In this document: piece after piece, positions 1 through 64,000 of the stretch
Position numbering within the stretch: the stretch's first letter is position 1
Layout: each line of letters opens with the position of its first letter
Source of the DNA: a virus
Lineage: Duplodnaviria > Caudoviricetes
IMG/VR virus record: IMGVR_UViG_3300021399_000130
Location: 26,592-90,591 of that record
Direction: 5' to 3' (one strand)
DNA: 64,000 bases
Made by a program: the position numbers and the translations under genes
The notes under the pieces: model-generated
Databases searched by the model: none
Told to the model about the DNA's origin: nothing
What the model saw: the letters and a program-made list of their open reading frames with translations, nothing else

Positions 1-509
1 GCGGTAACTGAATATGAGCAGTTATCCTTTGTTGCAGTACCACCTTCGGCTGGGATATCAACCTCCCATGTAAGGTCATCGATGGTTATTGCTGTGAGTG
101 TGGGTACGAATGCCTCCTGGAAAACTATGATGCTCTTGCTCGCCTCAAACTCATCGTATGTCGCGGTAAGTGTAAGTGTGCCCGCCGAATGCCTCTCTTC
201 AATCTGGGAAGCTGCAATGACAAGCGACCCGGTAACTGTCGCCTCATCTGTAATGTCCTTTTCTGTATAATCGTCATAAATGGCAAGGACGGTATATTCA
301 CAGTCATTTTTATCCACTGTTTTTCCGCTTGCAGGGACATCATTCTTCATAGCTAATCCAACTATCTCTATATTAAGTAGTTGTGCCTTGTTGAACGCGA
401 CCTCCTTTGTCTCTTCTACATAAGACACCCAAGGCTCTACATATTCCCCACCAGTATATGCGGAAATAAATTCATCGTGTGTTTCAAAATCTCTTAAGTA
501 TATTGCCAT
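1..509 (-). CDS. Partial (runs off left edge) putative virion surface protein with Ig-like beta repeats
   Basis: Manually translated open frame from ATG at 509 (MAIYLRDFETHDEFISAYTGGEYVEPWVSY...) to the window edge with no stop; absent from the ORF track. Internal repeat DKNDCEYTVLA / TKDNCSYSVTA. N-terminus resembles the neighbouring LRR genes; late motif at 531-539. Confidence 0.7.
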   Translation of the reverse strand, partial: MAIYLRDFETHDEFISAYTGGEYVEPWVSYVEETKEVAFNKAQLLNIEIVGLAMKNDVPASGKTVDKNDCEYTVLAIYDDYTEKDITDEATVTGSLVIAASQIEERHSAGTLTLTATYDEFEASKSIIVFQEAFVPTLTAITIDDLTWEVDIPAEGGTATKDNCSYSVT

Positions 510-530
510 AATCAATAATATTTTACTGAA

Positions 531-539
531 TATAAATAG
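531..539 (-). promoter_or_regulatory. Late-promoter-like motif (A/C)TATTTATA on the coding strand (first of about 20 copies)
   Basis: TATAAATAG on + upstream of a minus-strand gene. Other copies or close variants at 4042, 12526, 15826, 21123, 27113, 27176, 30830, 33014, 34458, 38308, 43163, 45626, 49379-49396 (both strands), 51423, 51450, 55942, 58523, 61074, always oriented TATTTAT on the downstream gene's sense strand. Confidence 0.75.
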
Positions 540-557
540 TCTCGGTCCGGGATAAAA

Positions 558-596
558 ATAAAAAACCGAAGCAAAATGAAAACACCTTGCTTCGGT
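558..596 (-). terminator. Intrinsic terminator after LRR gene
   Basis: Inverted repeat ACCGAAGCAA (565-574) / TTGCTTCGGT (587-596) followed by a U-tract on the minus strand. Confidence 0.7.
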
Positions 597-622
597 CATT
601 TTTAAACAACATTTTAGTAATA

Positions 623-2689
623 TTATATATTATCTTCTATGGTCCAGTTTTCCGGAATCCCCCTTGGACCACTTCCCCAATCATTCATATTTTTATTTTT
701 AACAAACGTTCCACTGGATGAAACATTATAAGCCCAATTCTCTACGCAATACACACCAGAAATATTCGTTGCAAGGCATTTAATATAATTTAAATTTCTA
801 CAATCCTGAAACATCCACGCATAACAATAATCTACCAATGTACCAGCTGGAAGCTCTGGTGCCGATGTTAGACCGGTACAATTATGGAACATTGTACGAT
901 AACAACTTTCAGCCAGTGTAGTAGCTGGAAGCTCTGGTGCGGTAGTTAAACTTGTACAATACCTGAACATCTCACGATAACAATATGGTGTCAAGCTCAT
1001 TGCCGGCATATTATTCGGTCCTGAAACAAGGTTTGAACACCACCCAAACATATATTCATAGCAATAATCTGTTAAACTTGTTGCGGGTAATATAAGTTTG
1101 GCAGCGGAAGTAATTCCCGTACAATAATAAAATAAACGGCTGAACGTGAAAGCACTTGACAGGACACTAATGTCGGAATATCCTGTACTATTGACAAGCG
1201 ACATTATGTTTCCTTCAACCTCAAACAGTGCGTTGGAACTTCGAAAGCTTGTGTATTCATCGCTGCTGTGTGCATATTGTTCATTATCACCTCTAAACAA
1301 AATAATGTCGCCGGAACTAACCGTGATACTTGCACCATTTACACTCGAAGTAATATTTGTCCAGTTGCCGTTGTTTTTCTTGTACTGAATTGTTTTATTA
1401 ATTGTACTATTTGAACTATTCCAACTTATTGTACCACTAGACAGAACGTTAAATGTAAGACATTTCTCAATAACAGGTCCAAAATCTTCAACTGTCCAAG
1501 AATAAGGTATTCCGTTGGTACCACTAGTCCAATCTGTCATTTTAACATTTTTAACGAATGTTCCGGTAGAAGCAACGCCATTTACCCAATAATTTGTACA
1601 ATCGATTGCAGAAATATCTGTTGCAAGACATTTAATGTAATTTAAATTTGTACAGTTAGAGAACATATTATTATAACAACTCTCTGCCAATGTAGTAGCA
1701 GGAAGTTCAGGTGCTGTAGTTAAACTTGTACAACCTTGGAACATTTGATAATAACAATAATTTACCAATGTAGTAGCAGGAAGTTCTGGTGCTGAAGTTA
1801 AACTTGTACAACCACCGAACATATACCGATAACAACTACTTGCCAATGTGGTAGCTGGAAGTGCTGGGGATTTAGTTAAGCTTGTACAACCCCGGAACAT
1901 ACCCCAATAACAACTACTTGCTAATGTAGTGGCAGGAAGTATAAGATTTTCAGCAGACATTAAACCAGTGCATTGATTGAACAAATTATAAAAAGTATAA
2001 CTCGACACCAATGTAGTTGCTGTAGAAAAGTTTTCACTATCTATAAGCGACATTATATTTCCATCAAGCTCAAACTTCGCTGTCGAACCACTGAAAAAAT
2101 TATAATATAAAGTACTGGTTGCATAAGTTGCATTATTCCCTCTAAACTGAATAATATCACCTGTTGTTACATTGATTGGTAATCCAGCAGTTGTTGAAGT
2201 AATGGTTGTCCATTCGTTATCATTTTTTTTATACTCAACGGAGTTACCATATATACTACCCTGTGATTTCCAATAAATCGTACCAGAAGATATAATATTG
2301 AAAGTCAAAGGTTTTTTGTAATCCAGTTTAACTTTATAATAAAATACAATGGAGGTGTCCTCGGGTATATTTGCGATTATTTTTTCTTCTTTTGCAACAT
2401 ATCCGTCAATATTCTTGGGGGTCACAACAATTTCCTGCTTTACCCCAGATATGTATTTAACCCTCATTGTTTTGCACTCGGCAAGTTGTTCTCCATTTGA
2501 TTTCTCATAATAGATTGTCAAGGTATGGAACTGTACCGTCTTGTCGTGCGGGTTAAAATACATTTTCTTAAGGTCGGCGGTCTTAACGATGCCAGGAACC
2601 ATTGCCTCGACATCATTACCTGTTCCTCCGGCATTTATTTCGTCGGCTTTAAATGACGCATCGTTAGGATATAAACGTAAATATCTCAT
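623..2689 (-). CDS. BspA-like (TpLRR/LRR_5) leucine-rich-repeat virion surface protein with two beta-domain plus LRR modules
   Basis: Repeats of CTSLTxAPELPATTLAxxCYxxMFxx; two copies of the module PLTFNIISSGTI.WK...GD.IQFRG.N; N-terminal MucBP-like segment. ATG at 2689 preferred over TTG at 2695. Confidence 0.85.
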   Translation of the reverse strand: MRYLRLYPNDASFKADEINAGGTGNDVEAMVPGIVKTADLKKMYFNPHDKTVQFHTLTIYYEKSNGEQLAECKTMRVKYISGVKQEIVVTPKNIDGYVAKEEKIIANIPEDTSIVFYYKVKLDYKKPLTFNIISSGTIYWKSQGSIYGNSVEYKKNDNEWTTITSTTAGLPINVTTGDIIQFRGNNATYATSTLYYNFFSGSTAKFELDGNIMSLIDSENFSTATTLVSSYTFYNLFNQCTGLMSAENLILPATTLASSCYWGMFRGCTSLTKSPALPATTLASSCYRYMFGGCTSLTSAPELPATTLVNYCYYQMFQGCTSLTTAPELPATTLAESCYNNMFSNCTNLNYIKCLATDISAIDCTNYWVNGVASTGTFVKNVKMTDWTSGTNGIPYSWTVEDFGPVIEKCLTFNVLSSGTISWNSSNSTINKTIQYKKNNGNWTNITSSVNGASITVSSGDIILFRGDNEQYAHSSDEYTSFRSSNALFEVEGNIMSLVNSTGYSDISVLSSAFTFSRLFYYCTGITSAAKLILPATSLTDYCYEYMFGWCSNLVSGPNNMPAMSLTPYCYREMFRYCTSLTTAPELPATTLAESCYRTMFHNCTGLTSAPELPAGTLVDYCYAWMFQDCRNLNYIKCLATNISGVYCVENWAYNVSSSGTFVKNKNMNDWGSGPRGIPENWTIEDNI

Positions 2690-2721
2690 ATACAATAAAT
2701 TAGTTTCAGTTTATGTTTTTA

Positions 2722-4023
2722 TTAAGCATCTTGCACGGTCCAGTTTGTAGGAATACCATTATTTCCTCTTGTCCAAGATGACATATTTGGATTTTTAACG
2801 AATGTTCCGGTTGAAGAAACACCATCTACCCAATAATCTGTACAATTATATGCAGAAATATCTGTTGCAAGACATTTGATATATTTCAAACTTGTACAAC
2901 CATAGAACATAGTTTCATAACAGTCATCTGCCAATGTTGTTGCAGGTAATTCTGGTGCTGTGGTTAAACTTGTACAATTAGAGAACATACCCCTATAACA
3001 ATCCCACGCTAATGTAGTAGCGGGTAATTTAGGTGCTGTTGTTAAACTTGTACAATCACTGAACATATAGTAATAACAATATCTTGCCAATGTAGTAGCA
3101 GGAAGTTCCGGTGCTGTGGTTAATGATGTACAACGAGAGAACATACCAATATAACAATTAGTTGCCAATGTAGTAGCAGGAAGTTCTGGTGCAGTGGTTA
3201 AACTTCTACAACTATCGAACATACCACAATAACAACCCTGCGTCAATGCAGTAGCAGGAAGCACAAGGTTTTCTGCAGAAGTTAAACCGGTACAGTTATA
3301 GAACAAATTATAAAAAGTATAACTTGATGCCAAAGTAGTCTCTCTAGCAAAGTTAGTACTGTCTATGAGTGACATAATATTACCTTCGGCTTCAAACTTT
3401 GCTGTTGAACCATTGAAAAAATTATAATACGAAGTATCAGTAGCATAAGTTGCATTATCACCTCTAAATTGAACAACGTCACCGGCATTTACAGAAATAC
3501 TTGGTGCAGAAGTTCCGGTTTTTGCCGTAATACTGGTCCAGGTTTTTCCGCTATCTTTGCTATATTCGATTGTTGTTGTATAAGCGGAATTCTGTGCTTT
3601 CCACACAATTGTACCAGCAGAAATAATATTAAATGTCAAAGGCTTTCTGTAATCCAGTTTAACTTTATAATAAAATACAATGGAGGTGTCCTCGGGTATA
3701 TTTGCGATTATTTTTTCTTCCTCTGCAACATATCCATCAATTACCTTTGGATACAAAATTAATTCTTGCGCCACCCCAGATAGATATTTTATTTCAATGG
3801 TTTCACTGTCAGCCAATTCTGTATCATCATACATAGATACATATTTTACAGTTAGCGTATGCGTTAATTTAGTCTCGTCGTGGGGGTTAAAATATGTCTT
3901 GCCGAGGTCCCATGTGCCTGATACCCCCGGAATACTTGTCTTAGTGCTGTTTCCGTCACCGCCGGCCCCTTGTTCATATGCCTTGAAAGCAGCATCTGTC
4001 TCATAGAAACGAATATTTCTCAT
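2722..4023 (-). CDS. BspA-like LRR virion surface protein (single module)
   Basis: 433 aa with five ATTL..CY..MF..C-type repeats; paralog of 623..2689; late motif upstream at 4042. Confidence 0.85.
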   Translation of the reverse strand: MRNIRFYETDAAFKAYEQGAGGDGNSTKTSIPGVSGTWDLGKTYFNPHDETKLTHTLTVKYVSMYDDTELADSETIEIKYLSGVAQELILYPKVIDGYVAEEEKIIANIPEDTSIVFYYKVKLDYRKPLTFNIISAGTIVWKAQNSAYTTTIEYSKDSGKTWTSITAKTGTSAPSISVNAGDVVQFRGDNATYATDTSYYNFFNGSTAKFEAEGNIMSLIDSTNFARETTLASSYTFYNLFYNCTGLTSAENLVLPATALTQGCYCGMFDSCRSLTTAPELPATTLATNCYIGMFSRCTSLTTAPELPATTLARYCYYYMFSDCTSLTTAPKLPATTLAWDCYRGMFSNCTSLTTAPELPATTLADDCYETMFYGCTSLKYIKCLATDISAYNCTDYWVDGVSSTGTFVKNPNMSSWTRGNNGIPTNWTVQDA

Positions 4024-4058
4024 TTTATCACAATATTTTTCTATAAATAGTTAAAGTT

Positions 4059-4074
4059 TGGCATACTTTTTGTA
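4059..4074 (+). promoter_or_regulatory. Sigma54-like (-24/-12) promoter motif
   Basis: TGGCATACTTTTTGTA; related copies at 34726, 38251, 38467, 39855. Confidence 0.45.
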
Positions 4075-4102
4075 TATTAGTAAGGAAAACACTAAAGATA
4101 TT

Positions 4103-4411
4103 ATGAAAGATTACATTTACCTGGTTCTCACCAAGGGCTCAGACGGAAGATTCAGTACAACAGCCCACAAGACGTTTGAAGATGCACAGAAAACGCTCGA
4201 AATGTACATAGATGCCCAGAAAGACCTAGAGGCACTGGATGGAAACATATACATCGACAGGCATAAGCTTGAAAGACTCAGGTTGCCGGAATTCACTATG
4301 AAGGATGACGACATACTGGAGCAGGTAACAATCCATACAATGCCGACCATAGCCGGAAAGACGGTAAAATGTGTTACAGACAGATACATTATCAGGGTGG
4401 CAATCAATTAA
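4103..4411 (+). CDS. Hypothetical protein
   Basis: ORF 4058..4411; ATG at 4103 (MKDYIYLV) follows an AT-rich leader and the promoter motif. Confidence 0.65.
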   Translation: MKDYIYLVLTKGSDGRFSTTAHKTFEDAQKTLEMYIDAQKDLEALDGNIYIDRHKLERLRLPEFTMKDDDILEQVTIHTMPTIAGKTVKCVTDRYIIRVAIN

Positions 4412-4422
4412 ATACAGACACA

Positions 4423-5109
4423 ATGAGAGAAACATTACAGGAAAAATACTCCAAACTTCGTCAGAGGGAAAAAGAAATGTACAAAGAAATCGCGATTAAA
4501 CTTTTCCCTGGGGTGGAAGAACTTGTCGGTAAGAAATTATACAAGTCCTACTCTTGCCCGAGGTGCCCGAAAGAAGAACTGGAAGAATGGACGATTACCG
4601 GATTTGGGTCCGTTGGGAAAAACCGGCACGAACTTGCTGATTACCTTGGCGGTTACTCATTCCCGTATGGCAAAAAGGTTACAAAGGTGCTCGTTGGCGA
4701 AGCGGAGGAATATATCAAAAAATATGAGAGTGCCCCGTTGGATATGTTTAACGTAATTTTACACGTTGAAAAATACACTACGTACTCAGACGGAACAACC
4801 GCAAAATCTACAACAGCAGAAACATTTGACATCGAGACGGGTTTTACTGATAATGTTTCGTTGAATAAGGAGGATTTCAAGGAAAAGATTGAGAAGGACA
4901 AGGAAGAGTACGAGAAATACTACGCACCGAGGGAAGGGTATGTTGCCTGCGAAAGGTGCGGAAAACAAGTGCCTGAGAATGAAGTAGTTAAATACAAACT
5001 GATTTATCAGGCGTGGGACAATTATCGCGGAAAATATGTCACCAGCAGGATTGGTACATTTTGTTCCGGTGAATGTGCAATGAATGAACAAATGGCTTTA
5101 GAAGGATAA
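4423..5109 (+). CDS. Hypothetical protein with C-terminal Cys motif (zinc ribbon)
   Basis: CERCGK...FCSGEC; start at MRETLQ within ORF 4369..5109. Confidence 0.7.
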   Translation: MRETLQEKYSKLRQREKEMYKEIAIKLFPGVEELVGKKLYKSYSCPRCPKEELEEWTITGFGSVGKNRHELADYLGGYSFPYGKKVTKVLVGEAEEYIKKYESAPLDMFNVILHVEKYTTYSDGTTAKSTTAETFDIETGFTDNVSLNKEDFKEKIEKDKEEYEKYYAPREGYVACERCGKQVPENEVVKYKLIYQAWDNYRGKYVTSRIGTFCSGECAMNEQMALEG

Positions 5110-5112
5110 ATT

Positions 5113-6144
5113 ATGATTAAAAGCATTAAATTCCCCAAGGAGGGTGCTGGATATCTATATACGAAGCCGGAAAAGCCAGGTAAGGCACCGGACAAGAAGG
5201 ATTTCAGCTATAGGGGTTATAACACCAACACCCATGAACCGGAATTCAAGCAGGAAAAGTATGACCGGGACTACAAGGAGTGGGAGGCTGACAAGAAATT
5301 TTATGACGAAAACAAGGGTAAGTTCATAAATCCAGCCGCCCCGGTACTTATGGGGAAGACCTTTAACTTCGAACCAGGCAAACTGAACATCATATTCGGT
5401 CCAAACGGGTGCGGAAAAACCACAATCCTCAAAGCCATTGCAGGAACCGCCGGAATTGTGGGGGATGGTATGACACGCCCAGAAGACCCACTCGATGTTT
5501 TTGGCTGGGACAATGACAAAGAAAGTATTGAAGCCGTAGCTAAACGCATCGAAGAGCTTAAGCAGAACAGCTGTGAAGTTGAATGGGACGGAAATGTCGT
5601 TTATTATGACAACTTCGCCCACACATTTAACTTTGGCAACGGCTTCATTGGCGGACTTGAAGGGACCGCTCTAGGTAGTTTTTCAGACGAGCTTACTTTT
5701 AGAATTGCAGGAAGTAAGACCAATGCCGGTAGAAGGGCTATGTGGATGCTCGGGAATGTTCTTGAATATCAGAAAATTGGACTGACCATAAAGAAAATAT
5801 TTGAACCTTTTTTGAAAAACAAGAGGCAGAACGATACGTGGTATAAGTCCTACAAGACTCAGGACGAGTATTTCCAGCAATTTGAGAATTACGACAAGGA
5901 AGTGCCGATGACAATACTGTTTGATGAGCCGGAGGTTAATTTTGACATCACGACAGTATGGAATCTATATCACAACGCGTTCCCGACAATTTGTGAAAAA
6001 ATGGGGACACAGATTATAACAGTATCGCACTCTCCAATCGTAATGTGTGAGGAAATCATCAACAATGAGCGAATCAACCTTATTTCGCTTGATGAAAGTT
6101 ACACGAAGTCCGTAAAGGGGTTGCTACAGACAATGCAATTTTAA
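5113..6144 (+). CDS. ABC/AAA-type ATPase
   Basis: Walker A GPNGCGKTT, Walker B LFDEPE, H-loop VSHS. Confidence 0.8.
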   Translation: MIKSIKFPKEGAGYLYTKPEKPGKAPDKKDFSYRGYNTNTHEPEFKQEKYDRDYKEWEADKKFYDENKGKFINPAAPVLMGKTFNFEPGKLNIIFGPNGCGKTTILKAIAGTAGIVGDGMTRPEDPLDVFGWDNDKESIEAVAKRIEELKQNSCEVEWDGNVVYYDNFAHTFNFGNGFIGGLEGTALGSFSDELTFRIAGSKTNAGRRAMWMLGNVLEYQKIGLTIKKIFEPFLKNKRQNDTWYKSYKTQDEYFQQFENYDKEVPMTILFDEPEVNFDITTVWNLYHNAFPTICEKMGTQIITVSHSPIVMCEEIINNERINLISLDESYTKSVKGLLQTMQF

Positions 6145-6200
6145 TATTTGATATTTCGGTTATTTTTCGGTATATTACTGAAGAATAACCGATTTATATT

Positions 6201-6803
6201 ATGAGAATAGAACCAATGGAAGGACTGGAAGACGTCCTGCTTATACACCCCGACCTGCATGAGGATGAGCGGGGTTATTTCTATGAAGTATTCAACGAAA
6301 AGGAATTCAACGAGAAAACGGGAGGCAAGTATGACTTTCACGCACTCCAGGAAAACGAAAGCAAGTCCTGCAAGGGTGTGTTCAGGGGGCTCCATTTTCA
6401 AAAACCACCTTATGAGCAAGCGAAACTTGTGAGAGTATTAAAAGGACACGTTGTTGATTTTGCTGTTGATATAAGAAAAGACAGCCCAACTTTCGGAAAA
6501 TGTACATGTGCTAAACTTACCGGAGAAAACAAATTGCAATTTTTTATACCGAGGGGTTTTGCCCATGGATTTTATGTCTTTTCCGATGAAGCGATTTTTG
6601 AATATAAGTGCGACAACTACTACAACAAAGAAAGTGAAGGAGGAATTAGATGGGACGACAAAGATATTTTACTTCTTCCATATTACAATACGGTTGGAAA
6701 ATTTACTCTGTCCATAAAAGATATGTTTGATGCCCTTCATTATTCCCCAATAATTCTCTCCGAAAAGGACAAGAACAGAATAACTACGCTAAAAGACTTA
6801 TAA
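6201..6803 (+). CDS. rmlC: dTDP-4-dehydrorhamnose 3,5-epimerase
   Basis: DERGYF.E, QENES.S.KGVFRGLHFQKPPYEQAKLVRV, DIRKDSPTFG, FIPRGFAHGF, YKCDNYY, GIRWDD. Confidence 0.93.
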   Translation: MRIEPMEGLEDVLLIHPDLHEDERGYFYEVFNEKEFNEKTGGKYDFHALQENESKSCKGVFRGLHFQKPPYEQAKLVRVLKGHVVDFAVDIRKDSPTFGKCTCAKLTGENKLQFFIPRGFAHGFYVFSDEAIFEYKCDNYYNKESEGGIRWDDKDILLLPYYNTVGKFTLSIKDMFDALHYSPIILSEKDKNRITTLKDL

Positions 6804-6804
6804 T

Positions 6805-7245
6805 ATGTTTTTACAAGAAAAAATAAGTGATAAACTAATCCAGGAAAGATACGAAGGTTCCCTGGTAAAAACAACCCCGAAAGAACTGATAGAATGTTAT
6901 CCCGTCTTTAAGGATTTTTTCACACACATAAACCGCTGGAATAATAAAACCCTATGTCTTAAGTTTGCCAAAAATGGCGAACACGACATCAAGGACCGTT
7001 ACAGAATACTGATTTTTAGTGAAAAACACTCATACGCAATAGATGTTGTACAAGATGATAAGCACGAAAACCCATACATTGGCTGTGTAAGCAGTTGTGA
7101 ATATAGGCTGCCGCTTGAAACCTGGAACAGAGGAAGCGACCTTACAGATGGGTATAATGGGGAGAAAACCATTATGTCAATACTTTTAGATATTGTTCAA
7201 ACCGAGATGATTGGGCTTGAAGTTGAAGGATATAATAAAAAATAG
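6805..7245 (+). CDS. Hypothetical protein
   Basis: 146-aa ORF tightly packed between rmlC and rmlD. Confidence 0.7.
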   Translation: MFLQEKISDKLIQERYEGSLVKTTPKELIECYPVFKDFFTHINRWNNKTLCLKFAKNGEHDIKDRYRILIFSEKHSYAIDVVQDDKHENPYIGCVSSCEYRLPLETWNRGSDLTDGYNGEKTIMSILLDIVQTEMIGLEVEGYNKK

Positions 7246-7256
7246 TTTATAAGCAT

Positions 7257-8177
7257 ATGAACATACTTGTAACAGGGGCAAACGGTCAGTTAGGTAGGTG
7301 TATCCGTGACCGTGTAAAATTACTTAAAAACACCGACAATACATATATCTTTACCGACGTTGTTGAAGATGAAAACACCGAGTTTCTCGACATAATTGAC
7401 GATGACGATGTGAAAAAGTTCGTAAGGGACCGATTTATAAACGTAATAATCAACTGTGCGGCATATACTAACGTAGATAAAGCTGAGACCGATTATGAAA
7501 CGGCGGAGGCTCTCAACGCAATCGCACCCAGGACGCTTGCAGAAGCCGCATTATCAGTTGGGGCTAAACTTATCCACATTTCTACGGACTATGTCTTTAA
7601 TGGTCAGAGCTTCTTGCCATACACTGAAGACAGAATGACGCTCCCCGTATCAGTTTATGGGAAGACAAAGAGAATGGGTGAGGAATTTATCATAAAAAGC
7701 GGCTGTCAGTATCTTATTTTTAGAACCGCTTGGCTTTACAGTAAGTATGGCAATAACTTCGTAAAGACAATGCGGAGTCTTTTTGGGAAGAAAGACGAGA
7801 TTAATGTTGTTAATGACCAAATTGGAACACCTACATATGCCGGCAACCTCGCTGAACTCATCGTCAATATCATAGAATGCAGGACACCGCTTGAAGGAAA
7901 GGATATAATCCCGCTACTTGAAAACGGTATCTATCACTTTACGGACGAGGGTGTATGCAGCTGGTACGATTTTGCTAAGTATATTTACGAAATATGGTCA
8001 AGTAAGGTTCTTGGTCTCGCAAAAATAAATGGAGTTACAACAAAGGAATATGGTTCAAAGACAAAACGTCCATATTACTCCGTGTTGGATAAGACAAAAT
8101 ATAAGACCGACTTCAAAGGCCTTTATATACCGAAACATTGGCACTATGGCGTACGACAGGTGTTAGACTTAGACTAA
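7257..8177 (+). CDS. rmlD: dTDP-4-dehydrorhamnose reductase
   Basis: GANGQLG, NCAAYTNVDKAE, HISTDYVF.G, P.SVYGKTK..GE, RTAWLYS.YGNNFVKTM, DQIGTPTYA, RPYYSVLD. Confidence 0.93.
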   Translation: MNILVTGANGQLGRCIRDRVKLLKNTDNTYIFTDVVEDENTEFLDIIDDDDVKKFVRDRFINVIINCAAYTNVDKAETDYETAEALNAIAPRTLAEAALSVGAKLIHISTDYVFNGQSFLPYTEDRMTLPVSVYGKTKRMGEEFIIKSGCQYLIFRTAWLYSKYGNNFVKTMRSLFGKKDEINVVNDQIGTPTYAGNLAELIVNIIECRTPLEGKDIIPLLENGIYHFTDEGVCSWYDFAKYIYEIWSSKVLGLAKINGVTTKEYGSKTKRPYYSVLDKTKYKTDFKGLYIPKHWHYGVRQVLDLD

Positions 8178-8204
8178 GAATAAAGAAGGAAAAACGAATA
8201 AAAA

Positions 8205-8831
8205 ATGAGTAAGATTTATAATGAACAAATACCGGTAGGTAAAAAAATAAATGGTGTTACGGTAGTAAAACCTCAAACCGAACTTAAAGATATCTGTAAT
8301 GAAGGTCAAATTTTCGACGGACCTGAAAGTAACAAGAAGGATTTGACACTCGGGCAGCGAATCTTAAAGGAATATGCGGAAGATAAAGTTCGAACAGATA
8401 TGAGGTATAAGATGCAGCACGCTTTTGTGACAGAAGATGAAGAAGATAAGATTGCGGAAAAATTATGGGAAACAAGGAATAAGGACTTAGATAACGAGCC
8501 AGACGCCGATGACGTTGGTGACAAGCCCAAAAAATGCGACTATGAAGCCCAGACGGTTAAAAATGCAAAACCACGCTCTTTTAACAATATCTGTCAGGAA
8601 ATTGCAAAGCTCCACGAAAAGAAGAATAATGACTATGGCAATGCTGCAGATGCTTCATATAGGGAATTCGGCATTGTGAGCTATGTAATCAGACTTAACG
8701 ATAAAATGAACCGGTTGAAAACGCTCACTAAACCAGGAGCAAAGCAGTTAATAAAGTGCGAGAGCATTGAAGATACCCTTATGGACCTTGCCGCCTACGC
8801 AATTATGGCAATCGAATCATTAAGAAACTAA
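8205..8831 (+). CDS. Protein with C-terminal nucleotide-modification-associated domain (DUF1599/Nmad1-like)
   Basis: C-terminal KKNNDYGNA...RLNDKMNRL...ESIEDTLMDLAAYAIM pattern typical of this helical phage family. Confidence 0.65.
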   Translation: MSKIYNEQIPVGKKINGVTVVKPQTELKDICNEGQIFDGPESNKKDLTLGQRILKEYAEDKVRTDMRYKMQHAFVTEDEEDKIAEKLWETRNKDLDNEPDADDVGDKPKKCDYEAQTVKNAKPRSFNNICQEIAKLHEKKNNDYGNAADASYREFGIVSYVIRLNDKMNRLKTLTKPGAKQLIKCESIEDTLMDLAAYAIMAIESLRN

Positions 8832-8850
8832 AAAAAATTAAAGACCACCA

Positions 8851-9228
8851 TTATTTGGAGGTCTTTTTCTTATGTTTTTCCATTACGATTCCCAGAACCT
8901 TGGCTTCATCATATAACGAGTAATCTTTCTTACCCTTTCTCAGTTCCTTCATTGTCTCACACATTTCATCATAAATCTCGCCCGGGTTATACTTCCCCTT
9001 GAACGAATTATCCTTTGTGAGCATCTCCGTAATCACATATACATCTATACAGAACTGCTCATTAAACGGCGGACCCTCCTTTCTTTTCTTTGCCTCCCAC
9101 TTTTCCGCAAGCTCAAATCTTTCGCTAAGAACATCAAGTTTGTCATCCGGAAAATCTTTTTGAAGCATCCATCGCCCTCTGAACAATTCGACTTTATTTT
9201 CTATTTCTTTCTTTGTCTCTTTTGCCAT
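8851..9228 (-). CDS. Hypothetical protein
   Basis: 125-aa ORF with ATG, convergent on the upstream gene. Confidence 0.6.
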   Translation of the reverse strand: MAKETKKEIENKVELFRGRWMLQKDFPDDKLDVLSERFELAEKWEAKKRKEGPPFNEQFCIDVYVITEMLTKDNSFKGKYNPGEIYDEMCETMKELRKGKKDYSLYDEAKVLGIVMEKHKKKTSK

Positions 9229-9311
9229 TTTTAAAAGTATTACGTAATATTATAAAGGAAAATTATTGATTAAACAATGATTTTTTTGTATAATGTAGAA
9301 AAAGGAACGTT

Positions 9312-9827
9312 ATGGCAACAAAGAAGATTACATTGACAGACGAGCATATTCGCTTGATACAGAATATAAATTTTCACGCATTTGAATTCGGTGAGGAACT
9401 GCCAATAGAACCCATTATCGAGGCAATGGAAGAGATTGATGTAATGCCGCCGGAAAGACGCAAGAAGTTTTCCAGGCTCCACAGCAAACTTTTCGACGTA
9501 AGAAACCGAATCAACGAATACAATGACGAAGCATCACAGAATGGCTGGGGGATTAATCAGTGGAATATGTTCGGCGGCACCTTTGTTATGGAAGATGTGG
9601 CGCTCATTACGGGGCATTACGGGGAAGAAATCGATGATGGGGCCTCTGGTAAGGTATATCCTAAGGAACTGGAAGACCATATGTGGGAACTATACCTATA
9701 CATCACCAACAATATGGAATACATTATGAGACTTGTTCTCTGGTCAATTTCAAACGGCGGACTAACAGCTGGAACGTACAAGACAACTGATAAGGGAATA
9801 AGCTGGACCAAAGTCGATGCTGAATAA
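9312..9827 (+). CDS. Hypothetical protein
   Basis: 171-aa ORF followed by a terminator. Confidence 0.7.
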   Translation: MATKKITLTDEHIRLIQNINFHAFEFGEELPIEPIIEAMEEIDVMPPERRKKFSRLHSKLFDVRNRINEYNDEASQNGWGINQWNMFGGTFVMEDVALITGHYGEEIDDGASGKVYPKELEDHMWELYLYITNNMEYIMRLVLWSISNGGLTAGTYKTTDKGISWTKVDAE

Positions 9828-9828
9828 A

Positions 9829-9864
9829 AAACGGACTCACTTGATTGTGGGCCCGTTTCTTTTT
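9829..9864. terminator. Bidirectional intrinsic terminator
   Basis: AAACGGACTCAC / GTGGGCCCGTTT stem with flanking A and T tracts between convergent genes. Confidence 0.7.
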
Positions 9865-10157
9865 TAATATTCTCCGGAATCAATTGCTGCGTCATCAATA
9901 TCGAGCGGAGTTTCGTCCTTGAAATTAACAACCAATTCCTTTATACGCTTGTCAATATATTCCTTGACTTTATATTCTGGGATAAAAGTAACAATCTCAT
10001 CATTATCGTTACGGATTGCGATGGTTTCAATGCCATCACCGTAGTTTATTGCAATCTCGCCATACTCAAGCTGCTCGCTGGTGGGGAGTTTTGGTGATAC
10101 CCCATCCTCCCCACGTTGTTTGCTCTTTATATGAATCAGTTTCCAATTCTTAGCCAT
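9864..10157 (-). CDS. Small fibre/appendage adaptor-like protein (Mtd N-terminal-like motif)
   Basis: PKLPTSEQLEYGEIAINY matches the P....L..GE(I/L)A(I/V)N adaptor motif of phage fibre N-termini; co-oriented with the LRR gene. Confidence 0.55.
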   Translation of the reverse strand: MAKNWKLIHIKSKQRGEDGVSPKLPTSEQLEYGEIAINYGDGIETIAIRNDNDEIVTFIPEYKVKEYIDKRIKELVVNFKDETPLDIDDAAIDSGEY

Positions 10158-10173
10158 AATAGTTCGTTAGTTT

Positions 10174-12507
10174 TTAAACGTTATCTTGTATGGTCCAGTT
10201 TGTGGGAATACCATTTACACCAGTTGTCCAAGATGACATATTTGGGTTTTTAACGAATGTACCTGAAGAAGAAACATTACTTACCCAATAATTTGTACAA
10301 TAACTTGCAGAAATATCCGTTGCAAGACATTTAATGTAATTTAAACTTGTACAGCCATAGAACATACCACTATAGCAACTACTTGCCAATGTAGTAGCAG
10401 GTAATTCTGGTGCGGTTGTTAAACTTGTACAATTCCAGAACATATTACCATAACAACTATTTGCTAATGTAGTAGCAGGTAATTCTGGTGCTTTGGTTAA
10501 ACTTGAACAACCATCGAACATATTATTATAACAATAATTTGTCAATGTAGTAGCAGGAAGTGCTGGCGCTGTTGTTAAACTTGTACAATTCCAGAACATT
10601 TGATAATAACAATAACTCGCCAATGTAGTAGCAGGAAGTACCGAAGGTGTCGTTGTTAAACTTGTGCAACCATAGAACATATTACTATAACACTGATATA
10701 CCAATGTAGTAGCAGGAAGTACAAGATTTTCAGCGGAAGTTAAACCAGCACATTGATAGAATAAACGATAAAAAGTATAATTTGATGCTAAAGTGGCTGC
10801 GGTAGCAAAGTTAGTACTATCTATAAGTGACATTGTGTTGCCTTCAACTTCAAACCTCGCTGTTGTGCCACTGAAAGTATTATACATTGAAGTACCAGTA
10901 GCGTAAGTTGCATTATCACCTCTAAATTGTACAACATCACCAGCATTTACTGAAATAGTTGGTGCTGAAGTTCCTGTGTTTGAGGCAATACTGGTCCATC
11001 CTCCATCATTTTTCTTATATTGAACGGATATCGTATATTTAGTGCTATATGCTTTCCAATAAATCGTACCGGAAGAGATAATGTTGAAGGTCAAAGGTGT
11101 TTCAATAAGATATTTTTCATTCACTGTCAATGTTGCAACATTTGTACCGTCTGTGAATGTTACCGTTCCCGTTCTATTTGTGTTCTGCGTATTTGCAGTA
11201 ATGGTGATGGTTGTGTCGCCTGTACCTCCGGTGTATTGTGAAAGACCGTACCAATCATCATTTGTTGTCGCTGTCCAACTATTAAATGATGACGTAATTG
11301 TGATAGTTTTAGCGCTGGTAATTTCGCTTAAGGTAATGTTAGAGCGAGAAAGCTTGAAACCATAATCTTTAATGGACCATTTAGAAGGGATACCACTTGG
11401 TCCGCTTACCCAGTTTGCCATATTTGCATCTTTAACGAATGTACCGGTAGAAGAAACATTATTTACCCAATAATTTGTACAATTACTTGCAGAAATATCT
11501 GTTGCAAGGCATTTAATGTAATTTAAACTTGTACAGCCATAGAACATACTTCTATAACAACCACTTACCAATGTAGTAGCAGGAAGTTCAGGTGCTATAG
11601 TTAAACTTGTACAATTATAGAACATACCTTGATAACAAAAATCTGCCAATGTAGTAGCAGGAAGTTCTGGGGTCGTGGTTAAACTTCTACAAGTATCGAA
11701 CATACTCTCATAACAACTATGTGCCAATGTTGTTGCAGGAAGTACAAGATTTACAGCAGAAGTTAAACCAGTACATTGATAGAACAAATAGCTAAAAGTA
11801 TAACTTGATACCAATATAGTTGCAGTAGCGAAGTTTTCACTATCTATAAGTGACATTATATTTCCTTCAACTTTAAACTTTGCCGTTGTGCCACTGAAAG
11901 TGCTGTATCTTGAACCGCCGGAATTATAAGTTGTATTGTTTCCCCTAAACTGAACAACATCGCCAGCACTTACAGAAATACTTGGTGCTGAAGTTCCGGT
12001 ATTTGAAGTAATAGTTATCCATTCTCCATCATTTTTCTTATATTCGATAGAATTAGTATAAGCCGGATTGTTCGTTTTCCAATTAATTGTACCGGCAGAA
12101 ATAATATTGAACGTAAGTGGTTTTTTATAGTCCGGAATAGATTTATAGAAAAAAGTATATTCTGTATTATCATTTATTATAAGCTCTTCGCTATTATTTA
12201 GTGCTGTGTATCCACTAATGCCTTTAGCAATGATGGTTTCCTTAACACTCTTTCCAACATAAGCATCAACAGCATATACATCGTCCGGTGCCAACGTTTT
12301 ATTTGACCTACTTTTATAATGTACTGTTACAGTGTAACTTGTAAGGTTTTCACTGTCATTATTGGCAAATCTATAATATGCCTTTTCCTGGTCGTTAGTC
12401 CAAGCAACGCCATCAACGACTGATACGACCTTTGTTCCATCCCCACCAACGCTAGTCTGGTCGGCAATAAAGTTACTATCCAGCTTGTAATACAAAAGAT
12501 ACTTCAT
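10174..12507 (-). CDS. BspA-like LRR virion surface protein with central BACON domain
   Basis: Two beta-domain plus LRR modules separated by a BACON-like segment (TITITSSFNSWTATTNDDW...GTGDTTITITANTQNTNRTGTVTFTDG); MucBP-like N-terminal segment. Confidence 0.85.
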   Translation of the reverse strand: MKYLLYYKLDSNFIADQTSVGGDGTKVVSVVDGVAWTNDQEKAYYRFANNDSENLTSYTVTVHYKSRSNKTLAPDDVYAVDAYVGKSVKETIIAKGISGYTALNNSEELIINDNTEYTFFYKSIPDYKKPLTFNIISAGTINWKTNNPAYTNSIEYKKNDGEWITITSNTGTSAPSISVSAGDVVQFRGNNTTYNSGGSRYSTFSGTTAKFKVEGNIMSLIDSENFATATILVSSYTFSYLFYQCTGLTSAVNLVLPATTLAHSCYESMFDTCRSLTTTPELPATTLADFCYQGMFYNCTSLTIAPELPATTLVSGCYRSMFYGCTSLNYIKCLATDISASNCTNYWVNNVSSTGTFVKDANMANWVSGPSGIPSKWSIKDYGFKLSRSNITLSEITSAKTITITSSFNSWTATTNDDWYGLSQYTGGTGDTTITITANTQNTNRTGTVTFTDGTNVATLTVNEKYLIETPLTFNIISSGTIYWKAYSTKYTISVQYKKNDGGWTSIASNTGTSAPTISVNAGDVVQFRGDNATYATGTSMYNTFSGTTARFEVEGNTMSLIDSTNFATAATLASNYTFYRLFYQCAGLTSAENLVLPATTLVYQCYSNMFYGCTSLTTTPSVLPATTLASYCYYQMFWNCTSLTTAPALPATTLTNYCYNNMFDGCSSLTKAPELPATTLANSCYGNMFWNCTSLTTAPELPATTLASSCYSGMFYGCTSLNYIKCLATDISASYCTNYWVSNVSSSGTFVKNPNMSSWTTGVNGIPTNWTIQDNV

Positions 12508-12623
12508 TTCAAAACGATATTTTCTTATAAATAGTCATTGCCTCTCATAAATCGGTTTTGTTCTTCCAATACTTTTTTGTATATTAATAAAGCAGATAAA
12601 CGTTTAATTTAACATAGAGGAAT

Positions 12624-13223
12624 ATGAAAAACATTACACTTACAGAGGAAAACTTTAACAAACAGTGGGTTGCATTCTGGGGAAATATGCAGTCCGTAAA
12701 TCTTGCTGAACACTGGAATGAGGAAGAACTTAAAGAACAGCTCAAGGTTGCACCCGGTGCCCTTTCGGTCGAAACCGGTCTGGCATATCCTGGGGCCCTC
12801 ATTTGCCACATTAATCTCTTTACTTCCATCGCGGAACGCATCGCAAAGATGGTATGTGGAACATTCCCCCAGATTACGAAGGAACAGCTTATTAAGGTGT
12901 GTCTTATCCAGCACCTTTCCAAGATTGAAATGTATGAGCCCAACGATAATCAATGGGAAATCGACAAGAGGGGTATGGTCTATAAGTTTGCAGATACCGA
13001 AGGCTGCCTTAAGTTCGGTGAAAGGAGCGCACTTAATGCACTTAATCTTGGCGTAAAGCTGTCTCCGGTTGAATTCGAGGCTATCTGTTCGCTTGACAAG
13101 GACGGTGAGGAAGCAAAGAACCGCAAGTATGTAGTAAATATTCTTACAACAATCGTACGCCAGGCAAATGAACTTGCATATGCCATTGAGCGTGAGCGTT
13201 TTAACAAATTGAATGAGGAATAA
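12624..13223 (+). CDS. HD-domain-like protein with degenerate HD motif
   Basis: APGA...AYPG.LI.HI, then LIQHLSKIEMY where phage HD hydrolases have LHD(L/I)GK. Confidence 0.5.
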   Translation: MKNITLTEENFNKQWVAFWGNMQSVNLAEHWNEEELKEQLKVAPGALSVETGLAYPGALICHINLFTSIAERIAKMVCGTFPQITKEQLIKVCLIQHLSKIEMYEPNDNQWEIDKRGMVYKFADTEGCLKFGERSALNALNLGVKLSPVEFEAICSLDKDGEEAKNRKYVVNILTTIVRQANELAYAIERERFNKLNEE

Positions 13224-13224
13224 T

Positions 13225-14364
13225 ATGCAGGATATCAAACTGAATTATGATGATATAACGGTCGTGCCCGAGGCGGTAACTGATATATGTAGCCGTTCCG
13301 AGTGCGACCCTTATGACGAATACGGTTACCTGCCGATTTTTGCCAGTTGTATGTCGTCGGTAGTTTCTTTGGAAAACGCCCGTAGTTTCAATGATGCAAG
13401 AATCCGAGCCGTCATACCCAGAAGTTACTCACTTGTAAAAAGGTTCTCTTATCTAACAGAAGCCCATACGCCAAATTTCGTCGCCTTTTCTTTAAGCGAG
13501 GCAAGCAAATACTTCCACAAAGACTCTGGTATATGCCCTCCGTCAGCTATTGAAAAGGGCTGGCCATTGAAAATATGCATAGACCTTGCAAATGGGCATA
13601 TGAAATGCTTGCTTGACCTCGTAAAAAGGATTAAGGAGGATTATGGCGACAAAATCATCATAATGACGGGAAATATTGCAAACCCCGAGGCATATAAATA
13701 TTACGAAAAAGCCGGCTGTGACTTTGTCCGCGTATCTATAGGCACCGGAAACGTATGCTCCACAAGCTCAAACACTGCAGTACATTTTCCCGTATTTTCC
13801 CTTCTCAAAGAAGTGTATGAGGAAAAGAAAAAAATCGGCGGGAAATGCAAGATTATTGCCGATGGCGGTATTCACGGGTTCAGGGATATACAGAAAGCCC
13901 TCATATATGCCGATTATGTTATGATTGGGAGCCTTTTTAATAAAGCAATAGAAAGTGCCGGAAAGACAACCTATGGCACATTTTATTGGAACGTCCGTGG
14001 CAAGAAGATTGCAAGACCGCTCAAGACCCTGTTTTATTTCGGTCGCGAAGTGCCGAAGGAAAAGTACGGAGAAGTGATGTCCCTAATCAAGCAAGGAAAA
14101 CTCACGGTATGGAAAGAATTGTACGGTATGAGTTCGAAAATCGCACAAAATATTATAAATCAAGCAAATAGCATTGAAACAAAGAAACTTAAGACCTCAG
14201 AGGGGTTGCTGAAATACCAGAAAGTTGAATACGATATTGAAGGGTGGGCAGAGAATGAGACAGATTATCTTCGTTCGGCTATGAGTTATACGAATTCCAG
14301 ATATCTTGATGAGTACAAGGAAAGCCGGTGGGTGCAGATATCAAAAATCGTTTATAATAACTGA
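13225..14364 (+). CDS. GMP reductase / IMP dehydrogenase family protein
   Basis: LNYDDITVVP, IDLANGH, MTGNIANPE, VSIGTGNVCSTS, IIADGGIH...DIQKAL..ADYVMIGS, LRSAMSYT; lacks CBS domains. Confidence 0.85.
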   Translation: MQDIKLNYDDITVVPEAVTDICSRSECDPYDEYGYLPIFASCMSSVVSLENARSFNDARIRAVIPRSYSLVKRFSYLTEAHTPNFVAFSLSEASKYFHKDSGICPPSAIEKGWPLKICIDLANGHMKCLLDLVKRIKEDYGDKIIIMTGNIANPEAYKYYEKAGCDFVRVSIGTGNVCSTSSNTAVHFPVFSLLKEVYEEKKKIGGKCKIIADGGIHGFRDIQKALIYADYVMIGSLFNKAIESAGKTTYGTFYWNVRGKKIARPLKTLFYFGREVPKEKYGEVMSLIKQGKLTVWKELYGMSSKIAQNIINQANSIETKKLKTSEGLLKYQKVEYDIEGWAENETDYLRSAMSYTNSRYLDEYKESRWVQISKIVYNN

Positions 14365-14368
14365 TATT

Positions 14369-14734
14369 ATGAAACAGATAGGAACAGATTTCCATGGATG
14401 GCCGATATGTGCAATGAACCTGGGGGAAATATTGAAACGTCTCGGGTTTGTTGAAGATGATAAGACGATATCATTAGAAAAGAACGAAAAGACTGAAAAA
14501 CTGTTGGAGAGTTATCCCTGTCTTTTGATTGATGACGGAATGGGTTATGGGGTAAATCCGGAATACGTAACAGAGGTAGATACGGAGATATATGACCAGA
14601 AAATTAAGACAATTGAGGAAAAGGTCGTTTCATTGCCCCCGTTTCCGCAAGTTGATACGATAATAAACGAAGAAGAAATATCGGTTTTCAATATTTTCAG
14701 GGACGTTCCAGAAAATGATGTAGAAGACGAATAA
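14369..14734 (+). CDS. Hypothetical protein
   Basis: ATG MKQIGTDF within ORF 14306..14734, 4 nt after the previous stop. Confidence 0.65.
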   Translation: MKQIGTDFHGWPICAMNLGEILKRLGFVEDDKTISLEKNEKTEKLLESYPCLLIDDGMGYGVNPEYVTEVDTEIYDQKIKTIEEKVVSLPPFPQVDTIINEEEISVFNIFRDVPENDVEDE

Positions 14735-14758
14735 AGGTCACACTAGTGTGACCTTTTT
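14733..14758. terminator. Bidirectional terminator (perfect inverted repeat)
   Basis: AAAGGTCACAC-TA-GTGTGACCTTT between convergent genes. Confidence 0.75.
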
Positions 14759-14763
14759 CTGTT

Positions 14764-15357
14764 TTAATATCTTTTAATCAATTCTTCGTACTTGGCATCC
14801 CTCTCGTCCAGCCACATCTTCAACCACCTGGTTAGTCTCCTTCTCGAGTTAGGGCGTGTTTGTACTTCTTCCTTTTTCTTTTCCAACAGTTTTGTCCAAA
14901 CACCATCTTCGTCTTGGTAGTGGCGACCGAGGTTTCCAAAAACATCATCCTGGAAACGAACTTTCCCGGCCAGTTTTTCTTTTCTACCAATGAGTTTAGG
15001 GGTGGTTGCTGGTCTTCCGTATTTCTTTTCAATACGTTCATCATATTCCATATCCGCTAAACTAGTCTCTCTACTGGTTTTCTTTGACTTTTGTGTTCCT
15101 GCGTCACCCTGGAAAAATCTACTTACGGTACCGGTGATGGTGTCTTTTCCCATTGCAATGTCGCTGGTCTTCTTTACAATATCTTGCCCAACGAGGCTAG
15201 GTGCGATAAGACCTTTTGCACCGAGTTTTGCCGTATTCCACGCTGCGTTCTTAATACCTTGCCAAAAACCTTCATTGATTACATTAGAAACCTCTTCCAT
15301 CACTATTTTATTAATGATGGAGTGGAGTTCGCTTTCTTTTAAGATGTATTTTGTCAT
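14764..15357 (-). CDS. Putative internal head protein with N-terminal tag
   Basis: MTKYILKESELHSIINKIVMEEVSNVINE|G leader. Confidence 0.65.
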   Translation of the reverse strand: MTKYILKESELHSIINKIVMEEVSNVINEGFWQGIKNAAWNTAKLGAKGLIAPSLVGQDIVKKTSDIAMGKDTITGTVSRFFQGDAGTQKSKKTSRETSLADMEYDERIEKKYGRPATTPKLIGRKEKLAGKVRFQDDVFGNLGRHYQDEDGVWTKLLEKKKEEVQTRPNSRRRLTRWLKMWLDERDAKYEELIKRY

Positions 15358-15359
15358 AA

Positions 15360-15806
15360 TTATTTTCTGGCTCCAAGACCGAGGAATCCCCCGTTATCTA
15401 CCCCAATAGGGTCCCATTTCTTATCTACGAGTTGTCCAAGTCCATAGCCACCCATAGTAGAAGCTGCCTTAACTATGATTGAACCAATAGGTCCTTTAGG
15501 CTCGATACCAATCTTTGCAAGAAGCTTCTCCAACACTGGTGCTAAAAAATGTCCAAGGATGGCACCCACAATACCTTCAGCACTTATCCCCTGGCGTCCC
15601 TGTTGTTGTTTGTTGCTCTGGCCGCCAATTCCAAGTAAATTATTGAGCCAATCCATAACTCCTTCGTCCATCATACTTTCTTCCAGGGCTTCGTTTATGC
15701 TTTCTTTTAAAAGGCTGTTTTCCCTATTTTCGTTCATAAGAGCCTTCCTAACCTCAGATTCTATATATTCACGCATCTGTGCTTCATTTAAAACTTTCTG
15801 TGCCAT
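15360..15806 (-). CDS. Putative internal head protein with N-terminal tag and hydrophobic Gly-rich C-terminus
   Basis: MAQKVLNEAQMREYIESEVRKALMNE leader; late motif at 15826. Confidence 0.65.
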   Translation of the reverse strand: MAQKVLNEAQMREYIESEVRKALMNENRENSLLKESINEALEESMMDEGVMDWLNNLLGIGGQSNKQQQGRQGISAEGIVGAILGHFLAPVLEKLLAKIGIEPKGPIGSIIVKAASTMGGYGLGQLVDKKWDPIGVDNGGFLGLGARK

Positions 15807-15903
15807 TTCTTTAAACTAGTTTTCATATAAATATCTTATAAAACACAAAATTTGACTTTTATGCACTTATGGATTACTTTTTAATAAGAAAGTATAAACG
15901 ATT

Positions 15904-16152
15904 ATGGAAATAAAAAACATGAATTTTATGGAACTTGTTGCTGCAGAACAAGCCTCAAATGCCGTACGTAAAAATTATGAAGACAAGGTGGCAATGAACA
16001 GATATAATTTTAATACCACGGAAACAGTTCGAGATATAGAAAACAGAGAGTTATCACAAAAGCTTTCAATGGTGAATGCGGTGAGGATTAAATTACTGGC
16101 CGAAATGGAAAATAAACTCTTAGCACTTGAAGATAATGAACAACTTTTTTAA
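15904..16152 (+). CDS. Hypothetical protein
   Basis: 82-aa ORF downstream of a TTGACT promoter-like sequence near 15852. Confidence 0.65.
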   Translation: MEIKNMNFMELVAAEQASNAVRKNYEDKVAMNRYNFNTTETVRDIENRELSQKLSMVNAVRIKLLAEMENKLLALEDNEQLF

Positions 16153-17131
16153 AAAAATTAAACTAAATGTTACACTCTTTTTCCATGGACTGATGCAGGG
16201 ATTAAGGAGTGCTGATTCTGCAATGCTGTCGCAAGTAAGCGGTGAAGACAGTGATGACCAGGAAATTTCTCACAAACTCGAGATAAACAACGTATATAGC
16301 GACCTTCTACGGGAGCAAAAGACGCAAGAAGCCCTGGAACTTATCGACAAGTCTTACAGAGTAGCAAGGGAGGCTGATAAATATGAGGTTACGCTGCTCG
16401 GAGACCTTAGTGATGACTCAGTTGGTTCTGATAAGGAACTTTCTGCAATCGCTGTGAAAAAAGTGGCAATGAAATATGATAAACACCCGGAAGTTTTCAA
16501 TGAGAGAGGTTATCATGTTACTCTTATACAAGATAATAAGATGATACAAAAGGGGTCAAATTTTAATATAACCGCTGCCGCCCTAATAGAGGCCATAAAT
16601 ACAAATGGCGGTGATTTTGAACCACTTTTAGACCTTCAATATGATGGATTTACCCCCCGCTTTACTCTTCAAAACTTTGTTAAAAAGATGGTCGTTAGGG
16701 AGACGAAAGCTGGAAAGACAAAATTAGACCTTTACATATCCGCAGAAGCCGGGCAATTTACGAAAACAGATGCAATACTAATAGCTGAACTCCACAGAAT
16801 AAAGGATGCTAACCTTGAAAAAACAGATTTTTTAGACATTTCATCAGTCAGCTTCACAACAGATAAGGCATTTGGGGCGGACGATTACATTACTTACTTC
16901 TTTACAAACTTAAAATTCAAAAAGATATCAATTTTTGATAATAATTTTGTCTTAACTTTTGATGCCGGCAAATTGCAGACCGTCGATATTGTTGAAAAGC
17001 ATAAGACTGACTCATTGACCAAAAAATACGAAGAACTTGCCCCCAAAAAGAATGAAATCTCCATTGAAGACTATGGGGCAATAGAAAGAAGGCAAGAAAA
17101 ACTTAAACAAAGGGCGTTGAAAGACGAATAA
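16127..17131 (+). CDS. Hypothetical protein
   Basis: 334-aa ORF in an operon; start may be a few codons downstream. Confidence 0.75.
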   Translation: MKIMNNFFKKIKLNVTLFFHGLMQGLRSADSAMLSQVSGEDSDDQEISHKLEINNVYSDLLREQKTQEALELIDKSYRVAREADKYEVTLLGDLSDDSVGSDKELSAIAVKKVAMKYDKHPEVFNERGYHVTLIQDNKMIQKGSNFNITAAALIEAINTNGGDFEPLLDLQYDGFTPRFTLQNFVKKMVVRETKAGKTKLDLYISAEAGQFTKTDAILIAELHRIKDANLEKTDFLDISSVSFTTDKAFGADDYITYFFTNLKFKKISIFDNNFVLTFDAGKLQTVDIVEKHKTDSLTKKYEELAPKKNEISIEDYGAIERRQEKLKQRALKDE

Positions 17132-17184
17132 TGCTTGACAATGTTATGGCTGGCATTTATATTTTTAAAGAAATTAAAAAAGAA

Positions 17185-17787
17185 ATGAAAATTGCAATAG
17201 ACCTTAATGATGTTGTGAGGGATTTTACATATAACTTTCTAATGTATTATGTAAAGGGCTACAATCATCAGTTTGAACCGGAGGAATTCAATGAAACAAC
17301 AAACGATATGGAACTCGCACTGCCTTTTAAAACAACCAGGGCGTACGAAAAGTTTGTTTATGAGGATTACCCGTTCGAATTATTTGGAAAATGCCCGACC
17401 TGCACAAAAAAACTGACTGAACAATTAAACGAATGGACGGAACAAACTCTGAAAGAGATTGATACGGACGAGCCCATAGAAGCTATGTTTGTTTCAACAA
17501 TGGAATACGGGGCGTCAATTGGGAATACATACTTCTTCCTTTCTAAACTCGGTACAAAAATTAGAGAAGCGTATTTACCAGCCGATTCAAGCACCATCTG
17601 GGATAAGTGTGACGTACTGATAACAGCAAACCCTTCACTACTTAATTCTAAACCAGAAGGTAAAATTACGATTAAAGTTAATAAGGAGTATAATAAGGAA
17701 TGCCCGGCTGATTTTTCCTATGAAACGCTTAGCATGTTCCTTACTGACGAGAATATAATTGAAAAACTACTTGAAAATGTTAAATAA
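17185..17787 (+). CDS. HAD/NT5C-like 5'-nucleotidase-fold protein with degenerate motif I
   Basis: MKIAIDLNDVVRDF (DxN instead of DxD) within ORF 17131..17787. Confidence 0.55.
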   Translation: MKIAIDLNDVVRDFTYNFLMYYVKGYNHQFEPEEFNETTNDMELALPFKTTRAYEKFVYEDYPFELFGKCPTCTKKLTEQLNEWTEQTLKEIDTDEPIEAMFVSTMEYGASIGNTYFFLSKLGTKIREAYLPADSSTIWDKCDVLITANPSLLNSKPEGKITIKVNKEYNKECPADFSYETLSMFLTDENIIEKLLENVK

Positions 17788-18139
17788 CAAATACGCACTA
17801 ACCTTTGACGGAAAATATTACAAGCTCAACATTGCACGAATCAACAAGTTTTGTCTGGTATCTAGCGGTAAGAATAGCAGTGAAGGTGAAATTACCGAGG
17901 CCTACGAGTATGATGAAAATGGTGAATTCCGCTTAACCTCAAAGATAAACAGGGAAATCACTTCAACAGGGAACAGCCAGGAAGATATGATTGTCTATGA
18001 TTTTGTAAAGAGCCTGGTTGCAAAAATACTCGACAGCAATGTAGATACTATAGATACAGAAAAACAAGTTGATTTCGGCTTCGCTATGGCTTTTAATACG
18101 TTGCTTGCCGAAGGAATGATTGAAGAAATAACAGAATAA
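17777..18139 (+). CDS. Hypothetical protein
   Basis: ORF overlapping the previous stop, operon context. Confidence 0.7.
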   Translation: MLNNKYALTFDGKYYKLNIARINKFCLVSSGKNSSEGEITEAYEYDENGEFRLTSKINREITSTGNSQEDMIVYDFVKSLVAKILDSNVDTIDTEKQVDFGFAMAFNTLLAEGMIEEITE

Positions 18140-18151
18140 CAATAATATACA

Positions 18152-19282
18152 ATGGCAGAATTGAATAAAGAAGAAATGATAAGAGTAGTTGAAGAAAACA
18201 TTAAGAAATCGGAAAACAAGTCCTTCAACGTATTCTTTTTCGTAATTGACACAAAGGGAAATCCGTCAGGCTCCCTTGAATATATTTATCGCACAGCCCT
18301 GACATTAAAGAAACTCGGCTATAACGTGGCTATGCTGCACCAGGAAGAGGAATTTGTCGGTGTTGGAGACTGGCTCGGAGAAGAAGCCGCCAATCTCCCT
18401 CATCATAATATCGAAAAGGAAAATGTGGAAATTTCTGCCAGCGATTTTCTTTTCATTCCAGAAATCCTGTCGTCAGTAATGTCCCAGACTAAGACGCTCC
18501 CATGCAAGAGGGTTATCATAATGCAGAACCATAACTTCTTCGCCGACTTTATGCCCGTAGGAGTTACTCCGTTTGACGTAAATATTAACGAGATGGTAGT
18601 AACGACAAACGCCCTTAAAGACATTGTTGATGAATATTTCCCTGGTATTAAGACACATATTGTACGTCCTATGATTGACCCGGTTTTCCGCAACAATGAC
18701 ACACCAAAGAAGCTCATCATCAATGTAGTTTCAAGGAACCAGGACGATATCAGCAGGATTGTTAAACCTTTCTATTGGAAATACCCTGTTTATAAGTGGG
18801 TTTCATTCCGTGACCTTCGTGGCGTTACTCAGGAAGTCTTTGCTGATGCACTCAGGGAAGGGGCAATTACGATTTGGATGGATGAGATAAGCGATTTCGG
18901 GTATTCAGCACTTGAGGCCGCAAAGTCAGGCTCTATCGTAATAGCAAAGGTCCCCGCAACCCCTACAGACTGGACATATGTACATGAGGTGACCGAAGGC
19001 GGAGAAAGTAATGGTCTTAATCCAGCATTTATCTGGTTTGATGATATACGCCGTGTTCCGGATATGGTTGCCAGTGTCGTTAGAACTTGGACACTTGATA
19101 GGGTACCGCAGGAGCTTTACGATAATCTTGCAAAGGCCGCTGACGACTACACATATGACGCACACAGGAAAGACGTGGAGAAGGAATATGTTACGGGCCT
19201 ATTTGCCAAGCGTCTCTCCGATTTCAAGGAGGTTCTTGCCCAGATTAAGAATAATAAATTGACACCTAATGATTTAAAGTAA
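18152..19282 (+). CDS. Glycosyltransferase, GT-B fold (GT4-like)
   Basis: PSGSLEYIY N-terminal motif; C-terminal EISDFGYSALEAAKSGSIVI resembling the GT4 ExFG..xxEA motif. Confidence 0.65.
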   Translation: MAELNKEEMIRVVEENIKKSENKSFNVFFFVIDTKGNPSGSLEYIYRTALTLKKLGYNVAMLHQEEEFVGVGDWLGEEAANLPHHNIEKENVEISASDFLFIPEILSSVMSQTKTLPCKRVIIMQNHNFFADFMPVGVTPFDVNINEMVVTTNALKDIVDEYFPGIKTHIVRPMIDPVFRNNDTPKKLIINVVSRNQDDISRIVKPFYWKYPVYKWVSFRDLRGVTQEVFADALREGAITIWMDEISDFGYSALEAAKSGSIVIAKVPATPTDWTYVHEVTEGGESNGLNPAFIWFDDIRRVPDMVASVVRTWTLDRVPQELYDNLAKAADDYTYDAHRKDVEKEYVTGLFAKRLSDFKEVLAQIKNNKLTPNDLK

Positions 19283-19283
19283 T

Positions 19284-20057
19284 ATGGCACAGATAACAAC
19301 AATTGTACCCGTTCATAATTTTGACGATGATGTTAAAACTCTCCTTGAAACAGCGGTGAAGAGTTTCGACGAGACCAGCAAGAACGTAGAATCTAAGCTT
19401 ATGTTCGTTGGTCCGAAGGAAGTCCTTGACCAGGTAAAGGCTCTCAATCTTCACGAGGCTGAATATGTTGAGAATGAGAATGCTTGGTTCTCTGCACAGA
19501 TTAACGCTGCGGTAAAGAATGTGACGACCGATTATTTTGCAATCCTAGAATACGATGATGAATTCTCACCAATCTGGTTCGACAATGTGATAAAATATAT
19601 TAACACCGGTGATGATATTTCGATTTATCTTCCACTTACTGAGGTATTTGATTACCAGCATAAGGAAGAAGGCCCCATCGGTTATGTGAATGAGGCTGTG
19701 TGGGCAAGTTCATTCTCTGAGAAACTTGGCTACTTCGACAATGAATGTCTCCAGGACTATCTTATCTTCAACACAACCGGGGGCGTATTTAAAACAAAGG
19801 ATTTCATTGAGGTTGGCGGCTTGAAGGAGAGTATGAAACTTTCTTTCTGGTATGAGTTCCTTCTCCGTGCAATCAATAAGAAGAAGAACGTTTTCGTTAT
19901 CCCTAAGGTTGGTTACTTCCACCTTGTTAATAGGAATGGCTCTCTCGCTACAGACTACGCACAGAACATGAGCGACCGTGAAAGTGAATTCTGGGTGGAA
20001 CTCGCAAGGAAGGAATACCTTTATAAGACAGATAGAAAGAAGACCTACGAAGAATAA
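19284..20057 (+). CDS. Glycosyltransferase family 2 (GT-A fold)
   Basis: ITTIVPVHN start, YFAILEYDDEF DxD-like motif, W.E..LR C-terminal pattern. Confidence 0.75.
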   Translation: MAQITTIVPVHNFDDDVKTLLETAVKSFDETSKNVESKLMFVGPKEVLDQVKALNLHEAEYVENENAWFSAQINAAVKNVTTDYFAILEYDDEFSPIWFDNVIKYINTGDDISIYLPLTEVFDYQHKEEGPIGYVNEAVWASSFSEKLGYFDNECLQDYLIFNTTGGVFKTKDFIEVGGLKESMKLSFWYEFLLRAINKKKNVFVIPKVGYFHLVNRNGSLATDYAQNMSDRESEFWVELARKEYLYKTDRKKTYEE

Positions 20058-20157
20058 TGGCACAGATAGGGGGTCAGGAAAAGGCCCCCTCATCTTTATA
20101 TATGTGAGGAAAGTGCATTGTTATTTTGCAGGTTAAACAAGGAAAGAAGATGTAAAT

Positions 20158-21105
20158 GTGTCGCAAAAATTGACGATTTTTACGACGATGGCAAAAAGAG
20201 GAAGAAAGCCAAAGGAAAGAAAAGGCTATTTTTATGAAAAAGAGGAGCAGGCGATAGTTGATTATACCTCATCGACTGACCCGGAAGAAAAAAACAAGAT
20301 ATTCAACACAGTTTTAATGCCGGCCCTGACAAAGATGATAGAGTCAATCATAAGGAGATATAAATTATTTGTCCCGGAAGAAGAATTCCAACAAACTTTT
20401 AATGACACTATCTCTTATTTGCTGACAAAGATAAACAACTTCAAGCCAGAAATGTGGGTTTATGAAGAAATGACTGAAAACCCGCCAGAGCCACCGGTAG
20501 ATTTAACGAGGACCGGTTTTATCGAATTAAAAAAAACGATAAATGAAAATTCCCCGAAATACGTGCGTGTGTTTAAAGATTCCGTGGAAGATGCTTATTT
20601 AAATAACTATACGCCGCTATATACTTTCTACAAGCTCGTGTTCAGGCGATATAAGGCATATTCATACTGCGGTACTGTTTGTAAAAACTATTTGATTTAC
20701 AAGAACATACAATATACGAAGAACAAGCAGAGGAATCTTCCATATGATGAAATGCTTGAAGATTTTTCAAGGGACCCGAAATATATTTCACAAGAAGAGA
20801 CCGAACACTCAATGGTTGAACGTCTAATCAAAGGAATGTCGAGTGAAATCAAAACAATGATAACCGAAAAAGAAAAGAATTCACTTACTGAAAATGAAGT
20901 GAAAGTTGGCGTCGCTCTTACTGAACTTCTTGACCGTTGGGAAGACTTACTTAATGTCGATGGAAGTAATAAATTACAAAAAAGTTCAGTTCTTTATTTC
21001 TTAAGGGAAGAAACAATGATGTCGACAAAGGAAGTCCGAGATAATATGCGAGCCTTCAAAAAAGCATATTACATTTTGAAAAAAGGAATGTTAGAAGATG
21101 AATAG
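20158..21105 (+). CDS. Putative late-transcription sigma factor (T4 gp55-like)
   Basis: YF....EQAI..Y, KMIESIIRRYK, ISYLLTKINNFKP, KAYSYCGTVCKNYLI resembling sigma region 2 of gp55-like factors; start may be 20188. Confidence 0.6.
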   Translation: MSQKLTIFTTMAKRGRKPKERKGYFYEKEEQAIVDYTSSTDPEEKNKIFNTVLMPALTKMIESIIRRYKLFVPEEEFQQTFNDTISYLLTKINNFKPEMWVYEEMTENPPEPPVDLTRTGFIELKKTINENSPKYVRVFKDSVEDAYLNNYTPLYTFYKLVFRRYKAYSYCGTVCKNYLIYKNIQYTKNKQRNLPYDEMLEDFSRDPKYISQEETEHSMVERLIKGMSSEIKTMITEKEKNSLTENEVKVGVALTELLDRWEDLLNVDGSNKLQKSSVLYFLREETMMSTKEVRDNMRAFKKAYYILKKGMLEDE

Positions 21106-21148
21106 GTAAAAATAATGACACAACTATTTATGACAAGCGTTTAATATT

Positions 21149-21541
21149 ATGGAGAAAAAAGTAAAAATAAGGCTTAATTCCACTGAAAAGGTTGAAGAAC
21201 TTTTACAGGAAATATATGACCAAGCATGCAGACAATTGATAGGTGTTCAAAACGAAATCAACAAGCTTGTCACAAGTACAAATCTGGCTGAAGCTTCAAT
21301 TGATTCAAAGGCAAAATATGCAAAGGCTATGCATGATTACCATGGAGATTTGAACAGAGCTTTATCTACAAAGGTTGAGCTTGTTAAATTCATGGGTGAA
21401 ATAATTAAACATAACGGAGATATTGAAGACACATTGAACGACCAGCAATTTGCAAAGGCAACGAAACTTGACCTCAATCAGTTACGTGCCGAAATAATCG
21501 GAGGCGATGATGACACCGACTCCTATGACCTTAAAAACTAA
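21149..21541 (+). CDS. Hypothetical late protein
   Basis: 130 aa; late motif ACTATTTAT at 21123. Confidence 0.75.
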   Translation: MEKKVKIRLNSTEKVEELLQEIYDQACRQLIGVQNEINKLVTSTNLAEASIDSKAKYAKAMHDYHGDLNRALSTKVELVKFMGEIIKHNGDIEDTLNDQQFAKATKLDLNQLRAEIIGGDDDTDSYDLKN

Positions 21542-21543
21542 AA

Positions 21544-23643
21544 ATGTCCGGAAATAAAGCATCATCAAACCAACTATTAGGTAAAATTTCTGCGTACAGC
21601 ACGATTGTACAGCAAAATCTCGGAAAATACCTAAATAAGTTTTCGCCATATGCCAAGGAATACGAATCGACGCTTGATTTAATCATTGATATCCTTCGTA
21701 CTCTTGGATATAGCGAGGAACGGCTTGTTGCTGAATTGCTTGAAGTTGTCACTGGAGATGCTAATATAGCAGCTGTAATAGAAGGTGGATATCATGGTGC
21801 AATAAATTCTATCGAAGCAAGCTTGTCCTTGATTGAATCACAACAAAACAACGACAGCTTCATCTATAAGCTTGAAGATGCTGTAAAAGTTACGATAAAT
21901 ACTATTCTGACAAGCTTTTTAAGTTGTTCCATTTCACCGTTTATTCCGCAAGCCAGCCTGGATACTTATTACAAAGAACATGGCGTATCAGGTTCAAAAC
22001 CAATCAATATTCCTACACATATATTGGACTTCAGTAATACACTACATGTGTCCCCAGTAAGCGAAAGTGGAAAATACTTTTATGATACTTCATCTTTTAT
22101 AAACTACTATAAAAGAGATAGCGGCACTACCGTGCAAGAAGATACAACGGTAGCCAACATAAGAGAGAAAACCGCTGAAAAATATACCATATACCAATAT
22201 CAAAAACTCTCGGACAACGAATTTGAATCGCTTAGCGACGAACAAAAAAAACTATTTAAAAAATTCGTAAGTGTGTCATCCATCAAAGTAAAGCAAGATG
22301 AAACACCACCGGCAGAATATGTCTATACCGTTCGTTCTAAATATACAGCTGAAAGCCTTTATAAAACTAACGACATGAATGCCTTTATTTGGTATGTTGC
22401 AAATCGTGGAGACAACACAGAAAGTGGTGAAGACATGTATGAATACAATAAGATGGTCTGGGACTCAAGAAGATTAAATCTGAGGGACAGTGATACCGCA
22501 AGGAATTCAGCAGAAGACTGGGACAACTGGCTTAAATCAAGAAAAGAATATACTGAAGACCTTTATCTCGAAAAGGATAGTAAAAAAATTGAAACACTCT
22601 ACCCAATCCTTCAAATGGAACCTAGTGAAAGTTGGGGAGACATCGAGCACCTTGTGGTTACATTTCCGGCACAGCGATATGTAACAAAGAAAAAGCTTTT
22701 AGGGAGACAATATGACTTAACCAAAACAATATACAAATTCAATGCTGATTATCTTCAGAACATTAAAATTTTTAATTGGAAGTCAATCATAATGAATTTG
22801 CTCTATGAGCTTAATGGAATATCACCTATCCCGGATGTTAAATTTAATCTTTCGTTGAGTGATGAAATAATTGATGCAAGACTTTCTACATTGATTTTGG
22901 ATACGATTACTGCTGACGATAAGGAAGTTGATGACAGTTACTACTTCTTTTCAAATGAGGATTATTCTGAAGCACTTAAGAAGATGGAGTTACAAAAGTA
23001 CGGAGCAAAACCATACCAAACAGTATCCTCAGCAGCAATACAAAATCCGTCAGGCACTCCACTTGAAACAATGGATTCCGTAGCAACAGCCGCCACACTT
23101 AATGAAATAAAATCAACCATAACGAGAGGCGTCTATTCTGTTGCCGGAACATCAGGAAGTACCGGGGTAACAAAAACCACACTATCAGCAGACTTGGCTA
23201 TTGAATCAAATTTCCTTAATCAATTATTGTTTGCAATAGTTAGGCCATTCGTAAGGGCACTTCTTTCCCCTCAGATAATGCTCCTATTCTGTATAAATCT
23301 CGATGTAATGGGGCTGATAGACATGAATAATCTCGGAAAACGTGATATGGATGCGGTTTCAGATTTCATATTCAGAAAATTAGCCGGCATCATTAAAAAA
23401 CTCATAATACAGATAAAAGATGCAATAGTTCTTTATCTGATTGAAATTGTAAAGAAGGCAATCACTAAATTAGTTGATGAGATTGTTATTTTAATGCTTC
23501 TTGAACAACTGAACGACTATATCAGATTACTGAACCAAATTATGGAATGTATAAGGTTGTTCGGAATCGGTAAGACGCTCAACGGCATAGACGACGTTAA
23601 TTATGCTGATATAATACCCGAAGCAAAGGGACCAAAACCTTAA
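21544..23643 (+). CDS. Large hypothetical protein, probably virion structural
   Basis: 699-aa ORF in the late operon leading to the baseplate spike-like gene. Confidence 0.7.
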   Translation: MSGNKASSNQLLGKISAYSTIVQQNLGKYLNKFSPYAKEYESTLDLIIDILRTLGYSEERLVAELLEVVTGDANIAAVIEGGYHGAINSIEASLSLIESQQNNDSFIYKLEDAVKVTINTILTSFLSCSISPFIPQASLDTYYKEHGVSGSKPINIPTHILDFSNTLHVSPVSESGKYFYDTSSFINYYKRDSGTTVQEDTTVANIREKTAEKYTIYQYQKLSDNEFESLSDEQKKLFKKFVSVSSIKVKQDETPPAEYVYTVRSKYTAESLYKTNDMNAFIWYVANRGDNTESGEDMYEYNKMVWDSRRLNLRDSDTARNSAEDWDNWLKSRKEYTEDLYLEKDSKKIETLYPILQMEPSESWGDIEHLVVTFPAQRYVTKKKLLGRQYDLTKTIYKFNADYLQNIKIFNWKSIIMNLLYELNGISPIPDVKFNLSLSDEIIDARLSTLILDTITADDKEVDDSYYFFSNEDYSEALKKMELQKYGAKPYQTVSSAAIQNPSGTPLETMDSVATAATLNEIKSTITRGVYSVAGTSGSTGVTKTTLSADLAIESNFLNQLLFAIVRPFVRALLSPQIMLLFCINLDVMGLIDMNNLGKRDMDAVSDFIFRKLAGIIKKLIIQIKDAIVLYLIEIVKKAITKLVDEIVILMLLEQLNDYIRLLNQIMECIRLFGIGKTLNGIDDVNYADIIPEAKGPKP

Positions 23644-23646
23644 ACC

Positions 23647-24060
23647 ATGGCACTTGAAAACAAGAAACAAACAATAAGAACCGTTATTGACACTACCAAT
23701 TCGGCACTTGACGTAATTAGAAAACCAGTCCTCAAGCTGGCGGCGATTTTGATTTATGCGACAGCAACAAGACGCCCAGGTCTGTCTAAAATAACAATTA
23801 CATCCAATATTATTTCAGACAATGCACCGCTAGGTATAAATACTGGGCAGATGCCGGACGGAACTGAAAATGTTGTCAATCAATTTGTTGCAAACGTTGT
23901 CGAAAAAGTTGTCGATTCTTTAAAGGATGATGCACTTGTCGAGTGTGTTATCCCTATTGGTTCTGTAATAGTGAATGCTACTGGAGCAAACGCTGGTGGT
24001 CCGATTGAAGCTGTTGGAACAAATATTAATAACGCAAAAGGATACGGAATAATCAGGTAA
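23647..24060 (+). CDS. Hypothetical structural protein (paralog A)
   Basis: RRPGLS...IP.G...G.NAGGP motif shared with the next gene. Confidence 0.7.
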   Translation: MALENKKQTIRTVIDTTNSALDVIRKPVLKLAAILIYATATRRPGLSKITITSNIISDNAPLGINTGQMPDGTENVVNQFVANVVEKVVDSLKDDALVECVIPIGSVIVNATGANAGGPIEAVGTNINNAKGYGIIR

Positions 24061-24431
24061 TGAACATAGCATCTTTAATAAGTATAGTTTCCGGGACTTT
24101 AGATAAAGTAAGGATTACATTAACCCAGATACCAGCCATTTTACTTTTATGTACTAGTTCAAGGAGACCAGGACTTTCAAGTGTGATAATGTCAGCTAAA
24201 ATATATGCCGACATGACTTACGCACAAAACGAATATAACGATGTTGTCGAAGCTTTTGTTTTTAATCTAGTGAATAGGATTAAATTGGCAATACAGGATG
24301 ATGGAGTTTGTTTTGTAGCCATCCCGCCAGGAGAATTAAAATTTCAACTGACCGGAGGTAATGCGGGAGGCCCATTTGTACTTGACGGAAAAAACATGAA
24401 TTATGTATTTACCTGGACTTTAATGAGATAA
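24060..24431 (+). CDS. Hypothetical structural protein (paralog B)
   Basis: Same motifs as 23647..24060; TAATG stop/start overlap. Confidence 0.7.
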   Translation: MNIASLISIVSGTLDKVRITLTQIPAILLLCTSSRRPGLSSVIMSAKIYADMTYAQNEYNDVVEAFVFNLVNRIKLAIQDDGVCFVAIPPGELKFQLTGGNAGGPFVLDGKNMNYVFTWTLMR

Positions 24432-24433
24432 AT

Positions 24434-24628
24434 TTGATTTTTACTATGATACCCAAAGATTGTAAAAATATGAGTAATAATGAGCTTAAATTATATAAGC
24501 TCGCACTTGAAAATGAGTACGAGGCAATAAAATCGAAAATTGCCTCTCTAGAAGAACAACTCGATGAATTGGACCGTGAATATATCAAAGCGGAAAATGA
24601 GGAAAAAATAAGAAGGACAAGTTTTTAA
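24434..24628 (+). CDS. Small coiled-coil hypothetical protein
   Basis: 64-aa ORF with heptad pattern in a tightly packed operon. Confidence 0.55.
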   Translation: MIFTMIPKDCKNMSNNELKLYKLALENEYEAIKSKIASLEEQLDELDREYIKAENEEKIRRTSF

Positions 24629-24631
24629 ATA

Positions 24632-25522
24632 ATGGCAGACGGTGCGGTATTACGTTTCGGAAAAGTCACGAACATAGACGATGTACATGATGGGGGAAGA
24701 ATACAGGTTCGTACAAATTATGATGCCCCGGTTGAGAAAGATGAGGATTTATTATATTGTACTCCACTACTTCCAAAGATGCTCCTTATATGCCCAAAAG
24801 TCGGGGAACTCGTAGTAGTCGTATCCATGAGTCCAGGAGACCACGGATATAATAATTTTTATATTGGTCCGGTTATCTCTCAGGAAGATAAGCTCTTTTA
24901 TGAAGATGCCGACGCGGCTTTACGAATCACAGAACAAGGTTATATTGGATGGGGACCGAACCCTCGTTACAAAAAAGGTGTTAAACCGACACTTTATCCA
25001 GCACTTGATGACGTCTCGATTGAAGGCAGAAAAGATACCGGAATACAACTTAAGAATGAGGAGGTGCGTATAAAAGCCGGCGTTAAAGTTGTAGATATCA
25101 ACGGTCCAAAAAATAATACGACGTCACCGGCATTCATTTCACTTAAATATTATCCTAAAAACGACTATGAGCAAGATGGCTTTAAAAGTACTGCTACTAT
25201 TGTTGCCGATAAAATTAATCTCATCGGCACAAACACGAACGACGCCAATACGAAGGATATATCGGTAACCGAAAGCAAGGATAATTCTGAGGACCAAAAA
25301 GATAATTTCATTTCCGATGCAGCAATGAAGGAACTCATCAACAAAGCACATAGAGTTCCATTCGGTGACACTCTCATAGAATTCCTGGATATACTAAGGA
25401 CGGCATTCGCCAAGCATGTTCATCCGTTTCCGACAATGGCGCCATGTAATGATGAAAATATGAAAGCCGTTGCAACCTATGACCTAGAAGGAACACTAAG
25501 TGACAATGTAAGAATAAACTAA
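24632..25522 (+). CDS. Baseplate hub/spike protein (gp5/gpV-like)
   Basis: N-terminal OB-type FGKV..IDD...GRIQVR...PLLP......PKVGE.V.V; C-terminal HVHP metal-binding spike tip motif. Confidence 0.7.
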   Translation: MADGAVLRFGKVTNIDDVHDGGRIQVRTNYDAPVEKDEDLLYCTPLLPKMLLICPKVGELVVVVSMSPGDHGYNNFYIGPVISQEDKLFYEDADAALRITEQGYIGWGPNPRYKKGVKPTLYPALDDVSIEGRKDTGIQLKNEEVRIKAGVKVVDINGPKNNTTSPAFISLKYYPKNDYEQDGFKSTATIVADKINLIGTNTNDANTKDISVTESKDNSEDQKDNFISDAAMKELINKAHRVPFGDTLIEFLDILRTAFAKHVHPFPTMAPCNDENMKAVATYDLEGTLSDNVRIN

Positions 25523-25526
25523 CAAT

Positions 25527-25556
25527 AAATCCTCCCTTTAAAGGAGGATTTTTTTA
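25527..25556. terminator. Bidirectional terminator
   Basis: AAATCCTCC / GGAGGATTT stem followed by a T tract between convergent genes. Confidence 0.75.
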
Positions 25557-27092
25557 TTGGTACCTGTTTGTTACGTTGCTAACTACACGGAATCTGAGAA
25601 CTTTTTTATAATATCTTGTCTCTCGCCCCCTCATAGTCCTTATATCAACATAATAGTCGTTTGGAATAAGGTCTTCTGTGTTGATAATGAAGAAGTTATT
25701 TAGAAATGCCCTTTCAACTGGCTGATATTCAAACACATCAAGTTCCCTGTTAGCATCCTTAACATAAAGTCTCCATTCCGCATTATCCAGGAGTTCCTTC
25801 CTATTCGTGGTGTATTCCTTCCTGAAATCAACGACAACTTCACGGATTTCACCCCTTTCAAGGTTTTCAGCGTCGTTTATGCCACTCACCTGGGGAACAG
25901 TCCTATCGGGACCGGCGGATTTACTTCCAATCGACAAGAAGTTTTCCCTGGGACTTACAACGAATTCCTGTTCAACATCAGCGATAGGCTGTCCGTCAAG
26001 TGAAAGATTTGACCACACATCATAATGGATTGTTTCAACTTCGAATTCATTGGGGTCGGGGGTCACTTCAACATAATAAAATCCCTTGCCGCCCTTTTTA
26101 ACATCGTATTCAGTCCCGTCAATGGTACATTTAACCCCCTCGTCAAGCGAAACCGGAGTACCTTCAATACCAGAATATAGATAAAGTCTGTTTTTCCTTC
26201 CGAGACAGAAATTCGCCCTGTCGTCAGCTATCGGGTCACAGTATTTACATTCTACAAACGGGTGGAAAAACGTATTTGTAAGGTCAGTGAAAAAAGACAC
26301 ATATTGCTGTGTATTCATCTTTACTCTTTCGAGATGAGGTGCATATGCCAACATCAGTCCATAATTATTGCCACTTTCAAGACAATCAAGCACGTATTTT
26401 GTAACATCTATTTCGAGATTTTCAGCCCCGAAATCAAAGTGTTGCGTACCGATGACGATGCTTTCTTCACCATCAAGGTACTTTTGATACTCTTCAGTCA
26501 ATTCTTCGTGGCTATAAACACCACCTTCAATGTCAATCCTTACACGCACTTCTGTATCGCCGGACATTACATACTGATAAAAGTAAGACGGGTGATTGTT
26601 GTCGATTTCTATTCTTCCGTTTTCATCCGGAATCATTTTGTCATTATCAACTTTCCAGCACCTGGCCCTCTGTGCGTAATACCAGTTCGATGCCATATCC
26701 TTGTATGCACGGCTATGATTACCATTAACCCAGAAATCTGAAGCGTAATCAAAGCCCTTTCCCGCATCAAAATCCTGCGGAAGTTTATATAAAACAAGGT
26801 CAAAAGATTCAGCCCTTTCAACCGGCTCAGATGCTCTATGGTGGATTTCCTTGTCATACGGAAGCCCATCGACAGAGGCACAATTGGTCATTTTGAGGGT
26901 GCAGGAAAGTTTTGACGTATCGCTGAACGTACCATCAGCAATAAGTCCCCCTATTTCATTAACATCGAAATGTATGAGACCCCTGGATAGTTCTTTCCCA
27001 TAATTTATCTCAAGAATTGGATTAAGTCCGGTATTCCATAATGAACCCCTGGTAATCGTATTTGTTTTATCTAAAAATATATGTCTGACCAT
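25554..27092 (-). CDS. Hypothetical virion structural protein
   Basis: 512 aa, beta-rich; late motif at 27113. Confidence 0.7.
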   Translation of the reverse strand: MVRHIFLDKTNTITRGSLWNTGLNPILEINYGKELSRGLIHFDVNEIGGLIADGTFSDTSKLSCTLKMTNCASVDGLPYDKEIHHRASEPVERAESFDLVLYKLPQDFDAGKGFDYASDFWVNGNHSRAYKDMASNWYYAQRARCWKVDNDKMIPDENGRIEIDNNHPSYFYQYVMSGDTEVRVRIDIEGGVYSHEELTEEYQKYLDGEESIVIGTQHFDFGAENLEIDVTKYVLDCLESGNNYGLMLAYAPHLERVKMNTQQYVSFFTDLTNTFFHPFVECKYCDPIADDRANFCLGRKNRLYLYSGIEGTPVSLDEGVKCTIDGTEYDVKKGGKGFYYVEVTPDPNEFEVETIHYDVWSNLSLDGQPIADVEQEFVVSPRENFLSIGSKSAGPDRTVPQVSGINDAENLERGEIREVVVDFRKEYTTNRKELLDNAEWRLYVKDANRELDVFEYQPVERAFLNNFFIINTEDLIPNDYYVDIRTMRGRETRYYKKVLRFRVVSNVTNRYQ

Positions 27093-27186
27093 CTTATAAA
27101 CGTTCTACTACCATAAATAGTTTGACGCCAGTAAATATATTTTTTTCTTTTTCCTTTCGTTTTACATAGATTTAGCTATTTATATA

Positions 27187-27275
27187 GTGAGAGCGGCGAT
27201 TGCCCAAATCACGTAATGCGTGGTCATAAGGTTAGCCGCAGGGGGACCTAGGCGCATATGGCCCCCTTTCTCTGC
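27187..27275 (+). ncRNA. Candidate structured ncRNA (three-way junction)
   Basis: GC-rich island in AT-rich intergenic DNA directly after CTATTTATA (27176). Stems GAGA/TCTC, GCGGC/GCCGC, ATCACG/CGTGGT, AGGGGG/CCCCCT; no ORF. Confidence 0.5.
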
Positions 27276-27323
27276 GTCTATTGACTTCCGGACAAAATAC
27301 CTTATATTTAGTTGTAGATTTTA

Positions 27324-27776
27324 TTGTTTATGACTAAAAATATCTGTAGTGAAGTATCATTGGAAAATCCATATTTCAAATTAAAAATCGGTACGATAAA
27401 TAAAAAAAATCCCACGACGTTCTATGTCGAGGGTGGGACATTCATCACTCCAGTAGAAGCAGAGGATGACGATATTTCATATAAAGAGAAAATGGCCAAC
27501 GTTTATAAGGCAATGAGCCAGGGTATAATAAGGATTACAAACGAGGCTAAGAATATACAAAAAACATTCATAGCCAATATTGACGTGGCGGACGAGCGTA
27601 TGAAAACCGGTAAGAAAACATATTTCACTTTCCAATATTATCTCCACCAAAACGGGGAGCCGGCACCATTTTCAAAAATAACGGAAGACGGCGAGAAATA
27701 CACAAAGATTGTTCTTGACAAGATTGAATATAGTCTCAAAGAAAACGGATTTGCAATAAGTAAAACAAAAAAATAG
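27324..27776 (+). CDS. Hypothetical protein
   Basis: 150-aa ORF downstream of a TTGACT promoter-like sequence at 27281. Confidence 0.7.
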   Translation: MFMTKNICSEVSLENPYFKLKIGTINKKNPTTFYVEGGTFITPVEAEDDDISYKEKMANVYKAMSQGIIRITNEAKNIQKTFIANIDVADERMKTGKKTYFTFQYYLHQNGEPAPFSKITEDGEKYTKIVLDKIEYSLKENGFAISKTKK

Positions 27777-27816
27777 AAATTCTGTAGATATTTATTGCAA
27801 TAATAAACAAAACATT

Positions 27817-28398
27817 ATGGACCTGATAAACTTAACTGCTTCCGAACTTTGTGAGGTTATAGAAAGTTCGGTGAAAAATATTTTGTCTGAGGTTGCATAT
27901 AAAAAAAGAAAATATCAGACAACGCTCGTTATGTATAGTTGGTACGGCGGATACATACACGAAAATATGAGGAATAATGACGGTATGGATAACCTTATAA
28001 GGCAATATAACAACATAAAAAAGAGATACGAAAAAAACGGGTGCAAGATATTCAAGATATCGTTTCACGGACATAAATTTCTTACAATTGTAGATACCGA
28101 CAAAAGGATAATATCTTTTGTGACGATACTTCAAAACGAAGAAAGCAAAGATTTGGTAATAAGACGAGAAGATATTCCAGAACTGTCGGAACTTTTGATT
28201 TACTATAAAATCAACCCACACCTTTTTGGTCTGAGAAAACCGAAACAAGAACATACTCCAGTCAAGGTTGGAAATCCGTTAACTCCTGAAGAAACTAAAG
28301 AGTTTAGGCACGGGCAAATGTTTACAAACTGGGACATGATGGACCGCACGCCTAAAAAATGGAGAAAAGTCAGGGACAACTGGGAATATACCGGATAA
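27817..28398 (+). CDS. Putative internal head protein with N-terminal tag
   Basis: MDLINLTASELCEVIESSVKNILSE leader; ATATTTAT motif at 27788. Confidence 0.65.
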   Translation: MDLINLTASELCEVIESSVKNILSEVAYKKRKYQTTLVMYSWYGGYIHENMRNNDGMDNLIRQYNNIKKRYEKNGCKIFKISFHGHKFLTIVDTDKRIISFVTILQNEESKDLVIRREDIPELSELLIYYKINPHLFGLRKPKQEHTPVKVGNPLTPEETKEFRHGQMFTNWDMMDRTPKKWRKVRDNWEYTG

Positions 28399-28512
28399 TA
28401 TAGACTTTTTCACGGAAATGTTATTCGGTCTTTTTTTATAAGTCGTCTATTTATCTATGAATAATAAGTAACGTATTATTACAATAATTTTTTATAGAAA
28501 AACGAAGAAGTT

Positions 28513-28902
28513 ATGCAGGAATTTTTTATCAGAGTTGGTTCAAATTACCCGGCTTTAAGAATGGAGCTCATTGAAGATGGGCGTTATGATTTTCATAAGA
28601 CCAAGATAAATAATGCCCTGCAAGACTCAGATGTTGTCTTTTCAATGAAGGATATTGAGACCGGGATTTTAAAGGTCTCAAAGGCGAAAGCGGTCATTAA
28701 AAATGCCGACACAGAAGGATGTGAAGACAAGTATGTTGTGGAATATGACTGGCAACCAAGAGACACGGCCAAACCTGGTATTTACGAGGGGTGGTTTGAC
28801 ATTGTTTTCAAAGGTGATGTGGTTGAAGACGGAGTTGATTATCCATCGGCCGGAAAATTGAGGGTCCCGGTTACAGAAGACCTGCTCATTTACGTAAGAT
28901 AA
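28513..28902 (+). CDS. Baseplate upper protein-like (BppU N-terminal-like) domain protein
   Basis: F.I..G...P.L..EL...V.F.M......G.V.Y.W...DT...G.Y.G.F.I pattern. Confidence 0.5.
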   Translation: MQEFFIRVGSNYPALRMELIEDGRYDFHKTKINNALQDSDVVFSMKDIETGILKVSKAKAVIKNADTEGCEDKYVVEYDWQPRDTAKPGIYEGWFDIVFKGDVVEDGVDYPSAGKLRVPVTEDLLIYVR

Positions 28903-28905
28903 CAT

Positions 28906-28936
28906 AAAACCCAGACCTTATGGCCTGGGTTAATTT
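28906..28936. terminator. Bidirectional terminator
   Basis: AACCCAG / CTGGGTT stem between convergent genes. Confidence 0.65.
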
Positions 28937-29710
28937 TTATGACGCCAGAATTGGATATTTTGATATAATTCTGTTCCTTATGCTCTTCACTTTGTTTTCA
29001 TATGATTTGTCGGAAGCGTACCGTTTGTTCAAACCATTTACGAAGGAACCTGGTTTTAAAAGGTCATCAACAGACCTATCTCTAAGGTAATTATTCTTCA
29101 TCAAATTTATATACGGTAAGATACACGCATCCTGCGAGCCATATGTTACTACATTTTTCCCATTATCATACGAGCCAACTGAAAAGACACTATTCGTCCT
29201 TCTCGCCCTTTGGGTCAGACCGAAACAGCTTTCAAGGTGGGCCTGTGCGATTAACAGCGGAAGGTCAAAACCGGTCTGGTTACATGCCTCAATCATTGCC
29301 TCTGGACTTATTTGTATCGTCTCCGGGTTGTAATTTTGATTTTTGGCCGCCATTTCCATATAAGATTTCAGAGCTTCCACTTTTTCTTTGAAATTTGGGT
29401 CGGTCGCATCTTCTTTCATCTTATCAGTGACTTGTGTTTCTTTATTCTTTAGGTTCTTCCAAAGCGATTTAATCTTATCAAGTAAGCCACTCTGGTCGGT
29501 ATTTTCAACAGCTGGATTATTTTGTCCGAGTCTGTCAAGTATCATGGGAACAGCAGAAAAAGTTATTGTCCCAGCAAGAAGAGCAATAACTATTTTTTTA
29601 ACAATACTATTCGTATTATTCAATCCGAGAAGCGAAGAAATCAAACCCTCTTCGACAACCTCTTCCTGAACAATTTGCTTCAATTGCCCTTCTGTAAGAA
29701 TTACTTTCAT
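28937..29710 (-). CDS. Glucosaminidase (GH73-like) peptidoglycan hydrolase with N-terminal tag and hydrophobic segment
   Basis: LLIAQAHLESCFG, NSVFSVG, Y..LMKNNYL, YASDKSY; leader MKVILTEGQLKQIVQEEVVEE|G. Confidence 0.7.
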   Translation of the reverse strand: MKVILTEGQLKQIVQEEVVEEGLISSLLGLNNTNSIVKKIVIALLAGTITFSAVPMILDRLGQNNPAVENTDQSGLLDKIKSLWKNLKNKETQVTDKMKEDATDPNFKEKVEALKSYMEMAAKNQNYNPETIQISPEAMIEACNQTGFDLPLLIAQAHLESCFGLTQRARRTNSVFSVGSYDNGKNVVTYGSQDACILPYINLMKNNYLRDRSVDDLLKPGSFVNGLNKRYASDKSYENKVKSIRNRIISKYPILAS

Positions 29711-30813
29711 TACTCAAATAATTTACTCATTTCTACAAAGTTACAGATATCTGGTCCGATTGTTTCCGGATTATAAGTCTTTGCGGATACCTGCTCGTGA
29801 ATCTTCTTTAATGTGGTGAGTTCCTCTTCGTGTTTTCCATCGTCATATTTTTTGATAGCCTCGTCAAGGGAATCAACGCACTCGGTCTTTTTCTTAATGA
29901 ATACGGTTTCCTCGTCGCCGCTCCTTGCAATCTGATTGGTTAGCATGTCCTTTTCTTCCTCGTCAGTGTATTCTTCCTTACTGTACTTTGAAACAAGGTC
30001 TTCAATGGTCTTGTCGAGGTCTGTTTCCTTTTTGAAACTGTCGGCGATGTTTCCGTTCTTTTCAACGGCCTCGCGGATAACCTTAATGGCCTCACTATAC
30101 TTTACAATGTTCTTCTGACCGACTTTATTTTCAGCAATGAATTCAATCGCGCCGTCAAGTCTGTCATTCTCAGTACCAAGATATTTTCCGGCACCTTCAC
30201 CAACGACGACATATCCTTCTGCAACGATTCCGGCAAGTTTTTTCATGCCTTCGTTTAGTTCATTTTCATTTACATTCCAGTTTGTTTCGCAAAGCGTTCC
30301 GACAAAATAATCAAAATCTATGCCTGAATGGGCCTTGCGGATATTCTCATAGAGTTTATGGAGGGCAGAAAGGGATTTATTCTCTTTTATAGTAGATGCA
30401 TACTTGTTCATGACAGCTTTTCCTTCGGTCGTTTTGAAAAGTTTCGGTGAGAGGTTTTCAAAGCTCTCCTTAAGGTAGCCGAAAGTTTTTCCGCCGAGTT
30501 CTCTTGCCTCTGATATAAGGTTAAGGACCCTGCGTCTGGTTTCAAACTTTTCATTTATGCCTTTTTGCAGTTTATCCAAGTCCTCAATCGTATTTGTTGA
30601 ATGTAGAGCCTCATACAGATTTTGCTCTTCATCATTCAGTTCGTCTAAAAGCTCAATAACGTCGTCGCAAGCCGTTTCATAAGCATTGCACTGAATTTCT
30701 TTTATTATTTTAACATTTTGGTTGAGCGTATATTCATTTTTCCCAACCCTTTTAGAAGCATTATTTTTAAGGTTTTCTACCTCTTGTATGATTTTTTCAT
30801 TAATACTTTTCAT
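29710..30813 (-). CDS. Hypothetical head-associated protein
   Basis: ATG at 30813 (MKSINEK) after late motif at 30830; adjacent to portal; helical and acidic. Confidence 0.7.
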   Translation of the reverse strand: MKSINEKIIQEVENLKNNASKRVGKNEYTLNQNVKIIKEIQCNAYETACDDVIELLDELNDEEQNLYEALHSTNTIEDLDKLQKGINEKFETRRRVLNLISEARELGGKTFGYLKESFENLSPKLFKTTEGKAVMNKYASTIKENKSLSALHKLYENIRKAHSGIDFDYFVGTLCETNWNVNENELNEGMKKLAGIVAEGYVVVGEGAGKYLGTENDRLDGAIEFIAENKVGQKNIVKYSEAIKVIREAVEKNGNIADSFKKETDLDKTIEDLVSKYSKEEYTDEEEKDMLTNQIARSGDEETVFIKKKTECVDSLDEAIKKYDDGKHEEELTTLKKIHEQVSAKTYNPETIGPDICNFVEMSKLFE

Positions 30814-30850
30814 TTCTCTATTTTTACTGATAAATAGTCGGTCAAGGCCG

Positions 30851-32938
30851 TTATTCTTCGTCATCTAACAAATCTTCATCGGAAACTGTCTCACCGGAAA
30901 GGTTTTCATCGTCCTCTTCTTCATCTCCGTCTTCGAGTCCCTTAAGTACCTCGTCACGGTCACCGATAAGTTTTTCTACCTTTTCGAGAAGTGAATTTAA
31001 TTTTTCTCCTTCCTTTTCACTTTCCTCAATTATTCCGTAGGCTTCATCGCCGGATTCATCCTCTTTTTCTTTCTGTTTTTCGGTCAGCATATCAAGGTAT
31101 TGGTCAATCACGGATTTAACCATTTTTCTTCTTTCTTGGAGTGGCTGTCCGGTCGATGCTGCTGGTGCCGATGCCATGTCGGTTGAACCGGTTGCCGTGC
31201 TTCCTTCCATAGCGTCAGGTGTTCCGTCAAGGTCCATATCACCTCCAAGTACGCCACCAAGGTCACCTCCGCCTAAGGCTCCGCCGAGGCCACCACCACC
31301 TCCCATGCCGCCCATGCCCTGGTCTTGCTGGGGCTGCATTTGCTGAGGATTGTTCATTGCCTCATAATCTCCATAAATCCTATCAACAGTATCGAATAGT
31401 CCGGTCTTCTTGATTATCATAGGAGTCATCTGCAGTTCAGCCGCCATAGCCTTTTCAAGACGGATTTCACCTAGAATGTCCTTGATTTCGTTATCACTGA
31501 GTTTCAAAATGTTAGTCTGTACCCAATGGAGGGAAACCATAGGCATACCGATTCCAGGGTCAGCGAGTGCTTGAGATGCGGTTTGTATTCTCTTCCCAAG
31601 TGCATCAAGTTCAAGTGATTCAATCTGTGCCGTAGGGATATTCATTGAAAGCGAGAAGTTTGTAAGCTCTTCCTTAAAACCAAGAAGGTACAGATGAACC
31701 ATTGCCACCTTATTAAGTTCAGCGAGCACAAACTGCTGAATACCCATAATCATACGGGCAAAACGTATATCTGCAAGTGATAAGTTCTGTCCTTTACCCT
31801 GTGCGTCCTGGAAATTAATGAACTGCTTCGGAACACGGATTGCGGCAAATATCTTGTTCTGCATGTAGTTTATATCGTCCATTGAAGTGTCGTTGTGGGC
31901 CGCCTGCAATGTTTCGATAGGGGTAGGTGCAGAAGGGTCACGTACAGGGATAAAGTAATCGCTGGAGACATCAAGGAAGTTTTTTCTAAGGTCGACTTGT
32001 CCTGTCATAGGGTCGATGATTGGTGTTCTCTTGAAGTTGTTGGCGATTTCATTGACGAATGCCGGAACGTCCTTATCGTTAATTCCACCGACATAGATTT
32101 TAAACACGCGTCTTTCAATACTCTTGTCCAAACGATAGATGAGCATTGCATCTTCCATCATTGACCACATTCTCCATGCACGCCTTGCCTTATGGAGTAG
32201 TGATACACCGTACGGGAGGAAGAAAGAGTCGTTAAGGAGGCGGAAATGGGCCACCTGCCACTCACTGTAAGACGTAGCCTGATTCATTCCTGCATGTACG
32301 AATCTCACCTCGTCCGGTTTAAGGTCTTCTCCGGCACTGACAAGCTGGCCACCACCGTAATATCCACTAAGACCGCCTTCATAACGGTCAGTTTCATAAA
32401 CGGAAAGCTGTCTCCATCCTTTGATACCATCTTTGGTTACGTTGAGAAGCATATAGTGATTACCGTATTTTACCATCCCACGGGTAATCATACGGAGGGC
32501 TGTCGCCACTTGAAGTCTGTTATAGAAAAGGTCTTCCAGGATGCTCTTTATCCTTTTTGACTTTGACGAGACCTTAAGGATTTGGTTGTCGCTTGAAAGA
32601 TTGCATACCTCGTCCGCAATAATGTCCAGGGCGGTACCGATTTCTGGCACCCCGTCCATAAGGTCACAATCGCGGTACATAAGCTTGACGGCAGTATAGC
32701 TCGCGAGGCTTTCCATATTGTTTTCAATCGCCGCCCTCTGCCACTGATAAGCAAGATATTTTTCCTGCTTGTATTGATTCAGCTTCCTTTCGTATTCAGC
32801 CTTGTCGTTTGTAGCGAAAAGTATTTCATTACCCGGAAGTGTATTGGATAAGAAATCGTTGTTACCCACGGCTTCCGGTTTTGAAATACCCATAATACTT
32901 GAAAGGTTCTGAAAAATAGTCTTTCCGTTATTTGGCAT
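30851..32938 (-). CDS. Portal protein (T4 gp20-like)
   Basis: YRDCDLMDGVPEIGTALDIIADE, PYGVSLLHKARRAWRMWSMMEDAMLIYRLDKSIERRVFKIYVG, DYFIPVR, IETL, DINYMQNKIFAAIRVP. Confidence 0.92.
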   Translation of the reverse strand: MPNNGKTIFQNLSSIMGISKPEAVGNNDFLSNTLPGNEILFATNDKAEYERKLNQYKQEKYLAYQWQRAAIENNMESLASYTAVKLMYRDCDLMDGVPEIGTALDIIADEVCNLSSDNQILKVSSKSKRIKSILEDLFYNRLQVATALRMITRGMVKYGNHYMLLNVTKDGIKGWRQLSVYETDRYEGGLSGYYGGGQLVSAGEDLKPDEVRFVHAGMNQATSYSEWQVAHFRLLNDSFFLPYGVSLLHKARRAWRMWSMMEDAMLIYRLDKSIERRVFKIYVGGINDKDVPAFVNEIANNFKRTPIIDPMTGQVDLRKNFLDVSSDYFIPVRDPSAPTPIETLQAAHNDTSMDDINYMQNKIFAAIRVPKQFINFQDAQGKGQNLSLADIRFARMIMGIQQFVLAELNKVAMVHLYLLGFKEELTNFSLSMNIPTAQIESLELDALGKRIQTASQALADPGIGMPMVSLHWVQTNILKLSDNEIKDILGEIRLEKAMAAELQMTPMIIKKTGLFDTVDRIYGDYEAMNNPQQMQPQQDQGMGGMGGGGGLGGALGGGDLGGVLGGDMDLDGTPDAMEGSTATGSTDMASAPAASTGQPLQERRKMVKSVIDQYLDMLTEKQKEKEDESGDEAYGIIEESEKEGEKLNSLLEKVEKLIGDRDEVLKGLEDGDEEEDDENLSGETVSDEDLLDDEE

Positions 32939-33052
32939 ATTGTTTCTGTCTAATATATTATTCCGTTAAAATATAGCGTTTTCCTATGATAAAGGAAAGA
33001 TTACGCCTTATAGTATAAATAGTTTAAGGAATGAATAAATAAAAGGAAGCCG

Positions 33053-33283
33053 TTAAAGCTCCCTTTTCTTTTCTCCACCCCAGGTTTCTTCCTTATAGCA
33101 CTCGAAACATCCGCCAATCAAACCGTGCAATAATTGATATGGGGTTGTATAGAATATCCCGTGTTTCTGGCACCTTACTGGAAAAGTTGTTTCATACACC
33201 AGATTATGCTCCGTAACGCCAGAACAATCATACTTGCCACCATAAAGTTTTTCTGCGGCACTGATAAACTCTACCCTGGTCAT
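33053..33283 (-). CDS. Stand-alone zinc-ribbon repeat (DUF723-like) protein
   Basis: EFISAAEKLYGGKYD...C.KHG.F...P..LL.G..GC..C, one copy of the repeat found four times in 49419..50462. Confidence 0.6.
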   Translation of the reverse strand: MTRVEFISAAEKLYGGKYDCSGVTEHNLVYETTFPVRCQKHGIFYTTPYQLLHGLIGGCFECYKEETWGGEKKREL

Positions 33284-33285
33284 AG

Positions 33286-34428
33286 TTAAATCACATATAT
33301 ACCAAGTGGAACATTCTGCTGTATCTTCATCATGCTCTCGGTTATTTTTGCCTGTTCTTCAAGGTAAGCTGACGGACGCATTCTCTGGAGTCTTTCGTCA
33401 AGGGCCTTCATTGCGGCGTCCCTTTCCTTCTCGGCCTGCTGGATAAGCATCTGGTAATCCATCTGCATTTCTGCTTGTGGAATGCTTACCTTACCGCTAT
33501 ATTTACCACGAATGAGCCCCAGGGTGTTCTTTGCCTTTGCTACGAGGAGCTGACGGATTGTGGTCTTTGTTGGTCCGTTGAACATCGAATAATCCATGCT
33601 TGAAAGAGGCACCTGTTCCGGAGTGATGATTACATTACCGGCATTAGCCTTAAGACATTCCTCTTCTCCGCCGTTACTGGTGTCGTAATATGTATACCAG
33701 ACAGTACAGCCGATAAGTCCGAGGTCGTTTCCGTGGGGACCTGCATAACCGAAATTAAGTCTGCTTCCCGGGGTTGAAATAAGGTGTATGAGATGCGTTC
33801 CTTCGGGGCCTGCAGTAACCTTATATACTAAATCGCTGTGTAACAGTCTCTTCTTGTACTGAAGGTCTGTCGCCAGGTATGCAACGTCAGCGGCCGGAGC
33901 GGTATAGAAGCCACCCATAGGACCATACATACCACCATATGCACCTACACCAAGCTGACCGAGGCCGCCACCGACACCGAAATCGAGACCGCCATAGTTA
34001 GCGAACAATGCCGCATAGGTAGGGGGAGGGGATACATACATAACTTTGTTTATCGTTCTCCCGGAAGGAACCATATAGACCTGCTTACCTTTTTCAATGG
34101 TAATGAAGTCCTTCTTAAGCTCCCATGGACCCTCTTGTTGCAGACCAACCTCCTTTGAGAACCAGTTTGAAAAGTCCTTTGACATATCCAGAGTCCTGAG
34201 AGACAATGCATATGTCATATCGAGATTCGTTACATTCTTTCCGTATAATGTAGCCCACTGTACTTCCGTAAGCCAGTTCTGTACCCTTTCCGCATAATCA
34301 TCGACACAGTTTGAAAAAAGGTCACAAAGTATGTCATCTGTCAATTCTACTGAACGAACTGGCGCACCAAGCTCAGACTTAACCTTCCTGAATAAATTTT
34401 TCATTTCTTCTGTAAGTGCTACTGCCAT
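33286..34428 (-). CDS. Neck/head-completion protein (T4 gp13-like)
   Basis: N-terminal KSELGAPVRSVELTDD resembles gp13 RRLGAPIINVELTPD; C-terminal ..G..A..E...L pattern. Confidence 0.75.
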   Translation of the reverse strand: MAVALTEEMKNLFRKVKSELGAPVRSVELTDDILCDLFSNCVDDYAERVQNWLTEVQWATLYGKNVTNLDMTYALSLRTLDMSKDFSNWFSKEVGLQQEGPWELKKDFITIEKGKQVYMVPSGRTINKVMYVSPPPTYAALFANYGGLDFGVGGGLGQLGVGAYGGMYGPMGGFYTAPAADVAYLATDLQYKKRLLHSDLVYKVTAGPEGTHLIHLISTPGSRLNFGYAGPHGNDLGLIGCTVWYTYYDTSNGGEEECLKANAGNVIITPEQVPLSSMDYSMFNGPTKTTIRQLLVAKAKNTLGLIRGKYSGKVSIPQAEMQMDYQMLIQQAEKERDAAMKALDERLQRMRPSAYLEEQAKITESMMKIQQNVPLGIYVI

Positions 34429-34537
34429 ATATAGATTGATTTAAAGTCTTATTTTTGTATAAATAGTTTGTTTATTCCTTTTGAAGTTCTCAATCTTTTT
34501 TGTATTTTTTCATTGAACATTAAAAATAATAAGAATT

Positions 34538-34723
34538 ATGGGTTCTAATGCTTTTTTGTATAAAGGTGACCGTGGCATAATGTATTGCATATGCCCGAAG
34601 TGTGGCGAAACCGTGCTTGTATATCCGGAGGACGTTTCCGGTACGACAATGAACGGCGCAACGGAATATTTCGTACGTTGTGATGATTGCGGAAACTGGT
34701 TTAACACATCAGTTGATTATTAG
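34538..34723 (+). CDS. Small zinc-ribbon protein
   Basis: CICPKCGE...CDDCGNWF. Confidence 0.65.
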   Translation: MGSNAFLYKGDRGIMYCICPKCGETVLVYPEDVSGTTMNGATEYFVRCDDCGNWFNTSVDY

Positions 34724-34725
34724 TT

Positions 34726-34741
34726 TGGCACGGTTTTTGCA
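34726..34741 (+). promoter_or_regulatory. Sigma54-like promoter (perfect consensus)
   Basis: TGGCACGGTTTTTGCA matches TGGCACG-N4-TTGC(A/T), upstream of 34787. Confidence 0.55.
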
Positions 34742-34786
34742 AGATACTTTCAGTAACAAAAATAAACGGCTTAGGATATAGAAGAT

Positions 34787-35050
34787 ATGAAAAGATTAGT
34801 TTGTAAGGAGAACCCGAAGATTTACATCGTTGCACCTGACGAGAACATCTGTGAGGTTGGCGGAAACTGTTGGCAGGTAACCGGTCCGCAGCCAATAACT
34901 TATGCAAAGTGCTTCTGGGACCTGGAGGATATGCCTGACCACGAAAAGAAAATCAAGGAACTGGAGAAGATGGTTAGTGACGCTGGGTGGCAGTATGAGT
35001 ATGACCACGCTGACGACTGGAGGAGACCCACTGAAATGGGGCAGTTATAA
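34787..35050 (+). CDS. Hypothetical protein
   Basis: 87-aa ORF after promoter motif. Confidence 0.65.
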   Translation: MKRLVCKENPKIYIVAPDENICEVGGNCWQVTGPQPITYAKCFWDLEDMPDHEKKIKELEKMVSDAGWQYEYDHADDWRRPTEMGQL

Positions 35051-35071
35051 ATAACATTAAATCAACAAGTT

Positions 35072-35344
35072 ATGACTACCGACAAACAAAAGAGGGCCAT
35101 CGCGTTCTGCAACGAACAGTGTGACGAAAAGTTCACAGGAGACATCGATAATTTCGCCGAGGTATCAAAATATCTATCAACCCATCTCGCACAGGCAAAG
35201 GAACGTGGAAACAGACCCAGGTATAGCGTTACAACGCAAAGATTGCTGGATTATTCCCGTGAGGCGTTTGATGTGTTTGACCACGAATATGATAATGACG
35301 GAACCGATTGGGATTATATCGAGTCCGGATTAAGACCTTTTTAA
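35072..35344 (+). CDS. Hypothetical protein
   Basis: 90-aa ORF in operon. Confidence 0.65.
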   Translation: MTTDKQKRAIAFCNEQCDEKFTGDIDNFAEVSKYLSTHLAQAKERGNRPRYSVTTQRLLDYSREAFDVFDHEYDNDGTDWDYIESGLRPF

Positions 35345-35348
35345 AACT

Positions 35349-36089
35349 ATGTTCAGGCAAAGAAAATATATCGCGCTTCCCGTCGGTTGGAAGGAGAAAT
35401 ACGGCACAGACAAAGAGAGTGATGTGCCGAATTATGTTAAGAAAAACACAAGGGGTGCTTATTTCAGTTGCTATGATATCGTTCCATGCATGTTCAAAAA
35501 CAAGGAGGAGGCGGACCAGTTTGACAAGGAGCACCTCAAGCACTACCTTATAAGACAAAAGTTTGCTGACTGGTGGATGTCGACTGAACCGGAAATGATT
35601 GAGATTGACCCGGATACGCTTGAGGAAGTGAAGCGGGAATATATCTTATGTGCGGCAGTTTGGTATAAGGACGGCACTGAGGCACCCAGAGGACTTATCG
35701 CACAGAACATTGATACTGGGGTTGTTATAGGTCAATGGCGGCACGGGAACTGCATAAACGTCAGGTCGACTAATCCAGTATGGAACGCTAAGAAACTGAC
35801 CGAAAGGAAGCAGGAGGCCCCGATGATAACAAAGTACGAGGACACTCTGGAATATTATGATTATGTTGATGGTTTCCTTACAAGCGAGGGAAACTTCGTT
35901 GATAGGTGGCAGGGAATGAAACTTGCATATGAGGCCGGGCAGGTTAATGAAAAGCGGGCGTTTAGAAGCGAGGAAAGGATTGAGGAAGACGCGATTAGCG
36001 ATAGGGAGCTCATGGAAGGCGAACCCCAGCACAGAAGCGGAAAAATGTGTGGGAGATATAATATGATGTATAGTGAGGATTTATATTAG
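35349..36089 (+). CDS. Hypothetical protein
   Basis: 246 aa; ILCAAVWY...G.RH..C...GFLTSEG.FVDR...A..AGQ motif set. Confidence 0.75.
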   Translation: MFRQRKYIALPVGWKEKYGTDKESDVPNYVKKNTRGAYFSCYDIVPCMFKNKEEADQFDKEHLKHYLIRQKFADWWMSTEPEMIEIDPDTLEEVKREYILCAAVWYKDGTEAPRGLIAQNIDTGVVIGQWRHGNCINVRSTNPVWNAKKLTERKQEAPMITKYEDTLEYYDYVDGFLTSEGNFVDRWQGMKLAYEAGQVNEKRAFRSEERIEEDAISDRELMEGEPQHRSGKMCGRYNMMYSEDLY

Positions 36090-36091
36090 TT

Positions 36092-36964
36092 ATGAAATAT
36101 ATTACACTAAGCGAACTTTCTAAAACAATAAGGGAAAACCTATGGAAAATTCCAAGAGATATTGATTTTATAATAACTATTCCAAGAAGTGGTACTATTG
36201 CTGGGGCTATCATAAGTGAATTTTTAAATGTTCCGATGATAGAAATTGACGCATTTATAAACGGTGTTAAACCAACGGGGGGGGGGCGTATAAGGCATTA
36301 TAATAATATCCATAAAGAGAACACAAACAAAATTCTGGTTGTTGATGATACAGTATATAACGGTACTTCAAAACGCATAGCCGAAGATAAGTTAAAATAT
36401 TTTACAGATTATACATTTGTTTTCATGGCTGTCTATCAAGAGGGACCAAACAGAAACGCTGTTGATTTTTTCTTAGAAGATGTAAGTATGTATACAAATA
36501 ACTTTACTCAATTAGTTTTATATGAGTGGAATATTTTCCATCACAATGAAGACATAATGGAAAGTTGTTTATATGACATGGATGGGGTACTTTGTTTAAA
36601 TCCACCAGATGAAAGGAATGAGGAAGAATATTTAACATTCATACGTAATGCCCCACCTCTTTTTATTCCAACGGTAAAAATAGGTGGAATTGCTACATAT
36701 CGTTTAAATAAAAATAGTAAAATTACAGAAGAATGGCTTAATGAACATAATGTAAAGTACGGCACACTTTTTACTTTTAATGCAAATTCGTGGGAAGAAA
36801 GAAACGCAACTGGTGTGGGTCCGGCAGAATATAAGGCGTTTATTTATTCATCCTCTGAAAAATTCCAGCTTTTTGTAGAAAGTGACAAACAACAAGCCGA
36901 AATAATACATAAAATATCAAAAAAACCAGTATTATGCATTGAAAACAATAGATTATATGCGTAA
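36092..36964 (+). CDS. Phosphoribosyltransferase plus HAD-like fusion protein
   Basis: IPRSGTIAGAIISEFLNVP and ILVVDDTVYNGTS (PRPP loop); C-terminal CLYDMDGVLC (HAD motif I); contains a G10 tract. Confidence 0.7.
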   Translation: MKYITLSELSKTIRENLWKIPRDIDFIITIPRSGTIAGAIISEFLNVPMIEIDAFINGVKPTGGGRIRHYNNIHKENTNKILVVDDTVYNGTSKRIAEDKLKYFTDYTFVFMAVYQEGPNRNAVDFFLEDVSMYTNNFTQLVLYEWNIFHHNEDIMESCLYDMDGVLCLNPPDERNEEEYLTFIRNAPPLFIPTVKIGGIATYRLNKNSKITEEWLNEHNVKYGTLFTFNANSWEERNATGVGPAEYKAFIYSSSEKFQLFVESDKQQAEIIHKISKKPVLCIENNRLYA

Positions 36965-37130
36965 GGTAAAAAGAAAAAGGAAGGAATGTCCGTTAGAATG
37001 CGAATGGTCTCATACTGGCTATTGCCCGGCGTACTATCTACAGAACGACAATGGAGTATTAAAAATGCGACCAAAGAAAAATGCACCTTGTTATAATGAA
37101 ATTAAAGGGGATAAATTTATTAATATATGA
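36957..37130 (+). CDS. Small Cys-rich hypothetical protein
   Basis: ECPLECEWSHTGYCP...PCY; overlaps neighbours by a few nt. Confidence 0.5.
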   Translation: MRKVKRKRKECPLECEWSHTGYCPAYYLQNDNGVLKMRPKKNAPCYNEIKGDKFINI

Positions 37131-37291
37131 TTGATTGGGAACAAGTTAGAGTTGATGCAGCAATCAGCGCGATGCAAGGAGTATTGGAAAGTGGGAAACT
37201 TGGAATGGTACTTGAAGCCACCCCGGAAGTAGTTGCAAAACAATCAGTTAGATTAGCTGATGCGTTGATTAAAGAACTTAAAGGGGAATGA
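37127..37291 (+). CDS. Small hypothetical protein (54 aa, below ORF-track cutoff)
   Basis: Manual translation MIDWEQVRVDAAISAMQG...SVRLADALIKELKGE*; ATGA overlap with the previous gene. Confidence 0.7.
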   Translation: MIDWEQVRVDAAISAMQGVLESGKLGMVLEATPEVVAKQSVRLADALIKELKGE

Positions 37292-37609
37292 TATATGGGA
37301 AAAACAAAGCATAACAAGATTGCATTGAGGGTTCCCAGTGATTGCGTTACGGCCAAGGAAAGAAAGGATTACCAGGACAATGAGAAGCCGAAAAACAAAC
37401 CCGGCAAACTTTTTTATAAGTACGGGGTTAGTAACGTCGGGTGGGAAGACCATGTAGTAGGCCATCAGAGTAATGGTAGGGCTAAGAAATTGTTTAATAG
37501 GATTTTAAGGAAGAAAATTAAACGAGAAACTGGAAAACTTCTTAACGAGGAATAGTTTTGCACGGTTAGATTAGCTGATGTCTTGATTAAAAAACTTAAA
37601 GGAGAATGA
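37247..37609 (+). repeat. 45-bp imperfect direct repeat flanking gene 37295..37555
   Basis: 37247-37291 vs 37565-37609, 41/45 identical by manual alignment. Confidence 0.85.
37295..37555 (+). CDS. Small basic hypothetical protein
   Basis: 86-aa Lys/Arg-rich ORF between the direct repeats. Confidence 0.6.
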   Translation: MGKTKHNKIALRVPSDCVTAKERKDYQDNEKPKNKPGKLFYKYGVSNVGWEDHVVGHQSNGRAKKLFNRILRKKIKRETGKLLNEE

Positions 37610-38247
37610 ATAACGGTTTTATAAGGGAAGAAAACAAGCGGAGACGTTCTGATGAAACGAGGTCCGACCACGCTCACGAGATGCTTGAGAGGGTATTTTA
37701 TGGTCCGAAAACAACCGATTATCACGGAATCTATGACAAGGAAACCCAGGTAAAGGGTGTTGATTCCATCTTTACATATAACGGTAAAGAGTATCATTGC
37801 GATGAAAAGGCCGCCGTCAATTACGTAGCCAAAGGACTCCAGACGTTCTCCCTGGAACTTTCATTCATTGACAGAATGAACAAAACAGTCACGGGATGGC
37901 TCCATAAAGAAGACAACGCGACCGACTCATACTTTTTTATGTGGTTCGATAAAGATGATTATGAAATCGCGCTGGTGGAAAAGTCAAAAATTATTTCTTA
38001 TTTGAACTCATTGGGGTGGAATAAGGATAAATTGCTTAAAAAAGCCAGTTTAATCCGGGAGGGAAACGGGGGCTACCTTGGGGACATTAGGAAAAACGGG
38101 TGCAGATTTTTCTTCTCAAACTATGACTGGATGCCCGAGAGGCCCATAAATGTCCTGGTACCGAGAGAAAAACTGGTTAAAATGGCCGTTTTTGCCAAGA
38201 AATTTAAATATGAAAAGGAAGATAAAATAATTTTTGGATTAAAATAA
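37606..38247 (+). CDS. Hypothetical protein, possibly PD-(D/E)XK nuclease-like
   Basis: QVKGVDSIF...CDEKAA motif is suggestive only. Confidence 0.5.
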   Translation: MNNGFIREENKRRRSDETRSDHAHEMLERVFYGPKTTDYHGIYDKETQVKGVDSIFTYNGKEYHCDEKAAVNYVAKGLQTFSLELSFIDRMNKTVTGWLHKEDNATDSYFFMWFDKDDYEIALVEKSKIISYLNSLGWNKDKLLKKASLIREGNGGYLGDIRKNGCRFFFSNYDWMPERPINVLVPREKLVKMAVFAKKFKYEKEDKIIFGLK

Positions 38248-38320
38248 GTTTGGCACAGTTTTTGTAATAGTATAGTTGTATTTGTTTTTTTGAAATAGTT
38301 TTTGTATACTATTTATAGTA

Positions 38321-38438
38321 GATACAATGATGATGGGTCCGCCAGACAGTCATCGTTAACATAGAAGTGTAACGGGAGAAATTCCGCTTATGGCACCTAT
38401 CTTAATTCTGGCGGGTTTTGATGGGTGCCATTTTTTTT
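38321..38438 (+). ncRNA. Candidate kissing-loop small RNA A
   Basis: Hairpin AATGATGA/TCATCGTT; GAAA-tetraloop hairpin CGGGA/TTCCG; terminator ATGGCACCTATC/GATGGGTGCCAT plus T run; loop CCGCCAGA (38339-46) complementary to loop TCTGGCGG (38407-14). Confidence 0.7.
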
Positions 38439-38466
38439 AAAAGATTTTTTACAAAACCCGCAAGTT

Positions 38467-38482
38467 TGACACGGTTTTTGTA
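38467..38482 (+). promoter_or_regulatory. Promoter motif upstream of the methyltransferase
   Basis: TGACACGGTTTTTGTA, variant of the TGGCACGGTTTTTGCA family. Confidence 0.45.
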
Positions 38483-38515
38483 TAAAGAGTATAGAAACAT
38501 TGAAAAATTAGAATT

Positions 38516-39763
38516 ATGGAAGCACCTACAAAGAAACCCAACATTAAGCTCCCAGAAGGAATGGAGCTCGTATGGAATTCTGTTACCGAAAGATGGGCAA
38601 TGCGTCCGGTTCCGGGTTACTCTACCATTTATCTTGACAAGAATTCCTTTATCCCCAAATCAACCGAAGAAAGGAAAGAAGCAAATAAGGATAAAGGCGC
38701 TGGTAAAACAAAAAATGGAAAACTCCACAAGGCAAAAAGAGACAAAAATGATGAATTTTACACTCGTCTTGAGGATATCACTGATGAGTTGAAACACTAT
38801 GGTAGAGAATTTTTTGAAGGAAAAGTGGTTTATTGCCCATGCGACAAGGCATTCAATCTTGGCCGCAGTAATTTCTTCACTTTCTTTACCTCTCATTTCC
38901 TTGATTGGGGTCTCAAAAAGCTTGTTGCCACCCAATACGTTGAAGGCGGCCGTGGATGGATGTGGGTTATTGAGAAAGGTGACATTAACGGCAACGGCTA
39001 TATTGACGAGAGCGAGATTGACACTTATCAACTTACTGGTAATGGCGATTTCCTGAGTGAAGAATGTCGTAAAATTATGGATGAGAGTGATGTGGTTGTG
39101 ACAAATCCCCCGTTCTCTCTTTTCCGGCCTTTTGTCAATCAGCTTGTTGAGCTGAACAAGAAGTTCCTTATTATTGGTAACCAGAACGCCATTACCTACA
39201 AAGAAATTTTCCCCCTTATAAAGGAAAACAAAGTTTGGCTTGGTTACCACAATAATGCGACCTACATCTTTGAAAGCCCAAACGGAAACATTCTTGAATC
39301 CAACCGGGAATACGTCAAAGCACATGGTTTGGACCCCGATAAGTATATCAAAGTACCAAGTGTTTGCTGGTTTACTAACCTTGAACACAACAAACGAAAA
39401 GAAGACCTATATCTTGGCAATACTTACTTCGGGCATGAAAGTGAATACCCGAAGTATGATAACTATAACGCTATTGAGGTCAGTAAAGTAGCAAACATTC
39501 CGGTTGATTACAATGGCGTAATGGGTGTTCCGATTACTTTTCTTGGTCAATATAACCCGGAACAATTCGAAATTGTCGGATGCGCGGATGCGGATATCCT
39601 CCCTGATGGGTGGTCCGGCATGACTAGTGAATTTGTTGAGCTTTATTACAAACAAGGAAACACTGGTCAATACAAAGAAGGAAACAGACTAACCCATTAT
39701 GTTAGCCCGGAAGGAAAAGCAATAGTTCCTTTTAAGCGAATTCTCATCCGTCGCAAGAAGTAG
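38516..39763 (+). CDS. Adenine-specific DNA methyltransferase, EcoRI-methylase family
   Basis: NDEFYT, KVVYCPCD, GDF.SEEC, DVVVTNPPFSLFR, FLIIGNQNAITYKE, PKYDNY.AIEV, GVMGVPITFL. Confidence 0.9.
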   Translation: MEAPTKKPNIKLPEGMELVWNSVTERWAMRPVPGYSTIYLDKNSFIPKSTEERKEANKDKGAGKTKNGKLHKAKRDKNDEFYTRLEDITDELKHYGREFFEGKVVYCPCDKAFNLGRSNFFTFFTSHFLDWGLKKLVATQYVEGGRGWMWVIEKGDINGNGYIDESEIDTYQLTGNGDFLSEECRKIMDESDVVVTNPPFSLFRPFVNQLVELNKKFLIIGNQNAITYKEIFPLIKENKVWLGYHNNATYIFESPNGNILESNREYVKAHGLDPDKYIKVPSVCWFTNLEHNKRKEDLYLGNTYFGHESEYPKYDNYNAIEVSKVANIPVDYNGVMGVPITFLGQYNPEQFEIVGCADADILPDGWSGMTSEFVELYYKQGNTGQYKEGNRLTHYVSPEGKAIVPFKRILIRRKK

Positions 39764-39773
39764 TCTCATCATT

Positions 39774-39815
39774 GGGTTGCCACCAACGGCAATTGTGGTC
39801 GGCAACCTATTTCTT
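39774..39815 (+). terminator. Intrinsic terminator
   Basis: GGGTTGCC / GGCAACCT stem followed by ATTTCTTT. Confidence 0.65.
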
Positions 39816-39854
39816 TAAGATTTTTTCTTGATTTTTTAGATAGTTTTGCTGGTT

Positions 39855-39870
39855 TGGCATAGTTTTTGCA
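39855..39870 (+). promoter_or_regulatory. Sigma54-like promoter motif
   Basis: TGGCATAGTTTTTGCA upstream of the DUF262-HNH gene. Confidence 0.5.
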
Positions 39871-39906
39871 GTATAACTTACGGTTAATTTTGTAAAATTT
39901 AAGAAT

Positions 39907-41298
39907 ATGGCTAGAAGTAAATTTTATGGCTTTCGCATGGTGCAGCAGGAAAAAAGCGCACTTGTAATCAAAGAATTGAAGAATGTAACGCTCGGCGAAC
40001 TAGCTGAAGGGTATGTTGACAACTCCGAAAATGTTGGTGGAGGTGTGTTTGCTTGGGGTGGAAAACTCATTGTTCGTCCCGAGTTCCAGAGGTCATTCGT
40101 TGTTGACGGAAACTATGAGTGGCAGACAAACCTGATTGACTCCGTTCTGAACCATAAACCAATAGGACTTATGTATTTCGGAATTGAGAGCGAGAAGAAG
40201 GATGTTTATTACAATATTGATGGGCAGCAGAGACTTATGACACTTCTGTCTTTCATTAAAGGTGAGCTCGCTCTTCCTATGATTAAGGATGATGGAACAA
40301 CCGAATCCGTTCTTTTTAATCAGATGCCAGAAGAATGGCAGAGAACCATCAAACAATATACGCCCCTCATTAATGTGTGCATGGGCTCAGAGGAAGAACT
40401 CCTGAAGTGGTTTAGGACTATCAATCAGCCGGTTTGTATCCTTACCGACCAAGAGCTTCGCAATGCGGCCTATAACGGTGTGTGGTGCGAGATTGCTAAA
40501 AGAGCGTTCTCAAAATCCAAAACGACTGAAAAGCCGACCGCAATGAATGGTTTTGTAATGGCCGAAAATAGTCGTTATTACTACGGAAACTATGCCCCCA
40601 AACTTAGCCCGGAAAGGCAGGATGTTCTTGAAATGGCTATTGATTGGATTACGAAATCAGTTTATGGGAGTAGCATCAAAACGATGAAATCGGCTGGCAT
40701 TGACCCAATTGAATGTTACATGGCAGAACATCAGCATGATACAAACGCGGATGAACTTATCAACCACTATAAAAGCGTGGTCGACTGGATTTGGGACGTC
40801 TTCTTCCATGATGGTGCACCGAAAAACTGGCAGTCTGTCCGTTCTCAGGATTGGGGTCGGTTGTACGCCGAATACAAGGATATGCCTCTTACTGAGGAAC
40901 AAAAGATGTATATCAGTAAGCGTACGAAGGAAATCGTTGGTTATGGCGCATCCGTATACCAGAAGACCGACGGCATCTACGAGTGGGTTCTTCGTGGTGA
41001 AAAGAAGGAAGAAGAAAACACCTACCTCCATCTCCGTGGGTTCTCTCCCGAAGATAAGAGTGCCATGTACAATGCCCAGGATGGTTATGACCCGATTGAC
41101 GGACAACATTACGATGTGGCCGATATGCATGCCCATCACATCAAGTCGTGGAGAAGCGGTGGAGATAGCAAGTACGACAATCTCGTCTGGCTCTCCAAAG
41201 AAACGCACAGGAAACTTCATGCCGGAGACCTCGGAATCAGTGGAGAGGAACTCAAGAACTTGCGTGACGAGCTCATCAAACGGAACAAATCCAAATAG
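39907..41298 (+). CDS. DUF262 (GmrSD-like) domain plus C-terminal HNH endonuclease
   Basis: RPEFQRSFV, LIDSVL...PIG.MYF, IDGQQRLMTL, F..INQ....LT.QELRNA; C-terminal AHHIKSW..GG.S..DNL..L....H. Confidence 0.85.
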   Translation: MARSKFYGFRMVQQEKSALVIKELKNVTLGELAEGYVDNSENVGGGVFAWGGKLIVRPEFQRSFVVDGNYEWQTNLIDSVLNHKPIGLMYFGIESEKKDVYYNIDGQQRLMTLLSFIKGELALPMIKDDGTTESVLFNQMPEEWQRTIKQYTPLINVCMGSEEELLKWFRTINQPVCILTDQELRNAAYNGVWCEIAKRAFSKSKTTEKPTAMNGFVMAENSRYYYGNYAPKLSPERQDVLEMAIDWITKSVYGSSIKTMKSAGIDPIECYMAEHQHDTNADELINHYKSVVDWIWDVFFHDGAPKNWQSVRSQDWGRLYAEYKDMPLTEEQKMYISKRTKEIVGYGASVYQKTDGIYEWVLRGEKKEEENTYLHLRGFSPEDKSAMYNAQDGYDPIDGQHYDVADMHAHHIKSWRSGGDSKYDNLVWLSKETHRKLHAGDLGISGEELKNLRDELIKRNKSK

Positions 41299-41317
41299 TT
41301 CCGTCAAGTAATAACGA

Positions 41318-41352
41318 ATAATCCCAGGTTCCGTAAAGGTTCCTGGGATATT
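41318..41352. repeat. Repeated terminator-like hairpin (copy 1; copy 2 at 45578-45612)
   Basis: ATAATCCCAGGTTCCGTAAAGGTTCCTGGGAT vs ATAATCCCAAGTTCCGTAAAGGTTCTTGTGGT. Confidence 0.75.
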
Positions 41353-41355
41353 CTT

Positions 41356-43152
41356 TTATCTTCCGCCAGATGAATAACAGTTCACAAGGCATTTAATCTG
41401 GTCTGAATTATGTCCCGGTATCTTGTCTAACAATGCATCAATGGAAAGTTTCAATGTCGCACCACTGTTCATGTCCTCGTCAAAGATAAGGAAGTTTGAA
41501 TTAGACAGACTGTTGAACAACTCACCGTTCTTGTTGAGGTTTTTGCTTGCCACGACATATACATTGGACAAGAACTTTCTTTCACGTTTATCAAAGTCCG
41601 TTACCTTGAATTTCTTGCTAGCGACGTTCAGTTTTACACCCGTCTCGGTCATCAACTTATCTTCATAGGAAAGGATGAGCCTGTGCATCTCCGACAACGC
41701 GGCTTGATATTCCCTCATGATGGACCTTGAATGAACGATTTCGTTAATCCGTTCTTCAATTTCCGGATTTTTAATCGTTCCGCCACCGAAGTCCTTGTTT
41801 GCCAGTTTGAAGCATATCTGTTTGTAAAGATAATCGGTGTTTTCGGCGCCAAGATTCTGTATGAGCGCATTTGCTGACATCTGGCACAACACGGTCCTGA
41901 TTGCAGAAAGGTCATAATTCACGCCACGACGCTTCCTGATACCGGAGAATTGTTCAGGGTGAGCATTTACAAGTTTCACCATCGGTTCAGCCACAATAAG
42001 TGATATTTCGGCAGCAACTTCACTTTTCACTTTCGTCTTGAATGCGAATATATTGCTCTCCGTCATTCCAGCGTTCCTCATACCTTCTTCATCACATCGC
42101 ACCTCTGTCACGTTCCTCTCATAGAAGTTGTCAATGTATGGTATTCCGAGCTTCCTGGAAAGGTTTGTGCAGTAGTATTTGTTGTATTTTGAGCTGGAAG
42201 GCGGGGCTATAATCACATCCGGTTTATAACCAACTTCTTTCAGTACTCTAGCCGCATATATGATGGACTTGTCAAGGAACTGGGTGAAAGAAGTGTAGTT
42301 TTCGTCCCCAAGGCCATACTGTTTCTTGTAGTGTTCTGTATCCGGAGCCATGGTAGATGCATCAAGTGAGAAATTGTTTGCCACGTCTGGAGTAAGTCCA
42401 TTGTCATATGTTGCTGGTATTCTCTTCAATTGTCCGCGTCCCTTACCATAAAGCTTGTCTTCTCTACTGCGGTCGTTTGATTTTTTAATGCCGAGCAATT
42501 TATCCGTAAGCCCGTTCTGCCTAAATTGACCGTGCTTCGTGACATCGCTGAAATTAAAATCGTTCATTCTATAAAGGGAAATGAACTCAACGTTTGTTTC
42601 TGGGACCGTTCCAACATCGTACCTGAAATCCTTGCCGTTATCAGAAGCGAGGGCGGAAAATCTGTCGACTTTGTTTTGACTTATTTCCTTATCCAGATTA
42701 ATTCTGTCATATGAATTTTTCGCCCAGATAAGCATATCTTCGGCTGTCATTTCGCCCTCGTTAAAATCCCGTATATGTCTCATGAAAGCCGATTTGGACT
42801 GTGCATCTTCTATATCGTTAACAATTGCTGGGTCTATTTTATTGGCGCCAGAATTAAGAATCTCAATGATTTTTAAATAACCGTTCTTTGCTGCCTCCAA
42901 ATTAGCTTGTTTTTGTGCAACCGACTTGCTTCTTTTACCAAGAGTCCCATCTCCGTACAGGACATCATTCTTTGAGCCCCATATCCTTGTGTCGACCTCC
43001 TTATTTGCCTTATCAGTCTGTAGGCTGTTGATTCTCGCGTCTATGGTTCCATTTCCGTTTGACTTGTATGTAATACCCTCCCGAATCAACTTATTCACGG
43101 CCGATTCAATCATATAACGGAGGTCAGATTCTGTTAAAATTACTTTTTTCAT
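41356..43152 (-). CDS. Tagged putative virion protein with C-terminal phosphoribosyltransferase-like domain
   Basis: Leader MKKVILTESDLRYMIESAVNKLIRE|G; DVIIAPPSSS, LSRKLGIP, NFLIFDEDMNSGATL (PRPP loop); late motif at 43163. Confidence 0.7.
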   Translation of the reverse strand: MKKVILTESDLRYMIESAVNKLIREGITYKSNGNGTIDARINSLQTDKANKEVDTRIWGSKNDVLYGDGTLGKRSKSVAQKQANLEAAKNGYLKIIEILNSGANKIDPAIVNDIEDAQSKSAFMRHIRDFNEGEMTAEDMLIWAKNSYDRINLDKEISQNKVDRFSALASDNGKDFRYDVGTVPETNVEFISLYRMNDFNFSDVTKHGQFRQNGLTDKLLGIKKSNDRSREDKLYGKGRGQLKRIPATYDNGLTPDVANNFSLDASTMAPDTEHYKKQYGLGDENYTSFTQFLDKSIIYAARVLKEVGYKPDVIIAPPSSSKYNKYYCTNLSRKLGIPYIDNFYERNVTEVRCDEEGMRNAGMTESNIFAFKTKVKSEVAAEISLIVAEPMVKLVNAHPEQFSGIRKRRGVNYDLSAIRTVLCQMSANALIQNLGAENTDYLYKQICFKLANKDFGGGTIKNPEIEERINEIVHSRSIMREYQAALSEMHRLILSYEDKLMTETGVKLNVASKKFKVTDFDKRERKFLSNVYVVASKNLNKNGELFNSLSNSNFLIFDEDMNSGATLKLSIDALLDKIPGHNSDQIKCLVNCYSSGGR

Positions 43153-43231
43153 AATTCAGTACTATAAATATCTTCCAGAATTTGTTTTTCTGATACAATT
43201 TTTGTATTATACACACATAAACAATAAGATT

Positions 43232-43546
43232 ATGACAGAAGAAAAAGTAAAGAAGCTCATTGAAAGGTGTAAGAGGTCCCTTGAACTATTTGTAGAATCT
43301 GGAAACGAATATGAGTTTGATTCCTACAATATCCTGGTCTCACTAATTGACGATAACTGGGAGTACGGGTACGGGGACTATACCTTCAGATATGAATCAA
43401 CCGATGATTTTTTTAAAAACGCCGAGAACGATATCCTTTCTTACGACGGTTTTGACGATGTTACATCTGTTGCTGTCGACATTGCCTATTTTGACAAGGA
43501 CTACCCGGAAGATGAGGAAAGAGTGGATTTTGATGAGATAAACTAA
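43232..43546 (+). CDS. Acidic hypothetical protein
   Basis: ATG MTEEK within ORF 43202..43546. Confidence 0.65.
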   Translation: MTEEKVKKLIERCKRSLELFVESGNEYEFDSYNILVSLIDDNWEYGYGDYTFRYESTDDFFKNAENDILSYDGFDDVTSVAVDIAYFDKDYPEDEERVDFDEIN

Positions 43547-43591
43547 AATGATAGGTTTGTTTTTTAAAAGTATTTTTGTACTATATATAAG

Positions 43592-43709
43592 GTAGAAATA
43601 TAAATCACCACATATCGTGAAGGGCTATGTGGGAATAAGAGATATAATACGGCAGGAGCAATCTTGTGGCGCCCTTCACTTTAGCTGCGAGATTGTTTCT
43701 GCCTTTTTT
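43592..43709 (+). ncRNA. Candidate kissing-loop small RNA B
   Basis: Hairpin CCACATA/TATGTGG with loop GTGAAGGGC (43617-25); 20-bp terminator stem (43651-70 / 43684-703, five G-U pairs) with loop GCCCTTCAC (43671-79), plus T6. Confidence 0.75.
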
Positions 43710-43733
43710 GTTATAACTGTTAAACAAGCATCT

Positions 43734-44540
43734 ATGTTTAAATCACCATTACGTTATCCTGGCGGTAAAAACAGGTTAGTTAAAATAATAAGCGAGTTAG
43801 CCCCAAAAGACTTCCTTGAATATCGTGAACCATTCCTTGGTGGAGGGAGTGTCTTATTAAAGATGATGGAAGATTATCCCGGGAGAAGATATTGGGCAAA
43901 TGACCTGTATTATGATTTGTTCTGCTTCTGGAATATGGCTCAGAAAAACCCAGAAGAGCTCGTTTCTAAGATAAAGGTAATCAAAGACAGGTGGTCCGGG
44001 GATGGGAAAGGTCTCCATAGATATCTGGTTGATAATATCGCCACGATGTCCCCTATTGATAAAGCGGCTGCGTTCTTTGTGTTGAACAGGATAACATTTT
44101 CCGGGACAAGCTTATCCGGCGGTTTCTCCAAGTCAGCTTTTGAGACCAGGTTTACCGATAGCAGTATAGAAAGACTAATGTCAATGGGACAGGTATTGCA
44201 GGGAAAAGATTTGACTATTACGAATGAGGACTTCTCCTCTGTTTTGACTGGGGGTGATAGCTCAGTTTTCACATTCTTAGACCCGCCGTATTATAGCGCA
44301 ACAGATTCTGCATTATATGGAAAAAATGGTGAATTACACAAAGGATTTGACCACGAGAGACTGGCTGATTCATTAAAAGATTGCAATCACCGTTGGCTTA
44401 TGACTTATGATGACTGCGAATATATTAGAGAACTATATAAAGATTTCAACATCAAGGAGTTTGAACTTATGTATGGGATGCGTAACGTAAGTAAAAACGC
44501 AGACATGAAAGGAAAAGAGGTTTTTATTTTTAACTATTAG
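43734..44540 (+). CDS. D12-class (Dam-family) N6-adenine DNA methyltransferase
   Basis: KSPLRYPGGKNRL, EPFLGGGSV, NDL, FLDPPYY, WLMTYDD; specificity not determinable. Confidence 0.9.
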   Translation: MFKSPLRYPGGKNRLVKIISELAPKDFLEYREPFLGGGSVLLKMMEDYPGRRYWANDLYYDLFCFWNMAQKNPEELVSKIKVIKDRWSGDGKGLHRYLVDNIATMSPIDKAAAFFVLNRITFSGTSLSGGFSKSAFETRFTDSSIERLMSMGQVLQGKDLTITNEDFSSVLTGGDSSVFTFLDPPYYSATDSALYGKNGELHKGFDHERLADSLKDCNHRWLMTYDDCEYIRELYKDFNIKEFELMYGMRNVSKNADMKGKEVFIFNY

Positions 44541-44547
44541 AAAAAAT

Positions 44548-45438
44548 ATGGCAAAAAAGGCATCAAAAAATGAAAAAAATCTTATGAAAATCTTTCCAAA
44601 AGGTCTAGTCTTTTATTATAAAGACCGGTTTTGGAAAGTTATTGACGTAGGTAAACCAAAAACTAATGGCGGTGGTGGAGAACCAAAAACTGATGTATAT
44701 ATTAGGTTTAATGTATACGAAAATGAACATATGCTCAAAAAAAACTTTATTACTCAAATTATTGAAACAAAAATTTCTCTAAAAGCAACCAATGCTGATT
44801 TTGTTGAAAACAAAATGATATATGAACGGGCTAGACAAATTTTTAAAGAAAATACTGATATTGTATTAAAAGAAATACTTGAAAAAATATACGAAGGTGA
44901 TTCCGAGGGTTTTTTAAAAATTATGAAAGCTGGTCGGACAGATAAAAAGCACGGAAACGGCTTATTCTTAGGAATGAGAATAGACTTTATGTCTCAGCCT
45001 AATGGAAAAAAAAGCTGTTCATATCCGTTAACCAGGGAGCAGAAAAGAGAAATTTTTACTGGTTCTACACTTGAAGAGTCTAAGAGAAATGCAATTGTTA
45101 ATGGTGTTATTATTGAGAATTCTGGTGTTGCTAATAAATATTTAAAAATGGATGTACAGGGGAATGAAACGCCACAAGAGATACTTGATAACTTAATATC
45201 ACTAGAAGCGGATTCTCCTTTTTATGATGAAGTTGAACTTTATCCGACACTTAAAGGATGCTATTATTATCCCGATGATGGATATTGTGAAGGAAAAAGA
45301 GCACTTATGATAAGCGTAAATTACTCTTATGATGGTGCAAATAAAACTTTTATTCCAGAAGGGTTAAATTTTGATAGTCCATTAAAATATACAACAAAAG
45401 ATGCTATCCAGAACCTTAAGACGTTAGAAGTTATGTAA
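44548..45438 (+). CDS. Putative cognate type II restriction endonuclease (PD-(D/E)XK)
   Basis: EPKTDVYI...ETKISLKATNADFVENK; 7 nt downstream of the MTase; visibly more AT-rich than the flanks. Confidence 0.6.
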   Translation: MAKKASKNEKNLMKIFPKGLVFYYKDRFWKVIDVGKPKTNGGGGEPKTDVYIRFNVYENEHMLKKNFITQIIETKISLKATNADFVENKMIYERARQIFKENTDIVLKEILEKIYEGDSEGFLKIMKAGRTDKKHGNGLFLGMRIDFMSQPNGKKSCSYPLTREQKREIFTGSTLEESKRNAIVNGVIIENSGVANKYLKMDVQGNETPQEILDNLISLEADSPFYDEVELYPTLKGCYYYPDDGYCEGKRALMISVNYSYDGANKTFIPEGLNFDSPLKYTTKDAIQNLKTLEVM

Positions 45439-45443
45439 AACGT

Positions 45444-45472
45444 AACCCGACCCCTAAAAGGTCGGGTTTTTC
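45444..45472 (+). terminator. Intrinsic terminator
   Basis: AACCCGACC / GGTCGGGTT plus T tract. Confidence 0.8.
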
Positions 45473-45510
45473 TATTTGACTATTTTACAGATAATCACTT
45501 TTTTATATAA

Positions 45511-45613
45511 AACAACAGGTATCCACACCGCCTGCACTGGATATCCTATAAGCAATATGAAGACGGGCACCTATCGTATAATCCCAAGTTCCGTAAAGGT
45601 TCTTGTGGTTTTT
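45511..45613 (+). ncRNA. Candidate small RNA C
   Basis: TTGACT promoter-like sequence at 45476; hairpin AGG-TATCC / GGATA-T-CCT (45518-45547); terminator hairpin 45578-45612. Confidence 0.4.
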
Positions 45614-45642
45614 ATTTATATTGCTACTATTTATAGTATCCT

Positions 45643-45867
45643 ATGACAACAATTCATTTAAATAATAAAGACCTCCACACGATGATAAGAGAGGCGGTTG
45701 AAAGACTCCGTGAAGAACATATGAATCAAAAGAAAATTGAATTGGAACCCAATTACAAATTTGTTCATAAAGCAGTCAAAAAAGCCCTCAGAGAAGCTTT
45801 ATCATCTCAAGCGAATACGAATACATTTGGAACAAGAAAGTCCCGTAAAAACGATTTCTGTGCATAA
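45643..45867 (+). CDS. Small tagged putative head protein
   Basis: MTTIHLNNKDLHTMIREAVERLREE leader; late motif at 45626. Confidence 0.6.
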   Translation: MTTIHLNNKDLHTMIREAVERLREEHMNQKKIELEPNYKFVHKAVKKALREALSSQANTNTFGTRKSRKNDFCA

Positions 45868-45878
45868 GGAGACAAAGT

Positions 45879-47117
45879 ATGATAAGACAAAAGATTACAG
45901 TCGTGGGAATCGGCTATGTCGGACTTGGTGTCGGCATAATGCTTTCAACGAAACACGACGTTACGATGCTTGATATCGACCAGAGAAAGGTCGATATGTT
46001 AAACGAAAGAAAATCCCCCATTAAAGACGAATTGATTGAAAGTTATCTCACTAAAAAAGAAGCTTTGTCATTGTCTGCGACTACCGATAAGGGTGTTGCG
46101 TATGACAGGCCTGATTTTATTGTAATTGCCGTACCCACAAATTATGACGAGGAGACCAGGCAATTTGACACCAGGATACTTGAAAATGTCATAAACGAGG
46201 CTATCGGGGGCAATCAGAACGCGACAATCGTCATTAAATCGACAATTCCGGTCGGTTATACGAAGGGGTTGAGGAAAAGGCTTGAAGAACAAGGTTTCCA
46301 TAATTCTAAAGTCATATTCAGCCCGGAGTTCCTTAGGGAAGGTACCGCACTAAAGGACAACCTCTATCCAAGCAGGGTAATTGCCGGGTGTGATGCCGTT
46401 GACAGGGAACAATTCAGTCTTGCCGGCAGATATCTTGAACTTGTAAGAAGCGTAACGATTGGTGACTATCGGGAGTTAATTATGGGAAGTACGGAGGCCG
46501 AAGCCGTTAAACTCTTTGCAAACACTTATCTTGCGATGCGTGTGGCTTATTTCAACGAACTTGACACTTATGCTGAGCTTAACGGATTGAATGCCAAGGA
46601 TATAATCGAAGGTATGTGCTATGACCCACGAATCGGTAACCAATATAATAATCCGTCATTCGGGTACGGCGGATATTGTTTCCCGAAAGATACGAAACAA
46701 CTTCTTGCTAACTTTGAAGGGGTGCCACAAAACCTCATAGAAGCCATTGTTAAGTCAAACGAAACAAGAAAGGAACATATTGCCAATCGTGTTGGAGCGA
46801 TGGCGTATTCTCAACCAATAAAGTACCCGAAAGGGTTCCCAATTGTCGGCGTATATAGGCTCGCAATGAAGTCCGGTAGTGATAATTTCAGAAAGAGTGC
46901 CATACTTGATGTAATTGAACTGCTTATTAAATGGCAATGTACCGTAAGAATATACGAGCCAACGATAAAAGAGGATGAATTTAACGGATGCAAGGTGGTT
47001 AAAACAATAGAAGAGTTTAAAAATAACTGCAATGTAATTATCACGAACAGATATGACCCTGAACTGGATGACGTGAAGGATAAGGTTTATACAAGGGACG
47101 TATTTAATAATAACTAA
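45879..47117 (+). CDS. ugd: UDP-glucose 6-dehydrogenase
   Basis: GIGYVG, AVPT, KSTIPVG, SPEFLREG, KLFANTYLAMRVAYFNEL, GYGGYCFPKD, SDNFRKS. Confidence 0.93.
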   Translation: MIRQKITVVGIGYVGLGVGIMLSTKHDVTMLDIDQRKVDMLNERKSPIKDELIESYLTKKEALSLSATTDKGVAYDRPDFIVIAVPTNYDEETRQFDTRILENVINEAIGGNQNATIVIKSTIPVGYTKGLRKRLEEQGFHNSKVIFSPEFLREGTALKDNLYPSRVIAGCDAVDREQFSLAGRYLELVRSVTIGDYRELIMGSTEAEAVKLFANTYLAMRVAYFNELDTYAELNGLNAKDIIEGMCYDPRIGNQYNNPSFGYGGYCFPKDTKQLLANFEGVPQNLIEAIVKSNETRKEHIANRVGAMAYSQPIKYPKGFPIVGVYRLAMKSGSDNFRKSAILDVIELLIKWQCTVRIYEPTIKEDEFNGCKVVKTIEEFKNNCNVIITNRYDPELDDVKDKVYTRDVFNNN

Positions 47118-47120
47118 AAT

Positions 47121-47148
47121 AAAACCGGGGACTTAATCCTCGGTTTTT
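47121..47148. terminator. Bidirectional terminator
   Basis: AAAACCG(G)G / CTCGGTTTT stem between convergent genes. Confidence 0.6.
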
Positions 47149-47165
47149 CATTATTTTATCAAAAT

Positions 47166-48542
47166 TTATCGTATCAGCCACATAAGTGCATCTGTCTGTG
47201 GATTTCCGGTGCCCTTCGGTTTATTGGTATAGAACGGCATTACAAAGTTCTTTTTGGGTTCAGCATCAATTACTTCATGACTGCCATATCTCGGCTGTTC
47301 GGTCTTCGCGGTAAGCATAGCTGTATTCACCCAAGCCTTCAAGAATGCCGCGTCCCTTTCCATGGCAGCTCTAATCTTACCGAGAGAGTGTTGCATAACA
47401 AACATAGCCATAGCAAGACAAGTAAGTGTATCATCGTGGCACCCGTCCATATGGTCAATCCTTGCGGCCTCACCTTTATAAATCCAAGTTTCAAGTTCCT
47501 GGATAACTCTCTTTGAACGTATCTTAATCTGGTTAGTCTTCACCATATTTGCAAAACTCGTAAGCATTTGGAAACGAACTGATTGTGAGTGGAAACCAGG
47601 CAACTTACCTTCTGGCGTTAAAGGCAGGCTCGTTGCTTCTCTTTGAATCGTATAGGTCTTCAGGTTCGGGTCATCATAATAAAGGTTTTCGTAGCCAAGT
47701 CGCTGCATCATAAGGATACAAGCGTCACCAGTTCCTCCAATACAATCTACCGTGCAAAATGCGTCTCCGTACATTCTACCATACTGGACAGCCATTTCAC
47801 CGATTTCATCACCAGTTCTCTTTCCGTGATATTCAAATACCTGCTCAATGCAAGGCTTTCCGTCATCGTCAATTGCATCCATATCACAGATTTCAATGGC
47901 GGTACGGTCAGCAGCATCACCACGGGAACAGTCAATACCCATGATGTATCTATGCCCAGGTATCGGCCACTTCCAGAGCCAGGTTTCATCGACAAACGGG
48001 TCCCTGTAAGTCGGGTCCGGGTCTCTCATATTCAGCTTTTCCTGCATTTCAATGAATTCAGGCGCTACGACGTTGGAAGCGGAACCGAGGAATGAAACAT
48101 CCAACTCCTGTGCAATCTTCTGTTCGTCATTGTTGAACTGCTGGCACATACGGATATACCAAGGAGAACGTGGCTTATAACCAGCTTTCTCCATTTCATC
48201 CCAGCGTTCCTGGTCAAATTTAATATTACCCTTCTTATCAAGGTAATTTTCCTTTACAACTTCGATTTCACCAGTTTCTTCGTCTTTCTTGTACCATTCC
48301 AGGAACTTGTTGTAACGAGGGTCCTGGAACCACTTAAGTTCAACCAGTTCGAAACCGTTCCAATCCTCAGTACCCTTAAGCGCAGCCCTACGGCAAGTCT
48401 CATAGTAAAGAAGGTCCTTACCGTTAGGGGTACTAATCATTATTATATGACCACCAGTTGAAACAGTAGGAAGTGCGGAGGCATATACATCATTTCCGTT
48501 TTCAATGAACGCAGCCTCATCAAAGATAAGCCACGTAACACC
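47166..48542 (-). CDS. terL: Terminase large subunit, exon 2 (Walker B through nuclease domain)
   Basis: Frame open from 48542: GVTWLIFDEAAF...ISTPNGKD, then YIMGIDCSRG and HDDTLTC nuclease motifs. Confidence 0.9.
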   Translation of the reverse strand, partial: GVTWLIFDEAAFIENGNDVYASALPTVSTGGHIIMISTPNGKDLLYYETCRRAALKGTEDWNGFELVELKWFQDPRYNKFLEWYKKDEETGEIEVVKENYLDKKGNIKFDQERWDEMEKAGYKPRSPWYIRMCQQFNNDEQKIAQELDVSFLGSASNVVAPEFIEMQEKLNMRDPDPTYRDPFVDETWLWKWPIPGHRYIMGIDCSRGDAADRTAIEICDMDAIDDDGKPCIEQVFEYHGKRTGDEIGEMAVQYGRMYGDAFCTVDCIGGTGDACILMMQRLGYENLYYDDPNLKTYTIQREATSLPLTPEGKLPGFHSQSVRFQMLTSFANMVKTNQIKIRSKRVIQELETWIYKGEAARIDHMDGCHDDTLTCLAMAMFVMQHSLGKIRAAMERDAAFLKAWVNTAMLTAKTEQPRYGSHEVIDAEPKKNFVMPFYTNKPKGTGNPQTDALMWLIR

Positions 48543-48825
48543 CAGATAAACAAATAGTTACAATATATATTTAAACTATTCATAAAGGTTTTTTATCCTT
48601 TATCCTATTCTTTTCAGAATAGCTGGCGTACATTTTCATCCTATTAAGGATGTCCCGTACTCTTGGGGGGATTATATTTATTCACCCTCTACGCTCTACG
48701 GTGTTTCAGAGCCTTTCGCAATCTCTGAACTTACCTCGGTATTGCCTTGTCTTTACGATTTAGGTTTCACCGATTTTACGGGATTTCATAATTGCAACTT
48801 ACGCTGCAAGTCGGCAGTGTTGTTT
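48543..48825 (-). ncRNA. ORF-less group I self-splicing intron (283 nt) in terL
   Basis: P1 exon GUCGGU pairs with IGS GCCGAC (U-G at splice site); P10 AACACU with exon 2 GGUGUU; P3 CCCGUA/UACGGG; P4 AUCGGUG/UACCGAG; P7 G(A)GCGUA/UACGCC; terminal G. Splicing restores SRGVG|GVTWLIFDE. Confidence 0.9.
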
Positions 48826-49371
48826 ACCGACACCACGAGAAGCATCCGGGCCAGAAGACCTTGCCACTACTTTACAACCATTCTTGAGTTTAAGTTCCTT
48901 TGAATTGCAGACGTCAAAGATAACATTTCTGTTAGGGGGCGGAAGTGTCATATCAAGCCCAAGGTCTGCGAATTCGTCGCCCCACATCCAGAGAGGAAAC
49001 TGCATAAGGAAGTCCCTTATCTTTGTAAGCATCTGCTGAGCCAGGTCCAAAGTGTTACCGATTACAAGTACGGTCTGAGGTGATTCGGGGTCAGCAAGAC
49101 ACATTTCACACCCAATAAAAGCACCACAAGTAGTCGTAATACCTGCTTGACGCGGTTTAGTGGTCACAACGTTGTTTGCATTACCAAGCGTCGTACATAG
49201 GTCTTTCTGGCGCGGGAACAACAAATATTGAACCTCCTTCTTCTGCGTTGCGTCATAGGTCTTAAGGAAGTGCTCAATCATATAGATACGAGTTTTGTCC
49301 ATAAGACATTTAACGTATTCCTTACGGAGATAATCAAAGTCAATTATCTTTTTAGGTTTTTTATTGTTCAT
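48826..49371 (-). CDS. terL: Terminase large subunit, exon 1
   Basis: MNNKKPKK start at 49371; LFPRQ adenine-binding motif, Walker A KPRQAGITT; ends ASRGVG. Confidence 0.9.
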
Positions 49372-49418
49372 AATATAGATATTTATATATAAATAGATTC
49401 TAAAATAGAATACGAAAT

Positions 49419-50462
49419 ATGCCAAAAAAGTCAAATACTGAAGAATTTATAAGAAAAGCCAAGATAAAACATGGTGACTTCTATGACTATTCAAAAACCG
49501 AATATAAAGGGAAAGACATCCCGGTTATTATTATATGCCCAGAGCACGGTGAATTTTTACAAACGCCGCACGACCATTTAAGCGGAAACGGTTGTCCAAA
49601 ATGCGCAAAACAACGTAGAGCAGAAAAAAGAAGGAAAAGCAACGAAGATTTTATCAGCAAGGCTAATGAAATACACAACAATAAATACAATTATTCAAAA
49701 ACAGATTATAAGGGAGCACAAATACCAATAGAAGTAATATGTCCTAAACATGGAAGCTTTAAAATACGTCCAAATAATCACTTAAGAGGCCAAGGATGCC
49801 CACTATGCGGAAACGAAAGGAAAGGCGCATACCGAAAGGTTTCACTTGAAGATTTTAAGAGACGAGCAAATGAAATACACAACAATAAATACGATTACTC
49901 CCTTGCTGATTTGAAGAACACGTCGTCTAAGGTAGATATTATATGCCCAATCCACGGAGTTTTTTCGCAAAAAGTTAACGACCATCTTCGCGGAATTGGT
50001 TGCCCAGAGTGCGGTAAAAAATTCGGTATTTCCGAACGAGAAGTTTTGTTTGCCCTTCAAAACAAGTATGGGAATGTTGAATACCAGAAACCATTTCCGT
50101 TCTTAAAATCAAAGACAAGTTACCAGAAATTAGATTATTACCTACCGGATTATAATATAGGAATAGAATATCAAGGAAGCCAGCATTTCGGAAGCAATAA
50201 AAGATTTGGTGGCAAAGTCGGCTACGAAAAGGCAAAAGAACGCGATGCCAGAAAGTTTCAAAAATGTGAAGGGAATGGAATAAAAATGTTTTACATCAGT
50301 TTTGAAAGGGACATTCCATCAGATTATTTTGCACCGGTTTATACGGATTTTGACTCCCTCTCAAAAGCAATAGATGAATATATCCGAACGAAACAACCGG
50401 TAAAGTTAAATGAACAAGACCTGAAAAAGATTATCAACGATACATTAAAGAAACTTCTATAA
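49419..50462 (+). CDS. Free-standing homing-endonuclease-like protein (four DUF723-like zinc ribbons plus PD-(D/E)XK/Vsr-like domain)
   Basis: Four repeats F...A...H...Y.YS...Y......(I/V)ICP.HG.F......HL.G.GCP.C; C-terminal LDYYLPDYNIGIEYQGSQHF. Confidence 0.8.
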   Translation: MPKKSNTEEFIRKAKIKHGDFYDYSKTEYKGKDIPVIIICPEHGEFLQTPHDHLSGNGCPKCAKQRRAEKRRKSNEDFISKANEIHNNKYNYSKTDYKGAQIPIEVICPKHGSFKIRPNNHLRGQGCPLCGNERKGAYRKVSLEDFKRRANEIHNNKYDYSLADLKNTSSKVDIICPIHGVFSQKVNDHLRGIGCPECGKKFGISEREVLFALQNKYGNVEYQKPFPFLKSKTSYQKLDYYLPDYNIGIEYQGSQHFGSNKRFGGKVGYEKAKERDARKFQKCEGNGIKMFYISFERDIPSDYFAPVYTDFDSLSKAIDEYIRTKQPVKLNEQDLKKIINDTLKKLL

Positions 50463-50467
50463 ACAAA

Positions 50468-50492
50468 AAAAGCCGAGATTAACCCGGCTTAT
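50468..50492. terminator. Bidirectional terminator
   Basis: AAGCCG(A)G / CCCGGCTT stem between convergent genes. Confidence 0.6.
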
Positions 50493-50511
50493 ATCAGTGT
50501 GTGCAGTGTTT

Positions 50512-51405
50512 TTATGGTCTGAATGAGCCTTCCTGACCATCCGGAGACCTGAATTCAACGGAATTAATCTCTTCAACGTTAAGGCCGCCAGCTCTTTCGG
50601 CATAACCAGTAGCTGAGAATTCCCATCCGTTAACCTCGAGATAACCCCCAACTTCACATCCCTCGTTTTCAAAATCGTCCGTAATTTCCCATTCGACGTC
50701 ACTTTCATTTTCATTCCAAATCTCCATAGCCTCTCTTGTAACAGGGTCATTCATTTGTTCATCACGCTTAGCTCTTTGAAATGCGTCGCTGAAATTCTTA
50801 AAATGCTGTGCCATTGGCTTCTTGTCTTTTGGGTGCAATGGATTCCCGTGCTCGTCCTTCTCAAGCTTATCCTTTTCAGTGCCGTTCCAACCATACTTAC
50901 CATAAAGCTTGGCTGATGCCCTGCTAATCATATCTGAAGAAATCTCATTCATAATGGCTTTTTTCACGCTTTCCTTGATGAGATTACGCAATTGACTTTC
51001 TGTTACTCTAACCCTTCCTTCATTAAATTGTCCGGAGTATGAACGGTTAAAAGCATCAGAATCGCCGCCAATAGCATCGATTTCCCTAAACCCATTACTT
51101 CCATAACCAGCCCAAGGGACAAAATGAGACCCACTTATTTCTCCGTCGGCAATTTTTTCTGCCAAATCCATCAAATTTTCGGGTGTGAAACCATCATTCG
51201 GTACTTTCTTTTTAAAATCTTTATAAAACTCCATGACGGCCTTCTCAATGTCTCCGTGCCTTCCGTGTTGAGCGTTAATTATGCGATTTTTAAAAATATC
51301 ATAATATTTTCCTGGCATAACTTTTCGTCTGTCAATTTCGTTCATTACACTTTCCTTGATGAGATTACGCAACTGGCTTTCGCTTAATTGTATTTTTTGT
51401 CCCAT
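50512..51405 (-). CDS. Putative internal head protein with duplicated tag
   Basis: LSESQLRNLIKESVMNE and VTESQLRNLIKESVKKAIMNE; 23-nt identical DNA at 50969-50991 and 51350-51372. Confidence 0.7.
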   Translation of the reverse strand: MGQKIQLSESQLRNLIKESVMNEIDRRKVMPGKYYDIFKNRIINAQHGRHGDIEKAVMEFYKDFKKKVPNDGFTPENLMDLAEKIADGEISGSHFVPWAGYGSNGFREIDAIGGDSDAFNRSYSGQFNEGRVRVTESQLRNLIKESVKKAIMNEISSDMISRASAKLYGKYGWNGTEKDKLEKDEHGNPLHPKDKKPMAQHFKNFSDAFQRAKRDEQMNDPVTREAMEIWNENESDVEWEITDDFENEGCEVGGYLEVNGWEFSATGYAERAGGLNVEEINSVEFRSPDGQEGSFRP

Positions 51406-51477
51406 GATTACTTATCTTTTTTTATAAATAGTACATTTAGACAAAAACAACTATTTATAGTAAGTTAATAATATTGT

Positions 51478-51705
51478 ATGCGTTCATTAGGACCAAGAAC
51501 TACCCTTAAAAAGACTTATCCTAGATGCCATTACAATTCGAAGGGAAAGTCGAAAAAACAATTTGAAACAGAAAAGGAAGCACAAGACTATATTGCTGCT
51601 CATAAACTATCTGGCTACACAATCTATCTTTGCCGGGTATGCAATAAGTTCCACATCTCCCACAAAAATAAGCCAAAAAACGGTAAAGAAGAATGTGAGC
51701 CTTGA
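51478..51705 (+). CDS. Small basic Cys/His protein
   Basis: RCH...K.K..F.....A...Y.C..C..FH; ACTATTTATA at 51450. Confidence 0.6.
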   Translation: MRSLGPRTTLKKTYPRCHYNSKGKSKKQFETEKEAQDYIAAHKLSGYTIYLCRVCNKFHISHKNKPKNGKEECEP

Positions 51706-51749
51706 TTAAATCGCATTTTTTCTGTATATTACTATAAAAGTAATATATA

Positions 51750-52211
51750 ATGTGGCCGTTTAAGAAAAGGACAAAAAAATTAAAACCAGCGGAATCTGTC
51801 GAAAAAAACGAGATTCCGCTGGAAAAAACATATGCACAGTGGAAAGAAGAATATAATACACTAGAGACCGAGAATGCAGTTCTAGAAGATGAGTGTGCAA
51901 AAGAAGGACTTGATTGGGTTATGATGCTTCGAAAAACGGCCGACATTAAGCAAAAGATGGCACACGCTGATAAAATGATGAGGAAACTCCAGGAGCCGTC
52001 ATTAACCTACAACAAAAAATGGAAAGGTAAAAAATTGGAACTTGAAAGTTTCATTTCTGCTGCGGTTGCAAAAGAAATCTTGGACACGGATGGCGAAGGC
52101 TACTATGCAACTGAGACAGCGAAGACTGATATTATCATAAGGCCCAGCGACATTCTTGAAAACATTTATCGGACCGATTTTCCATATGTCTTGTGGATTC
52201 CAAAACAATAA
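51750..52211 (+). CDS. Hypothetical protein
   Basis: 153-aa ORF followed by a terminator. Confidence 0.7.
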   Translation: MWPFKKRTKKLKPAESVEKNEIPLEKTYAQWKEEYNTLETENAVLEDECAKEGLDWVMMLRKTADIKQKMAHADKMMRKLQEPSLTYNKKWKGKKLELESFISAAVAKEILDTDGEGYYATETAKTDIIIRPSDILENIYRTDFPYVLWIPKQ

Positions 52212-52215
52212 AATA

Positions 52216-52292
52216 AACCCCCAGATTAATGCTGGGGGTTCGTCATTATAATGAGCGTATAAAAATTATGGGAGGCTTGTAACCTCCCATAA
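52216..52292. terminator. Two terminator hairpins between convergent genes
   Basis: AACCCCCAG/CTGGGGGTT (52216-40) and TTATGGGAGG/CCTCCCATAA (52266-92, U tract on minus, ends the capsid transcript). Confidence 0.8.
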
Positions 52293-52318
52293 CTTATTTA
52301 TGCATCACGCAATTTAGA

Positions 52319-54274
52319 TTAGCGGAGCTCGTTAGGGTCCCACTGTACGAGGCCATCAACACGTACGTGACCAAAGAATCTGTTATTAACAACCTTCTTA
52401 GCGTAACGAGTCATGATACCCTTTACAGGAGCGAAGTTCTCAGGATTAACAATGGTAGGAGTAAGCTGCATAGGGATATATGGAGCATAGATGTAACCAG
52501 TGTCAAGGAGAGACTTACCCTTGTGACCGATGATGATAGACCAAGCTGGTGAATAAGGGTCACGATATACCTGGTAACGTCCGGAGACAGCACCGATACG
52601 CTCGATACCCATATTGTACTGGTCGCTCTCAGCAGAAGCATCGGAAACGTGGAAGTATTCGAGGGTGTCAAATACTGCAGAGATTTCAGAAGAAACTACG
52701 AGGAAGTTTGCACCACCACGAAGAGTTGATTTGTGAATCTGGGCAGAAATCTGATTAACCTTGGTGATAAGTTCCTGGTTCCAGTCTTTCTGGGTGTAGT
52801 TGGTTGAGAAACCAGCCATACGACGCCAGCCATTGTAGTCCCAACGCATCTGCCAAGGAGCAGCCTCACGAAGGTCACGGAGGATTTCACGGTCGATTTC
52901 AGCTGCAATCTGCTCTGAAAGGAGAGCGGTAAGTTCAGCCTCAGCGTCAATGTTGTGGAAAGCATTAACGTCCTGTGCAAGTTCAGGTGACCAGGTAGCA
53001 CGGAGCTTCCTTTCTTCAACTGAAACAGTTACACTATCAAGCTTGAAGGAAACCTCACCGATTTCGGTCTCAAGCTCAAGGCTGTCATACTGTGACCAAG
53101 CAGCCTTAATGCAAGAAAGTGCTGCGTCGAGCTGGTCCTTATCAACACCGATGTAACCATCGAGTGAGCCACCCTGTACGCGGACAGGTTTTGCAAGGTC
53201 AAGGTCGAGATAGATACAACCTTCCTTATCGCACTCGCAACCGTTCTTGTATTCTACGATACCCTTACCGTACTTCTGAGTAACAACACGGAAAGGAATA
53301 GCCTCCATAGGTTCGAAAGAGCTAGTAGTAACACCACTCATATCAACGCTCTCAATAGCACCGCTGGATGAGAGGAAAATCTTAAGGGAAGCAAGGAAGC
53401 CTTCGGTGTCCATTTCGTTTCCGTCAGGACCGGTAAGCTTACCTACGCAGTATGAAGAGAAGCCAGAAACCTTAACAATGAGGTTACGTATAGTACCGTC
53501 AGCGTAAAGGCGTGCATCTGCTGCGCTGTCCATTTCAACAAGACGACCGCGGTCAAACTTCATAGGAGCGACGTCGGCAACCTTGATGTGAATCTTACCC
53601 TTAGAGTTGTCATAAAGGAAGTCGTTGTAGAAGAGGTCGTAGAGGGTCTTGTGCATATAGCGGGTAACCTTAGGACCAATCTGACGCATACGAGCACCAG
53701 GATGAGCTTCGTTAATAGCATCGTAAGCCTCATCGTAGTTAGCATAAGTAGTGTCGCCACTTACCCATTCCTGTGCATCCTCGTCGAAGTACTCGAAGGC
53801 CATATCGCCAACAACCTCGTCAGGAAGATAGAAACGGTTGTACTTGTTACCATTACGGCGGTCAGTACGTTCGTAGCCCATAAGGCCTTTGTGCTTACCT
53901 ACAACACCGTCAGCGATTTCGTCAGAGCTCCAATCCCTCTGTGAAGTAACAGGAAGGATGAAGAAAAGCTTACCGACAGGAAGGTTCATAGCCTGTACGG
54001 AAACGATATCGTTAGCAAGAAGCTTGCTGAAAACACGGCGGATGATAGGGAAAACAACAGTCTCGAAAGAACCGCTGTTATTAGCATCGGTAGCCTCGTT
54101 AAGGAGTGCGTGAGCCTCGTTCTCATAAAGAGTAGCGATATTCTCCTTGATAACGCCCTTAAGACCATCAGTCATACCGAGACGGTCCCAGCGTTCGTTG
54201 ATTTCTTTGCGGATACGGCGCTGTTCGTTAAGTTCGATGTTGCCGATTTCACCGCTGTTTAAAAATTCTCTCAT
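52319..54274 (-). CDS. Major capsid protein (T4 gp23-like) with enlarged insertion
   Basis: FPIIRRVFSKLLANDIVSVQAMNLP, RKLRATWSPELAQD...H.IDAEAEL..LLSEQIAAEIDREI, GYIYAPYIP, KGIMTRYA. Confidence 0.95.
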   Translation of the reverse strand: MREFLNSGEIGNIELNEQRRIRKEINERWDRLGMTDGLKGVIKENIATLYENEAHALLNEATDANNSGSFETVVFPIIRRVFSKLLANDIVSVQAMNLPVGKLFFILPVTSQRDWSSDEIADGVVGKHKGLMGYERTDRRNGNKYNRFYLPDEVVGDMAFEYFDEDAQEWVSGDTTYANYDEAYDAINEAHPGARMRQIGPKVTRYMHKTLYDLFYNDFLYDNSKGKIHIKVADVAPMKFDRGRLVEMDSAADARLYADGTIRNLIVKVSGFSSYCVGKLTGPDGNEMDTEGFLASLKIFLSSSGAIESVDMSGVTTSSFEPMEAIPFRVVTQKYGKGIVEYKNGCECDKEGCIYLDLDLAKPVRVQGGSLDGYIGVDKDQLDAALSCIKAAWSQYDSLELETEIGEVSFKLDSVTVSVEERKLRATWSPELAQDVNAFHNIDAEAELTALLSEQIAAEIDREILRDLREAAPWQMRWDYNGWRRMAGFSTNYTQKDWNQELITKVNQISAQIHKSTLRGGANFLVVSSEISAVFDTLEYFHVSDASAESDQYNMGIERIGAVSGRYQVYRDPYSPAWSIIIGHKGKSLLDTGYIYAPYIPMQLTPTIVNPENFAPVKGIMTRYAKKVVNNRFFGHVRVDGLVQWDPNELR

Positions 54275-54316
54275 TTTATTAGTTCTTTTGTTGTTTTATG
54301 TTTCTTTAAATACCTT

Positions 54317-55912
54317 TTAGCAATTTAGGACTCTGTTCATGAGGTCAATTGTGTCGAGGAGGTCCTGAGACTTGTAAGCCGGAGCTTTACTCTCTGTTAC
54401 GACAGTCTTTTCGGTTACCTTTCCCTCATCAACCGTGGTCTTCTTTGCAAGTTCCTTTGAAATTGACTCATAAAGTGCCTGCGCCTGCTTTGGCGTTTTT
54501 GCCTCGTTGGAGAAGCGTTCGACGATTTGTAACTTTTCAGCCTGGGTAGTTGTGCTTTCAAGGAAGAGCTTGGTAATCTTACCGAGATTTACATTTGTCA
54601 TGTAAGCTTCTTTAAGACCCTTGTGGAGTTCCTTAACAGCCTCGTTAAGTTTCTTGTTCTTTGCCTTGAGCTTCTTAACTGCTTCTGCAAGTTCATCTCC
54701 CTTGTAGTCACCGTTAGCGGACATAACCTTTGACCTGCTGTGGATTGTGTCGCCCTTACCGTCTCTGCCATAGTGGTGATTTACGGACTTGTTTGTCTTA
54801 GCGACATTCTGTGAAGATACGCTATTTGCGCCTTCATCAACCTTCTTCTCAAAAGGCATACCGTCTTCGGTTTCAACCTCTGCTACACCAGTGTCATTAA
54901 GACCGGCTGCAAAGTATTTGTCGTCAAGTTGTGTAAGGTTCTCATTGACTGATTTGTCAAATGGGTCACCCTTCTTTTCAGTGCCCTTTCCAGCCCAAGG
55001 CTTCTCGGTACCGGTAGGAACACCCTTGTGCCAGGAACGACCAGATTTTGAAGGCTCGGAATTGCTCAGGCCGTCAATCGGGTCCTTGTCCTGATAGTTG
55101 TCAGTGTATCCGAGGTCAATCTCGAACAATGTTTCTTCATTTTTCATTTCATCTAGATTTACTTCATTATCTTCGCCGTCAATTTCCTCGGCTAATTGTT
55201 CCGCCTCTCCGTCTTCCATTGCAGGTTCTGCCTCGGCACCAGCCTCGTCAGTTCCTAAATCAATGATATACTCAGCGCCAGTTCCATTGTCCTGTAAGCT
55301 TACTTTGTTACCTTCCTTCTTGACGACAACCTGGTCATCATCGGAAAGAGCTCTATAAACCTTCAAAACATTCTGGATGTCTTGCTCGCCCGTGAGGTCT
55401 AAAGTATCTTCATCGCCTGCCTGGTACTGTGCCATAAAGTCGTCCTGTCCTTCTACGCCTTCACCTTCTGCCGGAGCCTGCTGTGCGTCCTGCTGAGCCA
55501 TAGCCGGGTCCTGTGCCTGTGCGTTCATAGCGGGGTCCTGTGCCTGTGCGTTCATAGCGGGGTCCTGTGCGGCTGCTCCGTCTTCGGCTGGGACTTGTTC
55601 GTCCTCGCCTACCTCGTCAAGCTCGCCAGAATCCTTTTTCTCTGACTTCTTGTCATCCTTACCTTCGGCGTCTTTCTTTTCACATTTACATTCATCGCCA
55701 CATTTACCACATTTAGGGCAACATTCTTTATCGTCGTCGAGAATTTCCATATCGTCATCGTCGTCATCTTCGATTGACTCACGGAGTGCGTTCTTAACGG
55801 CCTCAGAAAGCATGGCTTTGATGGTATTCTTACTCTCTTCCTTAATGGCGCTCTTAATTTTGTCCATTTCCAATAAGGCTTGAGATGATATGCTTTTCTT
55901 ATTTACGCTCAT
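54317..55912 (-). CDS. Prohead scaffold/core protein (gp22-like position)
   Basis: Acidic low-complexity protein between protease and MCP; C-terminal coiled coil N.NL..ITKLF.E.....EK..I.ERF; multiple xxE sites. Confidence 0.75.
   Translation of the reverse strand: MSVNKKSISSQALLEMDKIKSAIKEESKNTIKAMLSEAVKNALRESIEDDDDDDMEILDDDKECCPKCGKCGDECKCEKKDAEGKDDKKSEKKDSGELDEVGEDEQVPAEDGAAAQDPAMNAQAQDPAMNAQAQDPAMAQQDAQQAPAEGEGVEGQDDFMAQYQAGDEDTLDLTGEQDIQNVLKVYRALSDDDQVVVKKEGNKVSLQDNGTGAEYIIDLGTDEAGAEAEPAMEDGEAEQLAEEIDGEDNEVNLDEMKNEETLFEIDLGYTDNYQDKDPIDGLSNSEPSKSGRSWHKGVPTGTEKPWAGKGTEKKGDPFDKSVNENLTQLDDKYFAAGLNDTGVAEVETEDGMPFEKKVDEGANSVSSQNVAKTNKSVNHHYGRDGKGDTIHSRSKVMSANGDYKGDELAEAVKKLKAKNKKLNEAVKELHKGLKEAYMTNVNLGKITKLFLESTTTQAEKLQIVERFSNEAKTPKQAQALYESISKELAKKTTVDEGKVTEKTVVTESKAPAYKSQDLLDTIDLMNRVLNC
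55506..55570. repeat. 27-nt tandem repeat (about 2.4 copies) encoding AQDPAMNAQ
   Basis: GGGTCCTGTGCCTGTGCGTTCATAGCG twice plus a partial copy. Confidence 0.9.
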
Positions 55913-56012
55913 TGTAAATCAGCTTAATTTATTATTTTTAATATAAATATCAGTTTAAACTGAAAAAAAATTATTTTAGTGGGTTTTACACAATAAATAA
56001 CTTATTAAATGG

Positions 56013-56726
56013 TTAATTTTCTAGCCATTTATTAAATTTCTTTAAATTTTCCAGCAATTTTCCCTTTCCGTCATTGTTTTTTGACTCAAGATATTGTTGT
56101 GGAATTTCATCTTCTTTCACAAACCAAGCATTGTGGGTGCTAGGGTCACTAACCACATCAAAGCCAACAAGCTCATAGTCGTCTTCAACCATAAGGACAC
56201 CCATCTTAGATGTAACAGAGCCAAGACCACGGGATGAGAGACCGATTTTAATGCCCTCTAAAAGAAGGTTTGCTGTCTGGTCACCCTCACAAGAAATGAT
56301 TCCGTATTTCCTGAAACCAGGGCTTGTAATGATTTCAACCTTACCGCAAAGTGTATTTCCCTGCCACCAAGTCTCAACGATATTGATTGCGACACGGCTT
56401 AGGTCAATGGTTGATTCGGACGGGTGGTTCAATTCAGCGATAGCCCTCCTCTCCCTGATTTTTTCCTGGTATTTTTCAACCTCTCTCTTAAGGATTGCTT
56501 CCGGATAAATTCTTCCGTTAGCATTTTCAGCACCATACCTTTGGAGCACGGCGTTGAAAATAAGTGGGTGCGGACAAAAGAAATCCCCGTCTTTCCTTGC
56601 GGAGTTGATATCCTCAAAAAGTTTCTTGTTTCCAGCAAGGTCAAGTGAAATATACCCGTCATTCTCAATAAGAAGACCAGTACCTGTTTGTCCTTTCTTT
56701 ATTTCAATAAGTTCTTTTTTGTCCAT
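56013..56726 (-). CDS. Prohead core protease (T4 gp21-like, peptidase S77)
   Basis: N.NGRIYP..IL.REV, ELNHP, GLSSRGLGS (catalytic Ser), FDVVSDPST. Confidence 0.92.
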   Translation of the reverse strand: MDKKELIEIKKGQTGTGLLIENDGYISLDLAGNKKLFEDINSARKDGDFFCPHPLIFNAVLQRYGAENANGRIYPEAILKREVEKYQEKIRERRAIAELNHPSESTIDLSRVAINIVETWWQGNTLCGKVEIITSPGFRKYGIISCEGDQTANLLLEGIKIGLSSRGLGSVTSKMGVLMVEDDYELVGFDVVSDPSTHNAWFVKEDEIPQQYLESKNNDGKGKLLENLKKFNKWLEN

Positions 56727-56732
56727 GTCTTT

Positions 56733-57911
56733 TTAAAATTCTTCCGGATTCATATAGCTGTCCGTTATTATAGTTTTATCGTCCTTTCTTTTTGTCATCT
56801 TATTCATGAAGGACGTTTGTTCCTTATTATTGATTGCCCTTTTTATAAGCTTCTCAGCATACATTTTTCCTTTTTCGGTCTTTGCCATCAATTCAGAAAA
56901 GACATTAAAGAACGCTTCCGGCTTTAATTTTGACAGCACCTGATAAATATATGGCATATCACTCGTGTCAGTGTCTTCAAAATATTCTGTGAAGATATTC
57001 CACATGTATGGACCAATTCTCATCTGCCACGGTTCCGCTTTAAGGTAATCAGCCTTTTTTAATATATAATTTGTACGTTCCATTTCTTTCGGAAGCCCAT
57101 GAGACGAAAAAAGTTCCATAAACCCCCTTATAAGCTCCGAAAGTAGGACCGGGAATATTACACCCTGGGCGCTTATGGTTACAAGTTCATCCGGGGAGCC
57201 ATAACTGACCTTCACCATACCGATTTGTTTCCTGTCCTTATCGGTGATTCCAAGGTCTGAACTATTGAAAATCATATAGTTATTAAGTGCAATCAGTTCC
57301 TTATACATCTGCGGGAGTCTGCTATCAATGTCATAAAGACCTTCGATATAACCCCTTATGTTCTCGGACAGCCTCATTCCAGCACCCATATTCAGTGCAT
57401 TAAGGAAATATCTCTTCATAACCTCGCCGTCAATCCCGTTTAAATCTGACACGTCTTTTATGGAAAAATCAACATCACCGTCAAATGGCTCTACGGGGGA
57501 TATTTCATCGCCGTTCTCTATCTTATTTACCAGTTTGACTTCAATCTTGACGGTTTCATCCGGGACCGAAAACAAATCAATTACATAATTTGTTGCAAGT
57601 TTTTCAAGTGCGTCCTTGTTGAGTGACTCTATCTTCTGGCATTTTAAAAGTAGTTCCTGGAAAGCACCATCCAGGTCCTTCGCCTTTACATCGTCTAATG
57701 AACCGATGTTTTTTAAGGCTTTCTTGGCATCTTCGTATTGTGTCATCAGTGCCCGCTCCATAAACCTTTCTCCGGAGCCACCCATAAACATACGGTTGTT
57801 CCCATATGGCGACTTAACGATTCCGTTCATAATATCCGCCGAAAGAGCGTCCCGCAGAACACTCTCTCTAAGCTGTTTCGCCATACTTTCACTGATGTAC
57901 ATTGTCTTCAT
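56733..57911 (-). CDS. Tagged putative head protein
   Basis: MKTMYISESMAKQLRE|S leader; in the head operon. Confidence 0.7.
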   Translation of the reverse strand: MKTMYISESMAKQLRESVLRDALSADIMNGIVKSPYGNNRMFMGGSGERFMERALMTQYEDAKKALKNIGSLDDVKAKDLDGAFQELLLKCQKIESLNKDALEKLATNYVIDLFSVPDETVKIEVKLVNKIENGDEISPVEPFDGDVDFSIKDVSDLNGIDGEVMKRYFLNALNMGAGMRLSENIRGYIEGLYDIDSRLPQMYKELIALNNYMIFNSSDLGITDKDRKQIGMVKVSYGSPDELVTISAQGVIFPVLLSELIRGFMELFSSHGLPKEMERTNYILKKADYLKAEPWQMRIGPYMWNIFTEYFEDTDTSDMPYIYQVLSKLKPEAFFNVFSELMAKTEKGKMYAEKLIKRAINNKEQTSFMNKMTKRKDDKTIITDSYMNPEEF

Positions 57912-57912
57912 T

Positions 57913-58503
57913 TTATAAACCAAGCCTCTCTAAAAACTCTTCTTCCTTTTCGCTGTTTATGTCATCTTTGCTAAAAATAGAACATATATACTCCGGCAAA
58001 TTAGCGCCATTGCTGAATGCTTCTTTGGCGCCTTCTATTTCTTCCGGGAATATATCTTCAATTGCCATGAATATATCATAGATACGACAGTTGCCAATAC
58101 CCTTTCTTAATCTGTCGGCATTTTCCTGGGTTTCCATGAACATTTCGTTAAGCTGCTTTTTTGAAAAGACTTTGCCCGTCCTCCTCATTTCAAGCATACG
58201 ACCAAGTTCAACCTGACGTTTCGTACCTTCAAACACGGAACCATTGTTAACTGCACCAAAAGTCATCTTGCCGAAATTCTTGATTTGTTGCGGGTTTGTT
58301 GTTGCTGTTGATGCCGCAAATCCGTTTTTCTTTTCTTTGCCCGGAGTAGCATCAGTGATATCTACCGTAACATCTTGCCCAGGACTTTTTGATAGAGCAT
58401 CCTGTGCCACTGTCTGAGCATTACTTGATGTTCCTGTTAAAATCTGGGTAGCATCTTCATTAATTGCTTTCAACTGTGCCGGGCTTATAATCATTCTTTT
58501 CAT
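57913..58503 (-). CDS. Tagged putative head protein
   Basis: MKRMIISPAQLKAINE|D leader; late motif at 58523. Confidence 0.7.
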   Translation of the reverse strand: MKRMIISPAQLKAINEDATQILTGTSSNAQTVAQDALSKSPGQDVTVDITDATPGKEKKNGFAASTATTNPQQIKNFGKMTFGAVNNGSVFEGTKRQVELGRMLEMRRTGKVFSKKQLNEMFMETQENADRLRKGIGNCRIYDIFMAIEDIFPEEIEGAKEAFSNGANLPEYICSIFSKDDINSEKEEEFLERLGL

Positions 58504-58547
58504 TTTCAAAACATTTTACTATTATAAATATCACTTACAACCGCGTT

Positions 58548-59198
58548 TTAATCAAGTGGAGAATCAAATGGAGACTTCTTTCCTGTGTTCTTTTTTACTT
58601 TTTTCTGTTTTCTGTCAGTTTCATCCTCGTCATCTTCCTGTGACCTGAATGTTTCATGAAGTTTCTGCTGAACCTTCTTTAAACGACCCTTTGTGATTTC
58701 CATCATAACACCTTGTCCAGCTTGTCCTGGGGCTGGAGCTGGAGCGGCTGGTTCTTCCATTCCAGGCATTGCTTCCCCGCCAGCATTGGATTCGTCTCGG
58801 TTAAGAAGGCTCTTTGCATAATTCCTGACAGCTTCCTTATCATCGTCACTGAGTTGGTCAATGATTGAGGATGTGCTATCGTCTCCACCTTCGGCTTCAC
58901 CGCCTTCCATTCCCATATCTCCACCTTCCATGCTCGGGTCTCCCTCAGCTGGCATTCCTGCATTCGGGTCTTCTGCTACATTTCCTATACCAGCACCAAT
59001 GTTAGGGTCTGCACCCATTGGGTCTGGTGCTCCTGCGTTTGCCGTCATGTCCGCCTCTGGGACTGGCATTTCGGCTCCTGGGTCAGGTACTGGAGCAGCT
59101 GAAGCATCACCCGCCGGTTGTGGTGCCGGAGATGATGCCTCATTGTTCTTTTTAAGCTTGATAACTTTCTTCTCGTTAAGGGAAGGATTTACTTCACT
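58548..59198 (-). CDS. Pro/Ala/Gly-rich C-terminal extension reached by -1 frameshift from 59189..61018 (or a separate gene from ATG 59069)
   Basis: The -1 frame is open from the A9 run (59198-59206) to the stop at 58548 and is bounded upstream by TAA at the run itself. Confidence 0.6.
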   Translation of the reverse strand, partial: SEVNPSLNEKKVIKLKKNNEASSPAPQPAGDASAAPVPDPGAEMPVPEADMTANAGAPDPMGADPNIGAGIGNVAEDPNAGMPAEGDPSMEGGDMGMEGGEAEGGDDSTSSIIDQLSDDDKEAVRNYAKSLLNRDESNAGGEAMPGMEEPAAPAPAPGQAGQGVMMEITKGRLKKVQQKLHETFRSQEDDEDETDRKQKKVKKNTGKKSPFDSPLD

Positions 59199-61018
59199 TT
59201 TTTTTTATTTTCGTTGATTTGCTTCATCACAGAATCAGTAATCTGTGCTACAAGCTGGTCAAAAGGTGTGCTGTCGCCCTTGCCCTTACCGAAAGGTTCC
59301 TCGCTATGCACACTGTCGTCGTTCCAGTCACGATTGTCCTGGAACTTATCTTCTCCTGTCTGAGGAAGGGTCATAGGTTTCTTGCGGTAGCCAGGGTGGT
59401 CACCGAATACATGAAGCTCGTCCTCATTGAGTATGTCATTTACAACAGATTCAACAATACTGTTCATTTTAACTGTTTTTGCAACATTTTCTCTGAGTGC
59501 CTGGTTGTTTTGACCTATTTGGTCTAAATCAATTCCGTATATCTTTTTAAGAACAACTTCCAGGGGGACGCCAAGATGCTCAGCATAGCTAATAGCACCT
59601 GCGATATCAATATCATCTTCGCCTTTCTCATTATCTTCGTCATCAGGAAGAGATTCGTCAAACTTAGCGTCATTAGCGTCGCGGCCGAATTGGTCAAAAC
59701 AATCTTCTCGGCCACTTTCATCACCAAACATTTCGTTGATAGACTCTCTTACGAGCTGACGGAACTTCTTAACGACATTCTCGTCAAGTTCAATTTCTGG
59801 GTCTTCTTCGTCACCAAGTTCGTCTTCACCTTCAAACTCTGTTCCTTCCTCGTCGCCAAGTTCATTCTCATCACCGAGCTCACTCTCGTCTTCAATTTCA
59901 GCACCTTCCTCGTCGCCGAATTCGTCATCGTCGTCATCGAAATCAAAGTCATCATCACCAAGTTCGTCTTCATCATCAAGACCGAGCTCATCATCGTCAA
60001 GCTCATCTTCATCACCTAGCTCGTCATCATCCTCGAAATCGAATTCATCGTCATCAAGGTCTTCCTCGTCACCAACTTCATCATCACCGAGTTCATCACC
60101 TTCTTCATTGTCGCTGAGTTCGGGTTCGTCTTCGCCATCAAGTTCGGCCTCGCCTTCACCTTCACCATCAAGTTCATCAGTGTCGATAGGTTTGTCTTCG
60201 CTTTCTGCGCCAAGCTCGTCTTCTTCTTTACAGCCTTCGCCCATTGCGCCAGGAACAATGGAACCACATTCGCCCATTGACTCATTGACGCGTGCGACTT
60301 TACCACCATTAGGCTTTTCGGATGCTACGGAACCATCAACCTTAGGGGTCTTACCACCGTCAAGGTCATAGTCCTCTACATCGTTTGAATCAGGACCAAA
60401 AGTAGCGCTATGCTTCTTAGGGTCGCCGCCATCAAACTTAATAGCTCCACGGTCTTCCTCTGGTTTGCCTTCCTTGGTAAAAGGATAATCCTTGTCACCA
60501 GAGTTATCATGCTCAGATTCTGGCTGGCTCTTGAAAGGAGTTGAGCCAATTTCGGTAGCCTCATTCATAATGACACAAGCGTTACGCATAATCTGGCGCT
60601 GACGTGCAAGTTCATTCTTCATCTTTTCGGTTCCCTCGATTACAAGGTCTTCCTTCTTGAATGGGTCGAGAGCCTCTACATTAACCCTGCGGTCCTCATC
60701 ATAAGCCTCGTTGATTGAACCGAGCTTAAGTTCAAACTGCTTAAGGGCGTTAGCGTAGCTGTTATACTCGTAATTGGACTTGTTTGTGATACCGCCAATA
60801 TACTGATAATCCTCTGCAATCATCTCCTTTCCGGGAGTTGCAACCTTTACAAAATATTTGCTGTTCTCACGGATAATACCATAGTACTTTCCGTCAGCAG
60901 CCTTTGCTTTATACTCAATGTTATAAGAGCTGATATGCTTTGCGTCCTCATTAACGGTTCCATAAGTCATAAGAGCCTTCATGCGAGACAACTGGTCATT
61001 AAAACTAGACATTTTCAA
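59189..61018 (-). CDS. Acidic head core/scaffold-associated protein
   Basis: 609 aa with a long D/E-rich tract and many xNE sites; ends AAT AAA AAA AAA GTG AAG TAA; late motif at 61074. Confidence 0.8.
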   Translation of the reverse strand: MKMSSFNDQLSRMKALMTYGTVNEDAKHISSYNIEYKAKAADGKYYGIIRENSKYFVKVATPGKEMIAEDYQYIGGITNKSNYEYNSYANALKQFELKLGSINEAYDEDRRVNVEALDPFKKEDLVIEGTEKMKNELARQRQIMRNACVIMNEATEIGSTPFKSQPESEHDNSGDKDYPFTKEGKPEEDRGAIKFDGGDPKKHSATFGPDSNDVEDYDLDGGKTPKVDGSVASEKPNGGKVARVNESMGECGSIVPGAMGEGCKEEDELGAESEDKPIDTDELDGEGEGEAELDGEDEPELSDNEEGDELGDDEVGDEEDLDDDEFDFEDDDELGDEDELDDDELGLDDEDELGDDDFDFDDDDDEFGDEEGAEIEDESELGDENELGDEEGTEFEGEDELGDEEDPEIELDENVVKKFRQLVRESINEMFGDESGREDCFDQFGRDANDAKFDESLPDDEDNEKGEDDIDIAGAISYAEHLGVPLEVVLKKIYGIDLDQIGQNNQALRENVAKTVKMNSIVESVVNDILNEDELHVFGDHPGYRKKPMTLPQTGEDKFQDNRDWNDDSVHSEEPFGKGKGDSTPFDQLVAQITDSVMKQINENKKKVK

Positions 61019-61104
61019 TGTATCTTTTTACAATTATTTTCTTTATGGTTCTTTATATACCAATAGTTTTTCTTATAAATATCTCACAAATGTAAAAAAA
61101 TTAT

Positions 61105-64000
61105 TTATAGGCTGTTTATTTTATCATATGTGAGTTCCTTAAGCTTTAACAATTTCCCAATATAATCACTTCTCCGGAGAGCCTTAAAGATTATATTTCC
61201 ATCACACATTTCCCTGCCATACTTTTCGAGGTCATCCTTACGCAGTTTTTTAATCTCGTTGAACATTTCTTCCGCGTCCTTTGCAACCTTCTTCATTTCG
61301 TATTCGTCGTCCTTGTGCTTTTTATAAATATCTATTAGACAGTCAATTTTATTCATGTACGTTGAAACCATTTCCCGTACGTGTTTTTTATTGACTTTTC
61401 CGGAACGTATCTTGTTCATATCCGGCTCAGTAATCCATTCATCACGGTCGATAGAATACACTCCGCTTGAAGCATGGGGCTCGTTTGAATCTTGTACATA
61501 AACCTCCACCGGGAAACCAAATATCTTAAGGTTTTTGTGTTTCTCGTTCCAGGCGTTTTTCTTTAATGTAAAGTATTCACGTACAAAATCGGTCCTTTCA
61601 TCAACATCTTCATAATCAATAAGGATATGAAGGTCAATGTCAGAGTATTTCTTGTTCCAGTTATAATTGGCGATTGAGCCTGTAATTATAACGTCTTCCG
61701 GTTCAACCCAATCAACCCCGAGTGATTCAAAGAAATCATCCGCGATATCAAGGAGTTTCAGGCGGATTCTTGTATCAAGGTGGCCGTCATCCCAGAACTT
61801 AGGATTTAAGTGCTTTTTGATGTTGAAAGAAGACAAATCAACGTCATCCGGTTCTACAATCTCGGAGGCAATTTCATTAAGACTGTCCGGAAATGGCATC
61901 GTTCCAAAATATTTCCCACACTCCTTACAGATATAAACAGGTTCGCCATGTATCTGACAGACAACTTTCCCGCCGCATTTATCGCAAGTTTCAGGGACTA
62001 ATTCGCCCTCGTCGTTCTTTATCTGCTTTTTCCTTTTCGACTCGTTTAGTTCCCCTGTCTTTTTCATCTTCTCGGTCCATTCCCTGAATATGATATTTCC
62101 AAGAAGGAACGCTTCGCCCTCAATACCACGAAGTGTCTTATCGTCCTCAAGGTTTCCTCCGGTACCCCAATCCTTTTCAGGGTTTTGGAGATTCTGCATA
62201 TGGTGGATAAATTCGTGCGAGACAGTTCTTAATATGTCCTTCAGTGCTCGGCCATACGTGAAGACAACAACCTTCTTTTCATCCGGGGAATAATATCCGG
62301 TTTTTATGAAAAGACCATCCTGCTCCTCCGGGTTAAGTTCAATTTTCGGGAGCGGGTCTATTCTAAGATGCTGTTCCCGCATAAAATCTATTAGCGACTT
62401 GATATACTTGTTGTAATTCACTGACATATTTTTTTCTTCATATAACGGAACATATATTGTTTCGTTGAGGCCTTTATTTGCCCGAAGGTCATCGATGGCT
62501 GCATCTGCCTGTTCGTAGCCATACCCATAACCATCTGGTGAAAAAAACCACTCGTCAAACACCAAGTTTCCATTATGGTCAATTGCATTAAAAAAACAAT
62601 TATTATCATAATCGGCTTTCCGAGCATTATAGTCGGGTCTCCTGTCTTGTTTGATATTCACGTCCGGTTTTTTTGTCACCATAGCATATCCTTTATAAAA
62701 CGGGCCAGCCCCATCAAACACTTCATTTGTCAAAAAATTACCGTCCCTATCAACAAACCCTTTCTTTTTAACAACATTTCCGTTGCTTTCTGTATATGGA
62801 AAAGTAACAACGGTTAAGCCTTCCGAAAAACAGCCGATAGAATAAAACCATCTATCAAAAAACAGATTACCGCTAACGTCAACAAGATTTTCCTTTTTGC
62901 CAGTTTCAGTCTTATTAACAACTTTAACTAAACCTTCTTTGTTAAAGTAGTTACCGGAAACACTATATGTGTCGCGTAATATTTCATCATACCAGTCGCC
63001 GAATAAAAATTCACCTGTTTCGAAACAAAAGAAATTTTCTTTCTGATTCAACCGAACGCGTATTATGTGTTTTCCGTCAGGTGTTGTATCCGACTTAACA
63101 CCGTACGGCGCTTCTATCCAGTCAAACCAAGTATTTAACAAAATATTGCCTTGGGTATTGATTATATTTTTTTTCCTGGTTTTGTTATCGGTAACCACAG
63201 CAATACCGCCATTAAAAAAATTAGATATATCGCTAAACCAAACATTTGACAGTATTTTATTGTTTTTGTTCATTATGTTGAACAAAAGAATGGGCTCTTC
63301 GCCTTCATAATATTCATCACCTTCATACTCATCATCATTTGGTTGTGTGCCGATTTTTAAGGATACAATTAGACAGTCTGAATTTCTATAAGGTTCTCGG
63401 ACACCATAAAATATGTCAGAAGGTTCGACCCCAGCATCCAGCATCCCCTGTACATCTTCCGGAAAAATAACCCCCTTTTTTCTTAATTCGTCTTTTGTGT
63501 ATGGTAAAAATGTCTGATAGAAGTTTCTGCCTATGATATTTTCAAGCTGCTCCACTGACATAACATTGTCATTTCCGCCATTATCATGATTCCAACGGCA
63601 AGTAATGGTGTTAACTTCACCTTCCATGGTTACAGAAACGGCAATCATACTCAATCCATAGCTGTCCAACGGACAATTCTCCCCAGCAACCATTGGTTCG
63701 TGCTCAAAGCCCTTCCTTAAACAGAAATAGAATCTCCCAATCCCACCATTCGTATAACTATCGTACATGTTTGGGTAATGCGTTACACACCAAGAAGTAT
63801 AATCACCATATTTCGCAGCTTCTTCGGCACTGTCAATCGGGACAATAGTATAGTTTTCATTGGCAGCAAGTTGTCTTTTGTTGGAAGTTTCTTTCGCTTT
63901 CTCTAGGTCACCCCTTGCAACTCCACTGAACCTATCCACAAGCGTTTGTAAATGCTCACCATTAAGGTTCCAGTCGTACTCATTCACATGGGCAAGATCG
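61105..64000 (-). CDS. N-terminally truncated multidomain polyprotein: WCVT domain plus WG repeats, HExxH metallopeptidase, zinc ribbon, pol-beta-like nucleotidyltransferase
   Basis: Frame open to the window edge (DLAHVNE|YDW). FSEGLTVV/GFVDRDG WG repeats; SHEFIHHMQ...EGEAFLLG; CDKCGG...CKECG; ITGSIANYNW...SDIDLH...VEVYVQD. Confidence 0.8.
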   Translation of the reverse strand, partial: DLAHVNEYDWNLNGEHLQTLVDRFSGVARGDLEKAKETSNKRQLAANENYTIVPIDSAEEAAKYGDYTSWCVTHYPNMYDSYTNGGIGRFYFCLRKGFEHEPMVAGENCPLDSYGLSMIAVSVTMEGEVNTITCRWNHDNGGNDNVMSVEQLENIIGRNFYQTFLPYTKDELRKKGVIFPEDVQGMLDAGVEPSDIFYGVREPYRNSDCLIVSLKIGTQPNDDEYEGDEYYEGEEPILLFNIMNKNNKILSNVWFSDISNFFNGGIAVVTDNKTRKKNIINTQGNILLNTWFDWIEAPYGVKSDTTPDGKHIIRVRLNQKENFFCFETGEFLFGDWYDEILRDTYSVSGNYFNKEGLVKVVNKTETGKKENLVDVSGNLFFDRWFYSIGCFSEGLTVVTFPYTESNGNVVKKKGFVDRDGNFLTNEVFDGAGPFYKGYAMVTKKPDVNIKQDRRPDYNARKADYDNNCFFNAIDHNGNLVFDEWFFSPDGYGYGYEQADAAIDDLRANKGLNETIYVPLYEEKNMSVNYNKYIKSLIDFMREQHLRIDPLPKIELNPEEQDGLFIKTGYYSPDEKKVVVFTYGRALKDILRTVSHEFIHHMQNLQNPEKDWGTGGNLEDDKTLRGIEGEAFLLGNIIFREWTEKMKKTGELNESKRKKQIKNDEGELVPETCDKCGGKVVCQIHGEPVYICKECGKYFGTMPFPDSLNEIASEIVEPDDVDLSSFNIKKHLNPKFWDDGHLDTRIRLKLLDIADDFFESLGVDWVEPEDVIITGSIANYNWNKKYSDIDLHILIDYEDVDERTDFVREYFTLKKNAWNEKHKNLKIFGFPVEVYVQDSNEPHASSGVYSIDRDEWITEPDMNKIRSGKVNKKHVREMVSTYMNKIDCLIDIYKKHKDDEYEMKKVAKDAEEMFNEIKKLRKDDLEKYGREMCDGNIIFKALRRSDYIGKLLKLKELTYDKINSL

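What the first reader, a model, noticed from the sequence alone, without database searches (positions are those of the whole stretch)
38281..43709. A two-member family of kissing-loop small RNAs, each upstream of a DNA methyltransferase-nuclease cassette
Elements A (38321-38438) and B (43592-43709) share no obvious sequence in their bodies but share four things. (1) A near-identical upstream block: TTTGTTTTTTTGAAATAGTTTTTGTATACTATTTATAGTAGA vs TTTGTTTTTTAAAAGTATTTTTGTACTATATATAAGGTAGA, combining a host-like TTTG...TTTTTG promoter with the late motif. (2) About the same length, 115 nt. (3) The same topology: 5' hairpin, A-rich linker, long terminator hairpin plus U-tract, with the two loops perfectly complementary (8 bp in A, 9 bp in B). 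(4) The same context: the next gene is an N6-adenine MTase followed by a nuclease. Conserved architecture without conserved sequence points to selection on RNA structure. Inference: an undescribed RNA device coupled to phage-borne restriction-modification. It could be an attenuator in which loop pairing controls terminator folding (possibly SAM- or protein-responsive), an RNA antitoxin holding the nuclease in check, or a decoy RNA against host defence.
Basis: partly seen in the sequence, partly recalled or inferred. Interest (0 to 1): 0.88.

Follow-up and report, generated by a model that had tools for sequence, protein, structure and literature searches.

The report
Kissing-loop terminator leaders before phage restriction-modification genes
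Two ~115-base folded leader RNAs in this large rumen-type phage each end in a transcription-stop hairpin whose tip pairs with the tip of an earlier hairpin, and each sits in front of a swappable restriction-modification cassette; they look like an undescribed kind of transcription gate that is also present in other Bacteroidota phages and is not specific to methyltransferases.

Summary
A (38318-38438) and B (43592-43709) are promoter-to-terminator units with a 5' hairpin loop perfectly complementary to the terminator loop: 8 bp in A, 9 bp in B. My detector finds only these two in the 90.6-kb record, against 0.15 expected.

New homologues support an RNA fold. A' (L135) keeps both loops, with one C:G to G:C swap inside the kissing helix. 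Its stem arms are only about 30% identical to A yet still pair (12 double compensatory changes).

Each leader heads a restriction-modification cassette. A-type leaders precede three unrelated systems, so an RNA tuned to one methyltransferase or nuclease is unlikely, and A and B share no candidate ligand pocket. The cassettes are insertions relative to close relatives, with shared border terminators as in PeSL-type shuffling. Methyltransferases in more distant relatives lack the leader.

The same architecture occurs in Flavobacterium phages 11b and FCL-2, in FCL-2 before a non-R-M gene. Earlier notes of this scan had reported this class on other phage DNA.

Best reading (about 0.55): a promoter-proximal attenuator whose kissing loops control or stabilise the terminator. 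No Rfam family or paper describing it was found. There is no transcript evidence.

The parts
38251..38279 (+). Promoter-like motif TTTGGCAC-N-TTTTTGTA..AGTATAG (sigma-54-like spacing). It is the last stretch shared with relatives L114 and L213 before the A unit.
38281..38322 (+). Promoter block of A: TTTG...TTTTTGTA fused to the late motif CTATTTATAGTAGA. Promoter function is inferred, not shown.
38326..38357 (+). A hairpin 1: arms 38326-38334 and 38349-38357, 14-nt loop 38335-38348 carrying CCGCCAGA (38339-38346).
38373..38386 (+). A middle hairpin CGGGA-GAAA-UUCCG, kept in A' with a different loop.
38390..38438 (+). A terminator: 12-bp stem (38390-38401 with 38420-38431), 18-nt loop carrying TCTGGCGG (38407-38414), then a run of T to 38438.
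38467..38497 (+). Second copy of the TTTGACAC..TTTTTGTA..AGTATAG promoter-like motif, lying between the A terminator and the methyltransferase. Present only in this genome's version of the A locus.
38516..39763 (+). EcoRI-type N6-adenine DNA methyltransferase.
   Evidence: PF13651, 1.6e-111; MTase_II, 6.7e-105
39907..41298 (+). GmrSD_N (DUF262) + HNH nuclease, matching a PADLOC type II restriction enzyme model.
   Evidence: (REase_II, 4.2e-51)
41320..41350 (.). Hairpin terminator at the 3' border of cassette A. A near-copy lies at 45581-45612, and it is also kept in L115, L135 and L213.
43557..43597 (+). Promoter block of B: TTTG...TATTTTTGTA fused to CTATATATAAGGTAGA.
43608..43632 (+). B hairpin 1: 7-bp stem, 11-nt loop carrying GTGAAGGGC (43617-43625).
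43651..43709 (+). B terminator: 20-bp stem with five G-U pairs (43651-43670 with 43684-43703), 13-nt loop starting with GCCCTTCAC (43671-43679), T run 43704-43709. The start codon lies 25 nt later.
43734..44540 (+). Dam-family (D12) N6-adenine DNA methyltransferase.
44548..45438 (+). 296-aa ORF matching a PADLOC type II restriction enzyme model. No Pfam, PHROG, NCBIfam or PDB sequence match.
   Evidence: REase_II, 1.9e-30
45444..45625 (+). 3' border of cassette B: a terminator (45444-45468), a conserved ~105-nt segment (45469-45573) that recurs after R-M genes in L213, L114 and L135, and a copy of the border hairpin (45581-45612).

Best explanation
A and B are promoter-proximal leader RNAs of accessory restriction-modification operons in a T4-like jumbo phage of a Bacteroidota-type host.

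How it is proposed to work:
- Transcription starts at the late-type motif (CTATTTAT..GTAGA).
- It produces a 5' hairpin, an A-rich linker, and then an intrinsic terminator with an unusually large loop.
- The two hairpin loops pair (8-9 Watson-Crick pairs, about -17 kcal/mol) into an intramolecular kissing complex.
- The unit acts as a transcription gate (attenuator). Most transcripts stop at the T run and give a ~115-nt RNA. Only read-through reaches the methyltransferase and nuclease genes.
- The loop-loop helix is the element that sets, or is targeted to change, how well the terminator works.

The leaders belong to the phage's regulatory and border repertoire rather than to any one R-M system. 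They are members of a wider, undescribed class of kissing-loop terminator leaders in Bacteroidota phages.

Shown here: the structure, its covariation, its position, and the cassette exchange.
Inferred: promoter use, termination, and the gating role of the kissing helix.
For: Structure and non-randomness:
- Strong strand-specific folds.
- Only two detector hits in 90.6 kb against 0.15 expected.

Covariation, A versus A' (L135:18237-18118, minus strand):
- Loops are 26/32 identical, stem arms only 13/42 identical.
- 16 of 20 changed pairs stay paired and 12 changed on both sides; binomial P 1.3e-4.
- The counting tool gives 98.5% of cells paired, 7 pairs with changes on both sides, and 0 of 500 shuffles as high. 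Versions with the 3' partner slid by 1-3 columns give 35-47% paired.
- The single difference inside the kissing helix is compensated (C:G to G:C).
- Minor variants keep pairing: G to A in L213 turns U-G into U-A, and 43703 C to T turns G-C into G-U.

Leader position:
- The start codon of the first R-M gene follows the T run by 9 nt (L213), 25 nt (A') and 25 nt (B), with no recognisable promoter between.

Generic rather than protein-specific role:
- The A-type leader heads three unrelated R-M systems.
- The one cassette at this site without a leader (L114) shows only weak methyltransferase matches and no nuclease match.

Orthogonality:
- Own loop pairs give -16.7 and -17.3 kcal/mol. A-with-B cross pairs give -7.5 and -4.2 kcal/mol.

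Wider class (promoter, hairpin, large-loop terminator with complementary loops, ATG 10-12 nt later):
- Flavobacterium phage 11b, 33633-33723, 8 bp.
- Flavobacterium phage FCL-2, 37474-37584, 7 bp, ahead of a Phg_2220_C gene.
- Unchecked notes of this scan report the same design in other phages.

Precedent:
- A loop-loop helix that steers an expression platform is known from the corrinoid riboswitch L5-L13 pairing (PMC10327014).
Against: - There is no transcript data.
- I found no conserved alternative (antiterminator) pairing, so what would open the gate is unknown.
- In this window A is followed by a long T run and then a separate promoter-like motif before the methyltransferase. Here A could therefore be a free-standing small RNA.
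- Only three sequence types exist in this lineage (A, A', B). B has no diverged homologue, so its pairing rests on one sequence plus two point variants.
- Covariation in the kissing helix rests on a single pair.
- A 9-bp helix in B's 11-nt loop would require the top of hairpin 1 to open.
Confidence: 0.55

Rival explanations
1. Free-standing trans-acting small RNAs. The terminated ~115-nt RNAs are the functional product. Their exposed, conserved loops pair with other phage or host transcripts, and the position before R-M genes is secondary.
For: - In the window, A ends in a run of eight T and a separate promoter-like motif precedes the methyltransferase.
- The loops are the most conserved part of A/A'.
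- The 12-nt terminator-loop sequence TCTGGCGGGTTT has one further perfect match in the 90.6-kb record. It lies on the minus strand, inside ORF 20158-21105 at 20478-20489.
- Terminated leader RNAs can become regulators, as with StxS (PMC7547250).
Against: - In three of four contexts the terminator abuts the start codon of the R-M operon with no other promoter.
- If the two loops pair with each other they are largely occupied.
- The 12-mer match has roughly a 4% chance expectation given the four 12-mers I tested. It could not be checked in the A' phage, whose record lacks that gene. ORF 20158-21105 has no family match.
Confidence: 0.15
2. Mainly DNA-level cassette borders, as with PeSLs. The conserved promoter/hairpin/terminator block serves as the homology patch for modular exchange of accessory genes. 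Its RNA only insulates transcription, and the loop complementarity has no separate role.
For: - Both cassettes are insertions relative to close relatives. L114 lacks 43540-45625 and L115 lacks 38243-41308.
- Window and L213 share the A leader at 94.6% identity and diverge immediately after the T run.
- Border hairpins and a ~105-nt 3' segment recur around different cargo.
- This matches PeSL-mediated shuffling in T4-type phages (PMC2839356, PMC4122927).
Against: - It does not explain why the stems of A and A' have diverged to near-random identity while pairing is kept. That pattern is poor for a homology patch.
- It does not explain the G-U pairs and the marked strand asymmetry of folding.
- It does not explain the recurrence of loop-loop complementarity with unrelated sequences in B, 11b and FCL-2.
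- A PeSL is a terminator followed by a promoter; here the order is promoter then terminator.
- This reading is compatible with the best explanation rather than exclusive of it.
Confidence: 0.15
3. One reading: a SAM/SAH-sensing riboswitch, an RNA antitoxin that holds the nuclease in check, or a decoy against host defence.
For: - All four leader contexts in this lineage carry a methyltransferase plus a known or candidate nuclease.
- The leaderless L114 cassette shows no nuclease match.
- In phage 11b the unit headed by the leader ends with a methylase.
Against: - The same A leader serves three unrelated methyltransferase and nuclease families.
- A and B share no conserved unpaired nucleotides that could form a common pocket.
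- No known riboswitch model matches even at E up to 10.
- Methyltransferases elsewhere lack the element.
- FCL-2 has the design ahead of a Phg_2220_C gene.
Confidence: 0.06
4. Phase-variable terminator (inverton). The 8-9-bp inverted repeats in the two loops are recombination sites. Inverting the ~60 bp between them would swap hairpin arms, destroy both hairpins and switch the operon on.
For: - Geometrically, inversion would abolish both stems.
- Inverted repeats also covary at the DNA level, so the C:G to G:C swap does not exclude this.
- Invertible switches are common in Bacteroidota (general knowledge).
Against: - The repeats are very short.
- No recombinase gene lies nearby.
- All independent assemblies carry the same orientation: L119-L122, L213, L218-L226.
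- The possible G-U extension of the A helix, and the G-U-rich B stem, point to RNA-level selection.
Confidence: 0.03

Closest known systems
Lambdoid late unit PR' - 6S RNA/StxS - tR', released by antiterminator Q (PMC7547250)
   Same: - A phage promoter is followed at once by an intrinsic terminator.
- It produces a short leader RNA.
- Downstream genes are expressed only by read-through.
- The short RNA can gain a function of its own.
   Different: - No Q-like factor or Q-binding site is known here.
- The lambdoid leader has no loop-loop pairing between a 5' hairpin and the terminator loop.
- The host and promoter type are Bacteroidota/T4-like, and the cargo is accessory R-M cassettes.
Corrinoid riboswitch L5-L13 kissing loop (PMC10327014)
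   Same: - An intramolecular loop-loop helix between an upstream hairpin and a hairpin of the expression platform decides whether a terminator forms.
- Its role was proven by disrupting mutations and compensatory rescue.
   Different: - There the helix is 3-5 bp, depends on a ligand-bound aptamer, and P13 is separate from the terminator.
- Here the helix is 8-9 bp, there is no aptamer-like conserved core, and the partner loop is the loop of the terminator itself.
- No Rfam cobalamin match.
PeSL (promoter-early stem-loop) cassettes of T4-type phages (PMC2839356, PMC4122927)
   Same: - Composite promoter/terminator motifs flank accessory genes in hyperplastic regions of T4-like genomes.
- They mark the points where cassettes are gained, lost and swapped.
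   Different: - A PeSL is a stem-loop followed by a sigma-70 early promoter, repeated nearly identically many times per genome.
- Here the order is promoter then two hairpins, the stems are not conserved in sequence, and the loops are complementary.
Antisense immunity RNAs made from the transcript they control
   Same: - Complementary segments lie within one leader transcript.
- Specificity is set by short sequences that covary between related phages.
- Control acts on downstream transcription.
   Different: Those RNAs are processed and act on sites covering ribosome-binding or downstream leader regions. They do not act on the loop of an adjacent intrinsic terminator.
phi29 pRNA
   Same: A ~120-nt phage RNA with two complementary loops whose sequences vary between relatives while the complementarity is kept.
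   Different: The pRNA loops pair between molecules to form a ring on the packaging motor. pRNA has no terminator-leader position and only a 4-bp loop helix, and is found in a different phage group.

Membership tests
Any Rfam 15 family (including SAM, SAH and cobalamin riboswitches and small ribozymes) | Covariance-model match at or near the family's gathering score | tested here: not met
   No match at gathering thresholds over the whole window. Local searches at E up to 10 gave only noise, at least 30 bits below threshold.
tRNA / tmRNA | ARAGORN detection | tested here: not met
   0 genes in the window.
PeSL cassettes of T4-type phages | Located at the borders of accessory-gene indels in hyperplastic regions | tested here: met
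   Cassette A is absent from L115. Cassette B is absent from L114. Different cargo follows the same leader in L213.
PeSL cassettes of T4-type phages | Order is stem-loop terminator then sigma-70-type early promoter, repeated with near-identical sequence many times per genome | tested here: not met
   The order here is promoter then hairpins. There are only two copies in 90.6 kb and their bodies are unrelated. The stems of A and A' are about 30% identical.
Riboswitch (ligand-sensing leader) | Conserved aptamer core shared by members | tested here: not met
   A and B share no conserved unpaired nucleotides. Only complementarity is shared.
Riboswitch (ligand-sensing leader) | Mutually exclusive terminator and antiterminator pairings | tested here: inconclusive
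   Inspection of A, A' and B found no alternative pairing conserved in all three. No pseudoknot-aware or co-transcriptional folding was available.
Lambda-type promoter-proximal terminator gate (PR'-tR'/Q) | Promoter followed within ~200 nt by an intrinsic terminator, with operon genes directly downstream | tested here: met
   Late-type motif, ~115-nt leader, canonical hairpin plus T run, and an ATG 9-25 nt later in L213, A' and B. The promoter is inferred from motif recurrence only.
Lambda-type promoter-proximal terminator gate (PR'-tR'/Q) | A dedicated antiterminator protein that loads near the promoter | not tested
   The record holds only about 25% of the genome, and no search for Q, N or NusG-like genes was made.
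Kissing-loop terminator leaders of Bacteroidota phages (class reported in earlier notes of this scan; not published as far as I could find) | Promoter, 5' hairpin, linker, terminator hairpin with a large loop, loops complementary over at least 7 nt, start codon close behind | tested here: met
   A, B, A' and the L213 variant. The same features were verified by me in Flavobacterium phages 11b and FCL-2.
Kissing-loop terminator leaders of Bacteroidota phages (class reported in earlier notes of this scan; not published as far as I could find) | Loop-loop pairing kept by compensatory change among homologues | tested here: met
   One C:G to G:C swap between A and A', with the other seven pairs invariant. 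This is a single event, so the support is modest.
Type III toxin-antitoxin style RNA antitoxin | RNA specific for its cognate protein toxin, usually as tandem repeats processed by the toxin | tested here: not met
   There are no repeats. The same A leader precedes three unrelated nucleases.

The most novel reading that the evidence does not exclude
The leaders are self-addressed, orthogonal RNA gates. The terminated leader RNA accumulates with phage genome copy number and acts back, in trans, on nascent copies of its own leader through the same loop-loop code. Alternatively the loop helix is the docking site of an unknown phage antiterminator. Either way each toxic R-M cassette would get a private, dose-sensing switch. 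The loop code would be free to diversify (A, A', B), giving a programmable addressing system spread through Bacteroidota phages.
Probability: 0.12. Interest if true: 0.85.

Novelty: new variant of a known kind. Interest (0 to 1): 0.6.

Why it matters
If the gating role holds, this is an uncatalogued RNA architecture: a terminator whose own loop is held by an upstream hairpin. Bacteroidota phages would use it to control operons, here the expression of potentially self-damaging restriction-modification cargo in a hyperplastic region of a jumbo phage.

It would add a new regulatory part type with a naturally orthogonal 8-9-nt 'address'.

It would also help explain how T4-like phages can swap toxic cassettes safely.

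It gives a concrete, easily mutated target (loop mutant plus compensatory rescue) for studying intrinsic termination in Bacteroidota, where transcription control is poorly known.

Tried and rejected
- tRNA/tmRNA and Rfam searches: nothing.
- Nucleotide search of the phage collection with 38000-44000: no match.
- Exact promoter-block pattern in IMG/VR: three chance hits in coding or unrelated DNA.
- A-loop pattern:
  - IMG/VR returned only A'.
  - Metagenomes returned the L213 variant, a duplicate of A', and three high-GC chance hits.
  - GTDB genomes returned none.
- B-loop patterns: only high-GC genomes (mostly Streptomyces) in GTDB, which I did not inspect and took as chance, and nothing in IMG/VR.
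- A 14-nt match to the A' loop in L042, L044, L046 and L055 lies in coding sequence that reads like a C5-methyltransferase gene (by eye, no profile run), so I treated it as chance.
- Relaxed detector on 1.06 Mb of relatives: 28 hits, and those that passed the folding-energy filter looked like coding-region noise. That run did not list A' although its hairpins are found, so the relaxed scan is not exhaustive. The strict scan did find A'.
- Whole near-complete relatives G003 and G009 (653 kb): two chance-level hits.
- Leader-peptide idea: A's hairpin 1 contains a 10-codon ORF (MMMGPPDSHR), but B and A' have nothing comparable, so I dropped it.
- Upstream duplicate of the terminator 3' arm as an antiterminator (GAUGGGU in A): not kept in A' or B, so I dropped it.
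- ORF308 of L135: no family match. Its homologues are unnamed. Only a neighbouring C5 methylase in one bacterial genome hints at a restriction enzyme.
- The MAFFT alignments of A and A' misplace one gap. Hairpin 1 and the middle hairpin were therefore scored on a manual alignment checked against the real sequences.

Full report
**Where the window lies.** The window is bases 26592-90591 of a 90.6-kb IMG/VR virus record estimated at 25% complete. The phage is T4-like: Portal_T4, a faint gp13-like hit and a T4_Y16D domain appear in the gene tables, and portal, major head and terminase-like genes are present. Relatives have genomes of 300-390 kb. An 8-mer, CTATTTAT, recurs about 20-30 nt upstream of many genes, including structural ones. 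That is an inference from recurrence only.

**The observation.**
- The quoted upstream blocks, lengths and hairpins are all present.
- The + strand of A folds at -41.6 kcal/mol (z -4.1) and of B at -43.8 kcal/mol (z -5.1). The opposite strands fold at -28.6 and -25.0 kcal/mol (z -2.2 and -1.4). B's 20-bp terminator stem contains five G-U pairs.
- Loop complementarity is exact: CCGCCAGA/TCTGGCGG in A and GTGAAGGGC/GCCCTTCAC in B.
- A detector I wrote looks for a hairpin, then a terminator hairpin with a T run, then loop-loop complementarity of at least 8 nt with at least 4 G/C. It finds only A and B on both strands of the whole record. Twenty Markov shuffles averaged 0.15 hits.
- The loop duplexes are worth -16.7 and -17.3 kcal/mol. 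A-with-B cross pairs are worth only -7.5 and -4.2 kcal/mol.
- 'Near-identical upstream block' is overstated. Identity is about 70-75%, and both halves are common motifs. Their fusion followed by GTAGA does occur only at A and B.

**What follows the RNAs.**
- A is followed by a second promoter-like motif, an EcoRI-type methyltransferase, and a GmrSD_N+HNH protein that matches a PADLOC type II restriction enzyme model at 4.2e-51.
- B is followed, 25 nt after its T run, by a Dam-family methyltransferase and a 296-aa ORF that matches another PADLOC type II restriction enzyme model at 1.9e-30.
- Both are therefore complete type II R-M pairs.

**The cassettes are mobile.**
- L114 (97% identity in the 598-aa neighbouring protein) lacks 43540-45625 altogether. 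At the A site it carries a different cassette without any leader, with weak methyltransferase matches only.
- L115 lacks 38243-41308.
- A hairpin terminator (41320-41350) has a near-copy at 45581-45612. A ~105-nt segment (45469-45573) recurs after R-M genes in L213, L114 and L135.
- This is the pattern described for PeSL-mediated modular shuffling in T4-type phages (PMC2839356, PMC4122927). The motif order here is different, however.

**Homologues and covariation.**
- Near-identical strains carry identical A and B. Two B variants change an unpaired base (43650) and turn a G-C pair into G-U (43703).
- My detector, run on 77 loci (1.06 Mb) around a conserved terminase-like gene of relatives, found one new member, A', at L135:18237-18118 on the minus strand.
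- A pattern built from the two A loops then found a further A variant in a metagenome contig, L213.
- On a manual structural alignment verified against the real sequences, A and A' are 26/32 identical in the two loops but only 13/42 in the four stem arms and 3/15 in the linker.
- Even so, 16 of 20 changed pairs remain paired and 12 changed on both sides (binomial P 1.3e-4).
- The only difference inside the 8-bp kissing helix is a C:G to G:C swap.
- The counting tool, applied to the columns that MAFFT aligned correctly, gives 98.5% of cells paired, 7 pairs with changes on both sides, and 0 of 500 shuffles as high. Versions slid by 1-3 columns give 35-47% paired.
- This is good evidence for an RNA fold. 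For the kissing helix it is modest evidence, because it is one event.

**Association with R-M.**
- A' is followed 25 nt after its T run by an N6_N4 methyltransferase and a 308-aa ORF. A homologue of that ORF sits beside a C5 methylase in a bacterial genome.
- The L213 copy of A is followed 9 nt after its T run by a 1461-aa type IIG restriction-methylation enzyme and a second methyltransferase.
- So four leader contexts carry four different R-M systems, and the A type serves three of them.
- That is hard to reconcile with an RNA matched to a particular methyltransferase or nuclease (antitoxin, pull-down partner).
- A and B share no conserved unpaired nucleotides, which argues against a common SAM/SAH pocket.
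- Conversely, methyltransferases in general do not have such a leader. None was found upstream of the methyltransferase in 112 loci from other phages, nor before the 20 best D12/N6_N4 methyltransferase places in 36 relatives. None was found anywhere in two near-complete relatives (653 kb).

**A wider class.**
- Notes from this scan (unchecked AI notes) report 'kissing-loop terminator leaders' in Flavobacterium and freshwater Bacteroidota phages, ahead of replication, late and methyltransferase operons.
- I tested the claim on two published genomes.
  - Flavobacterium phage 11b has one at 33633-33723: a Bacteroidota-type promoter, a hairpin with loop CGGGCAGG, an A-rich linker, a terminator whose 23-nt loop holds CCTGCCCG, and an ATG 10 nt later.
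  - Phage FCL-2 has one at 37474-37584 (CATCCAC/GTGGATG, ATG 12 nt later), ahead of a Phg_2220_C gene.
- The architecture is therefore neither confined to this phage nor to R-M genes.
- I found no Rfam model and no paper describing it.

**Mechanism.**
- In three of four contexts the only recognisable promoter for the R-M operon lies upstream of the leader, and the terminator abuts the start codon. Operon expression must therefore pass the terminator. That makes the unit a promoter-proximal gate, functionally like lambda PR'-tR' (PMC7547250).
- The terminators are canonical apart from their large loops (13-18 nt here, against 5-7 nt for the other terminators found in the 30000-49000 scan). The large loops exist to carry the complement of the 5' hairpin loop.
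- During transcription the terminator loop emerges before the 3' arm. A pre-formed hairpin 1 can therefore capture it first.
- Whether this helps or hinders hairpin completion, or offers a docking surface for a factor, cannot be decided from sequence.
- The corrinoid riboswitch shows that a loop-loop helix can steer a terminator decision (PMC10327014).
- I commit to 'kissing-loop attenuator' at about 0.55. Free-standing small RNA and border module are the main alternatives. The last is compatible with the first.

**Limits.**
- There are no expression data.
- Few independent sequences are available.
- No pseudoknot-aware folding was available.
- My relaxed detector is not exhaustive.

Noticed in passing
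window 38252-38267, 38468-38483, 39862-39877 (also about 4050; L114 11503-11480; L213 1103-1120 and 8085-8100): A compact motif TTTGGCAC/TTTGACAC-N5-TTG(T/C)A recurs in front of accessory genes. Its GG-N10-G(C/T) spacing matches the sigma-54 -24/-12 consensus, and the copy before the nuclease gene reads TGGCAT-N5-TTGCA. It could be a sigma-54-type or a phage-specific promoter class.
   Followed up: no
window 20478-20489 (inside ORF 20158-21105): AAACCCGCCAGA on the + strand is a perfect 12-nt complement of the terminator-loop sequence of element A, and is the only other perfect copy in the 90.6-kb record. Chance expectation is about 4% for the four 12-mers tested. The ORF has no Pfam or PHROG match.
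   Followed up: partly
window 45469-45573; L213 6630-6740; L114 9483-9621 (minus strand); L135 16194-16354 (minus strand): A ~105-nt highly conserved non-coding segment follows the terminator of different R-M cassettes. In L213 and L114 it precedes a 421/422-aa gene of unknown function that is missing from the window. It is probably that gene's promoter and leader, retained as a cassette border.
   Followed up: partly
window 27176-27290: Another late-motif-driven, G+C-rich structured stretch: a branched hairpin and then a terminator-like hairpin AGGGGG..CCCCCU followed by UUUCUCU, about 60 nt before the next ATG. The fold z-score is only -1.4 and I saw no clean loop-loop complementarity.
   Followed up: partly
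window 34400-48500 versus L114, L115, L135, L213: The whole stretch between the T4_Y16D-like gene and the terminase-like gene is a hyperplastic region. Close relatives (84-97% protein identity) differ by many whole-gene indels, including the 598-aa gene 41356-43152.
   Followed up: partly
L114 8196-11453 (minus strand): At the A site this relative carries a cassette of a 420-aa NPPY-motif ORF, a 185-aa ORF (both with weak methyltransferase matches) and a 421-aa unknown. It has no kissing-loop leader and no detectable nuclease.
   Followed up: partly
L310 (Flavobacterium phage 11b, AJ842011) 33633-33723; L311 (phage FCL-2, KM873719) 37474-37584: Both published genomes contain an unannotated promoter / hairpin / large-loop terminator leader with 8-nt and 7-nt loop-loop complementarity directly before a start codon.
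   Followed up: partly
window 38328-38360: Hairpin 1 of A contains a 10-codon ORF (ATG ATG ATG ... TAA). No counterpart exists in A' or B.
   Followed up: yes
window 45879-47117 and 36092-36964, 41356-43152: A UDP-glucose/GDP-mannose dehydrogenase gene and two ORFs with weak phosphoribosyltransferase matches flank the R-M cassettes. They may relate to DNA or nucleotide-sugar modification.
   Followed up: no

What the first reader, a model, noticed from the sequence alone, without database searches (positions are those of the whole stretch)
38321..38438. Element A: three-hairpin RNA with GNRA tetraloop and loop-loop pairing
Stem 1 is AATGATGA(38326-33)/TCATCGTT(38350-57), stem 2 is CGGGA-GAAA-TTCCG (38373-86), and stem 3 is the 12-bp ATGGCACCTATC/GATGGGTGCCAT followed by a T run. 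Loop CCGCCAGA (38339-46) pairs with TCTGGCGG (38407-14), extendable by four G-U pairs. A further promoter motif (38467) lies between this RNA and the MTase, so A may be an independent trans-acting sRNA rather than a leader.
Basis: seen in the sequence. Interest (0 to 1): 0.7.

Follow-up and report, generated by a model that had tools for sequence, protein, structure and literature searches.

The report
Kissing-loop terminator RNA before phage restriction-modification genes
A roughly 115-base RNA module in a large rumen phage starts with a hairpin whose loop pairs with the loop of its own transcription-stop hairpin; it sits at the head of a DNA-cutting/DNA-marking gene pair and most likely gates transcription into those genes, a design absent from RNA catalogues.

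Summary
All stems, the T8 run and the 8-nt loop-loop complement are at the stated coordinates. The fold is strand-specific (z -3.9). The pairing is non-random: 51 of 200,000 loop shuffles match it, and none of 972 control terminators does.

The GNRA loop and the small middle hairpin are not conserved, so the core is two hairpins, not three.

Element A heads a 3-kb inserted cassette with a type II methyltransferase and restriction enzyme. Element B (43608-43709) has the same design with other letters (9-nt pairing) before a second such cassette. A third leader type, before homologous cassettes in other phages, keeps its loop-loop helix through three compensatory double changes.

Element A is 98% identical in front of a methyltransferase only 61% identical, so it is a portable module. 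There is no Rfam match, and four full-text paper searches gave no description.

This scan has noted kissing-loop terminator leaders before on other Bacteroidota phage DNA. I could not check those notes.

Best reading (0.42): a promoter-proximal gate or attenuator whose terminator is locked by the kissing contact and which releases a short RNA. A stand-alone structured sRNA remains a serious rival (0.28). No transcript data could be obtained.

The parts
38250..38266 (+). P1: sigma-54-like -24/-12 motif TTGGCACAGTTTTTGTA (GG..GT)
   Evidence: One of five copies of TTGGCAYRGTTTTTG(C/T)A, all on the + strand. The other four lie 35-55 nt before an ATG. The block is shared with Element B of L368.
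38281..38317 (+). P2: composite promoter block. TTTG, about 20-nt spacer ending TTTTTG, then the phage 'late' motif CTATTTAT (38309-16)
   Evidence: CTATTTAT lies 8-25 nt before many start codons on both strands. The same block precedes Element B. Relatives use canonical Bacteroidota TTTG/TAnnTTTG promoters with the same spacer. Promoter activity is inferred.
38326..38357 (+). H1: 5'-proximal hairpin. Stem 38326-34/38349-57, 14-16 nt loop
   Evidence: One U.G to U-A change in L234 and L589. It starts 9 nt after the late motif.
38335..38346 (+). H1-loop pairing segment: core CCGCCAGA 38339-46, wobble extension 38335-38
   Evidence: Exact complement of 38407-14. p about 2.6e-4. Invariant in 3 variants. 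G38335 to A in L589 turns G.U into A-U.
38359..38370 (+). Small 4-bp hairpin (not conserved)
   Evidence: Predicted. One pair is broken in L234.
38373..38386 (+). Hairpin CGGGA-GAAA-UUCCG; stem kept, GNRA loop not kept
   Evidence: L234 has GGATTAATTCC.
38390..38431 (+). Terminator hairpin: 12-bp stem, 18-nt loop
   Evidence: Alone it folds at -23.4 kcal/mol. U.G to U-A in L589.
38407..38418 (+). Terminator-loop pairing segment: core UCUGGCGG 38407-14, extension 38415-18
   Evidence: Invariant in 3 variants.
38432..38439 (+). U8 tract
   Evidence: T7 in L234 and T6 in L589.
38466..38482 (+). P3: degenerate copy of the sigma-54-like motif (GA..GT), 34 nt before the methyltransferase ATG
   Evidence: In L589 the equivalent motif has GG.
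38516..39763 (+). Type II DNA methyltransferase (EcoRI-methylase family)
   Evidence: Pfam PF13651, 1.6e-111. PADLOC MTase_II, 6.7e-105.
39854..39870 (+). P4: perfect sigma-54-type motif TTGGCATAGTTTTTGCA before the nuclease gene
39907..41298 (+). Restriction endonuclease (GmrSD_N/DUF262 + HNH)
   Evidence: Pfam. PADLOC REase_II, 4.2e-51, nearly full length.
43557..43588 (+). Element B promoter block: TTTG..TTTTTG plus CTATATAT (CTATTTAT in relatives)
43608..43632 (+). Element B H1: CCACAUA / UAUGUGG, 11-nt loop holding GUGAAGGGC (43617-25)
   Evidence: Two compensatory C-G to U-A changes in relatives.
43651..43709 (+). Element B terminator: 20-bp stem with 5 G.U, 13-nt loop holding GCCCUUCAC (43671-79), then U6
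   Evidence: G-C to A-U compensatory change at the stem base. Loop-loop p about 8.5e-5.
43734..44540 (+). Type II D12-class adenine methyltransferase; start 25 nt after the U tract
   Evidence: Pfam PF02086. PADLOC MTase_II, 5.4e-98.
44548..45438 (+). Type II restriction endonuclease
   Evidence: PADLOC REase_II PDLC03438, 1.9e-30, full length.

Best explanation
Element A is the RNA module at the head of a mobile type II restriction-modification cassette in a T4-like jumbo phage of rumen Bacteroidota.

Proposed sequence of events:
1. Transcription starts at the cassette's own promoter block, a few bases before hairpin H1.
2. H1 folds first.
3. When the 18-nt loop of the long terminator hairpin emerges, it docks on the H1 loop (8 Watson-Crick pairs).
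4. This holds the terminator in its folded form, and most polymerases stop at the U8 tract, releasing an RNA of about 115 nt.

The module therefore acts as a promoter-proximal gate and insulator. It limits how much upstream or late transcription runs into the methyltransferase and nuclease genes. Read-through, basal or induced by a factor that opens or bypasses the lock, supplies the rest.

Shown here: the anatomy, the non-random and (in a sister leader) covarying loop-loop helix, the link to the cassettes, and portability.

Inferred only: the transcription start, actual termination, the direction of the kissing effect on termination, and any releasing factor.
For: 1. Anatomy and strand-specific fold.
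2. A strong terminator: 12-bp stem at -23.4 kcal/mol plus U8.
3. The loop-loop helix is favourable: -14.4 kcal/mol against an opening cost of 5.9 kcal/mol. It is also improbable by chance (51 of 200,000; 0 of 972 controls reach 8 nt).
4. Element B has the same design with unrelated loops (9 bp; 17 of 200,000). Its methyltransferase ATG is 25 nt after the U tract with no promoter between, so those genes can only be reached by read-through. Its stems covary in relatives.
5. The sister leaders L587 and L670, before homologous cassettes, keep the kissing helix through three adjacent double changes. These are the only double changes in that RNA.
6. Both cassettes are complete type II R-M pairs. Cassette A is an insertion relative to L002.
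7. Element A is 98% identical in L589 although the methyltransferase there is only 61% identical.
8. The motif between Element A and its methyltransferase departs from the five-copy motif at both key dinucleotides. Read-through may therefore matter for A too.
Against:
- In A, and in the sister leaders, a promoter-like box lies between the terminator and the methyltransferase. This fits an independent RNA gene as well.
- A terminator that only had to stop transcription would not need a large loop, so the kissing contact may serve the released RNA rather than termination.
- Within Element A itself the loops are invariant in three variants, so A has no covariation of its own.
- No antiterminator gene was identified; only 25% of the genome is held.
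- A complete 363-kb relative has no such element, so it is not a general device of this phage group.
Confidence: 0.42

Rival explanations
1. A stand-alone, compact small RNA. The unit from promoter to terminator is a gene in its own right. The kissing contact gives a closed, nuclease-resistant tertiary fold, and the RNA acts in trans. It might bind a protein of the cassette or the host (for example tempering the nuclease), or use a loop to pair with a target RNA.
For: - It has its own promoter block and a strong terminator.
- A further promoter-like motif lies before the methyltransferase in A and in the sister leaders.
- The loops and terminator are invariant while flanks vary.
- The module is exchanged intact between diverged cassettes.
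- Terminator loops of sRNAs can drive regulation (PMC11979758, abstract).
- A 13-nt exact complement of the terminator loop lies at 20477-89 in a + strand ORF (roughly 0.02 expected).
Against: - Element B leaves no room for a separate promoter.
- No complementarity to the start regions of the methyltransferase or nuclease genes beyond a weak 7-nt AU match, seen by eye in the sequence (UAAUUCU 38403-09 with 38509-15). The duplex computation was uninformative.
- In L670 the covaried loop sequences occur nowhere else in the locus. The loops therefore track each other, not a local third partner.
- The 13-nt site lies in a Pro-Pro-Glu coding stretch and was not tested in relatives.
Confidence: 0.28
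2. Ligand-sensing riboswitch, for example sensing SAM/SAH for the methyltransferase. The kissing loop would link an aptamer to the terminator, as in cobalamin riboswitches.
For: - It lies upstream of SAM-dependent enzymes.
- Kissing contacts between an aptamer loop and an expression-platform hairpin are known in cobalamin riboswitches (own knowledge).
Against: - No Rfam match even at E up to 10.
- A, B and the sister leader share no body sequence, so there is no common pocket.
- The middle part of A is the least conserved.
Confidence: 0.05
3. An ordinary terminator or insulator at the cassette edge. The loop complementarity would be a by-product with no function.
For: - The hairpin plus U8 would also end the upstream 213-aa gene's transcript.
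- No covariation within A.
Against: - The same rare feature is found three times with different letters, and with compensatory changes.
- 0 of 972 control terminators show it.
- A dedicated promoter block lies directly upstream.
Confidence: 0.1
4. Leader-peptide attenuator. The 10-codon ORF 38328-38360 (MMMGPPDSHR) inside H1 would couple translation to termination.
For: The ORF exists with three Met codons and a Pro-Pro motif. It is upstream of a SAM-dependent enzyme.
Against: - Both substitutions seen in relatives are non-synonymous (R to H, M to I) yet keep RNA pairing.
- Element B and the sister leaders have no matching ORF.
Confidence: 0.03
5. A DNA-level element: a protein-binding inverted repeat or a recombination site.
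For: The two 8-nt segments form an inverted repeat about 60 bp apart at a cassette boundary.
Against: - G.U pairs (5 of 20 in B's stem) and the weaker minus-strand fold point to RNA.
- Substitutions are G.U to A-U or compensatory.
- A U tract follows on one strand only.
Confidence: 0.03

Closest known systems
Lambdoid late unit PR' - 6S RNA - tR' released by Q (own knowledge)
   Same: A promoter is followed at once by a short structured RNA and a strong terminator ahead of the genes. Most transcripts end as a small RNA unless the polymerase is modified.
   Different: No Q-like gene or qut site was identified here. Lambda's 6S RNA has no loop-loop lock. The genes served here are R-M cassettes, not the late operon.
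Cobalamin riboswitch L5-L13 kissing loop (own knowledge)
   Same: A loop of an upstream hairpin pairs with the loop of the expression-platform hairpin to set gene expression.
   Different: In the cobalamin case the contact is ligand-dependent within a conserved aptamer. Here three leader types share no core sequence and match no Rfam model.
E. coli greA leader / GraL RNAs (PMC2836576, abstract seen)
   Same: Two overlapping promoters are followed by a leader terminator. About two-thirds of transcripts stop there and give small RNAs; the rest become mRNA.
   Different: No kissing contact is reported in the abstract. It is a chromosomal housekeeping gene, not a mobile phage cassette.
Antisense-RNA-driven attenuation (pT181, pIP501) and ColE1 RNA I/RNA II kissing complexes (own knowledge)
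   Same: Loop-loop kissing between hairpins decides whether a terminator or another structure forms. The helices are 6-9 bp long.
   Different: Those contacts are between two separate RNAs. Here both loops lie on one transcript.
sRNA terminator loops as regulatory determinants (SdsR, RseX, ArrS; PMC11979758)
   Same: The loop of an intrinsic terminator carries function beyond termination.
   Different: In that work the loops act in trans on the fepA leader, 'likely without base-pairing' according to a section heading. Here the loop has an exact intramolecular partner.
Known R-M control devices: C proteins with C-boxes, and EcoRI antisense RNAs (own knowledge)
   Same: They serve the same need: setting the level or timing of methyltransferase against nuclease in a mobile R-M unit.
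   Different: There is no C-protein ORF in the 268-nt spacer. The RNA is sense-oriented and upstream, not antisense within the R gene.

Membership tests
Intrinsic (Rho-independent) terminator | Stable stem directly followed by a U tract on the transcribed strand | tested here: met
   12-bp stem at -23.4 kcal/mol plus U8. No U tract after the minus-strand hairpin.
Intrinsic (Rho-independent) terminator | RNA 3' ends map to the U tract | not testable with these tools
Any Rfam 15 family | Covariance-model score at or above the gathering threshold | tested here: not met
   0 matches in the window. Only sub-threshold chance hits at E up to 10.
GNRA tetraloop / receptor module | GNRA loop conserved among relatives | tested here: not met
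   GAAA is replaced by a UUAAU-type loop in L234. It is kept in L589.
Riboswitch (SAM classes, cobalamin-type) | Conserved ligand-binding core shared by all copies | tested here: not met
   A, B and the sister leaders share architecture but no body sequence. No Rfam hit.
Kissing-loop terminator leader (uncatalogued class noted earlier in this scan) | Apical loop of a terminator hairpin complementary to the loop of a 5'-proximal hairpin on the same transcript | tested here: met
   8 bp in A and 9 bp in B. 7-8 bp in L587 and L670.
Kissing-loop terminator leader (uncatalogued class noted earlier in this scan) | Complementarity kept by compensatory changes among relatives | tested here: inconclusive
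   Met in the sister leader, with 3 double changes. In A and B the loops are invariant across 3 and 4 variants.
Kissing-loop terminator leader (uncatalogued class noted earlier in this scan) | Own promoter, with the first hairpin at the 5' end of the transcript | tested here: inconclusive
   The late motif ends 9 nt before H1. The same motif lies 8-25 nt before many ATGs. No mapped start site.
Kissing-loop terminator leader (uncatalogued class noted earlier in this scan) | Terminator directly before the first gene, with no promoter between | tested here: not met
   Met for B, with a 25-nt gap. Not met for A: a 76-nt gap holds a degenerate promoter motif.
Lambda-type Q antitermination unit | Q-like antiterminator gene and a qut-type site at the promoter | not tested
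   Only a quarter of the genome is held. No dedicated search was made.
Trans-acting base-pairing sRNA | Conserved seed with complementary, conserved target site(s) | tested here: inconclusive
   The loops are conserved. The only lead is a 13-nt site at 20477-89. Nothing at the R-M start regions.
Leader-peptide attenuator | Conserved short ORF under purifying selection | tested here: not met
   Both substitutions in the 10-codon ORF are non-synonymous. No equivalent ORF in B or the sister leaders.
C-protein-controlled R-M system | Small HTH controller gene with a C-box upstream of the R-M genes | tested here: not met
   No ORF other than spurious overlaps in 38248-38515 or 39764-39906.

The most novel reading that the evidence does not exclude
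These elements, together with the similar leaders this scan has noted in other Bacteroidota phages, may form an undescribed class of self-locking terminators. An intramolecular kissing loop would make termination depend on the integrity of a 5' hairpin. A phage factor, or a competing RNA that occupies one loop, could then switch a whole cassette on. Here that would set when a phage-borne restriction enzyme and its protective methylase are made. Alternatively, the released RNA could itself be a protein-binding partner of the R-M cassette.
Probability: 0.3. Interest if true: 0.75.

Novelty: new variant of a known kind. Interest (0 to 1): 0.6.

Why it matters
Phage-borne restriction-modification cassettes must be expressed without killing the phage's own replication. 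How large phages of gut and rumen Bacteroidota control such cargo is unknown.

A portable RNA module that travels with these cassettes, and whose only conserved feature is a loop-loop lock on its own terminator, gives a concrete regulatory device. It can be tested directly with compensatory mutants.

If the lock controls termination, it adds a new logic to bacterial and phage attenuation: a tertiary contact rather than competing helices. It would also offer a compact, sequence-programmable terminator part for Bacteroides engineering.

Tried and rejected
Searches that found no relatives or matches:
- Rfam and ARAGORN: nothing.
- INPHARED phage records, blastn of the spacer: nothing.
- Second copy in the genome, by DNA and by a single-sequence covariance model R1: none.
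- IMG/VR pattern scans for the loop pair, the terminator, the promoter block and the P1-P2 block: chance hits only. Near relatives seem to be withheld there.
- The closest IMG/VR, GTDB-genome and JGI-metagenome homologues of either methyltransferase (54-58% identity or less) have no such leader.
- The 75% and 66% relatives of the D12 methylase (L374, L375) have no such leader.
- The 66% relative of the EcoRI-like methylase (L588) has no clear one.
- A complete 363-kb relative, G001, has no kissing terminator.

Ideas tested and dropped:
- GNRA-receptor idea: rejected.
- The 10-nt complement GCGGGTTTTG (38411-20) with CAAAACCCGC (38452-61): weakened in L234 and absent in L589, so not part of the element.
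- An 'antiterminator' from the repeated GAUGGGU (38332-38 and 38420-26), seen by eye in the sequence: a 7-mer repeat at chance level, and it cannot nest with the kissing helix.
- Leader peptide: rejected.
- Pairing of A or B with the start regions of the R-M genes: nothing convincing.

Tools that could not be used:
- The genome search could not reach the ENA/Logan records behind L235, L239 and L244.

Full report
**Setting.** The window is part of a 90.6-kb IMG/VR virus record judged 25% complete. It encodes a T4-type portal, a Gp23-type capsid protein and a BACON-domain protein. Identical or near-identical contigs come from metagenome assemblies whose scaffold names point to sheep and cattle rumen. 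Related complete genomes of 295-412 kb use canonical Bacteroidota TTTG/TAnnTTTG promoters. It is therefore a T4-like jumbo phage, most likely of rumen Bacteroidota.

**The observation.**
- H1 is 38326-33 / 38350-57.
- A GAAA-capped hairpin is at 38373-86.
- A 12-bp hairpin at 38390-401 / 38420-31 is followed by T8.
- CCGCCAGA (38339-46) faces TCTGGCGG (38407-14) and is extendable by four wobble pairs.

RNAfold gives the same hairpins at -41.6 kcal/mol, z -3.87. The opposite strand folds worse (z -2.5) and lacks a U run. The region is non-coding: it is a 268-nt spacer between a 213-aa ORF and a methyltransferase gene.

**Is the loop-loop match chance?**
- In 200,000 shuffles that keep each loop's composition, an 8-nt run was reached 51 times.
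- I scanned terminator-like hairpins with loops of 6-20 nt for complementarity to any upstream hairpin loop. The controls were 2.75 Mb of unrelated phage loci, 1.2 Mb of related T4-like phages, a complete 363-kb relative, and 0.42 Mb of bacterial loci.
- These gave 378, 348, 116 and 130 candidates. None reached 8 nt, and the counts at 7 nt matched the permuted null.
- In this phage's own 90 kb, two candidates stand out with 8 and 9 nt.
- The core helix is worth -14.4 kcal/mol against 5.9 kcal/mol to open the loops.

**The second case.**
- A hairpin (43608-32) carries GUGAAGGGC in its loop.
- A 20-bp stem with five G.U pairs (43651-703) carries GCCCUUCAC in its loop, then U6.
- The fold has z -5.58, and the loop match was reached in 17 of 200,000 shuffles.
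- The methyltransferase ATG follows 25 nt after the U tract.
- Four sequence variants from other assemblies show two compensatory C-G to U-A changes in H1. They also show a G-C to A-U change at the terminator base, with an A.C intermediate. The loops are invariant.

**What the elements belong to.**
- PADLOC models call both downstream gene pairs complete type II restriction-modification systems. The first is the EcoRI-family methylase 38516-39763 plus the DUF262/HNH nuclease 39907-41298. The second is the D12 methylase 43734-44540 plus the nuclease 44548-45438.
- A relative with an 84% identical upstream gene (L002) lacks everything from 38248 to about 41305. It resumes at the same bidirectional terminator. 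Cassette A, RNA included, is therefore an insertion.
- Cassette B sits in at least five different gene neighbourhoods but always keeps its RNA.
- The promoter block before A and B is shared. It holds a sigma-54-like motif. It also holds a composite of a host-type TTTG/spacer and the phage's CTATTTAT motif.
- CTATTTAT lies 8-25 nt before many start codons. A transcript from it would begin within a few bases of H1.

**Relatives of Element A.**
- L234 (93% identical over the whole spacer) keeps H1, both loops and the terminator. It turns a U.G into U-A, replaces GAAA by a UUAAU-type loop, and breaks the small 38359-70 hairpin.
- L589 carries the element at 98% identity although its methyltransferase is only 61% identical in protein. 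Its two changes inside the RNA both turn G.U into A-U. One of them lies in the wobble extension of the kissing helix.
- The element is thus a discrete module that moves between diverged cassettes.
- A's own helices show only one-sided changes, so A alone offers no covariation.

**A sister leader with covariation.**
- Two further homologues of the cassette carry a different RNA in the same place. They are L587 and L670, with methylases 63% and 58% identical, each followed by a GmrSD_N-type gene.
- That RNA has a late-type motif, then a 6-bp hairpin with an 8-nt loop, then a long interrupted terminator with U6. The folds have z -4.4 and -3.45.
- Its loops pair as GUGAGAC:GUCUCAC in L587 and as AGUGACGA:UCGUCACU in L670.
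- Three adjacent positions have changed on both sides, and these are the only double changes in the RNA.
- With two sequences this is thin statistically. It is nevertheless exactly the signature expected of a functional loop-loop helix.

**Mechanism.** Three leader types with unrelated letters share four things:
- a start-proximal hairpin;
- an unusually long terminator stem with a large loop;
- complementarity between the two loops;
- a position at the head of an R-M cassette.

I think the most likely reading is a promoter-proximal gate. The kissing contact locks the terminator, most transcripts end as a short RNA, and read-through feeds the R-M genes. For B this is nearly forced by the 25-nt gap. 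For A the intervening motif at 38466 deviates at both critical dinucleotides of the five-copy motif. By contrast, the nuclease gene has a perfect copy at 39854.

The termination itself, the direction of the kissing effect and any releasing factor are all inferred.

The main rival is that the released RNA is the functional product. This is suggested by promoter-like boxes between terminator and methylase in A and in the sister leaders. It is also suggested by the fact that a mere terminator needs no large loop.

A riboswitch, a leader peptide, a DNA site and pure chance are each disfavoured by specific results. These are listed under the rival explanations.

**Novelty.**
- There is no Rfam family.
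- Four full-text searches found no description of such leaders.
- Notes of this scan report kissing-loop terminator leaders in Flavobacterium phages, another rumen phage and Bacteroidales. I could not check those, and they are not evidence. They do mean the design has been seen by this scan before on other DNA.
- New here are the link to phage-borne type II R-M cassettes, the module's portability, and the covarying sister leader.

Noticed in passing
window 4058-4074, 34725-34741, 38250-38266, 38466-38482, 39854-39870 (+): Five copies of TTGGCAYRGTTTTTG(C/T)A, a match to the sigma-54 -24/-12 consensus (GG-N10-GC). The copies at 34725 and 39854 are perfect. All are on the + strand, and four lie 35-55 nt before an ATG. 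A T4-like phage using RpoN-type promoters would be unusual.
   Followed up: partly
window, about 25 sites, e.g. 21124, 27176, 28447, 45627, 51451 (+); 51431, 49396, 30837, 539 (-): The motif CTATTTAT(A) lies 8-25 nt upstream of many start codons on both strands. It is probably this phage's late promoter, comparable in position to T4's TATAAATA.
   Followed up: partly
window 41323-41347 and 45583-45608; L002 about 2287-2311: The same terminator hairpin (CCCAGGTTCCGTAAAGGTTCCTGGG; the second copy is diverged) marks the right edge of cassette A and a site about 140 nt beyond the end of cassette B (nuclease stop at 45438). It is also present at the empty site in L002. It may be a recombination anchor for cassette exchange.
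   Followed up: partly
window 20477-20489 (+), inside ORF 20158-21105: AAAACCCGCCAGA is a 13-nt exact complement of the Element A terminator loop (roughly 0.02 expected by chance). It encodes a Pro-Pro-Glu stretch. Its conservation in relatives was not examined.
   Followed up: no
window 38411-38420 with 38452-38461: A 10-nt perfect complement links the terminator loop and the DNA just after the U tract. It is weakened in L234 and absent in L589, so it is probably not functional.
   Followed up: yes
L478, minus strand, about 150 nt downstream of the promoter-like hit at G005:191050-191078: A Bacteroidota-type promoter in a related 345-kb phage is followed by a very stable GC-rich structured stretch with no obvious ORF start. 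The 215 nt folded from the promoter's -7 region gave -59.7 kcal/mol. It may be another non-coding RNA.
   Followed up: no
window 27176-27323 (+): A CTATTTAT motif is followed by a 140-nt GC-rich leader before the ORF at 27324. I did not examine it.
   Followed up: no
L587 1421-1440 and L670 1431-1450: Just after the sister leaders' U tract lies a small hairpin (GCGCC ... GGCG) with a conserved stem and a variable loop. A TAccTTTG box follows before the methyltransferase.
   Followed up: no
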